NCBI GenBank assembly: GCA_036172245.1
Contig: JAYWIR010000037.1
Location: forward strand, 1,240,001-1,304,000
Direction of reading: 5' to 3'
Length of the DNA: 64,000 nt
From: Raillietiella orientalis
Taxonomy: Eukaryota
Shown: positions 1 through 64,000 of the stretch, piece after piece
How positions within the stretch are numbered: the first letter of the stretch is position 1
Layout: the number at the start of each line of letters is the position of its first letter
Program-made: the position numbers and the translations under genes
The notes under the pieces: generated by a model
Seen by the model: only the letters and a program-made list of their open reading frames with translations
What the model was told of the DNA's origin: nothing
The model's database searches: none

Positions 1-1490
1 TCTGTCCCTAAAAGTAGGATGTCCATATACAGTGGCCAGGATATTTCATCATCCAGATCAACGTTTGCACTGATGAAAAGCATCGGGAGGTGCTCTTTTC
101 AGATGCATGCCATTTGAGTGAGCAGAGATTCCTGCGATTTCATTTCGCTTTGCAGAAGTATGTGACTGTTTAGGCAGTGCTTCGTAAAATAAGCCTTCTA
201 TGGGTTAGGGAGATGAATGCATAGAGACTTAAAATCCAAAATTGCAACAGTCACAGGAATGAAGTTTATGAAAAAAAAAAGTCTCCCAAGTTTATCGGTC
301 TTGCCAGATGCTAATGAGGAAGAGATTTCCACATGCTATTTCAGCGTACGTGTTAAGCTAGCGGCAACACATTTAAGATCATGAAAAACTCATACACTTG
401 CATCTTGAAACCACCAATCCCCAAATTTTCAAGTTCGAATCTGTGCACGGTTTCTTTCCATTATCCAGCGATCTTGAGAGGAACACAGCCGATTCCTTGT
501 CGTAACTGGTTAGGGTGCACATTTCTCGATCTGTACAGTGTACAAGACAAAAGACAACATGCCGCAATTCGAACTGGCTGTTCGTGTACAGGCAGGCATC
601 GTTTGTCGTGCCATTTGAGCATCTCTTTCAGACCAATTTCATTGCTGGTGAGATTGGTGTTTTCGATTTCCTTATCAAAGAAAAGACAACCTGCTCGAGA
701 TCCCGGATACTCTGCGATAACCATCCATATCTGGAGCTGAAAGAAGATAAATTTCTTGACTGTTTCGTGACTGGTTTACGGATGAACCAATCAGATTCAG
801 AATCTTTTGTGAATTGAGTAAGGGGCATTTTTTCTTTCCATCTAAGAAAAATTAACTTCAGTCCCTGCTGAAGTCATTAATCGGATGAAATGCACGTCTA
901 GCGTTTCTTCTTCAAGTGTTGTTTTGGGTTTCAAACTCTTCCCGATTCGCATATTCGGAAACGCATCTGAAATTCCGTTTTCCGAGGTGAGACCTACAAA
1001 TGATGAGACTGACTTTTCAGTTCTGGTTTCTCATGCACCTTGGAAACAATTTGAAATTAAATCAGGAACAACGCATTATAAGCATCCCTATCTCTTTCAA
1101 ATTCACGAAAAGGTTCCCATAGGTGTTCTGTTTTGATGCACTTCTTTCAGAATGACGTCAAGAAACGATAAGTTTCCATCCAAAAGAGGTTTGGATGAAA
1201 CCATCCCATATGCTATGAGGGTTTTGCATGAAAATTTCGCAGGTCACAAAGTGCAAGTTTCGTATCACTGAGGAAATCTGGAACGGCCTGGGCTTCAACA
1301 GACTGAGCGAACTGCAGAATATTTATGAGCAGCTGAAACTTGGAAACGAGGAAAATTTTGGCTGGAGTTTGTCCTTCAGTAGAAAACGGGCATAAAATGA
1401 AAAAATTTGCAACCTGTAGGAAGTCGAAAGCATTGATAATGAGGACATGCACGGAAACATTTAAAACTGGAGAGTACAGAAGGTAGTCCA
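1..1490 (-). pseudogene. Endogenous viral element (EVE): negative-strand RNA virus L protein, N-terminal RdRp region, decayed
   Basis: Collinear degenerate motifs across frames: FNFKLFP..EKSVS (cf. FEFDY.P..DKSIS), FFQLQIWMVIAEY (cf. KLRLYFVITEY; start of ORF 461..724), IGLKEMLKW (motif A-like), GIGCVPLK (motif D-like), LGIGGFKMQVYEFFM at 380-430 (LGG..F motif). Many stops and frameshifts. Confidence 0.55.
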
Positions 1491-1849
1491 CAGTAAGTCT
1501 GTATTTCTAAATAGAAAAACTGAGATGCTTAGAGCATCATCACAAAATTAGAAAGATACTCTTGAGTTTCCAAGATTACGTTCACCGTTGCATGTCGAAT
1601 ATGTGGATTCGACTGGAAAGACAAGGACACGCTTTCAAATGCGTTACCATGCAATTACCATTCCTAGTTAAAACACGTGGTACATATGCAATGCACATGT
1701 ATTCATGTGGCATCACTAATAGTTTGAGTATTTAGAACACCCACATTATTCACACATACACTTCTTCCAAAACTTATGAAAATGAGAATTCGTAGGTATG
1801 TGTTACATTTCCAAAATACTGATGGATACGTGAATTAACGAAAAGCACT

Positions 1850-2600
1850 GCATGGAACTTCCACGTTCTTCTGTTTCATCCTTTATGGAAACCAGGGTCG
1901 TTGGAATTCTCACATTGATGGCAGGCACAAGGAGAGGCATCTGCCAAGTGCAGGACAGCAAAGAAAAAAGTAGAATTCAAAGAGGAACACGAGAAAACCG
2001 ATCATTAGAGCTCCATGACTGTATTCTTCAGGTACAGTGACGGAGATCTAAAGACCACGACCTGTGTCTGGTTTTCAGTCCACTGGATTTGTGGAAGATG
2101 AGAGTCAAGAAGCGAAGCATGGTCCAAATCACCACCTGGGTGGCCTATCCATTACTTGGAGAGCTCTCACGTAAAGAAAGTAACAAATAACAATACCTTA
2201 GGAACACAAGAGTGATGGAAAATGTAGTTGAAGGATTTTCAAGTTCAGAAGTGGACAATATATGCTTGGCAAGTAGACGAGGATAAATAGCTTTCTGTCC
2301 TCTCCCAAAGGATACTCGAAACAAGTTAAAATCTGGATACAACCACTGACATTGTCGGATATTGGAACAAGGCAAGGTGTTGAGTAAACCAGGTCCTCAA
2401 ATTTAAAGAGCATGCACAATCATACAATCATACACGTGACCCCATCTGGTTTTCATAATGACATGACCATGCGGTTTATGAATGCAAACAAATCTATTTC
2501 CAGGGAGCGAAAGAGTTATCTTACAAAGTGGCAACGATTTGAGAAAAGATGGTTTCTTATTATTAACTTCACTTTTTGCTTTTTATTTGTATGCTTTTGG
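1850..2600 (+). pseudogene. EVE: orthomyxovirus nucleoprotein (NP)-like remnant
   Basis: 2215-2388 reads MENVVEGFSSSEVDNICLASRRG*IAFCPLP...KSGYNH*HCRILEQGKVLS, collinear with influenza NP elements MDQVRES..AEFEDL..LRGSVAHKSCLP..SGYDF..RLLQNSQVYS; PHLVFIM follows (cf. SQLVWMA). Confidence 0.45.
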
Positions 2601-2649
2601 GAAGCGAAATTCAGCAGGCGAAAAGATTAAAATCATCTCTCAGAAAAGG

Positions 2650-3420
2650 ACCAGGAACATTGTTTTCAGGGCACTCTTCCCTCTAATGCGTTTCCATGTC
2701 AAGAATACTTGTGACTTTAATCTGTCAGAAGCAGATTTATTAATGGAAATCAAACGGTTGGATGAGCTCCTAAAGTAACTCGGCTTCCAAGATTACCTTA
2801 ATCCAATAGGGAAGTACCATGGAAGCAAATTTGATTTGTCTTCAGTTTGTATATTGCAATTTTGATTGAAACCCTGCATTACTTTAGAACAGTGCTTGTC
2901 TCGTCGCAAAATACAGTAAAGTTTGAAATACTTTTAGTTTTTTCTTATAGAAGATAAACCCAAGCAAAACTAAGATGACTTTGTTGTTCCACTTCTGAAG
3001 AGAGTGTTCCCTAGAAATGTCTTCAACCTACTCTTGACATTTGCTTGAACAGAATTACCTGTAGACTAAAGACATCCAATTTCCTACTCTTCCATCAAAT
3101 GAGCTCTGTTTTGAATCACAGTGGTTCTTCTGGAAAATGTTCAACTACACAATGATTCATCAAGCAGGATGTGAGCACTTCAAATGGTACTAAATAATGG
3201 CGAAGGCTTTCCTTGTACAGTTCAATGAATTCAAAGTGAATTTCAAAGTTTTCGCAAACACACCATATGCACTTCGCGAAGAAGAAATCTATTCTGTACC
3301 AGAACCAGTCACGAGCATCGTATGCATTCTAATCTGGTTCATTATTTTTCCTGAAAAACCTATAATTGAAATTCCCTATCATTCTAATCAGGAAACTGAA
3401 GATATTTTTTAGTTTAGACC
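2650..3420 (-). pseudogene. EVE: L-protein methyltransferase domain remnant
   Basis: 3223-3318 reads MLVTGSGTE*ISS...LKFTLNSL, resembling the SAM-binding GxGxGG motif followed by the FNSL motif of L methyltransferases. Confidence 0.4.
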
Positions 3421-4739
3421 AGCATGAAGAATGCTTCGAACACCTGCGAGCTGCTGCATTTGCTTGGTCCATGAAAATCCGACGACCTCTCGACAGCCCT
3501 CACTAAGGACAAACATGGCACATGCATGTGGTCATGCTGCAATCCACATCAGCAACAGCAATACTTGCTGAGACGTTCTGGTAATGGAAGCCTTCCAGTT
3601 GGTGTAATAGCACGACAGCGGAGTAGGAAAAGATATCTTCCAAAAAATTAGCCCTATTTTAGCTCACCCAGCTCAGACTTTTCCCTCGCTGATGATGTAA
3701 TGAAGGAAAATCATTCAACTTCATGTATCGGGGATATGAATTGCATTATAACAATTCATTACTGCTTCCTCATCATTTTACTGTTCCCGTAAGAACTCTA
3801 AGTAACAGGTAATGTTTTTTTCCCATTTTAGGAAAGGAGGAGGGAGTGTTCTAATAAACTTTGCTGAAGCGCTGTTTAAACGAGCATATTGAGTACCTAA
3901 CGCCAGAATTCGAAGGGCGTTGTTTGTTTCCATTCATTAGCGAGCTCATCATGGGAGCTACGAACTTGGGCAGTTTCCTACCCAAGTTCGTAGCCCACGA
4001 GATCACTCTTGATATGCAGTGGAAGGAGGCTGCGGATAACTGCATGCTTTTGTATAGCTCGGAGAAGCTGCTAAAATCAATGGGATCGGATGACACAGCA
4101 GCAGTGAGTAAAAGGAAGAAGGAAATGGATCTTTCGAGAGTGACTCTGTCACCTTCGGCATTTCCAATGGTACTGCTTAACAGTCTGCTTGTATTTCCTT
4201 TTGTTTTGGAGCAGCATCGCGAAGAAGCTCCAAGTTCACGTTCTTGCATTTCGTTTGTGATCTTGTTCTATCTGGCTTTTTTTTTCTAATGAGCTCATGA
4301 ACGAAATTATTGAAAAGGTGGTCTTCTTCTAATCACTATTGATTTCACGTAACTCGGAAATGTATTTATAATTGAGGATTCGCGAACTAGCATAAGTTTT
4401 ATGCATCACTAATAAAGCAAATTTGTTACTTTACTTCAGAAATTCCGTTCACTGTCGGAAATTACGAGCATCCATCATTGAAAATAAAGAAAAGGACTCT
4501 TCTTTGAAAAACGCCTACGTGTGGTCGTTTCAGTCTCATTACAGGAAAAGCAATTGAATTCAATGAAAAATGGACATTATGAGAGGGTTTTATAACATGA
4601 GCATTCTCGAACACAAACGAAAAGGATGAGACAAATCCTCATCATCACGCAAATACAAATGCAAACGCGATCCTTATATCCTCGGGAGGATCTAAAAAGG
4701 AATAAGAATGTATAGTAACCGAACATGGTACTTGCAACC

Positions 4740-4782
4740 TCCGTATCCTTTAGTCGCTGTTTAAGCTGCTAAAGGATACGGA
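4740..4782. repeat. Inverted repeat / hairpin (14-bp perfect stem, 15-nt loop)
   Basis: tccgtatcctttag ... ctaaaggatacgga read directly from the sequence. Confidence 0.85.
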
Positions 4783-4849
4783 TAAAGCACGAGATGAGCT
4801 CAAATGGCTCTAGAGACCAAACTGCAAGATCTCTGGAAATCGAAATTGG

Positions 4850-7800
4850 GCAGGAATACACCAATGGACGCGACTGACCAAGGAGGCAAGTTTTGCTTTC
4901 TTTTAACAGATCTGAAGACCTCGCAATGATGGAAAACTTTTGACTGGATTTCTACACAAGGAAAACAACTCGAAAATATCTGCGTCTTTTTTGTGGCAAT
5001 GACTAGAGTACAAAAAAGACGGGAAAAATTCTAAAAGTATCGGGAATAAAGGTCCTCTGACAATGCTTCTGGAAACGGAAAAGGAAACTTTCGACACTTC
5101 CTTCCAGGATTACTCTGAGAAAGAAATCCAAATTTTCCCATCCAAACAGGCTGAAACTACATGCGTTTCCTGAAGAATACGTCAGCTCTGAATGGACCTC
5201 AAAGGAGAGATCTCTGCCCGTCGCCTGTCTGTTCCATGGGAAGTATGGAAAAAAAAAAAAATCAATGGTGCACTTTGTGGCAGCCGCAAGCAATGCTTTT
5301 GCTTGCAGAAGGAGACTCTATTGAATAGCAGTCTAATGACTTATCTGAAAGACTTATTTTCGGCAGCAAGCGGATGTACTGCCTTGGAAAGGAAGCCAAG
5401 CAGTGCAATTGGGACGAAAGCAAGCGAACACCACGCATGATCACGGCAAAGCTTCCCAGGTTCCGAAAAGGAAATTAGAAGAACAAAATTGGTTGCCAGG
5501 AGCGTAATTGAGATACTCCTCACGTATGCACGCATTACTAACGTAATTAATTGGTTTGTCTACTAATGCTGCATCAGGACTGAAGTCAACATATCGTGAC
5601 AGGATTTCAGTCAAGGGGACCGCTATGCCAAGTCATCCGGGTAGGGGGCAAAACTGGCACCTCCGATTGCTGAGCCGAAAGACATGTTTCGGCAACCAAA
5701 TGCTTTTATTATTTTGTGCAGACAAAGCAGAACTGCTCTCCCGGTGAAGAATAACTCTTCGACCCGAATCCCAAAATGCTAATAAGAAGTGGAGAGGAAA
5801 TTCCAAACCAGTGCCGAACGCCTCCCATTGTGAATACCCATTTCGAATTTTTACCAACCCTGAGAGTGGTTTTTCACAATGAGACAGATTGCACCTGAAA
5901 TAAGATCCGAGCAATGCACAATACAGATTATTCATCAGTTTGCAGTCATCGCTATAAGTCCATCTCATGCTTTCTTCATCAAGCACCTTGATGAAACACA
6001 GATGGGACTTCATGGTGAGAAAAAAAAAAATTCTATAATTTCATGAGCCGAAATCAATAACACGTTTCACATCTCATAAGCATCCATGCATTCTGCACAT
6101 AGAGGGGAAAATCGGTCTCGAAGCAAAAATGATAGATGCAAACTTCATAGATCCTCCTGGATTCCGGGCAGCTGCAAGCAGTGTTGGTAGAACTCTTGCA
6201 AAAAATCTTTGCAAAAAAAACGGCAAAAGAATGTTTAGCACATTTGCTTCTTATTCAAGCATCTCTTTTCTCGGTTTCGCAAGGCAATTTGAAAAACATA
6301 AAGTACTGTACGGAACTTTCAGAAAGCATCTGACTTTTGACTTCTGTCACGGTTACGGTCCCTCGACAAACTCTAAAAGAATTTTGAGGAGGGGAAAAAA
6401 AAAAAAAACGAAAAACTTTCAGATGCGAACAAGAAATCTGTAAGCGGCAACTGAAAATGAGCTTCCCATATGCTAAATGCAGTTATAAAACTTTTACACC
6501 CGTTGAGGAAGTCTGTTCTAACTTTTTAGACACATCACAACTTCTATGGAACAATTTAATTGATTTTTTTTTAACGGCTCAAAACAAAACTTTCAAATAC
6601 TTTGGAATTTTTGTGTTGTTTTCATGCACTGATCTTTCGTGATATAGTGATAGGTGCAGCTTCCTCAAAAAGTAATTATCTCTGTATCTCTGCAGGAAAA
6701 CTTCGAGTGTACAAAAGCAGGATGGGAAAATATTGATCTGTTTTTTTTAAGTATTTCTATGATTGTCTTTCTGGTCGCTCATTTCAGAAAGAAATGTCCT
6801 CTCAGAATACTCCAAAAATGGAGGAATTAATGTTCAGAGCATAGCAACACTGCAAGGCTTTTTCAATGAGGGCAGTTGAGTTATTTCGCTAGATCTTCGC
6901 AATGTTTCCCGAAACAAGAGATGGCATGGAATCATGACAAGTTCATTTGGGATTAATTTTTCAATAGCCCCGCATAAGTGATACCCCTATGTAATTTTCA
7001 GATACCCGTTTGTAGCTTCATTATCAGTAATTGCCTCGAAAGGTATGGATGTAGAGTATTTATATGAGCATGGCAACTTCCCTAAAAACCTTACCATGGC
7101 TGCGCTTCTCGAAAGAGGCGCAATGAATGAGTTGACTTGCATTCTGAAGTTCTTGCTAGTCTCATAAATAGAAAGGGTAAAATGCTGTGTACCATTTGAG
7201 CATCGCAGACGAAATTCCAAATCGATGTATAGTACTCATTAGAATTCGAGATTGAGGAAACGTCGATGCTTATTTTTATGGGCACAGATAGCTTCTTGGA
7301 ATTTCTTACCTCAATTTCTCATTGAGCTCGCATCTCCTTGAAAAGGTAGTGCGTACTTTGGTCCGGAGACTCAAAAAGGAAGCAGCAAGGTTACTCGGTG
7401 GGAAAGTTAAACTCTTAATCTCTACCAGAGAAATTCTTCCAGAAACTCAAGCCTTGAAAACATGGTTTCTAATTGACAGCCATCAGTTGATTTACAGATA
7501 GTCAGAACACATCTCCGTTTTGTGCATTCTAGCCGATGAAAAAACAAACAAACATACACCATTCTATTCACTCTATCCTCCATATCCTCACACCCTTTCC
7601 TAGCAACTGGATCCCTGAGACACACATTTGCCTGTTTTCTTGATTAATGGGAACAAAAGAAAAACACTGAAAAGCTATTTCCGTGTTTGAAAAAAAGTGG
7701 CATATCAGTCGTACTTGCAATCTCCGGTCACGTATTCAATCTGGTGGGTGCCACTGAGTTTAGCGTGTTCCATCATGGAAAGAATCTCCAAAAGGCAAGA

Positions 7801-8090
7801 GGATGGAGGTGTTTTAAACTCCGAAAATTTCTCAAGGCTTGCAGGACCAGTAAACCTTCTTGCAGAAACCACAGAAGTTCATACAAGCAATAAATCTGGA
7901 AGGACAAGTGTTGTTGGCCGCTCGTGGCAGCCGCATGACCAGTAACATCGAAAAATGTGCAGCTGGAGAGCTTGAATCAGGCAGAATCTGTCCAGATAGC
8001 GGAACATTAATCGACGAGACGATGCGCGTGACCATTTTGGGGCCTTCGAAAGGGTCAGTTATTTCCAGCATCGATTTTTAGTAAAAATTT
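4850..8090 (+). pseudogene. EVE: L protein, RdRp through capping domain and probably methyltransferase, internally deleted
   Basis: In order: RRQVLL, ETEKE (cf. KEKE), SEKEIQIFPSKQAET (cf. TEKNI..IFPY.PQQTMT), SQGDR at 5609-5623 (motif C GQGDN), LPVK (motif D), SGEEIP, KPYHGCAS at 7086 (PRNTase PYLGS.T), FEHRRRN at 7195 (HR motif), ELESG near 7970. Confidence 0.7.
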
Positions 8091-8099
8091 TTCTCCTAG

Positions 8100-9040
8100 G
8101 TTGCGCGTTGCATGGTGAAATATAGACAACGGGTTCCTTAGGTTACACGGATTGGAGATTCCAGAATCCGATTATCCATCTTATCTTTTTTGATGATTCC
8201 TTGTGAAGTTCTTTATTTCATGAAATCGCGACAAAAGTTGGTCTTTCTGCACATCGCTAGAGATAGCAGGAGTTCATCTTGAGACGCCTCCGAACACGCT
8301 GTCAGCAATGCCACTCTGGAAAGTAGCCTTCCCTAAAAGGAATGGTGAGAAAACTGTGCAAGAGTTTCCATTCTGTCGGAAAGAGCACAAGACACTTGAG
8401 GAATCGTTTCATTCGAGCGGCACTCAAGAAATTATACACCATTCGTTGGAATGTTGAGAAAATGTTCTACTCCAGAAGGTGCGGATGGGCGACAAAGAGT
8501 GAAGATATCAATGATGAGAGACATCTATGGTGAAAAAATTCCTGGGGACGGAAATTCCTTTCGGGGGAAATTATCTTACCTCAAAAAGTTCCGAATGAAG
8601 ACGATGCTATGGAGAGAATTAGAGTTACGACAGATTATTTGGCATTGTACATTTCCACATCATCAAGTATGCACATGCGTAGAGCAAAACACAGTGTTCT
8701 AACAGGATATCTTAAGCAGGAAAATGCTTGGAGCAGACATGCTGGAACGAACAGAAGTAGACTTAAAAATGGAACTAACTGCCTACGTCTTCTAACAGAA
8801 GCATCATCTACGACCCAGTTTTCTTTTCTAGCTAGTGTTGTGGATTCACTTGTGTAGATCCTTAGAAAACTAGAAACCCCCAAAAGGTGCTCAGTGAGCA
8901 CTCCATACTTTCGAAACATCCGTCGACAAAAATTGTAAAATTCGTGACAAGAAGAGTCCTTATGGCTTGAAAAATCATGAACTGCCAGTTCTAAGCGGAA
9001 ATCTGAGAAGGATGATGGGCGTTCCTGAGGATGCAAGAAG
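8100..9040 (+). pseudogene. EVE: second L fragment, end of RdRp / start of capping domain
   Basis: GKSTRHLR (cf. TRTIR; ORF 8342..8533), KNSWGRKFLSG at 8534-8567 (cf. LR..SWGR.I.G), then RAKHSVLTG (weak RG..PYLG-like). Confidence 0.45.
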
Positions 9041-9059
9041 AACGAAACTGAAGGAGTGA

Positions 9060-9640
9060 AAGCATGGTAATGAAAATGCCACCACAGTCAGCTCCACCAC
9101 AGTCTGGCCTCAGCTCTCCTGCTCCAGGGGGACACCGCAAGAGACTTGGTGCGCCGCTTCTTCACGCCAGGCGGCCTGTCGTTAGGTGCCGTCATCGCAA
9201 CGGTCTGTTGCACACGCGCCATTGACAAGGTCCATCGAGAGCTAGAGATCCAGGCGATCCGTCGACAGGCCACCAGAATAGCCGACGACAACATGACGTC
9301 GGCTGCCAGGTGGCCTCATCTTTCAGAAGACGTCAGGGAGGAGATCTCACGCATCCAACGCCGGCTCTGAAGGAAAGAAACAGCCGACACCAAAAACCCC
9401 TGTCCTCTACCCTCTCACATATCCTTATTTATTTTTTATTTATATTATTTATGCGTGCATTTGTGGTCCCCTCCCTCTGGTTCCGGACTTTCGGTTTACC
9501 CACCTGCGTGTCGGGGATCCCTCCATTCGCTTTTCTGTGTCCTTTGTCCGGGAACTCTGCTCCCGGATGGTTTAGAAATAAATGCCTCGGAGCACCCGGG
9601 TGGGAAACAGTCAGCTCTGAATAAACAAACCACGGAAAAA
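9060..9640 (+). mobile_element. 3' end of L1/Tx1-clade non-LTR retrotransposon
   Basis: GC-rich ORF2 C-terminus (ARWPHLSEDVREEISRI*, similar to VRWPYLGNIIQQELVSI of the 18 kb copy), T-rich 3'UTR, terminal cctcggagcacccgggtg motif and AATAAA. Confidence 0.6.
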
Positions 9641-9959
9641 AATTTTTTTCATCACTCCTTCATTTGCATGTTGTGAAGTAATTGCTTAGTGATAGTTCAG
9701 CAATCGAAGCTTAGTAATCAAAGTGCACTCAATCGAGCAGATCACTCTGCAGTGAAATGAGGAAAATTTGTACGAAAAACCCCGAAATTCGGAAACTATA
9801 GAGAAGTTCCACTTGGAATCCAAAGTTCGCTGAGGTCTTCCATTCATTGGAGCGGCTTCAGCATCCAACGTGAGGAGAAAGAACGTGGCCGCTTGCAAGG
9901 AAACAAATTCTCGGAAAATGTTCTTGATGCGGCCTCAGCTACGCATAAGAGTTGCATGC

Positions 9960-12060
9960 ATCTCATATGCATGCCTATTATTCCAGACTACTGAAATGGA
10001 TCATGTCTCGAAGACAGAAATTTATTTATCAGAAAATTCCTAGTCGACTCAGCTTCCAGAATCAAATCCATTATCTCATAGTAACCCTTGCATGAAACAA
10101 GTTTTTATTTGAGTCTGCTTAATCCTAGATTACGAAAGATAATCCATCCATTCGTTTACAAATTTTGCTGTTAAGCGTGAGGTGTCCCTATTAATTAGCA
10201 TTTCCTGATGGGAATAACTTTTAATGAGATCGATTTGTTTCGACGGTTTATCTTGCAGATCCAGTAGGCAGAATTTACTCTTTCATCCTGAACGCCATGT
10301 CATCTGCATTTTCTCATGAAATTAATAAATTGAAGACTTCCTTCTGCGTTTCACTCCTCACAGAAAGTGAATTTCTTTCCTATAGCTTTTAGACTGCAGG
10401 CTGACAAAGATAAATGCATTCCCAAAGTTCTTCATGTTTATGAAAGTTGCTGCAGGAATCAGCATGCAATCATAAATCACTTACTATGACGGTAGGGTTT
10501 AAAATACCTAGAATGTTCCTTGCATCTTGGAATTTCAGTTATCACAGTAATGCTGAACGTTAGATTATGATATGACTAGCGTGTTCCAAGATCTCATATT
10601 GATGGAATATTTTTCCCAAATTTTTGGATGAAATTTTCCCAAAAACAAAATACTGATGCGGAAGGAAGCCTGGCTGAATGAACGGAGGAGCAGAGATTTG
10701 CCAGAGGTGATTACAACTTCTTGATCTTTTCTTCAAGCCATAACACTTCCGTTATCGGGTAAATAACTGATGGATTAGCAGACTGCACTGCTTTCCTTGG
10801 TAATGGGCTGGCACCCGCAATAAGTTTCGCAGTAACTCTTCTTGACAATATTTCATAGAATTATAGAATGGTCTCGGTACAGATGGAATGTTTTTCCTGT
10901 TTTTGTCCGGAGAGTGGGAGATTAAGTTCTCTTTTGCTTGTTTTCTTACGATCCTGTAATATTTCCACGACGGCAGGCATCTTAAGAAACCAATGTTAAG
11001 AAGTTCCAATAATTTTAATCCAATGACGTGGAAAGCAATACCCTGCGAATGATCAAGATAATTATCATGCCAGGCTATCCTCATCGTCCGGTCAAATAAT
11101 CTTGTTTGTTTCTCCTAAATCCTTTAACTAAGCAAACTCGTTTTTGATAAACTAAAAGCATCCTGAGAACGCCATGTTTTTCAAGACGTCAGGCTAGCGT
11201 TGCCATGATGGCATTCCGAATCCCACAGAAAAAAAGGTGGGTGCCAACTGTTCCAAAGGACTCATCCAGCCTGATTCCCATCACAATACTGCCCATCATG
11301 ATTCTGCACAGTTCTGTATCCTGCTTTCTTTCTTTTAGAAGATAAAGATACAGATCGTCATCATTGAACAAAGAGGCAGAGCCTAAGAATTCTCACTATT
11401 GGAAAAGAAAGCAAACAAAACGTTGGGTACTGAACACGTGAATGCCAGAAATGTCCTGAAAGACGTTTCGCCTCTGGTGTTCATGGACATTTCCATATCA
11501 GGAGAGGTTTCCGCTTCGAAAGAAGGATTTACAACATACACCCTCAATTCCTTAAATGGCATGTCAAATAAATTATTGTGAAGTCGGATGCGTAACTTAT
11601 TTTGGTAATCAAAAACTGATTTAGCTTGTCTGTTCCTTCTTCCCCCCTGCCAGAGTGCAATACCAACTGTAAATAAAGTGGAATTTGTGAGCATTCCAGA
11701 TTTGAATAGGCGCTTGAAATTCTCTCAAACGTGGCGCGCAACACTCATCAGCTGAAAGACACGTGTTTTCACCAACCCATCCGATGGCATGTTTTTAATT
11801 TTATTTTGTGATGAAAATTCACGATCTCTGAACTGCTCCTTCTTCTAAGGATAGCTCGTTCTCATTCTAATCGGATTTTGTTTGGTACGCCTGACAAGGA
11901 ATTCCGGGCTGCCATTCTAATAGGAATACCAACCTCACCATTCTCCTCCTTCTGAATAAGCAGCAAGTTTGTACAAAAAGATCCCTCTCGAGCCGTTGCA
12001 TAGAAGATGTCCATGAAAGTATTTAAGTACACTTCTTCTCTAATTCTTACATTTATACAT
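9960..12060 (-). pseudogene. EVE: L protein capping (PRNTase), connector and methyltransferase domains
   Basis: HAIGWVGE (motif C Trp at 11777-11779), VGIAL/LVLH (decayed HR motif, about 11655), LFDMPFKELRVY (motif E, cf. VSV NFDFLFQATLLY; ORF 11383..11694), HLFFCGIRNAIM (connector; ORF 11189..11371), AV*KL (catalytic Lys at 10386-10388), EVFNLL. Confidence 0.7.
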
Positions 12061-12259
12061 ACTACCAGAATGACAAACTAACCACGTTATGTTCATGTCT
12101 GGCTGAAATCTCATTTTGACTTGGCACAGTAAAGCGAACTGTGATGCAAGGCTGCTAGCTGTGATTGAATAATCGACCGTGAAAGGTCAATGTCATTGAT
12201 TACATAATGCTAAAGCATACATCTACAAGCTTTCCTGCGAGACATCTGGAGTCCCCATT

Positions 12260-14200
12260 TTCTTAATGCTGAAATCCTGCGGACCTATGGGATCCCGAAA
12301 TATTCCCAGGAATTTTCGCAAGTGATGAAGGTAGCAAAAATGTACGTTGAAGTTGGGCACCGACTCGGCGGAATTGAGAAACTGCGAGCTGTGGGCAAAG
12401 ACAGGAAAAAATTGCTCGCATGCACGCCAGGTAGCTGGTTCGATCGCACCATTTGCTTCCAGCGAAAAAGGACTTATCTATTAAGATGCCCCATCGCCAA
12501 TTTGAGCATCCCTTGCATTCCCTCAATTTGAAGTCGTTCTCAGAGATTTCACAGCAACCATGCAGGAAATTCAAATTCCATCGATTCCGTTTTTTTGTAC
12601 TTTGGTTTTCTCTACGAGTCTGAATTTTCAAAAAGTGCTCCAAAGTTTTCTCACTGCAACGATGGAACCAAATCCTGCCGATCACCGGCGATGAAGAAAT
12701 TTCATGGCCATTTGATCAACTAGAAAGTTACACAATCATCGAATACGGTGCTCGGCATCAGCTGCTTTGGTCCTTCGTTCATAGAATTTTCACTTGGATC
12801 ATGGGGAAGAAACTACAGTATAATTTCTGAACTGTGGCACTGGAACACATACCCTTTTGATCCGTCTTTCGAAACACTCAGCGCTGCTACTTGGAATGAC
12901 GAAAATCGGTTGTCTTTTCGGAACTTTCCAAAAAGTCTTTCGCCCAAATGCAGCAAGCAAGAGAAACCCTCTCATAAAATTTGATGGAGGAACTAATACT
13001 GGAACTCATGCTTTCGACCCAATTCCGCAGTTTCCAAAACGTCTTTTGTCTGCCGACAGATTCATCCGAACGCCTTATTCAGGTTCCCTTTACTCAGCAG
13101 TTCCAGATTCCTTTGATTTGAAGAGACCTCCACATTCAATCCACGCGATTTGAGTCGACAGAGAAGCGCCCACAGCACTCATTTAGACCTGGACAACGAT
13201 TCCTGCAATGTCCAGCAATCGACACGTGCCCTACTTGAAGAAGACACATTTGAGATTTTCTAGGAGCCTCCACACTGTATGCATGAGAAACAGATGTGAT
13301 GGTGGTTTCCATGACGTTGCTCACTTTCGGAGGAAACGGGCATCATAATGATTCGATAGAGCACGAGATGTACGAAGAATGTAGCACCATTCTGAAAATT
13401 GGTAAAGCATTGCGTTTATGGCTCACCGCTGTCTGAAAATCGATTCCTTGCCAGTAAGATGCCAAAAATGAAAGAACCTCAGGGAAACAAGAAGTTCTGT
13501 TTCTCAGCATGCAACTCATGCAACCCTTGCGCCCCATTGCCAAAATCATGTTTGGTATAAGAAAATGAAATGCTTTCCTATCAAATTTTTAAAAGCGGTG
13601 CCGCTCGCAGCAGAGAATTCCCCAATATCCCAGCAGCAGCAACATGTGCTCAATGGCTGATGTAGATATCTGAATGGAGCAATAAAATCACTTGATCAAC
13701 TAGAGTAGAAAAGATCTTCAGAAATTATAAACTCATAAGGTGAACTGATACCGATACTGAGCACTTCTGCTCATGAATTGTATTGGGATCATCCAAAGTG
13801 GAGCATCTCTGAAAGTAGCAATCTTTCAAACATCCATCGGAACGGGCATCATGGTTGTGACGAAACCGAAAAGTCACTCACAGCTGGATGCTGCTTTAAG
13901 TAGGATTAGATCCGTGCAAATCTGCTGTGGACAATTCTTCAAATAGCAAAGGAACTTTGTAAGTTTTGCAGATGGCCTTTGGCTCATTGAGGATATCCAT
14001 TACAGAGTGGGGTATTCAAGAGCGTGGAAATGTTCCCTGATTCAAATGGCCACCCCAAAAGGAACAATTAGGAAATCGTTGATTTTATTCGATTCCGGAG
14101 CTTCTTTGGCTCGAATAAGTTAACATTTCTGAACAAGCAGCAACGAAAACAAATTAAATTTTGGAGATTCCTCAGCCTAAAAACTGAGGTAAGCTTCTGT
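12260..14200 (+). pseudogene. EVE: L protein, RdRp motif B through capping domain
   Basis: GHRLGGIEKLR (motif B GGIEGLR; ORF 12322..12531), SLGSWG..YPFDPSFETLS (cf. LGG..FPDPVTESLS; ORF 12748..12984), PDSFDLKRP (cf. DP.SLN..RP), DFLGASTL..GGFHDV, IITHKV (HR-like), AIFQ (motif E-like). Confidence 0.65.
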
Positions 14201-14479
14201 GCAACGAGTCCTCGCTTTTACGAGTCACAGATTAATTAAGTAATTGCATATAGCAAATGAAACTGCATTTTCCTCCCCCTTCCACCCGTATGGAGAGAAA
14301 AGCAACTTGCGTCCGTGATTCGGTTTTCTGCCATCTCTGCCATAATTCCTTGTCTTAGCTTGAAGAGCCTTTCTCTTCCTCGTGGACCTGAATCGAACCA
14401 GGAGTTCCGAATTCCGTTCACGGAAATTTGTATCCCCGTAAGCTAGAAGAGACGGACTCCCAAGGAAGATGGTAGAGAG

Positions 14480-14990
14480 TTCGAACAGAATGCTCTCAAA
14501 TTGATGGATTAGCATCGAATGAGCTGTCCTTTGGAGAAACCATGGCGAAGGTAATCGCAATGCACTCCAAGGTGATGAAATTCATTTATAGCACGGCAAC
14601 AAGGCAGACCATTATAATTTCCTGCGCCTTCAGGAGCACTCTTTTCGAAAAGGTGAAATCCATGATGATTATTAACGACACCACTTTTCATGCCACCAAA
14701 CACGTTGTGATAATAGCGTACTCATCGTATAACTGTTAAAATCACTATGATAAACAAAACAGCCTACATAAGGATATAGAGCACTGTAGATCTGAAAAGA
14801 TGGGACTCTCGAAATCAATAAAACAGGGAACGCAAGCATACCGACGCCTCCCATAAAGCAGATGTTTTCTTTCACAGAAATAAACCGGTGTGGGTTTTTT
14901 TGATGCTTGCACATTAAGTGAATAGACACATTGATGATAGATAGGAGAGCCGATTTTCATTTCAATGCAGAGAAAGCCAAAAGAATACAT
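14480..14990 (-). pseudogene. Possible decayed multi-pass membrane protein fragment (methuselah/secretin-type GPCR-like)
   Basis: Successive hydrophobic helices (GGVGMLAFPVLLIS, YAIITTCLVA*KVVSLIIIM, IIMVCLVAVL*MNFITL); no diagnostic motif. Confidence 0.25.
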
Positions 14991-15049
14991 TCATCACGTG
15001 CAGTGTATATCTCTCCATTGCTCTGAGCTAAGTCAGAACTCTTTGCTTC

Positions 15050-16960
15050 GTTTCCGTTGCCTCAGTCTGGAAACACAAGCCGCGCTCTGATTTCTGTGTT
15101 GAAACACTCAAATGAACATCTTCCACTTGATCGAAGGGAAGGCAAACACCAGCAAGGTACACCTTCTAGACTGCTGCTGACTTTCCCCATGCCATTTGCT
15201 CAGAAAACCCATCAACTGCACTGCATTTCAAAACTTTTGCAATTCGTTTCATCATCGAAAGCAGAAGTCAATGACAGAAGTCATTTGATTAGACTGAACC
15301 CACAGAGACGCCTGTCTTTGTGGGTTCAGTTTGATTTTGCTTCTATATTTCTCTGGCAGCTGTTTTGGAATTCTCCTTTTGAGAGGTACACTTAAGAATC
15401 AGGTTCTTGACATCTCATACTCATTCTCTCAGAGAACTTCGTGTACTGAATGGAACTTTGGAGTAATGATTTTTTAGGTTAGCACACAAGACACAGACCA
15501 GTATCATGAATTATGAAGCAAACCATTCAATGCAGCTTATTCAGAGTTCAGGCGGCCTTTGTGAAGATCTGGATTGCATGCAGATCTGTCCCTTTGTCTT
15601 TAAAAGGCTAGAAACAAGCACTCATCCTGAGTGACTTCTTCGTGCCATTCTCGTTTTTTGGATCACCGTATGCTTGTTCCAAATTTTCTCGTAGCTGGAT
15701 TTCGTTATATCTTTGCCTCGACATTCCAGTCAGGAGCTTAGCTTCCGGGTTCCCATGTACACATTTGCCTCAGCAGGTGTGATCACGGGCTCAACATCTC
15801 TTTCCTTGTGCCACGGTGCATGCTAAGCTACTTTCCCGTTACTCACGTTGACTTTTATGGTTTCTCGCGCACAAAACCCCTGTATCTGTTCTCGTGCCAT
15901 CTTACTTCACTCAGGTTCGTCATCATGAGGTAATTTTGAAAATATTCCGAGTGCCGAATTTGATTCTTCAGCTTTTTGTTTCCTAAAATTTCTATATCAG
16001 CATTTCTATATATGAATGTTTCTATCTATTTGCTCTCGTCTGCTCAGGCACGTTGCGACCATGTCCGAAGAAGCTCTTCATTTAAAAGCAGCTATAGCAC
16101 TTGAGTAACTCCATCAGGATCTCGGAATTCCGCTTTTCCTCTCGTTTCTTCCAAACAGGATTTCCAAATCAGTAGGCGTGGGACATGGGAACAGCTAAAG
16201 TTCCTGAATAAGGAGACTTGGCCACATAGCAAACGTTAACACTAACGTGGTAAGTCCCTGTTTAGGAAGCTTAGTTTTTAAATTACTGCTGTACTGTGCT
16301 CATTGGAGACAAGGTAAACGGTGGCTACCTATGAAGAACATTGATAGTCAGAAAACACTTGGTGGAATCACTAGAATCGTGGAAGCAAGCAGCGTAAATG
16401 ACGATTCATCAAGTGAACACATTCCATAAACTGATTTCTCAGAGAGAATTAGAAGGTAAACTGAAAAACAACGCGTGAAAGAGCATGGGTTGTCTAAGCT
16501 CTGTCACAGCTAAGAGATTGTGAATTAAAGGAGATATCTGTTTGCAACATTCTGAGGATGGCGCGTGGATGTAGTTCGAAAGAAAACGAAAGCTGGGGAT
16601 TCCTCAACATAGAGAATCCTGATTCTTTTGAAGCAAAAGAAACAGAAAGATTCCCGAAAATGAACAGATCTCTAGTCACGATTTATTTTTGCAAGATTTC
16701 TCGATGCTTTCCTTTGGTTTTCGAAGATAGCGCTTGTAGAATGTTGAATATGAGCTCCTGGATATGAGAAAACGCACAGACTTTTTTCGGCTATGCACTG
16801 GAAGTGTCCAATGTTGTGACTGCAACCTCACTCTCAATCATCCTTCACCGCAATCACGATTCCCTTCTTCTAAAACCAACTGTTACTGATTTCGGATGAG
16901 AACTTCTATCTGCATCCAGTCACGTACCACCTGATGAAACTGTGGTCATGATATTACGGC
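15050..16960 (-). pseudogene. EVE: L protein RdRp core
   Basis: In order: RSSHP (GHP), FYKRYLRK, FSFELHP..KQISP (DKSISP), LLLNEELLRTWSQR at 16047-16091 (motif A), RWHENRYRGFVREKP* at 15850-15908 (motif B GGFEGLRQK.W), PFKDKGT (motif D), SVIDFCFR**NEL. Confidence 0.6.
15293..15330. repeat. Hairpin (17-bp stem with one G-T pair, 4-nt loop)
   Basis: actgaacccacagagac-gcct-gtctttgtgggttcagt. Confidence 0.85.
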
Positions 16961-18004
16961 ATGTATCTTATTACATTAGGACAGGATCTCTAATTAGGCA
17001 CATTCTTTCCATTCTTTTTCTGAAGCTTTAGCTATCTTTCACTCATTCAATGCAAACAAGAATCACGAAAAATGGAAATTCACGGAAAAATGGATGGCAT
17101 ACATTTAAGAGTAAGGTGCGAAATTACTGCCAACATCCTTACTATCTGTTGTAGTAGCGCTGTTTATGAACCCATAAAAGGTTTTGAGTTAAGTCCTACA
17201 TCGTGTCAGAGTTAGAGCGTCAAGACACTGTATATGCATGGCTGTGTGATTTTTAGGAGAAGGTCGTCTCGGGGATTCTGAAAGACTGCTAGGAATCCCA
17301 GTTTTTCGCCGTCATCACCGGTGACCAATTTCTCGCGGTCACTTTTTCCAACGAGAAATGCTCCTGTTTTGCACTTTTGCAATCCTGCTTGAAAAAGAGC
17401 AGAACAAAACATCCCCTCCAAAAATGTTGCAAGGGGATGTTATTTTGCCATGCATGCAGTGTACTCAACGGAGTAAGGACGAAATAGTAAAAGGTGAGTC
17501 AGTCTTAAATAAAATATGCTGATAGTTACGCAAAAATTGAAGAAAAAAGCATTCTGGCTATCCTCAGACTTGCAGCAAATTAACTTTCAAAATCTGATAA
17601 TGAAGTTTTCTCCTGACTGGTTCTTATGTTACCAAAAAATAATTGGTAGGTAAACATCATGAAAGTACTCCCACGGTGTTCAGTGTAATACGTAGAGTTC
17701 ACATACCGTTCGGAGGCTGAGTTCTTCTGAGGTTTCTGAGAATGGCGGTTATATTCATTCTTCCGACTGCAATGAATGCATCTTGATTCGTCTTCCAAAA
17801 ATTATCGGCAGGTTCACACCTTTCCCCTTGAACGAGAGGTCAAAATGGAATTCGAATTCCCGTATGGTCCAAGTGAAGAGGGCGGAAAATCTTGACTCCT
17901 CCAAGTTTTTTTCGATTCTCTCAGTCAGAAACACATCTTGAACAAAACCAAATAATCGGAAATCCATGGCTTGGGGTTTCCGAATTCCCAATCATTGCAT
18001 AGTT

Positions 18005-19800
18005 TGGTTCCGATTTATTTGTCTTGATTGTCACCCCGGGTGTGCTGGGGAGTTTCTTTCATATATATAAAAAAAAAAAAAATAAACATTTACAATCTCT
18101 GCAGCTGCATCAGTGGTCCAACCACGTCTTTTACTCATCTAGCTTGCCGTGTAACCGGTGCGCAGACCGGCGAAGTACTCCAAGTCAGCAGAACAAACCA
18201 GGGCAAACCAGAAAAAAAAAAAAAAAAAGAAACAAAAATGAAAATGATTAGACAAATTCGGGGAAATGCGGGAAGGATCACGTTCTGCTGGGGGCAGTCC
18301 TCTGCAACCTCTGCAGATGGAGACAAGCTCTTGCTGGATGATGTTTCCCAGGTAGGGCCATCTTACTGCCATCCTCATGAATCGGACAGCAAAGTGGATG
18401 GCATCCCTCTCACTCGGTCCTCCTCTTGCGTTGGCCAGGACGCTAGGATTCCGCGTAGGCAGCACAGTGCTTCTGGCGGGGCTGCGGGTCGAAGGGCGTC
18501 GCGTGGGAGGAGGGACCGTAAAGCGTCCCCGGAGTTGAAGCCGGGTGTTCCCAGAGGACCTCGAAAGCAACACAGTCCACAAGCAGATTCAGGAGGGATT
18601 CACGCTCCTCGCACCTGCGACAGTTCGGGCCCACAGACTCGAATTCAGTGAAGCCGCTGGACGCTGCACGGGAGGCTCCAGCGCAGCAGCAGCAACGCCT
18701 ATTCCTGCTACTTTCACAAAAGGGCGTGTGTGTCCAAAAGCACTAGGGGCCACTGCCAGTCTTCCTCCGGAATATCGAGTAGCTCACCTCGGCGCTAAAG
18801 TCCTCCGAATCGCAGCGTCTGCAAGTTGATCAGTCGTCCACTCACCAAGTCCTTTTCTCCCGGCGGAGATTTCCTTGGAGGCCTCCCATCTAGCCGTCTG
18901 GCTGCTGTTTATATGTTCCCTTGGGGAAGGCAGCGCTGCGGCGAAAAAGGTTCTTCCTGCCCACGCACTCTTTCCTGGATCTTCAATGATTTTGCGGAGT
19001 GGACAGTTGTAGCGTCCGTACAGGAAACAGTGTAACTGTTTTAGGCATCGTTCCTAATTCCTCCCCCACGTGCGAACAGTTTCTTGCGGCCAAGCACTAC
19101 CGTTCGCGGGACTTGAACTCGGTTACGCCGGGACGTTTACACGTTGTGGTCCATTTGGTGCAGTGGGGGAGAGAAGAAAAGAGGTGGAAGAAGGGCTAGT
19201 TATGATCTGGTCCTTCCCGGACGATTTCGCTCGTTTTATATGCTCCCGTCACTGGTGAGCTGTTCATCCACAGATGTATCGTATGCGCTAGGGAGTCTTC
19301 GAACAGGGCCGAAGATGTTTTTCACCCAGCAGATTCTCGGCCTACTATGTAGAAATGTCTCACTCGAAGCCCTTGAGCAGCTCCACCTCCTTTGGAATCA
19401 TTGGACCGTGGGGTTCCCCTACTTTCTCCCAACTGACAGAGAGCATGGATATACCTACCATGTGAGCCTCCTTTTTCCTTGGTTTACTGTAAACTCGCAA
19501 TTCCTGGAAACAGCTCACCAGCTGCTTTTTAGTGAGCTCAGTAGATTCTCGTACGACTCAGCACGCGTATAACGCTGTGAATTCGCCCCGTAGAACGTGG
19601 CGCATAAATTTTCAATATCCAGCCTTCAGACCTCAGTTGAACCCATCGGAACTTTTACCTGACTTATAAACCCATTTAAATAAATTTTATATTTTTATAT
19701 AAACACTACCATGTTGATCATTTACGACCCCTGGGGCTCTCCATGACGCGGAGGTGCATTCTCCGCGTTATGCGAATCTACTGAATTTGCTCCCTCACTG
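18005..19800 (-). mobile_element. L1/Tx1-clade LINE, 5'-truncated ORF2 (RT, C-terminal zinc knuckle) and 3'UTR
   Basis: IYLNGFISQ (RT domain 4 region), FTVNQGK, GGL, CRRCEERESLLNLLVDC (CCHC knuckle; ORF 18443..18634), poly-T 3'UTR, terminal ccccagcacacccggggtga and AATAAA. Confidence 0.75.
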
Positions 19801-19859
19801 AAGACAGAGTATATATTGCTTAAACAATCTATGCAACAAAATTAAAGGAACAACAACTA

Positions 19860-20700
19860 ATGCCATGAAAGGCGTTGAATCAGAGAGAGAAGCCATGAGG
19901 AAACTCAAATTACGAGGTCCTCTCGTCTTGAATTTCTATGCGGACAATGGACGCCTTGTGTTCTTCGTCACCGAAGTGGGATCCAATATACTTTTTCTTA
20001 CTGTTTTTTGCTGTCCTCCTATTTTTCCTCAAATTTTCCATCGTAATTCATGGGGATGGCTTTTCTGCGAGAGTGTTTCCCAAGGAACATTTACAGAAAT
20101 AGCTCAGACACACTTCATGACCTCATGTCGGCATCCTGGCATGCTGACATAGGTGCACCGGAAAGACAAGTTCGAGAAGGCGGATTTCACAATTCCAGGA
20201 CGAGCGAGCCTGGAATCGTAAAAGTGGATTTGCTGCAAGCAGGTAACGAAAACCCAGCTGAAAAGTTTGAGAGATTCCCTTTTGGGAAGAAAAATGTGGA
20301 GGGAAAGTCAACATTCACCTACTGGAGACCGCTGTCCCGACATGCCATTCTTCTATGCCGGCCACGGAGAGCTGTGTGTACGTTTGGTGCCTATGAACAT
20401 CACCTCCACTTCACGAACATTTCGAAATAGAGTGAGCAGGAGGTTGGCACTGTTACTTCCTGGGCATCGAGGGGCATATTTTGAAATCGAGGGTCCAGCT
20501 AAGGAATCTGCCTCGTGCCCGCTGAAATTATTGTCATGGCGACCTTGGGAACGAGTAAGTTGTGATTGCAGTGATGTGAAAGCAAGATGAATGAAAAATA
20601 TTGTGCAGCAGACAAGACGAGGATTTGGGGCACCTTCAAAAATGAAGAAACGTCAGCAGCAAATATTTGGGATAAAACAGGAAAAACAATAAGGACGGAT
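19860..20700 (+). pseudogene. Possible orthomyxovirus NP-like EVE
   Basis: AVCTFGAYEHHL (cf. H.IFGTY.EDL), PLKLLSW (cf. L..RYW); weak. Confidence 0.25.
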
Positions 20701-21059
20701 CAAGAAGAATACAGGGCAGATTTACAAGGCAGATTTGTTGTTCAGCAACAGCTCTAACTTTGCAATGCACTCTCTAATTTATGAGTTCGCTTTCCTACTT
20801 CTCATTGCCTCCTTGTACAAACCAAAACTTGTTTTCCTTGAATCGTTTACCGACATTGGTATTTAATTGCCAGTGCTTTTTGGCATGCGTGCAATTTTTT
20901 CCTGCATCCACAAACGAAATAAATTTCGCATTATTTGATGAAAGCTTGAATTACATCTTTTCACTCGCTATTGCGTTACATAAACCAGATCTCGAAGGTG
21001 TTGTTCCAGAAAATGTTCAGTGAGTTCTCCCTTGCTAATTCATTTTGCTGTTGCTGATC

Positions 21060-22064
21060 TACAGTTTCTCAAACTCGTGCTTGCTTTGTATAAACGACAC
21101 CACCGCTTCTCATCTGTCTACTTTGTGCTCTTGAAAACTGACTGACCAGTATTTCGAATTTATTCCTGAAGTTATTTATGTAAATCCGTTAATGCCTGGG
21201 GGCAATTTTTGCAAGACTGTATCTACTCTTAGACTGCTGATCGTTTTCAGGGAACAGAAGCTGCTTGCAAAGGTCACCAGTTTTCGGTGTTGAAGGCAGC
21301 CGATCGTAGATGGAACTTTCCATCCTCTGCTAGGAATAAAAGCACACAATAAGCATCACGACGAATAATCCTGTAAGATCCTATAAGCTGTACCAGGGAT
21401 TCAAGGATCCCCTGGCTACGGAAATTCAGGATACACAACTGTCTTGTGTGTGAAGAAAGTGCCTCTGCAACAAAGAATCTCCTATTTATTGATGCTGCTC
21501 AAGTGAAGTCAATGCTAAAAAAGGCTACTATGGAAAAAAGTAATGTGGTCCAAAAATCCAAAATCCTGCTTCCAATCCCATAGTGAAAGCTCTCAGAAAG
21601 GTGCGGGAGTGTTTTACTGCTTCCAGGAAACTTAGTTAGTCATCTGGCAGGCTCCACACGTTCGGGGTGAAGTGTATTCCTCGTGGGATGACTTTCAGCT
21701 CGATCTAGGAACGGCAAGACAGCGGCGTCATTCTTTGGTCAACGCACGAGCGCCGAGGTCGTCTACAAATCGTTTGAAAAGATATGATCGATGCTGCTCC
21801 TATCCCTGATACCCCTGCTAACAATTTGCAGATTTGGGTAGCTAGTCACAACTCGCTGACCAGATTGACCTATCATCAGGGAAATTTTAGAATGCCTCTC
21901 TATCCGTTAGATTCGAATAGCCAATATCTCCTGAGGGTGTCTTAGAAACGCGTTCTAGCCTCGTGCATGCTGGAACTCCTCTGGAGTAAATCTTGGTAAC
22001 GTTGATGGTGTCACCATTATCTTCATCAGGAAGGCCACCTCGCACGAGCATACGGAGCCACAAC
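21060..22064 (-). pseudogene. EVE: L protein, RdRp motifs D/E to start of capping domain
   Basis: GGLP (motif D), KIYSRGVPACTRLERVSK at 21941-22000 (cf. Y.GVPL.T.LKR.SR), AGVSGIGAASIIS/YLFKRFVDDL, WSLPDD*LS, SQGILESLVQLIGSYRIIRR at 21358-21420 (cf. VSV LGVADGLISLFQNSRTIR). Confidence 0.7.
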
Positions 22065-22332
22065 AAATGTATTCTGATGATTAGAGCCTAGTATTTCTTT
22101 GCAATTTCTGATGCACTGCTTGATAAACCTCAAAAGCTTCTTGGTATTCACCACTTTTATCTAGCACCGTGGCTGTTTTGCCCTGAGTAAACAAAGTATC
22201 TGCATGCTTGAGTCCTATCGCTTTTTTTAATAGTCTTATAGCTTGCCTCCCAAATGAAATAGCTTCTTCACAACTTACATCATCTTGCTGTCTTCCAGAA
22301 ATTTGACTTGGTAACCAACTAACTTTTAGTAA
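22065..22332 (-). pseudogene. Bacterial (Wolbachia-like) kinesin-light-chain-type TPR repeat fragment
   Basis: GLKHADTLFTQGKTATVLDKSGEYQEAFEVYQAVHQKL, then (frameshift) EILGSNHQNT; C-terminal part of ORF 22081..22431. Confidence 0.65.
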
Positions 22333-22446
22333 CAGTGCTTCAGCGGTAAACGCGCGAATTTCTAACAAAAAATCACGATTTATTGGACGATCCAGTAATT
22401 CAAATAATCTTGATCCATAATCTCTACGCATTATACTGATGCCAAT
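22333..22446 (-). pseudogene. gpW: Phage WO baseplate assembly protein W (GPW/gp25 family) fragment
   Basis: IGISIMRRDYGSRLFELLDRPINRDFLLEIRAFTAEAL matches the MRRDYGSRLFEL.D.PINRD..LEI.A.TAEAL core of Wolbachia WO gpW; only about 38 codons are present. Confidence 0.85.
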
Positions 22447-22449
22447 TCA

Positions 22450-22600
22450 ACCTTCTAGCTATATTAGACTGAGTATCAAGTGCATTACAATGATTTGGTC
22501 CTAGTACCTCTTTCCTCTTTGGTAATACATTATTAAATGCAATTTCTTGATATCTGCCAAGCTCTAATAGGGTTAGAGCCATATTATTTTGAAGAGCCAA
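22450..22600 (-). pseudogene. Second TPR repeat fragment (Wolbachia-like)
   Basis: LQNNMALTLLELGRYQEIAFNNVLPKRKEVLGPNHCNALDTQSNIA. Confidence 0.65.
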
Positions 22601-22699
22601 GTCACCAAGAAATCCTTGTCTGAATCCTTACTACGTCCGTAAATGTCCAGCTCTTCTAGCCAGCTGGAAGTCAAGAGAAGTAACAGTAATTACGAGTCT

Positions 22700-25200
22700 A
22701 TGATTTTGTAAAAGTGGCGTCGGTTCAAAAGGTTCGTAGCTGAGTAGGGACTTTGTAGCTCCGCTTCTCAATCTGGAATAGATTGGCTGGAGTTTTCAAT
22801 ATGCTCGTGATCCTATGGTTTATTTCTATGATGAAATTTTTGAAAAAAGCCGATTTTCTCTCTGTTTTGGGGAAATTACTCATCATACTCATGGATTTCA
22901 TCCCCTGAATAGCATCAGGTCTATTGATTGTCTATGCTCATCTCCGCATTACGGATTCTGAGTATCTAGAGGATCTAGGTGCCGTCCGCACCAACCATAG
23001 GATGGGAGACTTGTTAGTTCTTGATCATAGTAGGCGAGTAGCGTGAAAGTTATTATTGAATAAGGTTCCGATTTGCTTATTAATTTACTTGAAACAGCTT
23101 TCTTTCCGCTGGCATTGAGCTGAACTTGGAAATTTTCCTTCAGAAATGATATTCCGAAACCCCTAGCTGAAGACTGCAGTATATTCGGGAATTTCATTTC
23201 AGGGTCTCAACTCTGGATGCTGCTATTCTTAGCCACTGTTATTGTGGGAACAGCTTGGCTGAGTTGATGATGATTAACCCTTCCTACTATGAGTAAATAC
23301 CTGACCTGCATTTTTCAAAGTGAAGCACGAGTTCCTTCTTAGCTGTAAGAATATCGATTTTTTTTTTCAATTTGATTGAGCAGCAGAGGCAGGGAAGAAT
23401 TCCGGAGCAATCAAGCACATTCACTAGCGGGAGTTCGCCGTTCGATATTGCGACCATGGGAAGGCAATAAAAAATCGCAAACTTCGCATCGAAGTTCCAA
23501 TACATCAGTCGTGCGTTTCTTCGTCCAATAATAATTGCCTGAGGTTTCGCACAGCATCCCTGGATAGTGAATTCCGCTGATAATCTTAGCGAAACGCAAC
23601 AGCAGATTTCGAACCTGAAAATTAATCTTAATATTGTTACAGATGCGATAGAAATTCTCGTATCACTGTGCTCAGACTGCAAAATTACGTCTCTGTGCAA
23701 TACGTATGATTCACAAACTGAGACTTTGGAAAGATGGCGGAAGAAAGCTTCATTCATTGGTATTCTGTGGGCAGGAGCTGTGCAGAAAACTGCTTTACGG
23801 ATAACTTTCTTAAGCAATCAAATGTTCACGGGCTTGGAAAACCATCTGTGGGATGAAATAATTTATAGCCTTCAATTCTAATCTTTTTGGCATGCAGTTT
23901 TCAACATCAACAACTGCTTGAGTTTGATGACCAACATCTTAAACTGAGACTAGGGAGTGCAAGGTCGGTTACACTAATGGTGCTCTAAAACACTAGAACC
24001 TAAAGACGCCCGACCGACGTGTGTATGTCCATAATTGCTGTGTCTTTGTACACAGATACAAGAGGAATTCTGCATGGAGTTCTATCGGAATACTCCTCGG
24101 TCGAAATTCGAAGTACACGCAACTTTACACGTGTTCCCAGAGTTTCTTTCGGGACTTTTCCTTCCTGGTACCGGATGCTGAATTCTTGTGGCATCTGTGT
24201 TCATCTTCCTGATGGTAGTGGAGAACGTAGTGCCGCCTTCTTGGAAAGATGAGTTCGCGTTTCGCTTGCTGCGCTCTAAATTTGAAAGTTTGCTCCTTGC
24301 GCGATGGGGAATGGGGAGGGAGGGAACAAACTGTGTAGGAAACGCCAATGGCCGGAAATCGAGTTTGCGAGACCAGGGACACAGATTCATGCCACCAATG
24401 TTCGCTATCCTGCTCTTCCAGCTAGCCTTTATTTTGCTCACGAGCTTTGTTCATTGCAGGTTCATCTGAAGTCGTCTTTTACTATTCATACGAATGCACA
24501 TCGAAGGTTTTGCAGGTAATTCTCTAATCGACGATTTCATCCGAAATCCAGTTTCTGTTGCGGCTGCAGGAAGAGAAGTGTAGAAATCTATCACTAATTC
24601 CTGCATTTCATGGGTCCAGATTTCGTTTTCCTTGTCACTGTCTCTAACAAGTAGCTGTAGCTGATATCCATGCAAAACATCTTTGTTTCTTTTCCTTTTT
24701 TTTTGGAACAACGGACATCGGAAGCTTCCAGGTCTGCTATTTTCCCTGCCATTATTTTAAAAAAGGCGGCATCTTTCACCTGTTTGGAATTTCACCATGC
24801 GTACTTTTACCTGTATTTTGGGTATATAAACAGAGGGAAATTACGCTACGTCATGGTACCCACGAAGGGCATTCCTTCATTCGTTTCTGCATGGTGTTTT
24901 CAATCAGCTTTACTATCTTTTGTTTTGCTCAGAATTGCACTTCCTGTTGTGAAAGGTGAGATGGTTTTTGGAAACTTTTGTTTGGAAAGCTGAAATAGTG
25001 CATGTCTGCTTTGAATTCTTGAATAGAAAAAGAAATGTAAGGAGTATAACGGTATGGAATCCAAGGCTTAAGCAGCCAATGAGAAGAGGTTTTCCAGTTT
25101 GCATGAGAACTTGAAATAATGGAAATTGAAAAAAAAAATCAAAAGTAATGAGATTTCTGCTAAATAATGCACAAATAGGCTGAAGATGCATAAGACTGTG
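22700..25200 (-). pseudogene. EVE: L protein, end of RdRp through capping domain into connector
   Basis: LCLYTQNTG (cf. RL..RNIGDP), IDFYTSLPAA (ORF 24451..24711), KIKASWKSRIANIGG (ORF 24082..24441), GKVPKETLGTR (cf. RG..PYLGS.T; ORF 24000..24194), DVGHQ (HR-like), NYFIPQMVFQA at 23830-23870 (motif E). Confidence 0.6.
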
Positions 25201-25499
25201 TACAACATAAAGTCCTCATATTCGGCTTATCATTTATGACGAACAGGAACATGAAATCGGGACAAATGTGTTCTTCATGAACCTCTGGCTATTTCGATCT
25301 CAAGAGCATTAGAGGACTCACGTACCCATGTACTTTGGTCTTTCGCATTTATTTTGTCTTTATGAGGCGAGGACCCTGTGTTCAAGATTGAAAGCAAATT
25401 CTTAGGTAATGGGAGATGTCTCTTGCTGATTTTGCGATGACCCTTTTATCATAGATTTCACCTCGAGTTTCCTAGCTCGTTCTCTGTTCGATGCGTGTT

Positions 25500-26950
25500 C
25501 CCGAGTGCTGACGGTCATCCTTGCCATTTGCTTGCTCAGTTTCCCATCCCGACGGAACGCATTTCCCTATTTGTTCAAGGGAAACGGCACAGCGAACTGG
25601 GCGTGCAAAATCAGGGCAACTCGACCGGAAGAAGCACGAAACTACCCGGAGATGCTGCACTGGACAAACGAGCAGGTGCTTTGGTCTCCTCAGCTCTTAG
25701 AGAATGGATGAGATCAAAGATCAGCGAAAACTCTTGGCATGGTTTCAAATTAATTTGAAGGTGAGATATGGGTCCTTTGATTAGGACTTGTCTTCCTAAT
25801 TTCCAATGGCTCTTGGAACTTTCACTCTATTTTTGTATTTCCAATTTGGATGTACGGATCTCTCTACACTCCTAGTGGGAAATAAGTGCGATGAAAGAAT
25901 GAAAAAGACAATTAGATGAGCCAAGATTTTAATCGGCGTCCGAGGCGTTTGGCAAATTGTGATTCCTGAGGAACAATGGGAAAGAAGTCCTGGAATTCTG
26001 GACGCTTCATCTGGAAGGAAGCGATCATTGCTGGAGCTGATGAGAAAATTTCGAATAGGAGACGCAGAAAATCGCAACGGAGACCAAACAGATAGAAAGA
26101 AACCAATGTGTGAGAAGACTTCGAAAAAGCAGCGGTGCATTACCAGAAGCTGCAGACAGAAGATTCAGCAGATACATCGAGCAGCCTTTCATAAAATTGG
26201 TATGTGCCCTCCGTTAAAAGTGCGACTTTTTATTTTGGATTATTCCTTACGGAACGAGCAGATGCAGCCTCCGATGTTTTGAGTGCGGAGAAGGGAAAGG
26301 TACAAGTCGCATTTTTCAGTGAAGCGAAAGGTACACGGTGCACCTAGATGTAAGCACAGAACGGGATTATGGCAACGGCATCGTAAGACTCGTCATATAT
26401 AAAATTCATGGATGCAAGAATTTAGATGTTTCTGGTCCCATTAGATATTGTTTCAGCGTGCTGCCACAGAAATTTAGTGCCATTAGGCATCCAAAAGTTT
26501 CTCGTTTCTGACGGATCTTCCATCTTGAATTTCCGATTTACACCGATGGCTTAAGAATTCTATAAGATCTATCAGTTCATAATAAACAACAGCCATTTTC
26601 TACACTTTCCAATGATCACTGTACGTTTTGTGGATTTGGATTTTGTCCGATTCTGATTTCATCTTTCGGTTTTCAAAGTCCTTTGGGACTCGTGTCCACG
26701 AATGCATGCCACGCTCTCCATGTTTTAGTTTCCACACTGCCAACCTCCAGAAAGCGAGCATTCTTCTGCGATTTGACTGTTCGCCATGCAGCAACGGCAG
26801 GCTAAAGGTCTGGAAAGCCATATTTTGATCTTCCTCGAGGATGACCTTCTGATGCTTCCACTGATACCTCATGATTTTCATTCGCTGAAGAACTCTTACG
26901 TGTATGAGCTCCAGGAGAAAAACATTTCCTACAATCTAAGCTACGGTCAA
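25500..26950 (-). pseudogene. EVE: orthomyxovirus PB1 RdRp, thogotovirus-like motifs
   Basis: WKLKHGERG (ORF 26600..26881; cf. WKHLERG), SVRNEKL (cf. VGG.EK), (G)DQKHLNSCI at about 26408-26447 (motif A, cf. GDQEKFNECL), LVMHRCFFEVFS (motif B-like) and SSSNDRF (motif C SSDDF; ORF 25796..26140). Confidence 0.6.
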
Positions 26951-28154
26951 AATTAGCATCTTCCAACATGGTCGTCTCTGCTCAACATCATAGAAGGAAT
27001 CATTAAAATACTGAAGAATCATGATGAAGATGTGATGAAAATAGCTTTCTAAAATAACCTTTCAGCTAGTTTTGTGCCTGAAGAGCTTCCCAAACCACAG
27101 ATGGACATGAAAATAGAAAAAAAGGTAGCAGCCAGTATTTTCAAATGATAACTCTGATTTCACAGAAAAAAATTTTCATCTTGGAACGTGGTATTTTTTG
27201 GGATGGACTGATAATATCAAAATACGATGCACCATCTATTTGGTGGAGTGCCTGCTGGAGTGCTTGTTGTAAAGAGCAGGGTGCACGTGGAAACGGAATC
27301 GTCCTAAAGTCCCGCAGAATCGTATTCTTCCACTGTGGTATGAATTTCATGTCGCGCAAAACATAGTAATACAAATGTGGATTAGTGCAAAACTGACTCC
27401 TAGCAGAGGCTCTTGTACATCTTGACCTAAAAATAGGAGCTGCCTCAGTAGCTGCAAACATTGATAAAAATGTGCGTATTCCAAGGGGTCGATTTCTGCG
27501 CTTCCGGTGGTGAACAGCTTCCCATTTTTTTCTGATCTTAGTATGATTAGTGCTTCGTCTGCAGGCAGCTCATTGCTCAGAAGGGGTTCGTGATTCACGC
27601 CTCTAGCATGAGTTTGATGTTAGTGTGTACGAAATAGCATATTTCATTGCTAATGATGGAAACTTCAATAATCTTCCAACCTGTTTCTTACATCTTGCTT
27701 AGAAAATTCCTTCGTTAGTGGGATTTTCGGGCTCCTGTATCGGGAGAGATTCACATTTGCAGCCCTTGGGATTTGCTTCTGATGCTCATCCAGAGAAACA
27801 ACAGCTGACTTTGGATTTGAACGCATGCACGCATCTAGACGAGCTTACCGATCCGGAGACGGCACCATGACACCGCGTCTAGTTCATCGAGAAGTGTTGT
27901 TGACCGGAAGTTCAGGGATCCGATGTGTCCTCGCATACCACTTACACTCGCACTCGCATAACATCTATCAGCTAGTGTAGGGAAAAAGCGGTTCACCTGG
28001 AATGGTAATTCTCGTGCTTCCATTCCAACAAAAGACGTTTCGCAGCTGCGGCTCGAATTCATTTTTCAAGAAGAGACCAAGAAAATCACCTAAGAATCGA
28101 ATCACTGGTGGAAATCACATATTGCTCAGCAATAGCTGTTTGCTGTTTGTGGAC

Positions 28155-28752
28155 TCTCGATATGTTACCATAATATCAATCTTTGACCATCAGTGAGATC
28201 TTGTCTTGTGCTCCAAGAGTTGCGGGTGCACGGCTGTTGGAATTTTCTTTCATGCAATCATTGTGAGGCTCATACGGATCTTGTTCTATTCGATGCACTT
28301 CTTGCAAATAGTTACGGGGAACAAGACCAATTTGTCCTTTGGAATTGCGGGTTTTGTACCAGTCAGGATCTGATGATGGTCGATCTAGAATTTCGAGTTT
28401 TTCATTCTTGCTAAAGCTAAGCTATCGGTCATTCTGAGCTACAAAACTGTGTAAGGAAACCGCAATATGCAACACATTTTCGGCACGTGCATATGTATGC
28501 ACTTGTTCATCTTCCTCTAAAGTATAGTTGCTGGGAAACCATCCTGATTTGCCATCACTTAATTGTCCACGCCACCAGCCATCATTCGATTTTTCCAAGA
28601 TTAAGACACGGTTTCCTTAAAGCAGAGAGAGTTCATCAGCTTGCTGGGCCTGATAATTGTATTTAACTACTGCGAATCCAAGACCTTCGGAAGGATCAAC
28701 AGGCAGACAGCGTGTAGTCGGAGGAGAATCTTGCTCATGGGAAGGAGAGCTA
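28155..28752 (-). pseudogene. dock: Dock/Nck adaptor pseudogene fragment (SH3-2, SH3-3, start of SH2), intronless, three in-frame stops
   Basis: One frame: [47 protein letters not shown]...GWFPSNYT...AENVLHIAVSLHSFVAQNDR*LSFSKNEKLEILDRPSSDPDWYKTRNSKGQIGLVPRNYLQEV...KD*YYGNISR. Confidence 0.92.
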
Positions 28753-29349
28753 TCCTATCCTACCAGTACTATCCTACCAGAAAGTCGATTAGCATGTAAC
28801 CACGAGTCCCCTTTGAGTTCTCCAAACTATTCGGTAAGATGAACACAAGATTTCATCAGGACAGATTGAGACAGTTTCAAGAGCAACATTAAATCCCAGT
28901 CATACGGCAAAGTCGTGGATGCAAAGCAGAGCTCCATGAGCCTTTACGCGCTGCAAATCCAACCTCAGAGAACGTGACCTCGTTTCTACAGGGTTCAAAC
29001 GATACAGTATCTAAGAATAGGGTAGGAGAATGATTCTGTCTCGAATTGTCCGTTGCTCCACACCTAGTGGTACACATTCGGGTGGCATGAGCGAACACAC
29101 GAAAAAAAGACTGGGGGTTTTGCTTTTAGGTTTGCTGAAGTGCTTGCGCATTTTCTGCACATTGCTTGATATTTAGTACATCCAAACCAGAGACCACTTG
29201 GCTTCCTTTAATTCGAAGAAGATGAGGGAGCAGTCCTTTTGTGTGATTAGAAGAAGCATTTCCTCTTTAGGAGCTTTTGTGCGATTAGTGATAATTTCCG
29301 AGATCGATCCCTTTTCTGTTTTTTTGAGCGGTCCCACAAAATAGGACTG

Positions 29350-29580
29350 CTTACGAGAATAGAAAAGTGTACAACTTAGAATTGGCAAAGAATAGAGAGG
29401 CATGGAACTTAAAATTTGAGAAAAAAATTTAAAAAGTACAGTTGAGAATTCAGAAGGAATAAAAGTGCAGAAAGAATATGGAAAGAATAAAGCACCGGAA
29501 GAATTTAGAAAAAATAAAAGTGCAGATCTCAAAATTCAAAATGGAGAAAGGATAGAAAAGTGTAGAATTTAGAATACTCA
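29350..29580. repeat. Purine-rich degenerate repeat (about 5 copies of an AAAAGT(G/A)YA core)
   Basis: aaaagtgtaca, aaaagtacag, aaaagtgcag (twice) and aaaagtgtag at irregular spacing. Confidence 0.5.
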
Positions 29581-29649
29581 TTTAAAGCCTTCAGTTTGAG
29601 ATATGACGGCTTGGATGATGAAGAGTATCCGAAAGTCACAGCCTCAATA

Positions 29650-30610
29650 CAGTTTCAAGTGACAGGTCGTGGACCTCATAGTACGCAGGCAATGATTTGC
29701 ATCGAATCGATTTCCGGACCCGGGTACCAGGGGCGTCAAAAGGTTCACATGGAAAGAAAGGGTTCTCTCCATCACAAATGCATCACTGATGAAAACGATT
29801 AGGATACGAAAACCTGAGATGCAATCCTGGATTGCATTCTCGCCGGCAGGGCTCCCCTCCGTCTCAAAAACTGGAAAACTAGGGGTGAAGAACAATCCAG
29901 GGCCAAGACGAAGTCGGAGAGAACTGGTGAAGGCCTGCAAAACTGATGCGCCAATTAGCCCTGAGAGTTGGATGTTGGGAGAAATATGAATGGAACTGTG
30001 TAGACGCTGCTCCCCTTCCAGTCTTTGGTAAAGCAAATGATCGATGTCAAGCAAGTTTGTCGAAAGCAAGCCTTGGGACCAAGATGACCGCGGTCTATTC
30101 TCAAACTTTAAATATGTGAGAGGTCAGGATTGCTTCAGTACTGAAGCTCAGACTGGCGAGGTTACAAGCTCTCCTAGTGAGTTCGCCCTGAACCGATGCC
30201 GCAGAATGAACCAAACATTGGAACACATCACACCCAATGCGACTCCTGTAAGATTCCGTGGAATCTTCCGTGGAAGGTTCTGGTTGCCTCAGGCGGAGCT
30301 GTGGCCATTGTAGAAATGGGAAATCCTATTAGGAGCGCACAGAGACTGCTTTACAGAAGCTTCAGACTGACTCTGAAGATGAAAGGCGCTGAAGCGTACC
30401 GTACCCGGCCACAGAGGAGAAGCGTTCCTGCCCTTCGGCCTCTCGTCATCGAAGGACTGCAGATTTTCTCAGGTTGTGGAGAGCAGGGGTCGCAATGGTG
30501 AGCACTGAAGGGTTTGGACGCAAGTTCGCCTGGAGCCGCTGTCGTCTCAGGTCATAGTGGTGAAAGCCAATTCTTTTTCTTCAGCGGGCTATCGCTGAGG
30601 TGAATTCAAT
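29650..30610 (+). mobile_element. C-terminal part of an R2/R4-superfamily (restriction-like endonuclease) non-LTR retrotransposon
   Basis: CRRMNQTLEHI (CCHC knuckle; ORF 30044..30313), RPLVIEGL (cf. PLVIGALG), LQRAI. Confidence 0.45.
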
Positions 30611-30799
30611 TCAGAGCAAAGAACAAACAAGGAGAAACAACTCATTTTTCAAGAACAACTCCAAAAGGTTCTTGCCTTCATGGTGCCACAGAACAAAGGA
30701 AACTTTTGTTCCCATTGGAGGAAATGCACTGGGAAAAGCCGCAGGGAGACTGTGGTGTCAATACCATTGTGCTCAAAACCACTCAGTGTCTTGCGGTAA

Positions 30800-33000
30800 T
30801 GAGTTCTACCACTTCCCGAACTGTTTGTAGAGTGTAGAAAAGAGTCCAGGATGAGAGTCTTCCGACCACTGATTCCTAGTTCTCTTCTTATCAGATTCAT
30901 GAGGATGTTTTCGCAACTTTCCTTATGTGCTTGTTGTCTTGATGAGAATGTTCCAGGCGAAGAAGGCACGGATGGCCTTCTTCGTGGGGTTGAACAGGGG
31001 GACGATTCTTTTTTCCACAAAAAAGATCTCTATATTGGATAGTGCTTGCAAGTGGGTCACCTGTTTCACCGCTTTCCAATCCTTGGTCGGGGATTTGACA
31101 TGGTGGTAATCTTTGGTGTTCCCTCATGCCGGGCATCGTGCGCCGTCCGGATCTCTGGTCTAGTGCTGAAGTCATGTGTCGCATAGGATCCCACCGTGAT
31201 GAAACATCATGAGGGTATCTTGGATATCTTGTGGCATTTCGGATTTCCAAAAGACATCCCTATGGCATGTGAGTTTAGGCAAGCTTGTTTGTACCGTATC
31301 CATGTAGGAATCAAAGCTTCTGCAGTGATCTGCTGCGGAGGTTCACCTTTGTCCAGTGGGCACTCTGTGCTTACTAGAGTTCGCAGGAATTGGGAGGTCG
31401 TCCATCCTTACATCTGTCGCTTGTATGGTAGCAGTCGCACATCGTGAGTGTTCCCGCTTGCTCTCAGTGTCCGATGGTCAGTTTCGGTCGGCTCTGTAAT
31501 CGTCTTTGAATGGACCATGGGACGCTCACGAAAAGTGGGATCACCACGGCCATCCCTTGCTACAGAGTCCCTGCCCTCGCAAGCAAGTTACATTTTGGCG
31601 TTCTTAGAGAGGAGTTGCTTCCTCTCCCAGGTCATATAGATCTTTATCCGTTGCCCCTTTGTCCCAGACAGGGTCTAGATAAGGCCATAGGTTTCGTTTA
31701 TCTACCTTGCGCACTCTCGGCGTAACGTCATTTGCCCCAGGCATTTACGTGTCTCATGAGATGCCGCAAATCCTGGAGTTTGGCAGCTCATGCGATGTCT
31801 CTTACTACGACGTTTCATTCTGGTCGCAGCAGGCACAAAAGCTTCATCTGGAAACATAACCTCTTGCAGTTCCAAACCAGACTCCTTTGAGCATTTGTAA
31901 AGATATTTCTCCAGGATGCTGTAGAGGACCTTGCCAATCAGGGACTTGAATGCGAGCATCCGGTTCCACAGACTGACCTTCTTTTTCAGAAAGTTCTCTC
32001 TACTGCATTGTGTAGTTTCTTACCTTATCTGGAGGATGCCCTTCCATTGGCATGTTAGCGATGCCTGTTCATCCCTAACGCGTACTACTTGGGGTCACCC
32101 ACTATGCTGATCGTGTCAGACAGCCAGATAGTGGTGTCAGGAATTCCCATGGAGAGCAGATTGGACTTTGTAGCGTTCATCTTCAATCTCAGTTTTTGTT
32201 TCTACGGTTTCAGCGATCTTCCTCTTGGGCCATGACGAACAGCAGATCTCTGACATAAGCCAAGTGGGTGATGGTCTTCCCTTCTAGAGTGAGACCCTTG
32301 AACCGGTTCCCTCTGGCAACAAAGGATGCTATCGCGTCCATGCACGGGACGAAAAGATAGGGATCACGGCTACTGTCCATTGAATTTTTTCCTGTTTTCA
32401 TCATGTTGGTAAAGTGGCTACATCTTGCTTCTTGAGAAGTGATCATCACGTGTGCCGTGAATTTCCCTTGGAAGTCCATTTTCCTCAGGATCTTCAGCAG
32501 CATCGTGCGTGATCCATCAAGTCGAACGTCTTCTTGATATTGGTGAATTCCAGTATCCTAGTTGGACTTGGGAAGCCCTTTGCATTCACCCGCATGGGAC
32601 TGCCTAAAATGGCGCAAGTTTATCTAGGAGAAGCCATGTATCCAAAATGATTTTTCCGACCATTCCGCCAGATTTTTCCCATCCATTTTGCCTCGCAGTT
32701 GAGGGTAGTAATCGGTCTTCCCTGAGTAAGAGACCGATGGTAACCGTGCTTCGGAAGAAACCGCATCTGCTCCGACGGAAGGAGTCGGTCAGTCTCCTTT
32801 CTTCGTGGATTCGGGTCAGAAACTGAGGGAACAGGCGCAAGTAGGCTGGCAGTTACCTCTCATGGTGGGTAATGGAATCCCCGCGGTTATATCCTTGCAG
32901 AGCTCCAAGAAAGTCTCCTTGATCTCGTCTGTAACTTCTACGCCCATTGAGTCTAGCTGCTGGGAACCCATTCTCTTCACCACGTTTCGGAGAATTCCCC
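30800..33000 (-). mobile_element. L1/Tx1-clade LINE ORF2 (RT and zinc knuckle), decayed
   Basis: GKIILDTWLLLD, IKKTFDLMDH (cf. KKAFD), PYLFVPCMDAIA..FKGLTLEGKTITHLAYVRDLL (cf. YADD; ORF 32210..32503), LKMNATKS, SLWNRMLAFKSLI, CPACGNTKDYHHV. Confidence 0.8.
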
Positions 33001-33049
33001 TCTGAGCTCCCTCGTCCAGTTCTCGTCTTCAGAATAGCTCGAGAGCTAG

Positions 33050-33600
33050 ATAGAAAGATAGAAAGGTTGGAAGATGGTGGAAATTTATGTGGGACTAATT
33101 TTCATGGGTTATTAAAGATGAAGTTAGAAAATAAGAGAATGAAAATTTTAGTTGAGGAGCTATGGTGGTTGGTGTTGATGGTTTTTAATTGATTAAGTGA
33201 AAATAAGTTCACATGTTCGTAGTAAGAATCACATGGGACTTGACATGAGTGAGATGATGGTGGTTTATAGGATGAGATAGAGTGATGGAGGAAGGTGAAG
33301 GAATAGAATGGGAAAAAGTTGGAATTTATCACAATCGTTTCAGTTTTGGACAGGTAGTAGCGTTAGTAGATGACAATGGTATGTGTGATGGTATAAAAAT
33401 AATTGTGAGACAAATGATGATAAAATAGAGGAGAAGGGGAAGTTAACACCTTGGTATCAAATGTGAAACTGAATTGACTGATTCTAGAATTCGCTGCAGA
33501 AATTGTTATTGTAGTTATTGTTGTTTTTAAACAAAAATTCTAATGTTTGATTTTTGAGACAGAGTCGTGGGGACTGATGGTGTTGATATGGATGGGCATA
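33050..33600 (-). mobile_element. Possible CR1/L2-type LINE endonuclease fragment
   Basis: SSYKPPS (cf. YRPP) and FSLNQL in ORF 33102..33332; abrupt shift to strand-skewed AT-rich composition. Confidence 0.35.
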
Positions 33601-34089
33601 AATTTCTCGTTGACGCCTCAGATTCCTGTGCACTGACGGAATGAAATTTCTAGCTGGCCGAGAATCATAAATAGTTGGTCACCATTCTCTGATGGCATCC
33701 ATTGTTAGTTCCTAAGGAGGAATGGTTCATGAGTGGAGAACATCCGAGGATGTAATGAGTATGCCTATTGTGGTGATACATGGCATAAATAGGTGATTGT
33801 CTTCAGTAAGGCTAAGTTAGCCTCTCTTAGTTCCTGGAAGGCACCCCATCCGTTAAAAATTCCCAGGATATTCGTTGCGAGGATGCTCTTCACAAAGATG
33901 GCTCTGCTCGGCCTGGTTCAGGAAGCGCTCATTTAACTTTTCTTCCTTTTGGATGTCAAGACTACTTCCTATTTTTTTTCCTCGGTATAGTGAACTTTGT
34001 GCGGTCTTTAATCCCTGTACTTCCTCGTCTACATTGCGCCCGATCATGTTAGCTGAGACGACAGGGATGATGGGGGCTCGCTAGACAGG

Positions 34090-37000
34090 AAAGGGTTATT
34101 CAGCAGGTCATGCTGAGGCGCTAATTTATTAAAAATTAAAACTCACACAAAAACAAGGATCTCGATTCTTTTTCATTCCTCCTCCTTGCAAAAAAAACAA
34201 AGACAAAGAATAACTACAAACCGGAGGATTCACCTACTTGCAAACCCGAAGAAGCAATCGCTTAAAGCATCGATGGATTCGCGAGGATAAACAAATAAGC
34301 GAATAGTTGGTGGCAAGGAGGCAGGTTACACCGGAATTGCTGCTCCTTTCCTACAGTATTGTGAGATGCTGAAGTTCTCCTCGCTGACTCTCGTTCGAAT
34401 GAAACCACTTGCGACACTTCTCACTGAAGGAGACAGCGATCCAGGAGGCTCCCCGTTGCCGTTGTTGCTGCTCCAATGAGTGGCGAACTTTGAGAATCCT
34501 CCGGAGGAAAATGCGCAACTAGCACCCTTGCTGCTTCAGGGCAAGCGACCAGCCACAGCTCTCCACCGGGTGGTTGAGAGCTCTCCTGCAGCATTTCGAG
34601 ATCGACCGGAATCCCCAACGTATAGCAGACGAGCAGCTGAGAGACGAGGGGCAACGTTCAGTATTGACCACAACACACCATGTTGTCGTGACAAAGAGGC
34701 GCGTCGGTGAGAGAAAATCTTCAGCATGCCCACCAAAGAACTGGTTGTTCCTCCCTTGTATCTGGAGGTTTCGGTGGTACCACTTGAAGTGTGAGCACGA
34801 GTTGGTGCGCTCCCTTCGCTGGGATTCCAAGCGTAATCACCGAGGGCACAGAGGACGACATCCTCGAGAAGCTTATGGTGAGGGATGATCGAATCATTCC
34901 TGAATCTGTCGCTGGACTACGGTGCCTCCAGAGCACTGTGGCAGAAGCTGGATTCAGCATTCCAGCACCCTGAGGACTCCTCCAGTGCTTGCTGCGGTCT
35001 TTGTGCGAGAGCAACAAGGCCTTTTGCAAGGAACCGTCACAGGGGCTATTTGTTGCATCCACTCTATAGCGACTGCACTTCGTTCCTCGCAAGGGATGGC
35101 AGAGAGACCAGAGGTCACGAACATGGCAGATGCCCACATGGGGATGGCAGCGAGGTCCTTCTAGCTGGAGACGTGCTGCCCCTTCGTGGACTCTTCGAAG
35201 AAAGGAGCGTCCCATATCAAAGATCCCTCTTCCACTCTCCCCTATGTTTTTTTCATCAATTTCTGAACCCTCCTTCGTACCCCTGATTTTTTCGGCGACT
35301 GACTTGGGTGTGAGCAATCCCTGCCCGTGAACTTCCCTCTGTTTATTTTCAAGAAGCTCCACGATGCGACCTTCTCATCTCGGATACCCAGACCATGTGT
35401 TCCGAATCCAAGAATCAATTCGCACAGCCAGTCACAGGCGAAGAGAGGACATGCGTCGTCGGAAATCAAAGGGAGTATCCTCTCAGGGGGGAGAACTAGG
35501 GTGGAATGAAGAGAGAGGAAGAGGGAGATTAGAAATCAATAGGAAAAAAGATGGAGCAGCCTCAGGGTGTTCCGCTTCATTCCTGAGGGCCTCTATCAGG
35601 AGACAAGCGGCGCAATGAGTAGCTGGGGTACTCTCACCTGTTTCGGGATGCTCTCTCCACGAGTGTTCCAAGGTTTTCTTGTACTGTTAGGTAGGACCCT
35701 TATCATTCTGCAATACTTCACTTTTTAGATTGGGCCCATTCATCTCCTTCCACACGTAGGCAACGGCAATTGCAGATGGCTCTCCAGGACATCGTCCGCA
35801 TCCCCCTTCCTTCCATATCTTGGCGGCCATCGCTACTCGCACGTGATGGGGCTTCGTCAGCGATGTAGCCACCGGCAATCCTAGGGGCGTGAACATCTCT
35901 CTAAAGAGGTCTTCTGAGGTGGCAGCACGGCGCTGAATGAAGTGCCTTAGTGCGCACCCATCCTTGACGTTGTCGCCCTCATTCTGGCCGCACGTGAGTG
36001 AACGTTTGAGTGAGTCATTCTTTGAGACTCCCCCGTTGAGGTATGTTGCCGTTCCAAATTTCGGGGAAAATTCCATTGCCCAGCAAGACGGCAGTTTGCT
36101 GCCAGCAAAGAAGGAGGATGGAGGCATCAGCCAGTTGTCCCGGTGAATCCTTAAGGATTCCTTGCATCTTTGGGTACCTTGAGTTGCAGCTTTCGGAGTG
36201 TCCTCCTTCGCTAGGTAAGAAAATCCCCACTGGCCACTGGATTATTGACTCCAGCGACATGACAGGTCATCTCTCACGCAGCAGGAGCATTTTCTTTCGC
36301 GTCATCTCAACGATGAAGTGATGGATGCATGGCGATCTCAGCGGTGCATGTTGAGATCTGGAGAGCACGCTGACATCCTAGACGACTGATGATGCCACTG
36401 TTGGGGAGAGTGAATTTCCACTCTCATCCACGATGAATTCCTGCCTCTGAGCATTCCTGCTCAATGGGAGACAGGATGGTCACTCGTGGTTTTCCTTCAG
36501 GAAATCAGTCGAGTTGACCTCTCCTGCGGCTGCAAGAGAGGATGGATGAAAATCCTGCGCTGTTTCCTGCATTCATCAGGGGAATGAGCGAAGGAGAGGA
36601 GACACCAGAGAGTGTTCCACAGCCTCTCCACGAGGGCCAACCGCCTGAACGGTGCTCTCACCTGCATCCGTTTGGTGGAGAATGAGTTCTGGACCCCATC
36701 CTGTTGAGAGGGAACCAAGCTTTTCAGTAACCTTCTACCTCTGGTAGAGCCCTACGAAGTTTGCCTCGTCGGACTGGGTACTTGAGAACGTGTCCAACAG
36801 ACTCCGGGATGCTCAAAAAAAAGGTGCCGTGAAAGGGGAGCGACAAAGATGTTTCACACTGCTACCCTGTCGGAGTTTTGCTGTGGCAAAAGCAGCAGTT
36901 TGCTGTGGCGAAAGGGGATCGGGGAACCTTGTGCCTTTGCCAAGTAGACGCACCGCACTTCTGGAAAGAACGAATGCATGGGTGTTCCCAAGTAAGCTCG

Positions 37001-38250
37001 GGGCTCTCCCACGAAAATTCTTAGGGAAGAGCAGTCCGCACGCATCACTCATTCCAAACTCACGATTTTCGAATTCTGCTTGTCCACCTGCACTGCTGAG
37101 AGTCAGACCAAAGGGCTTCTCGAGCGTGTTTGCTGACGTCAGTGTCGCTTACAGGAGGAGGACTTCGTCTGCGTAGGCCACTGCGGGATGTCATTGGAGC
37201 TGCACGGGAGACAAGCTCAGTCGTGCCGGTACGCGTTCATCATCGCGTCAAAGAACAGACTGGAGAGTCGGGCTGCCTTCATTTCGGATTTCTCGTCTGA
37301 CCTGGATGCCTTTGGTGGGCAGGACGCTGAGAGAGATCGAAGTCTTCACTTTGCGTCAAAGCAAGCGCGAGTATCTGGGTAGGGAAATCGTCCAGCAGCT
37401 TAAGGAGCAGCCCCTAATTGACTCACTCGAGAGCCTTTTGAAGGTCGACGGAGACAACTTGCGCATCTTTCCCGGGTGAAACCCCGTGTGGGCTTCCCCC
37501 AGTCCTCGCGCTGTTTTTGAAGCAGCCGTGTCCTCTTCTTGCAACCTGAATTGGATGTGGTGGTGGAGCAAGTTGACATCCTCGCTTTGACTTGGGATTG
37601 GGTAGGTCCTGCTCCGATCAGAGTTCTTTCTGGTCTTCCGTATAGCTGATCCATCCTTCGGTAGTCCATCAGATCTTCATCGCAGGACCCTTACCAGAAG
37701 AAACGAGATCAATTCCGATTCCGGGATGATCCTACAAGATAGGACACTCTGGTCAACAGGTGCGTGAGTAGACAGCGTGGGGGCTTAGCTGCAGTTGCTG
37801 TTGCCGCAACTGTCTCGGTTTCCGCTGGCCGTCATTGCACCACCGTCACCGTTGTTCCTGTCGTCTTGTTTCCATTTTCCATTTCAGGCTGTGGCAGCTT
37901 CTGATGCTCGTTGCTCCATGCTCCACACACACCACACTGAGTTTGGAGTCTGTGACCTTGCACCATCTATTTGTTCCCCAAGGGCACTCAAGAGTTGCCT
38001 CTGGAAAAGTATTCCAAGAAAGTCTGTTAGAAGAAGTGTTCAGCCAGAATGGCACCTGATGAGGTGTCCTCCGGACCCCCACCAGACTGATTGCAAGAGC
38101 AGTTAATTTTTCTCCATGAACTCGTGAGCTCAGTGGTGCTGCAGCAAACTACTCCCAAAGATGAGGGAGGTTTGATGCGGAGAAGGGATTCTTGAAAACA
38201 GCGTTGAGTTGTACTGCACGCCATGTTCCCGGAGTGGTTCCTCTGGAAAC
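34090..38250 (-). mobile_element. Near full-length decayed L1/Tx1-clade LINE (ORF1, APE endonuclease, RT, 3'UTR)
   Basis: Gag-type knuckle remnant CGVCGAWSNEH (about 37930), endonuclease region CGLLF..QSDE..GY*K, KDSPGQ, ISDDA (cf. YADD) and SFLKINRGK (ORF 35242..35469), QGAGMLNP, T-rich 3'UTR ending aataaa..cctcagcatgacctgctgaataa. Confidence 0.75.
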
Positions 38251-38499
38251 GCATGCCGGAGAAAGAAAGGGAAAAGACAGAGAAAATAAGAATGTGCTCA
38301 CCGAGAATTGTTTTCATTGCTGTAAATTTTAGCTGCTGCATTCTTTTTGTACCTAGCCACAGAAATCATTGCCACATATTCACTGAAGACTTCTCATTAT
38401 CTCTCTTGTGTATGCATGTTCCTGCATCCTGAGATCAGTGGAAAAAATAGGGTGTGAGAGAGGAAGAGAAAAGCAAAAAGGAAAATACACCGGTTCTGA

Positions 38500-39750
38500 G
38501 ATCTGAGGACTGCGACATTTTGTCACTATTGACAGGTCAGAATTCTTCACCCATTTTGCACGCACATCTCCGATCAGACGGAGTTCAAGAAAATAAACGT
38601 GCACTATGAGAGTGAACCTTCATCTGATGGCCAGCACGAATGGGATTATTCGTTCTACATTGAGAGCTTTTCATCTTTCAAGGATGCTACATGTAATTTC
38701 GTTTGCTTTGAGTGCCACGAATGAGTCCCTCAAATTTAAAATGCAATATTAGCGCACTTTTGAGGGGATTCTATAAAAACTCATTTGTGGAATTTTTTCA
38801 ATTTTTTGCAGATGCATTTTGAGAGAACGTTTTGCCTTCTCATAATTGAAATTTGATCTTTGTTTATCCAAGGTGATGACCATAAAGTTCTCTGCAATAC
38901 TTCAAAGATGTGGGAGGTTGCTATAGCGTGCCGGGCATTTGGAAGAATTCGCATGCTATTGCAAAGTTACGAGCCAATGGCGTTTTCTGATAAGAATCAA
39001 ATAGCAAAAACTTCGAATTATCGACTGCTTTGCTTATGTGCTTTTGTGTTTTTCCCAGTAAGTACCACCGTGAGACACAGCATCAATAACTGCGGGCATC
39101 TCCAGGAGGCAGCACGGAGAGGACATCTGCATGATGGACGCGATCATCTGTTGGTGTTTTCTGCTTTTCCGTCATTGGATTACTGATGTAGATTACTGAT
39201 GATGGGGGCATAATGATTCTTTACTTGATAGTATCGCTACAGAAGACGATCAATGCATTCCGCAATTATTCCGAGATGGAGAACCGAGAGCATATCCCAC
39301 AAATGAATACACGAATGTATTGATTCATTACTTTGCTGAATGAATCCTCTCTGAGTTCCTCTCTGAGCTACAGTAATGATGAAAAACTCCCAACGTTTTT
39401 TTCAGAGATGACCTCGAGATGAATTGCATTAATAAATAACAGCAAATCGAAGAAACTCATCAGAAAAGATCAAATCGAAACTCAAAAACATGAATGTCGA
39501 TGTTCTCTAGGAAAGAATTTTTTTCTGATGACCACTAAAGGTTTGAATTCATACGCATAATCGTTTTGCCTTAAAAGTGACATTGCAATCGCTCCTTTTT
39601 TGATATGATCAGCCCAGTTGATTGGCAATGGTTTTAGTGACGCAGGCAAAACGTAAAAGAGACATTCCTATTTCCTTCGAGATGAGTGTTTCATTTTTTT
39701 TTACAATCAGTCAGTACGACCCTGGAAATGTGATTCACTGATACTCTGGT
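38500..39750 (+). pseudogene. EVE: L protein RdRp core
   Basis: FEGIL*KL at 38759-38782 (motif B GGFEGILQKL), FIQGDDHKV with QGDD at 38869-38880 (motif C; ORF 38860..39186), then DGGIMILL and DDLEMN. Confidence 0.7.
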
Positions 39751-40688
39751 GCTTTCCATAAACAAATGTGCACACGGATTGCAATGAAACCACTGACTAG
39801 TGTCTCGGTAGTCAGTCGTTCTCTGCCTGTGTTCAATTCGAGCTATCCAGAGAAACAAAGAGCTCCAAGACAGGAGTGGCTATGTTTCGAAACAAATCAT
39901 GCATGGATTCATGTTTGTATTGTTAATGATGGTTTTCGAAAACGCAAGGTCTATCGTCCCTGTGAAACTGTAGTTACTCTTGCGAGTATAGTTCAGTTAG
40001 GTAAACCTATTTTTCCGAAAATAGAGAAGAGGAAACTCAAAGAAGAAATGAGTTTCTTCAAAAGTGACCATGTCGATTGAAGAGATGCTGATGCAAGCTG
40101 ATTGTGGACCGGATAATTCACGTGAGTTTGTGATATTCGGAAAAAAAAATCAACACTTGAGTAAGGATACCAATTCAAGGAAGAGCAAAAAAGAAAGGGT
40201 ATGTAGATGTAGGTATGGAATAGGAAATACTTCCTATTTTAACACTGTGCATGGGAAAGTGGGATTTTCAACGGAAAAACTCTTTCCTGATAATAAAAAA
40301 GAAACATGAATCGTGCACAATAGATAAGAAATTTTCAAATCATTTCAGGAGGAAACGAGAATATACTTTGATGCTTCCAAAAAAAAAATCTGTTTCCAGT
40401 ACTCCTACACAAAGTCTAAAGCAAAAAGTGTTCGTTTCTTTGTCTCGTCTATCCATTTTCATCAGTTAAGATCCATCTTTACAGCTTTCGAAGGAAAGAA
40501 GATTTCTGTTTCTAAAAATCCACTATTTCAAGGACTCCATGTTCCATGGATGAAAAAACTGCAACAGATTTATATTACGATATTCTGTTCAACGCTATCG
40601 AAGAAAAATATCTCATGCAGCTACATAATATCAAGAACTTCCATGCCTCACTTTTTGGTACCAATGAGCCAACGTCAGCAGAAAAATC

Positions 40689-40766
40689 AACCTAACCTAA
40701 GCTATGCAAACCTACGAAAGTCACCCTAGCCTAACTCGACGTAACCTAAACTAATGTAACCTAACC
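40689..40766. repeat. Degenerate (TAACC)n / TTAGG arthropod-telomere-like tract
   Basis: aacctaacctaa...cctagcctaac...gtaacctaaactaatgtaacctaacc. Confidence 0.6.
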
Positions 40767-40899
40767 ATGTGTGTTTTAAAGACTATTCAAGTACCTGAGA
40801 AATAAGCAATTTCTTTACATAGCATGCATTTTCTTAAGAGGGACTCGATTCTAGCGTCGACGGCGTCTTCTATGATAAGCTGCTGGTTTCACAACATCC

Positions 40900-41580
40900 A
40901 TCCGCAACATACGTACGTAACTTCTCCAGCAAACCTTCTCTCTGTAGTGAAAAGGGAATTGTTGGTGCCAACTACCGAAGATCTGCGGAAATTTGTGCTG
41001 GGAATGATCAAAAGATCCAACTCTGACGTGCAAACGTGTGGGTGGCGGGAAGCGCCCGCTTCCAGCAGGATGAAAGAGACATGGAAGTTCAGAGAGAGAG
41101 GAAATCAAATTCCATCACGCATACGAGAAGAGAAATCATCCAAAGCCACAGTAGGGTCCAGTTCAGGAAAACGCGGCTTTCATACGAGATTTACACAAAC
41201 GCCGCATCTCCACGCACTGCCTGTTTGAGAGGAGCCAACATGGAACAGCGTGGATTCGATCTGTGCTGCATCACAAAACTCCAATTTGATTACGGAAAGA
41301 CAACACGAACTGGTTTTCCAGATCAAGAAGGCTACCCAGAAAGATGAGACGCTGGTGACCTGTACCCACGCTATCTCTAGGAAGGAGTCCAAGCTTCGAT
41401 AAGAGCTGTTGTTGCACAGCAAGGGAGAGTAATTGTACTGAACATCGCCTATTTGTTGGAGGAATCATTGGAGGCTCAGGAAGGCTGGAGATAAAGAAAG
41501 CACGCTCGAAGGATTGGTCCTTTACTTGACCTTTAACAAATTACTCCGAACATTGCATCGAAAGGAACCAAGAGGAGGAT
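40900..41580 (+). mobile_element. Ty3/Gypsy LTR retrotransposon pol fragment (RNase H-integrase linker)
   Basis: YEIY..ACLR (cf. Y.I.Y..ADCLSR), QIKKATQKDETL, GRVIV; also LLVPTTEDLRKFVL. Confidence 0.55.
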
Positions 41581-41599
41581 GAACTCCATCCATCCATAA

Positions 41600-42010
41600 T
41601 ACCACCTTCATCTATAAGAGTCTTTCTTTTCCCTTTAACTCAACGATAAAATCTGGGATGTCATCAGTTGTAAGAATGATGAACTTCCTTACTACCAGCA
41701 TCGACCTTCCACCATCAAATATACTCCTTTCACAAGTACCCCTTTCACTATGATCTGCTCTTACCGTGAGCGATCATCTCAGTGTGCATACCCATCACTG
41801 CAAAGGATCGCCAGAGAATCCTTAAATCGTGGGCTCCAAAAGGAAGCAACGAAACGTTGAAAGAAATCCAGCTCCAGGAAGATCACATCAGGAAAAAACT
41901 GGAGTAGTCGAACATTAGATTTTCCTGGAGTATTGAGTGTATACGTTGGAAGCATCGGCTGGGTATTGAACGTGATGAAGCCAACCTTAGAAGTTGCAGC
42001 CTTGTCCAAG
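41600..42010 (-). pseudogene. Possible L-protein methyltransferase remnant
   Basis: ITFNTQP..AILCSDG..VLVKGVY (ORF 41779..42009 and downstream) follows the FN(S/T), D, K motif order. Confidence 0.3.
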
Positions 42011-43486
42011 GGATGAGATGAAGAGAACGGTATAAATGTGAAACGTAAAAAATTTTCTTCTACACTACTGTCTGCAGCTCCAGCATATCTTACATGCAGG
42101 CAAATACAAACACAAAAAAATCAAGGTTTCTCCCGGAAGCTCATGCAAACAGCTTTTCTACTTCCAGGGTTTCTCGCTTGCGCTTTTCGATCTGCAGAGG
42201 GCTGATCAGTTCATTTTATTTTTCCCTTTGTCAGCAGCATTGGAACACAAGAAATCAGTTCTAAGAACAGACAAATTCATTTTCGATGTGTCCTTATCGA
42301 GCTAGAGTCCTTCCATAGGAAATCGAATCAAGATGGATGATGGCCGGGAGGTTGGGTTAATTTCGTTACGAAAGGTTCTTGAAGGAAAACAACGCATGCT
42401 TCAAAGCATGGATGAGGGAACACGAAAAGCAAGCAAAGGAAAATCCAAGGAAATCAAGAAACGATCAGAGCTTAAATGATGTGTCCAGTTTACCTTTCAA
42501 AGCATGAAGAAGAGGACCGTTCTCAAAGTCATGCTCAGCTCATGTCCCTCCTCCTCAAGTCGTTCAACTAAACGATTATCTTCTGGTTTCCCATACTCGA
42601 GCGTTGGAGGTGCGTTCTTCCAAGCAGTCCAGAAGGACATCCTCAGAAACTTTGGTCTCGAATACCGACCTGTTTCTTTTTGTTTGAACTTGAAAATTCG
42701 GGAAAATAAGCACTTCGAATTTCAGTGATGTGACGACTGTTTTTGATGCTTGCATGACTTACTTGAGTTCCATCACGATCACACCACACTGCTTTCTCAT
42801 CCCCTATTTCATCCAGCCACGCAACTAAAGTCTTTCAATCTTTTCAATTCCGGACTTAGCCTCCGAATTCGCTGATGCACATCATGGGTTAGGATAATGG
42901 GGGGGGAGGGACCCATCTTCTGTCTGCTTTCGTTAAGACGGATTCTAAGCACTCTTGTGACGTGCTTAGCAACGGATGCAAATGTGGTAATCTGTTTTTG
43001 AGTTCATTCTTCCGGGATTCTAGCGGCACAAAAGCACTGGGATAACCTTTAAAAACGGATAAAAAGGAACCGTTCCTAATTTCTGTTTATTTCATAAGTT
43101 TTAACTCAAAAATATTCTTTCCATTTTTTCAAAATTTCACACCCAAGGGTAAGAACAAGTATTTTTTCCCACGAAATCCTCAGATGTATGGTATCTAGCT
43201 GATTTGTCTCCATCCTCTGATGAGATCGATTAAACACTGTTTACCGAGGACTCATAGAATTCATGAAGAAATCTCTCGAATGAAAGTACCATCAAGGAAA
43301 TGCTTCATAATGTTCTCTTCTTTAAAAGCATGTTCAACAAACCCAACCTATCTTTGGATTCTTAAAATGAACATAAATGAATTCATGCTACCATAAATTT
43401 CGCCACAAAGAAGGAAAAAAAACTCGTATTTGCCAGCCAACCTTAATGTCACCCCCTGACAACCGATAGGTGCAAATAGTTTTCAG

Positions 43487-43513
43487 CAGATTTCAGCAGC
43501 CTGCTGAAATCTG
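43487..43513. repeat. Near-perfect palindrome (13-bp arms, 1-nt spacer)
   Basis: cagatttcagcag-c-ctgctgaaatctg. Confidence 0.9.
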
Positions 43514-43549
43514 TTTTCCTTTTTACGGAAATCATATTTGCCATTTGGT

Positions 43550-44330
43550 AGCATCCAACATCCGATTCTTGGCAAGACGTTCCTCCGCAAGGAGCTCAAT
43601 TTTGTTTGAGTTCTTTGTGCGCTCAGAGCTTGCGTTGTTTATTCTGAGAACAGATTCAGTGCCTTGAGAAGCTAGTTACTGCTTCCATTGGTTGAAACGG
43701 TCAAATGTTGGTAAAAGTTTCTTGTCCATTCTTGCAATGGGAATATCTCCAGAGAATGAAATGCCTATTCGGTCGAAGTGACCAATACCCGCCTTGAATT
43801 CGACTGTAATGACTGAAATTTCTTTCATTGCGCTTTTCTTTACTTCCCAGCTAGAAGCCTCTTAGGCAGGTATGCTCTTTGAAAGAGCTGAGAATAACAA
43901 AGGCATGACTGTGAAGCGACCCATCCAGCATGGCTTCGGAACAGATACAGAACTTTCGCGTGCCCTTCCTAAACTTGATGTGCATCTGAAGCAGTCAGCC
44001 ATGTTTGCCTAATGTCAAGGGACTCGTGACTGATTTCTGGTTTTGAATGGGAGAAGTAAGCGTTCTGTGAGCTAAGCAGAATACTACCTTCCTACAGACA
44101 CTGTTTCTCTTGGATTTCCGAGTCCAGTCACCTCAGGGAAGAATCACAAGCTTTCAGACAAGGAATCCGTATTTATTCTCTCATGCATATCCAGGAAATG
44201 CATCAGAGGCAGTCTCATAAGATTTGTTGCATGAAACTTTTGCAGGAAGGTGACGTGGGAGAGATCATCAAAAACGCCGTCATGGGGATAGATGCAGTTG
44301 AGTCTTCATACGAGAGTCAACGGGGTACAT
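43550..44330 (-). pseudogene. Possible orthomyxovirus NP-like EVE
   Basis: FLV*KLVILP*GDWTRKS (cf. FLARSALILRGSVAHKS), HIKFRKGTRKFCICSE, ISFSG. Confidence 0.3.
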
Positions 44331-44429
44331 CCAGAGTTGAAGAGAGCAAATAAGGAGTGCACCTCCAACTTTTTGCTTCTTAACATTACAATTTAAAGAA
44401 CTCTACGAAACATTGGAGACTCCTCCGGA

Positions 44430-44800
44430 GAAAACTCTATTCTACGCTACGGGGTGATCTTGTGCTGATCGCCATCCGAAGATGGACTCTGGAATCTGCA
44501 GCATGATCGGAAAAAAAAGCTGGGCTATAAATCAATCCCAACAAGTGCACTTCGGAGCCATGAAACCAAGGGATGTGAGGAAGGCCACTTTCAATGCTGA
44601 ATAAAACTCCATCTCGGTGTCAGATTTCGGCAAGACCTACAGGTACCTGGACCAACCAGTTGACTCGGGATGATTTTTGTGGCAGGCCAGGAAACAGCAG
44701 GATTATTGCACAAGCGCTCTCAGTAATGGGTTGCATATGAGCTCCATGGCAACAGTTGGATGCCGTGGAAGGGAAGCTTTCTCACACACTACCGACGGCT
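44430..44800 (+). mobile_element. R2-superfamily (NeSL/Utopia-like) RT fragment
   Basis: YG(D)DLVLIA with a 1-nt deletion (cf. YADDLVLIA), GL*INPNKC, APWQQLDAV (cf. LAPWQK.DA). Confidence 0.65.
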
Positions 44801-45044
44801 GAGAATATTCAAGAGAACGGAGTGTCTATTTACCAAAAAGGACGTCGGCAGTCAGTGAAGTGATGCATTAAAACACCCAAGGGAACATCCGAGAAATACT
44901 TGCAGCAAGATTCCTAGGTCGAGGCACTTCACCTGACGAGGTCGCCTGCATCGGCATTGGCAGTTGTCATCCTTGTTGGATCCGACAGTGCAGGAAGTAC
45001 TGCAGAGTGCATCGTAGTCTGTGGTTAAAAAGCGCTTATAAGCA

Positions 45045-45720
45045 CCACCGTTATCACCCGGTTGCGCTGGGGTGTTTCTTTTCCAAAAGAAGAAAAATAA
45101 GCAGGCAACGTGGATCGATGAACCCAAAAGTCCATGAAAAATTTAGGAAGATAAGAAAACAAGGAGAACCACCAGCTCGCACAGATCAGATGCACAAAGA
45201 GCAGAGAGGTTTAAGGGGAGGAGACATGAAATAAATAAATAAATAAAAAGGGGAAGAAGGGACAAGGGTCCCCGGTTATACTCGCCGCACCTTCTGTAGC
45301 CTGAGTGAGATTCAGGAGGCGTCCTCCTCCACTCCATCAGCTTTGAAATTCCATTTGGCCGCATTACTTATAATTGCCGAATTGAAGCATGTGGTCCTTC
45401 TTTCTTAGTGGCACGCATCCTGAGTGTTTCAGGACGTTGCTATCCTCCTGAGGCAACACAAGATAGAGATGCAAGAAGCAGCAATGCAGCATCCCTACCA
45501 GAGTGTCCTCGGGTCGGAGTGGGACAGTCGCGAGGCGTTTCCTGGTACGTCAAAGTTTCCATTTCCCCGCAGCTGGCACAGTTCGGAGGGACGCCGCTCC
45601 CCATCGTCCAGCTATGCCGCCGTTGGTTGCACGAACACATGGACTTGCCTCTAAAGATGTGGCTTATACCAAAATAGACATTTTTCTAGGATTTCTGGAG
45701 TCTTGGAATTCGGACAGTAT
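45045..45720 (-). mobile_element. 3' end of L1/Tx1-clade LINE
   Basis: PPNCASCGEMETL knuckle (ORF 45440..45640), pyrimidine-rich 3'UTR, terminal ccccagcgcaaccgggtga. Confidence 0.65.
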
Positions 45721-46199
45721 TGAGAGAATTGAAACTTCCAAAGGATCAAGCAGGAATGATGTCCCCGAATACACGGTGGTAGTCCCAGGATGTCTACTGG
45801 AAACATTGGATGGGTGAATCTCCTGTTATAAAGCAGCATTCGGAAATCTCAGAAGTAGCTATAAAAAGAGGTAAGAGATAATGAGTACAGTTTCTTTCAC
45901 TTTTCCTCTTTTAAATTATTGTACGTACAAAATTTGAATACGACTACTGGGAACTGCTCCGAACACAGCAGCTAATGAAAGGGGAGAAAAGACATGCTGT
46001 ATTCAGTTCATTCATAGAATTTGAAGTACAATAGTGAGCTACTGTCAGAGTGAGACAAAGAAGCAGCAGACCTACGAATGCCTAGGCGGTTGTGCCATGT
46101 TGCCTTCGTTCAATAATTGTGTGATGTGCAACTTTTCCCATGCCACCCCATATACTGATGGCCGAGCATCGGAGACCGACTCTGATTCGGACGGTGATG

Positions 46200-49100
46200 G
46201 GAATTTTGCTTATTAGTCCACACCTGTTCGTGAGTCTCGAAAAGAAACTTTCCTGAGTGAAGGAGTTCAAAAATCAGAATGCTCGATAACCCGTAGCTGT
46301 TCGTCCATTGAAATGGCAGCTCCGATATTTCCCATTGAGTATCCTTCAAATCTATCCTTTAAGCTTCCCGTCCCATTGTAGTTGAGACAATGGAATAGAA
46401 AAGAGAGTGATAGGAACAACTGCTACTCTGTTTTCGAAGATGTCCCTCGTAAATGACATCGCATTAGTCTGTATGGAAAAACTGATGCTGTTCACATCGA
46501 CCCTCCTGCTGTACCTTGCAAAGATATTTCTGAAGGACAGGTAACTTTCAGAGATGCCGAGTTCATGCAAAACAGATGGAAGAGCTCATTCTGCCATCTG
46601 CATGTCTCTGTAAGAATTCAGAAAGGAAAATAGGATCATTGGGTACTGACTCTGCACCAAGAAACTTGAACCTACTGCAGGTCATTCACTTGCTGAGCTC
46701 CGTATAATGAGTAATTCTACTGCTTAAAAAACGTAAACTATACAGGCTCCTTACAAAAGTTCGTTTACTCATTTATGAAAATGATGCCGTTTTGCAAGCC
46801 AAGGGTCGACAAACTCTGTTTCGAATTTCTTCCCAAGAACTTATGATCATCACAAGCTTCGGATTATTTAGGATGTGCAGCAATATATCAAGTGAATCTC
46901 CAAAATGAATCAAAGGAATGTCATTCTGCTGTAATTCGTAATGACGAAGTTCCAATGTTCATTACCTTTATTAAAACTCCTTGCAGCTGAAGAAAAGCAA
47001 AGAAAATGACTCACACAGATCTTCACTCGGCTACATTTGCACTCTGACTATGTAAGCCTGAGGTGAGGATATGATTTACATGAGACCCAGGATTGTAAAG
47101 TGATGAATTTACCCAGAGGTATTCACAAATGACGAGTAGTTTACCGATACTACGGATGTCGATTACGTTGTCTGGATCCTTAGCTTTCATGGAAAACAGC
47201 ACAGATGATTGTGGATGAATTACATTTTGATTGCTTCATGGTGCTCTTAGTAAAGCGTTCAGTGATGTCACTCACTTTTTGAGGCATTGATTGAATTTCC
47301 CCATTTACATAGTATCACTCTAAAAGACTGATGAAGCTTAAAATTGCGGCTCTTTAAAAATTGCAGCTCTGACTCCGCAGAGCGAAGAATGGACAATGCT
47401 TCTTCACCCATGGTCAGCACATCATTGATCTTCCATGAGGTAAGTGAATACAATTCGAGCATGCATACTCACCCCCCGTTTATTTCTACGGAAAAGTCGA
47501 AGCTGAAATGTCAATACCAGCGTCTATTTCTCAAAAATGCAGACTGCTTACCATTTTGCCGGTCATCGGATGCCACTTTTTTTGAATCCGAAAATTCGTC
47601 GATACTTGTCTGGGTTCTGTACAGCACACTCATTTACAGGCCAATTACATGACTAAAATTTTCCAGCTGAATCCATTATGGTACGAAGAAAACTTCGGTG
47701 TTTTGGAAGTTAATATTGATTTCTTCTGATGGAAGCAAGGAGAAACTGGGAAAGAAATCTCCATTTTTCCTATTTTTAAAAGGTTTCCTTTGTGGGAAGA
47801 TGCTTGAAAAAAAAAAAAATTCATAAGAGCGGAAGGAATTTCGTTCACCAATCTACTTGAGGTGAATTAGTGGACAGAAACCGCTGCCTTCAATGAAATT
47901 CTATTTGAAATTATTTCTATAAGAAGACCTTTGTAGAAAGATGCCTATGACGTTTAGATAGCAAAGGAAAGTGACGATATTGAGGTCCAGGATTCGCTGT
48001 TTTCTTTGTAACATTTTGCACGAGTAGGCTCCAGTATATACCTACATGTATAGAAAGAATGGGCTTCCTTCTAGAGAATAAACTAGACTAAATTGAAAGT
48101 ACAAATGATGAGTAAGATTTCTGAACCACTAAGACATAAAATCTCAACACAGGAGAATTCAATGTGCGATGAAAGAAGTGTTGCAAAAGTGAGCATGTTT
48201 TCTATGGTAATTTCAGTTTTCTTCAGAGTTTTTCTTCACCACTTGCACTGTTGTTATCTTCATGAAGACTAGATAATTACAGAGAAAGAAATTGAGCAGA
48301 GACCTGCTTCGAAAAGCTTTTCATAACTAAGAGCACTTTTCTAAACATACAAAGTGTTCTATGGGGGACAAAACTGAACATGCTCGAGTTCCACACCGGG
48401 ACATGTCCTTTGACTGTCCTCTAAGTGAAATCGTCGCTAAGTCTTAACGACCTCGCGAACGAAAAAGAGAAACAGCTTAGGAAGAAAGGTGTAGTGATTT
48501 AATGTAGCTATGCTATCAAGGAAGGAATTAAATCGGAAATCCACTGCTTTCCACGTCTTTTGCATGCACAATCCTGCAACACGAAGGAACGAAACAAACC
48601 GGGACTTTCTTATGTCTCAAGCCTTCGTCCATTGAATAGTCATTCTGGGAGAAAATGGAAAGAATGCATCTTGCATTCTCACTGATTCCCACGAGCACAT
48701 GTACCATCCACATATTTGCTTTAGTACGAATGCTGAGACAACCGTCGAACCAGAGCTCATTGCCTAAAAGGTTCATTGAACGGACTGATTTGGATTTCAA
48801 TTAGTGAACCTCAAAACTTTCTCAGCTGACCTCTAAAAGCAAGTTGATTTTCTCAAGAGCTCTGTGTTCGGAAACGCAAACACGTCATCCACATCCTTTA
48901 GAAGAGCTTTATCAGAGCACAGTGCCTATTATTCCTTTTCTTTAGACCGATGCACTCCATAGATACAAGATCTATGTTTCTCGCAACGAGTTTTAGCTAT
49001 CATACTCCGAAGCTAGCCCAAAGTTCAATGACGAAGCTAAAAAGTTCACGAGAACAGTTTTCCTTCATTAAATGTTAATGACTTGGAATGTTCGAAATGT

Positions 49101-49400
49101 TAATTACCTAAACAGTTTCCTTTCATAAAATGTTGACAAAAGAATATCTGCAGGTTAAAAAATGCTGATGAAACCGGACTTCGAATTTTATGTGTAGAAC
49201 ACTTGACTCTCGGTGCATAGAGTCCCTAAATATTTTCATGTGCATATTTGCATGAAATTAAGGTTCTTATATTAGGATCCTTGTCAGCTCAAATTTAGGA
49301 CAAATTTCCAAACCAGAAATGCTATCTCATAATTTTGTATTCGTTTGCATTTAACTCATGACAAATTAGCAGCAAAAATGAAAGGGTGCACGCATAAGCT
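46200..49400 (-). pseudogene. EVE: longest L remnant, RdRp N-terminus to start of methyltransferase
   Basis: In order: ENI*GLY, LCSDKAL, LLLEVS*ESF, ISENARCILSIFSQNDYSMDE (ORF 48528..48800), LSYEKLFEAG (motif B), EDN..QVV (motif C), SESWTS (motif D), FYKG, SFPVSP, WKILV, KWGNSI (ORF 47268..47462), SG*IHHF (HR-like), TATGYR. Confidence 0.7.
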
Positions 49401-49699
49401 CCTTGCAAGGCTACTTCCTAAATGCAAATGGGAGCTTCCATGCTGCCAATCTATTCAGAGATGCAGATGCGAATTGTAGCTCCTAGGAAACAGATATTAT
49501 GCGAGCCCACTCTTTTTCGATGGAAGATTGAAATGAAAAACATTCGGAAAGTTTCGTTCCAGTTGGCTTTTTCGTTCTTTCATTACAAAAGCCTTGGAAT
49601 TCAATGATGATGAATTTTGAAGCAACTCCGCTTAAACTGCGACGCCGTGCAAAGCATGTGCACGTATTTCTTTTATCTGATACTGCTACACAGATTTGG

Positions 49700-51050
49700 T
49701 GTGTTTTTTCTTTTTTTTTTTGAAATTTTTGTAACCATCTTCCGAACATTTCAAAACGAGGATCCAAACAAAATTGAAATTGAGATTGCTCGCGTCGGAG
49801 ACTTTGTGGTTGAGGCTTCCGCGCGTGGCACCATGCGTCGTGGGATCGAATACTCCGGCAGAAACTGACGCCACTGCGCCGTTGGGTTCCGAGTTTCTCC
49901 TGCAATGGCGCTGGTTGGCCGAGACATTCGGGCGTGGCACCGGTGGTCCCTTAAGCCGGAGGCCCCTGATGAAGGCCGGAACAATGGGAGTCGACCTTCG
50001 GGTTCTTCCAGGAATCAAGGAGTGGGGAGTTCCCCCTCCGGTCGTACAACGGAGAGCGGACCCCCTTAGCGGGGGTACCCTTCCGGTTTCAACATGGAGC
50101 AAGGAGCCCTCACGGGCACCTATCCAGTTGTTTAAAGGAGCGGACCCCTCCTGTTGCGGGGGGATCCTCAAGTAGCCGCCTCTTCAGAAGAGTGCAAGGA
50201 AGCGATCGAGAGCGATCCCCCTGAGGGAAGCTGCAGCGCCCCTTCTGAATTTCGGAAGCTTCCCTTCGGGGTTCTCTTCAGAGGAGTGAACAGGAGCGGT
50301 TCCCTTGTGGGTTCCCTCCGGAGAAGAAATTCCTACTAGCGGATCCTTTCCGGTTCCCTTCGGAGAAGATGAAATGGAGAGGACCACGTTTCATCCCGGG
50401 GGGTGTCCTTCAGGAGAGAATGAGGAAGGAGATTCCCTTCGGGGTTCCCCTTCAGAGACAATCAGAGTAGGAGGTGTGATCCCCCCTTCCCAAACGTGAG
50501 AGGAACGGACTCCGAGCCTTTCCACAAAGCCTCCCATTCCATGGGTCAGTCGTTACAATAAACCAAATCCAGTCCATCAAAACAAATTCCACACCTGCAG
50601 AAGCTTCTACGATTGGATGAAACCATCTTGACCTCCCATTCATCTAATTTACAGAATACCTCGTAGTCAGATTTTCTGTCTCCACTTCACAGTTTCCGCA
50701 TCTGTTGACGTCCAAGCATTTTAATTTCTCACTGGACATTCTCCACAATATTTTTCTGTCCAGATCTTAATAGTCCCAGGGCATTTCGACAGAATAACTG
50801 CACTTTAAGAGTCTTACTTATCACCTTACATTATCCAACTCGTATCAGCCTATACCCTTTTATAAACATAACCAATTCTGCTCATATACCAATCGATTGA
50901 TCATGGCTCTCCTACTCGTTATTACTTCTTTATCGATCACCATTCTTATTAATTCCTTATCCGTAATAACATGGTACGCCATCAACCTTTACCTCGCCTA
51001 CGTCGGAGGCATTTGTGATGAGTTGATATAATGACAAAATTGTCACCTAT
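49700..51050 (-). mobile_element. Tx1/L1-type ORF1 (gag-like) remnant with a low-complexity Pro/Glu/Gly-rich tail
   Basis: VKVDGVP, GYRLIRV, GQKKYCGEC and RCGNC knuckle remnants, then a GC-rich imperfect repeat encoding SPEG/SPKG/NPEG units (about 49900-50500). Confidence 0.55.
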
Positions 51051-51249
51051 CAAGATTCATAATGTCACATTTGGAGTTCCCTCCTACTACTGGTATGTCG
51101 AATATTCTCATCAAATTTGTATCATGAGCTATGGAACTAAGCAATCAGTGTTGTCTGTGGAACACAAGTGGAATCATCTCTAGTGGAAGCTCTGAGAATG
51201 ATCAGCATCTGACTCATATTTTGGTTGAGAAACTTTTCTTTGAGTAGCA

Positions 51250-53260
51250 CCTTTGTCGTCGCAGTTTGCAGATGCATGCAACGAATGCAAGAATTCTAAA
51301 AGTTGACTTCAGGGAACACGAATCTTCTCAGCCTCCCATTTCAGCTTTTCATTCACACCAACATAACATTTGAATAGCAGTTTCCCAGGCATTACACTAG
51401 GAGATAAGAGAAGGAGATTGAATTCAAAGACTTTATAAGTTCTCCATGCATTTTTAAGCGTATTTATTGGACTATAGGCAAACTGATGAACAAAATGCTG
51501 CTGATGCAACACGAATTCGCTAATCAGCATCTGTAGGAAATCGATTTCATCCTGCTAAAACTAGAGATCATCGAACACGACCATTGTGAAATAGACAAAT
51601 CTTAGTTAAAGAAGAGTCAACAAGAAGGAATGAAGCTATAGAGGGCTTAAAGGCATGTATTCATCCAGATGCTTGAGGACACTGAACATGTTTGAGACTG
51701 TTCTGGAGAGCAGAGCTATTGTCAGAAAAAGTTTTGAGAACGCAAATTCAGCAAGTAAAGGAGTTTTTGATAGGACGGGTACGACACAAACAGAAGCATG
51801 TGTGCAGTACGGTTGAATTTTCAGAAATAAAAAGGATATTTACTTCCCTCGAAAAAAAAAACCACGCTGAAATCGAAAACTATAGGCAGTTTGATAGTAA
51901 AATATTCTATTAGTAAACGATAGAATTGTTTACGACTCTGCAGATGCAGAAATTCACGTGGATCTTTGCTCGAATAAAAGGAGAGCGAACTGATGCTTGA
52001 TATCATTTCCAAGGTTCCATAAATTCTTAATGACGTCAGCCTTAAAGAGAAATTCCTGCAGAATTAGTATTTCAAGAAGATGACACTGATTTTTGCATGA
52101 GTATGATAGCACATTTGGTTTCCAGTTCCATGTGAAAGAGGAGCTGCATTTTCGGAAAAGTGCTGTAATCCAGATAGGAAATGTAGTGGTTGTCTGCGGA
52201 GCAACGACTCCAAAAGGAAATGCATGCAGGCACAAGCTGCACACAAGAGTGCTGATCGGTAAACTTCTAAAGAAAGCTTTGAACTGCCTTCGAGAAACGA
52301 TGTTCAATTGCGCAAGGACCCTGGATGCTTCGCCCGGGAGACGGTGGCTAAGGGAGACAGTAGATGCTCTAGGTACAAAGGTGTGCGAGTCCAGTCCAAG
52401 AGGACTAATCGATGCACATACCTCCGTTCGTGCCTCCTGGAATTAAAGGGTACTTAAACACCGCCTTTAGCAGACGAATTTAAGAAATTGGCGTGGAAAA
52501 GGAATGGCATGATGACTATACGATCTGCAAACAGCAGCTTTGTTCCAAATGCAAGTTGTAAGACACTTGCACCTTAATTTTTAAAGAGAGTCACAATAGC
52601 AAAAAGCTTCTGAGAAGCAAAAAATATTCGAAACACTTCGAGGATCAAGGTCTAAGGAGAGAAAAGGATTTTCAAAAGTTCCGTTGCCTAATTCCAAGTT
52701 CTCATGCTGATTGCTGATAGGAAGATGAAAACAGATGGAGAACACAAACCTAGTCTCCGATGAATGTGTTTTCTCAAGCATGGATTTACACTCATTCCCA
52801 GGTTTCATGAATTCACCAGTTTGTATTCTGAGATACTTCATGCTATCAGCTGCATGCTTTCTGCCTTACGACAAATAAAAGGCATTGGCATCAACAGTAC
52901 TGCCTTATTTTGAAACATGGATAATGGGTAGTAGGGGTATAGACATGAAACACAATAACTGTGCACAGTGTTCTGTATTTGATTGGACTACTCAAGTCAT
53001 TATGAACTGTCCCCATGTAGACTTGCAACCTAAATGAAGAGACATAGTTGATTACTGTACTTGGAATGCAATCCAGATATACATAAAGGGGAATGTTCTG
53101 GCGAATCACGGCAAATGGCAGCAGTAATGAATGAATTCAGCTCAACCACTCTGAAGACACCTATTTGTTTTAAGCACAGCACAGCATTGCTTCATGATGC
53201 GTTGTTCCTGAAAAGAATGTTAGCTTTGACTCGAGTAATACCTGACGATTAAAAGCACCC
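51250..53260 (+). pseudogene. EVE: orthomyxovirus PB2-like remnant
   Basis: VPM*TCNLNEET*LITVLG at 53006-53068 (cf. influenza PB2 [17 protein letters not shown]), then RGMF, VMNEFS and LFLKR (cf. RGFL, SINELS, LVMKR); upstream FHVKEELHF may be the cap-binding region. The 5' boundary is uncertain. Confidence 0.5.
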
Positions 53261-55149
53261 CAAAGAATGCCAACGAATTTAAAATTTATATAGATAAGTT
53301 CGTTAGCAGTAGACTTTGTTTCTCTGATGTCTCTGTGCCAATTCAAATGTGGTCTTTAATCAGTGGTACCCAAATGAGGCATTCAGTCTTCCTTCATTAG
53401 CACACATCAGATGGACCAGAATCGAACATAATTGTTTACGAAAATGTAACAAAAACTTAATCATTAAGTAGACTACACTTGGTGCATCCCATCTATTAAA
53501 TGCATCTTTTAGTCAAATGCCAAGTTTAGGCTAGTAATAACGAAAAAGCCAGTTTCCTTCCCTATGACATTTTGTGAGCTCCAGAAAATATCTGCTTGTG
53601 GTTTGCAATTTGAGTTATGCTTATCCTAAGGTGACCATCAAATGCATGAAATGCAGATGACACAGCAGCAAATAGGATTGTCATTAAGGAATGTCTGCTG
53701 ACTCTCGAAATGAAGGAAAGTAATGCTTCCTTCTTCTATACATATTTCGACATCAAGTAACGAAGAAGGTGCAGATGATTCGAATTTTCTCAGGAGACCT
53801 ACGAACTCATCTATCTTTACCACGTGTGACTGTAGTAAAGATCACCACGAGCAACGAGCTGGAAGATCTTTTCGATAAACACCAAAACGCTTCCTCTTGT
53901 CAAACACATGGAGGAGTGGTTTGTTTAAAACAGAACAAAAATTGGGAACTGAAGCAACATGAGCGAAACACGGAATTTCACACTTCATTTTCTTGCAAAG
54001 GATGCCGTTCTTTAGCAACCTCTTCTCCGAATGGATGCTCCGGTCACTTCCCAAGTTTGGAAGTTCTTTTGCTTCTTCCCTTCCCTCAGCTTTGCTTTCC
54101 AGTCTACGTATCACCCCGAAGACTTAGCTTAGCATCTTGTTCAGCCACATCCTGTTGCTGTAATACTGTTATACTAATACTTCACAGTCCTTTCGTTATT
54201 CCTGAATTGAACTGAATTGATCAATAGACGTATAAGATTTTCTCAATTGGGTAGAAAAATGCTAAGGAATTCGGAGGAATTCATGGTTCCTTTGAATTTC
54301 TCAACGATGCACAGTAAAACCTCCTGTAGTGAACCAGCTCTCGATATGAGGGTTTAATTGAACTTCGGTAGCATTTTTCTCACTTTCAGCAATGGACTAC
54401 TTTCGACCGATGCAGCGTCATCGAGAGAATGGAGGAAACAAATCTTTTTGTAGGTGCAGGTTTATCGGTTCCCACCATGCAATACTGTCTTACCATCGGA
54501 AACTAGATCTTCATTCAAGGCACCGTGTCCATGCTACAACTGGCAATGGCACTTGGGAACCTTTTGAAGTATTCCTCTCAAAATCATCACCCGATCCAGT
54601 GATCCAGAAAGCGAGTTCATTCAGTTTGGGGGTTTCTTGCTGAAAGGAAGAACTGATCGTAGTTCGGTGGTGCGCGACCAGTAATTAACGAGCAGCTGTG
54701 ATTCTCAGAGTTGTTTCCGAAAGTTCCCCAAAGCAAGTTTGAGGTTTGAGTTTATCACTAAGGCAAGCTGAACCTCCAAAGGAAAAATTTCCAGGAATTC
54801 AGTCTGGTTAACTGAATTTTTGTAAGCAGAGATTGCGCTCTGACATACCATTGGGAAGTTCTCATGTCGCCAATTCATGCTTACGGTTGCCTCACTGAGT
54901 GAAAAATAAAAACCCCATAGGAAGATCGTAGGAATTTATATGTGACTGGGTTCGAGAAATTTGAGGATACAAATCTTGCCGTCGACCTCATGAAAAGTGA
55001 AACGGCTACTGAAACAGAAAGCTAGGAGGAGATGTAAATAGCACGCGTTTCGTCTCAATGAAGAGTATTTTTGCATTTCACCTCAACGGCAGAAAAAAAG
55101 AAAAAATGTGCTTTACCCCAAATAAATTAATAGCCGGTTCCAAACCAAC

Positions 55150-56520
55150 TGCCTCAAACACCATTTTCTTTGCCGTGTGCTCACGAAAGGCTACTTATGC
55201 CTATTACTGTTGCTCTCCGATGAGCTTAGCTTAACAAGAGACCATTACACTGGACAACTGAGTTATTGCTTTGCTTCCTCGAAGAATACGAGAATTTAGG
55301 AGCAAGATTCCCCGACGTTTTCGACTGCTTCTCTACTGAGTTCCTGTATTAGCTCCTGAGTTCGTGAGATAAATTGGTATGCAAGACCAAATACACACCG
55401 ATACATTGCCATGTTGAGTGTTATTTAGTTCCACCACATGAATTAGGGACTGCAAATCGCTGGAAGTTACCTTTTCCACTCTCACTTCTCAGACTGTTAG
55501 TATTTGCACCTTTCTCATAGCCACAGCCTTCATTCAGGCATCTTTCAAGACCCTTTTTTTCCACCATCGTGAGCCTCCTTGAGGAGAACTTACCATTCGT
55601 TGCTTTTTGATTGGAATCTTCACTGTTGGTTGGTTCGTGTCTTTTAAGTGGGTAGCTCGAACGAAGCATTTCTTCTGAATCTCGAGAGCCCAGATATTGC
55701 CAGGTATCGCACAGGCAAGTTTATTCTCATACTAAGAAAGAAATTTAGCATTCTTGTACACGTTTCGTCAATCAGGCATTTATCAGGAATTTTTGCAATG
55801 GGATCTCAGCAAGGCGAGCTGCGAATTCCTTCGGATTTCCTGCATACCCTGCCAGCCTCTTTTTATTGTGGTTACTCAACAAGGGCAGCTCATTAAAACT
55901 TCTATGTCATCGGATTATGATCAATGGAGCCAAACCCAAATGTTCCTGCTTGCCTGTCCATGTCCCAGAAAGCACACCCGAATGAGCTACACAGCACCAC
56001 ATTCAAGTTTCCCAATCATCGGACTGACGTGACTTTCATCTATCAGAATTTTGGTCCCCAAATGCACGTTTTCAGGTCATTGCCATCCGGCTATCAGCCT
56101 TTTTGAGATTGTCAGCAGACATGAGGGATTTTGCTGAATTTTTGGAAATTTGTAGATTGCGGTGGAAGGAAAGTTTGCGTGGCACTATAAATCTAGTTTT
56201 AGTAATAGAATCTTGGCTGTTCATCTACATAGGCTATTTCCTCATCTCCTTGCCACAGAACGAAATTTGCATCTTTCCTTTTGGCACTGAATTATAAGAG
56301 GGAGAAGAAAAAAAATAGATAGTATTCGAATATCCGATGCCTAGCAAGAAATTTCTAGGAATGTTGTCTTCCTGTGTATCATATTCGGATGAGTATGCGT
56401 GTTCTTCCAAACAGAGTTTCTCGAGGCAAGGAGATGATGGAGAAGTCAGTTTCTGTAAAAGCGAATGAGTTGCTATGGATCGCAGGGCAACCACTTGTGA
56501 TTACCAAATTTTGCCCTTCT
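55150..56520 (-). pseudogene. EVE: orthomyxovirus PB1 RdRp, quaranjavirus-like motifs
   Basis: RSIATHS (cf. RRAIAT/S) and TQEDNIPRN (motif A) in ORF 56234..56494, SPMIGKL (motif B), S*SDD at 55906-55914 (motif C), YKNAKFLS*YENKLACAIPG at 55700-55760 (cf. YQDGKFVSQYG...RP), QGGSRWW (cf. SDGG.N.W). Confidence 0.65.
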
Positions 56521-56699
56521 GATTTTTTCCCATAAAAAGAGCAACGTTCGCAGAACACTGAATTGTTTCCTCCCTCTCCAAGAAAAGCTCAAGTTCATAC
56601 ATATTTGTTTATTCTGCTTATTCATACCTGTATGCCTTTTTTTTTTTCCTTTTCAAAGATTTTTTTTCCCTTTTCAAATGAATAGCAAATTGCTGCCGT

Positions 56700-59300
56700 A
56701 GCAAATTGCTGTTGTAGCAAGCGATCGCGTCGTTTGAGTAGAATGTCTCGCTTTGAGTACGAGACGGCAAAAATTGGTTACTCTACCTTGTACCATCAAA
56801 CTGGAAATGCACTTCCCGTATGGAATCGAATGCGATTTTTGGAGCTATCGTGGAAAGTTCTCGAACATGGTTACAAGAACTCATTTCAACTGCTGTTTTT
56901 TCTCATCAGAAATTTAGAAGAAAAATTTAAAAGAAAATGTGGAAAGTTGGAGTTTTGATCTTTAAAAGACGACCTGGTGCAAAGTGCACCGTCACCTCAC
57001 CTGCAGTTATGATTAAAAGCTCCATGAAGAGCAGCATCATTTCTTCATTGGATCACAAGTCGGATGTGCGTGACTGTCAGTACACCAGGATGAATGAGCA
57101 AGCTCTTCGTCGCTTGCTAGCACGCAAAAGATCATTGGGCTTTTTGTCGATAGGAAACTTTCGTCGGAAACGAGTCGTTGGGCTCTCAGACGGACAGCTG
57201 AGTTCCGGAGTCGGGCGTCGGACCTCAACTGTCATAGAAGTAGAGACTCGAGGACCGAGTTCATCGCTTGATTTCCATTGCAGCCTCTACTTGAAATCGA
57301 CATCTCATTCATCAGCCCGAATGAACAGCTTTTAGGAAATGGAAACACAAGGCACCCAAGCTCCCGTCAGGAATCCAGGCTATTCGTCTACAATATAATG
57401 GGAAAACTGGAGTCACAAGGCACAATGTAGTATTTGGGCGATTGATGGAGGATATGATCTCAGATTGCATCTCATGAAGGTAGGCTGCAGTGTCTCCGGG
57501 AAAGAACCCCCCAAAAACGCTCTTTTCCTTCCAAGTGTTACGTAGACAGAATTTGCACTGCCAGTAAAGATACTTTCAGAACAAGGAGACCTCTCTTTGC
57601 TATACAAGAAATACGTTAGAGGATCGACAGCTTTTCTGTAAAAGATGTTGTGCAAAAGAAGTGCAAGTGTGCTTTCCCGCCTTCCTGGATGAGCATTTTT
57701 GATACTGAGATGCAAGTCATGATCAAGTCTCTAGATGGACAAGAGCACAGACTCCTAAGTTCTGACCCGACTCCCGAGCTGTAGATTCGGGGAGTCTGTG
57801 TGAAACTGTTTTCGTTGGGTATTGTGTAAAGTTTTCAATCCCTCTTTGAGATTTTTCGCTAATTCTAGTGCCACCAATTATTTGACGTCTTTATGGAATG
57901 AGAAAAGAACTTAAATAGGCCGACAGAACACACATCTAATTAGGTGCTGGCAATATCGAAACAGTAATGATTTTTTGGTGTGCAGTGAATATCTATCAGC
58001 ATTGAGGAATAAGAAAAGCAGCTAAAATAATGGATGCTGAGAAAAAGTGAAAGCGATGAGGACTTTCTAGAACCGGAATGAGAATCCGCATACATTACTC
58101 GTGTGCAAGTAAGACAGATTTGGGATTTAAAAGACAGCAAATATGTAGTACAAGTGTGTGGCTGGCACAGATTCGATGGAAAGTTGCATGCTCCCTCTGC
58201 ATATGACGAATACGTCTTTTGTGTTATGCTTCAGTTCCCATCAGAAGTTGCTGGTAGCATGAAACCTTTCCCATAACTGGTTATTGTCTAACTACAGACT
58301 TCCCCACACTTTTCACGTTTGGAGAAGGCTGAATCAAAAAGTGCTTCGAGTTTGAAGAAAGGGTGCACCTTTGTCAGAATGCATCGAATTCGTGTGCTCA
58401 AAGAGTTCAGATCAAAATATTGTCGGAAATCAAAAACGTTTAGTAAAATGTATTCCTTTGCTACGTTGTTTATGAGTCTATATATATGCTGCGGCAAATT
58501 ATTATTATAATGTTAATTCCGAAGGGAAGAACCTTCTTGCGTTTACAAGAGCTAATTCCCCAATATTTCTAAAAATTAGTTTCATTTCCTAAAAGCCGAT
58601 TTAAAGTGAGAAATCCCATTTTAGAATGGTTTCCAGGACTGCGGGTTTGGAATTATTGCTTTTCTGGGATGTGAGATAAGGCAGTGGAAGAAAGAGAAAT
58701 GGTTGCAGAAAATCATAGTACTACTGCATTCCTTTCCAGCAATGATCACATCAGGAATAGTAATGCTCTGCAGTGAAAAATAATATTCAGAAAAAGACTT
58801 CCGTTGGTAAGGAAAAAGAGATCATGATTGATCCTTGACGCAGAGACAAGGTGAAGGATGCTCCGACGAGATTCGAGATGAGCATGCTGCTAGGGGGGTA
58901 TTACCGCAAAATCAGATCTGCTTCAGGTGCTCATCTTAAACCAAAGAGTGTCCAATGCTACCACGAGGGTGGAGGAAATAATACCAGACAAGAATCATTC
59001 AGTGACAGCGCTGAAAGCGAATTCGGAACGCATGTGAGAAGTGGCAACGAAAAAAAGGAGCTGATCTCAGAACTCACCTCTGCGGCAAAGCTTCCAAGTT
59101 TTCTTGCTTCCCTGTCAATCTTATTCGTTCAAAGTTTCGTTTCCTGGAGCGCAATGTTCCCAGTTTCTTCCCCGCTTAAACAACTTGGAACAATAGACGT
59201 GGCAAGGCGGCGGTACTACAAATTTGTGCTCCATGAATAGTAAAGCAGAAGGGTTTTTCCGACTCGTGCATTTTCTTAGACATGGGTTTCTGGATTGAAC
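56700..59300 (-). pseudogene. EVE: L protein RdRp through capping domain
   Basis: EMKLIF..NARRFFPSELTL, ILLNVFDFRQY..VHPFFKLEALFD (motif A; ORF 58288..58497), AEGACN (motif B), LELAKNLK, LLHNIFYRKAVDPLTYFL (ORF 57413..57715), LAHSSW (ORF 57037..57228), TGSAF. Confidence 0.72.
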
Positions 59301-59649
59301 TCGCTGTCTCAGCGAATTTTGAGCCGTAGAAACATAGAAGTTCTTCGTTTCTCACACACCGTGCCAGTCAAAGTATAGACTGGCACTCTTGTTAACCAGG
59401 GTTTGAAAACTGAGATGAGAGATAGGCTCTAAAACATGAATCCAGATGCAGTCCATACGATGTATGGTATAAGAGCTTATTTTCAGTTCAAAAAATAACT
59501 ACAAACAGGTAAAACCCCAACTTTCTAACGATAACCTTGCGTATTATAAATTTAGCGTCAGAATGGATAATACTGTTTTCGAATTTTTTAATCGCCCTTG
59601 AAGACAGAGAGCAGTAATGAGCAAAGACCAACACTGTAGACGTCTACTC

Positions 59650-60650
59650 TTCAATTTACGTGAAACTTGGCGATTCCCTGTCTCTTATCATATTGACAAA
59701 AATTGTCATTCTGTCTAAATCAAATAGGCAAAGGATTTCAGCCTTGTACGATGTGTTTTTTTTTTCGAAATGCCTTCAGTTTTCTCTGTTGATCTACTTG
59801 TTTCTCCAAGAATGATTTTTCTCATTTGATGGAAAACAAGGAAGGATTTGTATACACCCAAAATACCGTTTTTAATCGTATACGTAAATATGGGATTTTC
59901 TACTCATCAACTGTTGCGGAATAATGACTGGGATTTTTTATACGACCAGGGATTTTTTCATTTTTTTTTCGCAACTCTGAAACAATTAATAGGAATAGGG
60001 AGCTTCAGAGACACGACATCATATGCTTTGAGTTTCTCAATTTGCCACTGAATAGGTTCTTGTCATCCCATTCAGTACAGTATGCATCACATAGTGTCTC
60101 TTGTATTTTCTGGCACCAAGGGTACTTCCGAATTGATTGAATTTCTCAATGGTGAAAGATTAGCCCCCGATTCCGTACATTCCAAACGAAATTTTTTGGA
60201 TTGTGATTATTCAAACGAACTCCTTATGAAATCCAGGTACAAAATGTTCCACTGCTCACTTTTCAGCAAAAGCTCCTCTCCACATCTCAAACAGTCTACC
60301 AGCACTAACAGAGTTTGGAGATTTCTAAAAGCTTCCCTACTGAATGACACCCAAAGTCTTCGTCAAGAAATTGTTTTTTCAGCAGTTGCATGATTGCCAA
60401 CTTTGTTTGAGACACTTTTCTCAGTAACAAAGGAATAAATCCAGTTGACTCTGAGATAACACTCTGCTCGTGAGAGTCATCAAATTCCAGAAATTAAGAT
60501 CAAGGGGGAGACAAATGAATGTTTAGGATATTTCAGAATCTCCTACAATGAAAAAGCAATGACTGATCTTGCTTGTAAATAGATAATCAAGACGATAGAT
60601 GACCAAGAACACCGAGTCCACTTGTTCCAACTGCCCCAGCGGCAACAAGT
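59650..60650 (-). pseudogene. Possible second PB2-like EVE
   Basis: VENPIFTYTIKNGILGVYK at 59847-59903 (cf. [20 protein letters not shown]); VPGFHKEF upstream (cf. YSGFVRTLF). Confidence 0.35.
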
Positions 60651-61049
60651 AAAACAACCATTAACGTTTCCCTAATATTCATTTTTTCAATTCCTTTCTT
60701 AGCCTTACTTAAGCAGTGGCCACCCATCCTTTCAGAAGAAAATTTCATTTTAAGTTAGATAACTTTAAGTAAATTATGACTTATTTTTCTAATAAACTTT
60801 AAAGATTTTACCAATCATTTCTAATGTTCCGATTTTTCACAAATTTCCTTTTCTAAATATTCATCTTCTATTCTTCGTAATAAACCATATTTAGAGAGAT
60901 ATTTTCTACATTTAAAAAATATTATTATTCTACCAATAAATAATGGAACAATAGTTTTTATTAATATTACAATAGCAAAACCACTTTTTTTTGGAATTGG
61001 ATTATCATTATCAACCGTGTCTTTTCTTGTTTTTTCTCGAGTATGTTTA

Positions 61050-61195
61050 TTTGCAATTCAATGAAAAGCATTTCCTAATTGACCAACCAAACTCATTGAT
61101 GCTAAGGAAGTATGACTAATATTAGCAATAACATTACTTGTTCCATAAGAATTAATGAAATTTGTTCCCCCTAATCTAAAAAAGTATTTTATAAA
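61050..61195 (-). pseudogene. Membrane transporter fragment (MATE-like), code 4
   Basis: YFFRLGGTNFINSYGTSNVIANISHTSLASMSLVGQLGNAFH(W)IA. Confidence 0.3.
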
Positions 61196-61439
61196 GTAAA
61201 ACAAAATAAATTAGTAAATGTTCGGATTAATTAACGTCATTCATAAATATTGAAGTGCTAATAATTTAGTTTATTTCATTCAATTGGCATTCTATCATCA
61301 AAAAAGAATATTGATAATTTACTTCGTTGTCGCATAATTTCACTCCGTCCTAAATGTTAGTTTTGTGTAATTGTTTTCTTTTAGTTCAACCAACAACCCT
61401 TAACCACAACCCTTTCTACCCTATGTGTTATTTTAGGCG

Positions 61440-61820
61440 CTATGTTACCTTTTTATTACGTAAAATCTTTGAATCGCGTATTTTACCTAAATTGAGATTC
61501 TCACACATTTCTACTGTTTTATTATTTGGGTCTCACTCTAATCTATAAGCATTTGAAGCATCAGCATAAAAAATATCTGACAAATAATCACGATTATCTG
61601 CATCTACAAATACATTGGTTCCATAAAAAACAGTACAAGCCCTTTCAATCATATAATGATAATTATTATCATGTGCATTAAATCTATATGATGGATTAGG
61701 AACAAAAGCACAAGTATCAACAATTTCTCAATCTAAACCACCATTACTAGGTATCTCACCACTATCTAATAATGAATTACCACGAATAGTTTTAATATTT
61801 GTTCCGTTTATAATGTTGGT
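61440..61820 (-). pseudogene. Phage tail-fibre-like C-terminal fragment, code 4
   Basis: About 125 open codons if TGA=Trp; begins NGTNIKTIRGNSLLDSGEI (the GTNIKTING.SLLG.G motif of phage tail fibres), has two internal TGA and no TGG, and ends TAG at 61440. Confidence 0.65.
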
Positions 61821-62163
61821 TGATCATATTTATAAAGTTGGTGCTATCTTTGGAGCAAATGCTACTAGTTTAGGTTTTACTACTTTTTTAACAGATAAAT
61901 TAGAAGGTAATGTTTTAAATAAAGATGGAAATACAACAGAAGAATTGGTTTCTTCAACTTTTAATGTAAAACAAAAAATGAAAAATCGAATCGAATTTAT
62001 TTAATTAATGAAAAGCACGAGCAGTAGATGCACAAACACCCGTTAGTGATAGTGAAAAAGATCCTGATTTAGAGTTTATACAAACACCAGATGAAGTAAA
62101 TTGTAGTTATATTACTGATATGTTTTCAATTCAAGCCTTATATAGACGTGATTTCGAAATTAA

Positions 62164-62418
62164 TTTTTATGCTGATCATACATATACAATTTTCGTGAAA
62201 AATTTTGGAAAATTGAATGATTAGTTGGTGATAAGGATAAACAAATTCGTCAATCAGATAAATATTATACTTATGTTGAAAATATTCGTGGCAAAAAAAA
62301 GCAAGAAAAAAATCCCATTTTAACTGAATATAATGCAATGTTAAAATACCATGAAAGTCATTATGTTATTATTGAAAAATGAATAAAAGAAATGAAAAAA
62401 GGTGAAGTATCAACATAA
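62164..62418 (+). pseudogene. Hypothetical protein C-terminal fragment, code 4
   Basis: 85-codon frame with three TGA (62173, 62218, 62380), ending EK(W)IKEMKKGEVST-TAA. Confidence 0.5.
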
Positions 62419-62447
62419 CGGGAAAAAAAAGAGAAAATAAAACTAAT

Positions 62448-62875
62448 TTAGAACGAAATACCATCACTAGTTACTTCCCCTGTGAAAATATTTGAAAGTT
62501 CAGACATTGATGCAAGACTACTTTCAGTGATTGTTCCTTGTTCATTTTGAGCACCACTAGTTCCTGGTTGATTCCCAACAAATACTGCAATTTGCTTTTC
62601 TCTATCTTTCACCCTTTGCAGTCTTCCTTTTATTTTGTCATATATGCCACCTTTTTTAGCTCTAGCTTCTATTTTTTTAATTTGATCTAATCTTTCTTGT
62701 TTTGTGTTCTTCACGTTTTCTTATTTCTTTTCCTTTATTGTTTGTTGTTTCTTCTTTCAACTTTTCATTTTTCAAGTTCTTTATCTGCTTGTGTGAATAT
62801 ATCACCTGCAATTGCACTTGGAATTGCTCCAGCTACAATTGCTGCACTTATTAATTCTAAAATCATCATCATAGT
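62448..62875 (-). pseudogene. Hypothetical protein with hydrophobic N-terminus, frameshifted, code 4
   Basis: MMMILELISAAIVAGAIPSAIAGDIFTQADKELEK(W)KVE, then a shift into ORF 62448..62714. Confidence 0.4.
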
Positions 62876-63324
62876 TATCTATTATCCTTTCATATTAAAT
62901 TAGATCTCTTTATAGAGATATAATACCCATGAGGATAATAATATATTTTTTTATTTTTTATTTGTAAAATCTTGATAATAAATAGTTATTATAGATTATA
63001 TTATAGATAACCTTTCACATTTTGTAAAGTAGATTGCTTCTTAATGATTATTTTTTTCTTTTCTACCAGTTAATTCTGCTGCTTGTTGATTTGCATATGT
63101 TCGAGGTTGTTCCCATTTTGTTTTGCATCTTGAAATTATTATAAATTTGGCAAATATAAATATAGAAGTAAAAAAATTAACTGACACTGTTAATCTTGCA
63201 AATCGCAATCTTGCTAATCCAATTTAAATATTGTAAAGATATTGATATTTTAAGAAATAAAATTGTTGAATATAATAAAAACATTGAAAACACAACAAAA
63301 CAAAAACAATAGTTTATTAATAAA

Positions 63325-63975
63325 ATGAATGAATCACAAAAAAATCAAAAAGAATATTTAAATCAAATTAAAAACAACGAAATAGCGCTTAAAAATGATG
63401 AAAAACAAATCAAAAAATTGAATGCAGAATTATCGCAATCACAAAAGAAATTTAATGCAATTCCGCGAGAAATTGAATTTTCCAATTTAACAACTGATAA
63501 ACTTGACCGTTATATAATTAATTTTAATAGTGATCTAAAAGAAACTAATAAACAGCTGACTGAAATAAATGGCGATAAGTCTATTGAACTTTGCGACAAG
63601 TTATCAGATGTAGGTAAAAAATCAAGCACTTATATTACATTGCCTTTAACTGGTATTAAGATTGTTTTAGGAAAAATAACAAAAGATACGATTTTATTTG
63701 CTGAAGAATTAAATAAAACAGCACAAAAAATTAATATTTCAAGTGATAATTTACAAAAATTTAGATTTATTGCTAAAAAAATTGATGCATTTCAACGATT
63801 AGGAATTAATATCAAAATCCTGGTGGAGAATTAAAAAATAGTGAAAGTATTTCTTAGAAGTAAAAAATGCATTATCTCAAATAACAAGTGAAACAGAAAA
63901 AAGTAACATTATTTTTAAAATTTTTGATTATAAGTTAGGTAGTCAAATTGCTCTATTATTATTTAAAAAATAGTT
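63325..63975 (+). pseudogene. Phage tail tape-measure protein fragment
   Basis: ORF 63325..63834: DKLSDVGKKSSTYITLPLTG, AEELNKTAQKINISSDNLQKFRF, DAFQRLGINIK; continues after frameshifts as GGELKNSESI/FLEVKNALSQITSETEK..IF..KLG, typical of siphophage tape-measure proteins. Confidence 0.75.
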
Positions 63976-64000
63976 CGGAAACAATAAATATAACTAATAA

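Follow-up and report, generated by a model that had tools for sequence, protein, structure and literature searches.

Remnants of two Spiroplasma prophage types joined to eukaryote-like DNA in a Raillietiella orientalis contig

How did DNA that appears to use the genetic code of Mollicutes come to lie in a contig of Raillietiella orientalis (JAYWIR010000037.1), and does it belong to the chromosome of the host? The DNA in question forms the end of a 64,000-nt stretch (positions 1,240,001 to 1,304,000 of the contig), the whole of which is referred to here as the window. An earlier note on the window had explained it as a recent capture of symbiont DNA. The block is probably a non-functional fossil instead, consisting of Spiroplasma prophage-rich DNA that was joined to a host chromosome and decayed there neutrally.

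Extent, origin and genetic code of the block

The AT-rich block occupies the last 3.4 kb, from ~60566-60603 to the window end at 64000, and has a GC content of 0.21-0.29. Per kb, its GC is 0.28, 0.28 and 0.23, compared with 0.37-0.53 in the rest of the window, which is the 60.6-kb left flank. All 26 of the sliding 300-nt windows with GC < 0.30 lie within 60701-64000 and none in 1-60700, which confirms a sharp compositional block at the window end. The window contains no N, and the block is joined to its flank without a gap.

In the left junction zone (60566-60603, no strand), host-like DNA (GC ~0.4) meets Spiroplasma-derived DNA. The left limit of DNA homology is 60597-60603 (blastn, four references), protein-level homology reaches ~60566 (tblastn, minus-strand ORF) and, in an alignment to locus L086, the signal fades left of ~60600. 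The block is indeed present at 60660, where its start had been placed, but the real start is ~60-95 nt further left.

Spiroplasma similarity was absent from the 60.6-kb left flank (blastn, tblastx), in which only 12 stop-to-stop ORFs reach at least 150 aa. The block adjoins ~60 kb of non-coding DNA of eukaryote-like (animal-type) composition. None of the 90 ORFs of 47000-60700 had a Pfam match at E ≤ 0.01, and the EVE array said to be adjacent was therefore not confirmed. Neither was the WO-type insert whose shredding the block was thought to mirror, as 36601-60600 gave no match to WO or other phage DNA. Among the 114 window ORFs, one has family matches (TPR_12 and MIT, each under its cut-off). 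No homologue was found for flank ORF 60305-60493, and a search for internal repeats of at least 60 nt, aimed at identification of the left flank, returned none.

Searches with the block led to one genus. Matched records were Spiroplasma phage in the phage collection (4 of 4, E 6e-105) and Spiroplasma citri in the plasmid collection (10 of 10), and 5 of 5 Spiroplasma genomes had a match (best E 4.6e-218); no organism other than Spiroplasma was matched in the phage, plasmid and genome searches. This confirms the Mollicute origin claimed for the block. The donor had been described as of Spiroplasma/Hepatoplasma type, of which the Spiroplasma part stands. Since every match is to a Spiroplasma prophage or phage-like particle, the donor, as judged from these alignments, belonged to a Spiroplasma clade carrying both of the prophage types described below. 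By the same alignments, four of the five pieces that make up the block (A, B, C and E; 72-86% nucleotide identity) are homologous to two Spiroplasma prophage types. For pieces A and B, identity to Spiroplasma phage MaM-2019a and to prophage copies of it is 72-86%; for pieces C and E, identity to a second prophage, found in genomes G002 and G001, is 84-85%.

All three in-frame TGA codons that could be aligned fall on a TGA (Trp) of the reference. By codon alignment, they are at 62218-62220 and 62380-62382 in piece C (both plus strand) and at 61728-61730 in piece A (part 3, minus strand). About five others are in frame and lack an alignable homologue (60584-60586, 61058-61060, 61533-61535, 61824-61826 and 62762-62764). 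The 'W' at ORF starts 62009 and 63842 was discarded as TGA = Trp, because in both places it is a frame artefact downstream of a frameshift. The claim of at least six TGA codons in Trp-like contexts thus holds for the alignable three, for which the proposed comparison with Trp in homologues agreed throughout. Several frames of 84-173 aa are still open under code 4. Taken together, these data support the description of the block as fragmentary code-4 Mollicute DNA with a gap-free join to eukaryote-like DNA.

Composition of the mosaic

The block is made up of about five pieces of 0.23-1.25 kb from two prophage types, and not of pieces of 150-700 nt as first thought. The first type is that of the phage-like particle element of Spiroplasma poulsonii NSRO/MSRO-Br, 'Spiroplasma phage MaM-2019a' (~19 kb, OL689226.1; bioRxiv 10.1101/2021.12.09.471767). 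The second is a prophage of siphovirus type, of which several copies exist in G002 (Spiroplasma endosymbiont of Antitype chi, OZ026467.1) and G001 (locus L082).

Piece A (1.25 kb) is collinear with MaM-2019a, where its counterpart is 4215/4252-5445. Part 1 (60566-60754, minus strand) is the 5' part of the gene for a small membrane-anchored phage protein, truncated at the junction and homologous to CDS 4038..4367. It shows 73-80% nucleotide identity to loci L086, L001, L085 and L084, and 59% identity over 59 aa by tblastn (E 1.7e-15); the reference CDS has no PHROG or Pfam family. Part 3 (61440-61826, minus strand) encodes the C-terminal third of a 400-aa phage protein, tail-fibre-like or annotated as a connector, whose homologue is CDS 5080..6282. 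A 'NIKTI.G.SLL' stretch is conserved and the C-terminus diverges; identity to L001 and L084 is 82% over 97-110 nt. Under code 4 this 129-aa ORF is open to its stop, and under code 11 it breaks into three fragments.

Between these parts lies a variable stretch (60764-61650, minus strand), where the phage has its 210-aa membrane protein. The flanking homologous parts are 959 nt apart, compared with 906-942 nt in L084, L086 and L001. The middle stretch resembles the 210-aa protein only at BLASTP E 0.31 and has no homologue by Pfam, PHROG or tblastn, no match in a DNA search of 79 genomes and no relative among viral contigs. It contains a 129-aa code-4 ORF (60821-61210), previously labelled MATE-like. 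Identity as a MATE transporter was not confirmed, as the ORF has no Pfam family at E ≤ 0.01 and no homologue by any search. The block had been said to switch gene and strand every few hundred bases. That is so for gene fragments, although three of the pieces named (membrane-anchor, 'MATE-like' and tail-fibre) together form a single collinear phage segment.

Piece B (61831-62189, plus strand) is a 359-nt internal fragment (~120 of 1073 codons) of the gene for a 1073-aa hypothetical phage protein. It is inverted relative to piece A, has two 1-nt deletions and is 84-86% identical to its relatives (E 6e-105 to 1e-118). The MaM-2019a counterpart is 12239-11884, within CDS 10881..14102. The 73 matches listed, from 15 of the 80 family genomes, all lie within query 133-490, and none of them crosses either end of the piece (80 genomes scored). 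Both ends are therefore true breakpoints, and the A|B and B|C junctions are absent among the 73 matches listed (15 genomes with the gene). At the B|C junction there is a 2-nt overlap. Piece B is also shorter than the truncated copies among the matches listed (at least 590 codons), in a search that favoured long matches.

Piece C (62188-62420, plus strand) is the 3' two-thirds of a 162-aa ORF located directly upstream of the large terminase gene in the siphovirus-type prophage. It is 84-85% identical to G002 and G001, and has two conserved TGA = Trp codons as well as small indels; at 62416, TTA of the reference is replaced by TAA. The neighbour of this ORF in the reference is TerL (phrog_9, E 1.2e-153); the 162-aa ORF itself has no profile family (PHROG/Pfam).

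Piece D (62421-63122, minus strand) is an AT-rich orphan stretch of 0.7 kb, with a bacterial gene layout that can be read directly from the sequence. On the minus strand, the 3' end of one ORF (63122-63041) is followed by an AT-rich spacer with AAAGGA, a motif like a ribosome site, and by a small gene with an ATG near 62872 and an N-terminal hydrophobic helix; a frameshift splits this gene into ORFs 62735-62878 and 62448-62720. DNA searches gave only matches of 21-117 nt and at most 47 bits, in 39 of 79 family genomes, and these were set aside as AT-rich chance matches rather than a source. Protein searches matched none of 80 family genomes, and no homologue was found in a set of 5.8 billion proteins, nor a relative in viral and metagenome contigs or the ESM Atlas. 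Four phmmer matches from 1.84 billion proteins were rejected as repeat-inflated, the three that were fetched being long repetitive proteins. A tRNA or SINE relic was also rejected (no tRNA, no Rfam family). No source was found in these searches for piece D or for the middle of piece A, which was counted against a nuclear location.

Piece E (63123-64000, plus strand; at least 0.88 kb) comes from the tail tape-measure gene of the second type of prophage, of which it covers the 5' part from ~codon 8 up to the window end, where it is cut off. It is 84% identical to G002 (E 4.6e-218), whose reference tape-measure ORF matches phrog_1533 (E 5.9e-29). Window ORF 63313-63834 matches tape-measure family phrog_167 (E 3.6e-4), and the tape-measure piece named in the earlier note was correctly recognized. 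Seven indels are present in ~880 nt (deletions of 14, 6, 90, 1, 1 and 1 nt and one 1-nt insertion), together with a premature stop, TAG at 63310 for CAA in the reference. On this alignment, piece E is best described as a pseudogene. Pieces B and E have two and four 1-nt indels, respectively; four of these six fall within or next to a run of A or T and may be sequencing errors.

Pieces C and E keep the order and strand that they have in the prophage, with a spacing of 0.7 kb compared with 7.8 kb in G002 and 4.4 kb in G001, and because of this there were possibly only three independent donor segments. In addition, G004 contains a decayed junction of both prophage types inside a bacterial chromosome (L074), where the 1073-aa gene of the first type is fused directly to the tape-measure gene of the second, with strands as in the window. 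As such a locus exists, the shredding need not date from the capture.

It is quite possible, at a little under even chances, that the block is host-chromosome DNA whose piece order was inherited from one contiguous donor prophage region, already scrambled and deleted in the bacterium. L074, the retained order of pieces C and E, their variable spacing among bacteria, the internal collinearity of piece A and the resemblance of piece D to an intact bacterial gene neighbourhood all fit such an origin. The two junctions missing from the listed matches of the 15 genomes with the gene speak against it, as does the shortness of piece B, in so far as a search favouring long matches allows. As this 359-nt internal piece lies between two unrelated junctions, with the 2-nt overlap at B|C, we lean slightly to ligation of several fragments at integration rather than a patchwork inherited ready-made.

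Decay and residence in the host chromosome

The nearest bacterial copies are 13-14% diverged from the window, and the end branch of piece B (0.23) is the longest among 78 rows (median 0.015). With the seven indels and stop of piece E, this leaves the 'recent' capture of the earlier note unsupported, and the event was presumably old.

The direction of change is informative about where the block has evolved. Private changes were scored only at positions with agreement among no less than 90% of the bacterial copies. Window-private substitutions comprised 75 AT>GC and 29 GC>AT, compared with 143 and 175 in the bacterial copies (Fisher P = 1.6e-6), and the GC-ward shift recurred in each of three non-overlapping subsets (B, P = 0.016; E1, P = 0.004; C plus E2, P = 0.014). 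Even the decayed bacterial copy L074 has changed in the opposite direction. In 63345-63783, AT>GC:GC>AT was 28:8 in the window versus 6:21 in L074 (P = 1.4e-5), and in piece B it was 14:5 versus 1:9. The GC of window pieces C and E (0.22-0.24) exceeds that of every reference copy (0.17-0.21); that of piece B (0.280) is inside the reference range (0.239-0.287). Since the window runs 75:29, against 143:175 for bacterial copies and 6:21 for the decayed one, these GC-ward changes argue for evolution outside Spiroplasma. A donor lineage of higher GC could in principle have given the shift instead. Decay as such is seen in bacteria too: in-frame stops are found in 7 of 66 bacterial copies of piece B and in 3 of 5 of piece E; decay and mosaicism thus occur inside Spiroplasma genomes and are no proof of nuclear residence. 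Changes by codon position, relative to the nearest copy, were 15/12/20 in piece B and 25/20/42 in E1. As a test for neutral decay this was abandoned, since bacterial private changes are evenly spread as well (0.36/0.30/0.35).

The same data bear on an assembly chimera or contaminant, in which the block would be the decayed prophage graveyard of a living Spiroplasma, misjoined to host DNA. Such an artefact would show what is seen at the window end, namely a single junction and a block that runs off the edge, and its contents would not be out of place, as real Spiroplasma genomes hold decayed mosaic remnants of both prophage types (L074) and broken bacterial copies are common. It is nevertheless unlikely, given that the window has changed GC-ward where the bacterial copies, decayed ones among them, show either balance or an AT-ward trend, that no N run marks the join, and that neither piece B junction occurs in the 80 family genomes scored, 73 of the 73 matches listed ending there. 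The left junction is probably a real chromosomal junction. The presence of only one junction within the window, with a block that continues past its end, was counted against a nuclear location, as was the finding that no host transposon interrupts the block.

For the favoured reading, a fossil in the host chromosome, the donor would be a Spiroplasma symbiont with both a 19-kb particle phage of S. poulsonii type and a prophage of siphovirus type. Its DNA may have entered by end-joining at a chromosome break and would then have decayed neutrally in the host chromosome. A function of the block is very unlikely. As the donor uses TGA for Trp, the host could read the donor's genes correctly only after they had changed.

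A more specific version, in which the patch formed inside the nucleus of the host from the free DNA of two different Spiroplasma phages, including one with known packaging into particles, and A, B and C-E were separate fragments ligated into one break, is improbable. If it were true, symbiont-released phage DNA would be a preferred substrate for transfer, in parallel to phage WO in Wolbachia, and the block would record past infection of the host lineage by a Spiroplasma with both phages.

A recent capture of Spiroplasma/Hepatoplasma-type DNA, shredded at entry into 150-700 nt pieces, is very improbable because, despite a composition that is still very AT-rich and several code-4 frames that are open, the copies are too diverged (piece B having the longest branch in the tree), the tape-measure gene is too broken and private substitutions are already too strongly GC-ward, while all matches are to Spiroplasma and the pieces, three of the named ones forming a single collinear segment, are of 0.23-1.25 kb.

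Relation to known systems

If the junction is real, the block would be a further example of an animal chromosome with Mollicute DNA in it, and a marker of past Spiroplasma infection in the host lineage. Its source would then be prophages of the S. poulsonii-type particle-phage lineage, compared with Ixodetis-clade chromosomes and plasmids in ticks. The block also represents a small natural experiment, in which AT-rich code-4 DNA drifts to host composition. Testing the direction of substitution against bacterial copies, including a decayed one, can help to tell nuclear inserts from contaminant contigs without reads.

Pieces A and B are homologous to CDS 4038..4367, 5080..6282 and 10881..14102 of MaM-2019a, and the order and spacing within piece A are equal to those of the phage. 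The block is not a complete element of this type with head, portal and terminase genes: ~1.6 kb of the 19 kb is present, piece B runs in the opposite orientation to piece A, and the sequences of the middle gene and of the fibre-like protein's C-terminus are not related to those of the phage. Similarly, pieces C and E correspond to the ORF upstream of the terminase gene and to the tape-measure gene of the siphovirus-type prophage in G002 and G001, with order and strand kept. Where G002 has 7.8 kb between the two (terminase, portal, head and tail genes), the block has the 0.7-kb orphan piece D instead, and its tape-measure gene is disrupted.

Nuclear Wolbachia transfers (NUWTs), including prophage WO regions, are often phage-rich, host-joined, rearranged and decaying. 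The present block resembles them in being endosymbiont phage DNA, probably joined to host DNA, rearranged and decaying; it differs in that the donor is a Mollicute with TGA = Trp.

The statement that nuclear transfers from Mollicutes are much less documented than those from Wolbachia needs amendment, as Spiroplasma cases are in print for ticks (PMC11617991) and ants (PMC13320244). According to the account of ant genomes, 37 of 497 curated HGT loci are from the Spiroplasma/Mycoplasma donor group (PMC13320244). Like those loci, the block would be Mollicute DNA in an arthropod nuclear genome. The case highlighted there, murQ in Camponotini, is a conserved, expressed gene, whereas the block is a pseudogenised patchwork without sign of function (PMC13320244).

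In Ixodes ricinus and I. inopinatus, nuclear genomes contain cassettes derived from Spiroplasma ixodetis, which are read as symbiont-to-host transfer (PMC11617991). As described there, the cassettes are 70-90% identical to Spiroplasma, lie in host contigs and are interrupted by host sequence, cassette A-long having 26 pieces in ~19 kb (PMC11617991). The main text of that paper uses none of the words phage, pseudogene, frameshift and TGA (PMC11617991) and, in the parts of the literature on Spiroplasma nuclear inserts that were covered, no mention was found of Spiroplasma phage genes in a host genome, which does not imply absence from print. The tick cassettes were mapped in ten ticks, compared with one junction seen here in an assembled contig (PMC11617991). 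The block resembles them in consisting of Spiroplasma-similar DNA, in several pieces of differing homology, probably joined to host DNA (PMC11617991). The donors differ, being of the Ixodetis clade with chromosome and plasmid matches in ticks, and here apparently another Spiroplasma lineage, represented by two prophage types (PMC11617991).

Spiroplasma origin of the AT-rich block

The first 60 kb of the window have a GC content of 0.37 to 0.53, and its final three kb drop to 0.28, 0.28 and 0.23, respectively. GC < 0.30 was reached in 26 sliding 300-nt windows, every one of them within 60701-64000; the window contains no N. Searching 60660-64000 against a phage collection (blastn) matched four records, all of them Spiroplasma phage from S. 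poulsonii NSRO (82 to 84% identity, E 6e-105), and the ten records matched in a plasmid collection were all from Spiroplasma citri. The element concerned, MaM-2019a, is a phage-like particle contig of S. poulsonii of about 19 kb (bioRxiv 10.1101/2021.12.09.471767). When its 1073-aa hypothetical protein was used as query, 169 related stretches were found in the chromosomes of species-representative Spiroplasma genomes and 70 loci (L002-L071) were retained, the carriers being S. phoeniceum and endosymbionts of Lasioglossum, Seladonia, Sarcophaga, Antitype, Polydrusus and Glossina. Some single chromosomes hold at least 20 loci of this gene (for example, OZ026468.1 and NZ_OZ034909.1). Much of the sequence of these genomes consists of prophage copies, and donor DNA taken at random would therefore probably be of phage origin. 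The stretch 60400-64000 was matched in all five genomes searched from carriers of the gene (best E 4.6e-218); blastn and tblastx against the fetched loci found no Spiroplasma-like sequence in 1-60500.

Neither of the neighbours proposed in the earlier note was confirmed: a Pfam search of window ORFs, which gave one weak signal among 114 long ORFs, did not bear out an 'EVE array', and a phage DNA search of 36601-60600, aimed at the 'WO insert', was without match. The Pfam signal (22084-22446, minus strand) combines TPR_12 (E 3.6e-6; 27.5 bits, under the 30.1-bit cut-off) and MIT, likewise under its cut-off. GC skew is 0.325 in 33001-34000, beside a 4-kb GC-rich block (34001-38000, 0.51 to 0.535); other GC-rich stretches are 18001-19000 (0.53) and 30001-33000 (0.49).

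Five pieces of the block

In place of pieces of 150-700 nt, five pieces (A to E) were delimited, including a collinear piece A of about 1.25 kb. Piece A begins at about 60566/60603, ends at about 61826 and has its genes on the minus strand; it is collinear with MaM-2019a (OL689226.1) 4215/4252-5445. A variable middle separates the first part of a small membrane-anchored protein from the C-terminal third of a 400-aa protein, which is annotated as connector-like in MaM-2019a and carries a fibre-like 'NIKTI.G.SLL' stretch. Gene and strand do switch between gene fragments, but the membrane-anchor, 'MATE-like' and tail-fibre pieces, taken earlier as separate, all belong to this one segment, and the 'MATE-like' piece matched neither MATE nor any other family. 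The homologous ends of piece A lie 959 nt apart in the window and 906 to 942 nt apart in three references, so the unmatched middle (60764-61650) is interpreted as an allele that occupies this position but has diverged. The fibre-like protein's final 90 or so residues (61440-61700, minus strand) and the whole of the adjoining gene (60764-61650) have no detectable similarity to the reference phages, although their flanks do; in this phage group, they look like a module that is hypervariable and possibly serves host recognition.

Piece B (61831-62189, plus strand) consists of 359 nt from the interior of the 1073-aa gene, which is carried by 15 of the 80 scored family genomes. It is inverted relative to piece A, from which it lies 6.4 kb away in the phage, and has two 1-nt deletions. 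All 73 matches listed in family genomes are confined to its limits (query 133-490), indicating that both ends are real breakpoints. With a 2-nt overlap it meets piece C (62188 to about 62420), which derives from a second, siphovirus-type prophage and covers the 3' portion of an ORF of 162 aa that immediately precedes the large terminase gene in the Spiroplasma prophage locus L082. Piece E (63123-64000) starts at about codon 8 of the second prophage's tape-measure gene, whose reference ORF matches phrog_1533 (E 5.9e-29). Relative to the reference it shows deletions of 14, 6, 90, 1, 1 and 1 nt, a single 1-nt insertion and TAG in place of CAA. Pieces C and E are ordered and oriented as in the prophage; their separation is 0.7 kb, compared with 7.8 kb in the Antitype chi endosymbiont and 4.4 kb in another Spiroplasma genome (G001).

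Between them, piece D (about 62421-63122) is AT-rich with a bacterial-gene-like layout, and its source was not found by DNA searches of family genomes or by protein, viral/metagenome contig or ESM Atlas searches. It includes a small orphan gene-like unit (62448-62878, minus strand), in which an AAAGGA motif precedes an ATG triplet by about 12 nt. The encoded product would have a hydrophobic helix at its N-terminus and a middle rich in Lys and Glu; the unit has one frameshift and one in-frame TGA, and none of the databases searched yielded a relative. The top phmmer matches of the piece-D ORF (P0001, P0002) were rejected as long tandem-repeat 'proteins' with scores summed over 6 to 12 stretches; such matches can reach E < 1e-10 without homology.

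Genetic code 4 is supported, as all three alignable in-frame TGA codons (62218, 62380 and, on the minus strand, 61728-61730) fall on TGA (Trp) in Spiroplasma copies. The count of at least six was only half verified; about five further in-frame TGA lie in parts without an alignable homologue, and two apparent tryptophans at the beginning of ORFs are artefacts caused by frameshifts.

Formation and residence of the block

The patchwork could have been produced by ligation of separate pieces during integration or by transfer, as a whole, of a donor prophage region that was scrambled beforehand. Such junctions are present in bacteria: in L074, a prophage locus of the Polydrusus formosus endosymbiont (G004:C1:512250-515689), positions 3-1958 fuse the 1073-aa gene of the MaM-2019a type directly to the siphovirus-type tape-measure gene, and the junction is decayed (longest ORF ≤ 82 aa). 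The internal collinearity of piece A and the conserved arrangement of C and E also favour whole transfer. In favour of ligation, piece B takes a very short internal stretch of its gene and is bounded by two unrelated joins, neither of which occurs in any of the 73 bacterial matches listed; ligation at integration is the account to which we lean slightly.

Bacterial copies have in-frame stops too, in 7 of 66 cases for segment B and in 3 of 5 for segment E, and private substitutions of bacterial copies are even over codon positions. Together with L074, the broken copies show that dead, scrambled prophage mosaics exist in living Spiroplasma. Decay by itself does not decide between nuclear and bacterial residence. 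L074 can serve directly as a bacterial control for phage mosaics in decay.

Substitution direction, unlike decay, discriminates. Private changes, scored at sites with ≥ 90% agreement among bacterial copies, were 75 AT>GC and 29 GC>AT in the window versus 143 and 175 in bacterial copies (p = 1.6e-6), and each of the subsets B, E1 and C with E2 (E1 and E2 being parts of piece E) showed the GC-ward excess on its own. L074 was strongly AT-ward, with AT>GC:GC>AT of 6:21 versus 28:8 for the window in 63345-63783 (p = 1.4e-5) and 1:9 versus 14:5 in piece B; the long-branch bacterial copy L061 gave 11:13. GC-ward drift, the opposite of the Spiroplasma bias, is expected of AT-rich DNA in a genome of about 0.4 GC and fits nuclear residence, as do the 60.6 kb of non-coding DNA of eukaryote-like character that adjoin the block without a gap and the end branch of piece B, the longest among 78 rows of its tree. 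On these sequence comparisons the block probably resides in the host nucleus, with the left junction alone inside the window. A chimeric join is unlikely. A higher-GC donor could also account for the GC-ward shift. Four of six 1-nt indels lie in or beside A/T runs and could be sequencing errors.

The earlier observation is therefore largely real and its interpretation right in kind, but wrong or unproven on the number and size of pieces, on the MATE piece, on a Hepatoplasma-type donor (all matches obtained being to Spiroplasma), on the neighbouring 'EVE array' and 'WO insert', and on 'recent' capture, given the long branch of piece B. No function is expected of the block, which serves mainly as a record of past Spiroplasma infection and as a test case for distinguishing nuclear inserts from contaminants by substitution direction.

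Relation to known Spiroplasma inserts

Spiroplasma DNA in arthropod nuclear genomes is already in print. Nuclear cassettes of Ixodes ricinus and I. inopinatus are 70 to 90% identical to S. ixodetis and are subdivided into as many as 26 pieces (PMC11617991); the main text of that report does not use the terms phage, pseudogene, frameshift or TGA. In ants, Spiroplasma/Mycoplasma is given as donor of 37 of 497 curated HGT loci (PMC13320244). A literature search for Spiroplasma phage genes in host genomes found no such report, which does not prove absence. The block resembles the tick and ant cases in carrying Spiroplasma-group DNA; its prophage source and donor lineage are its small novelties.
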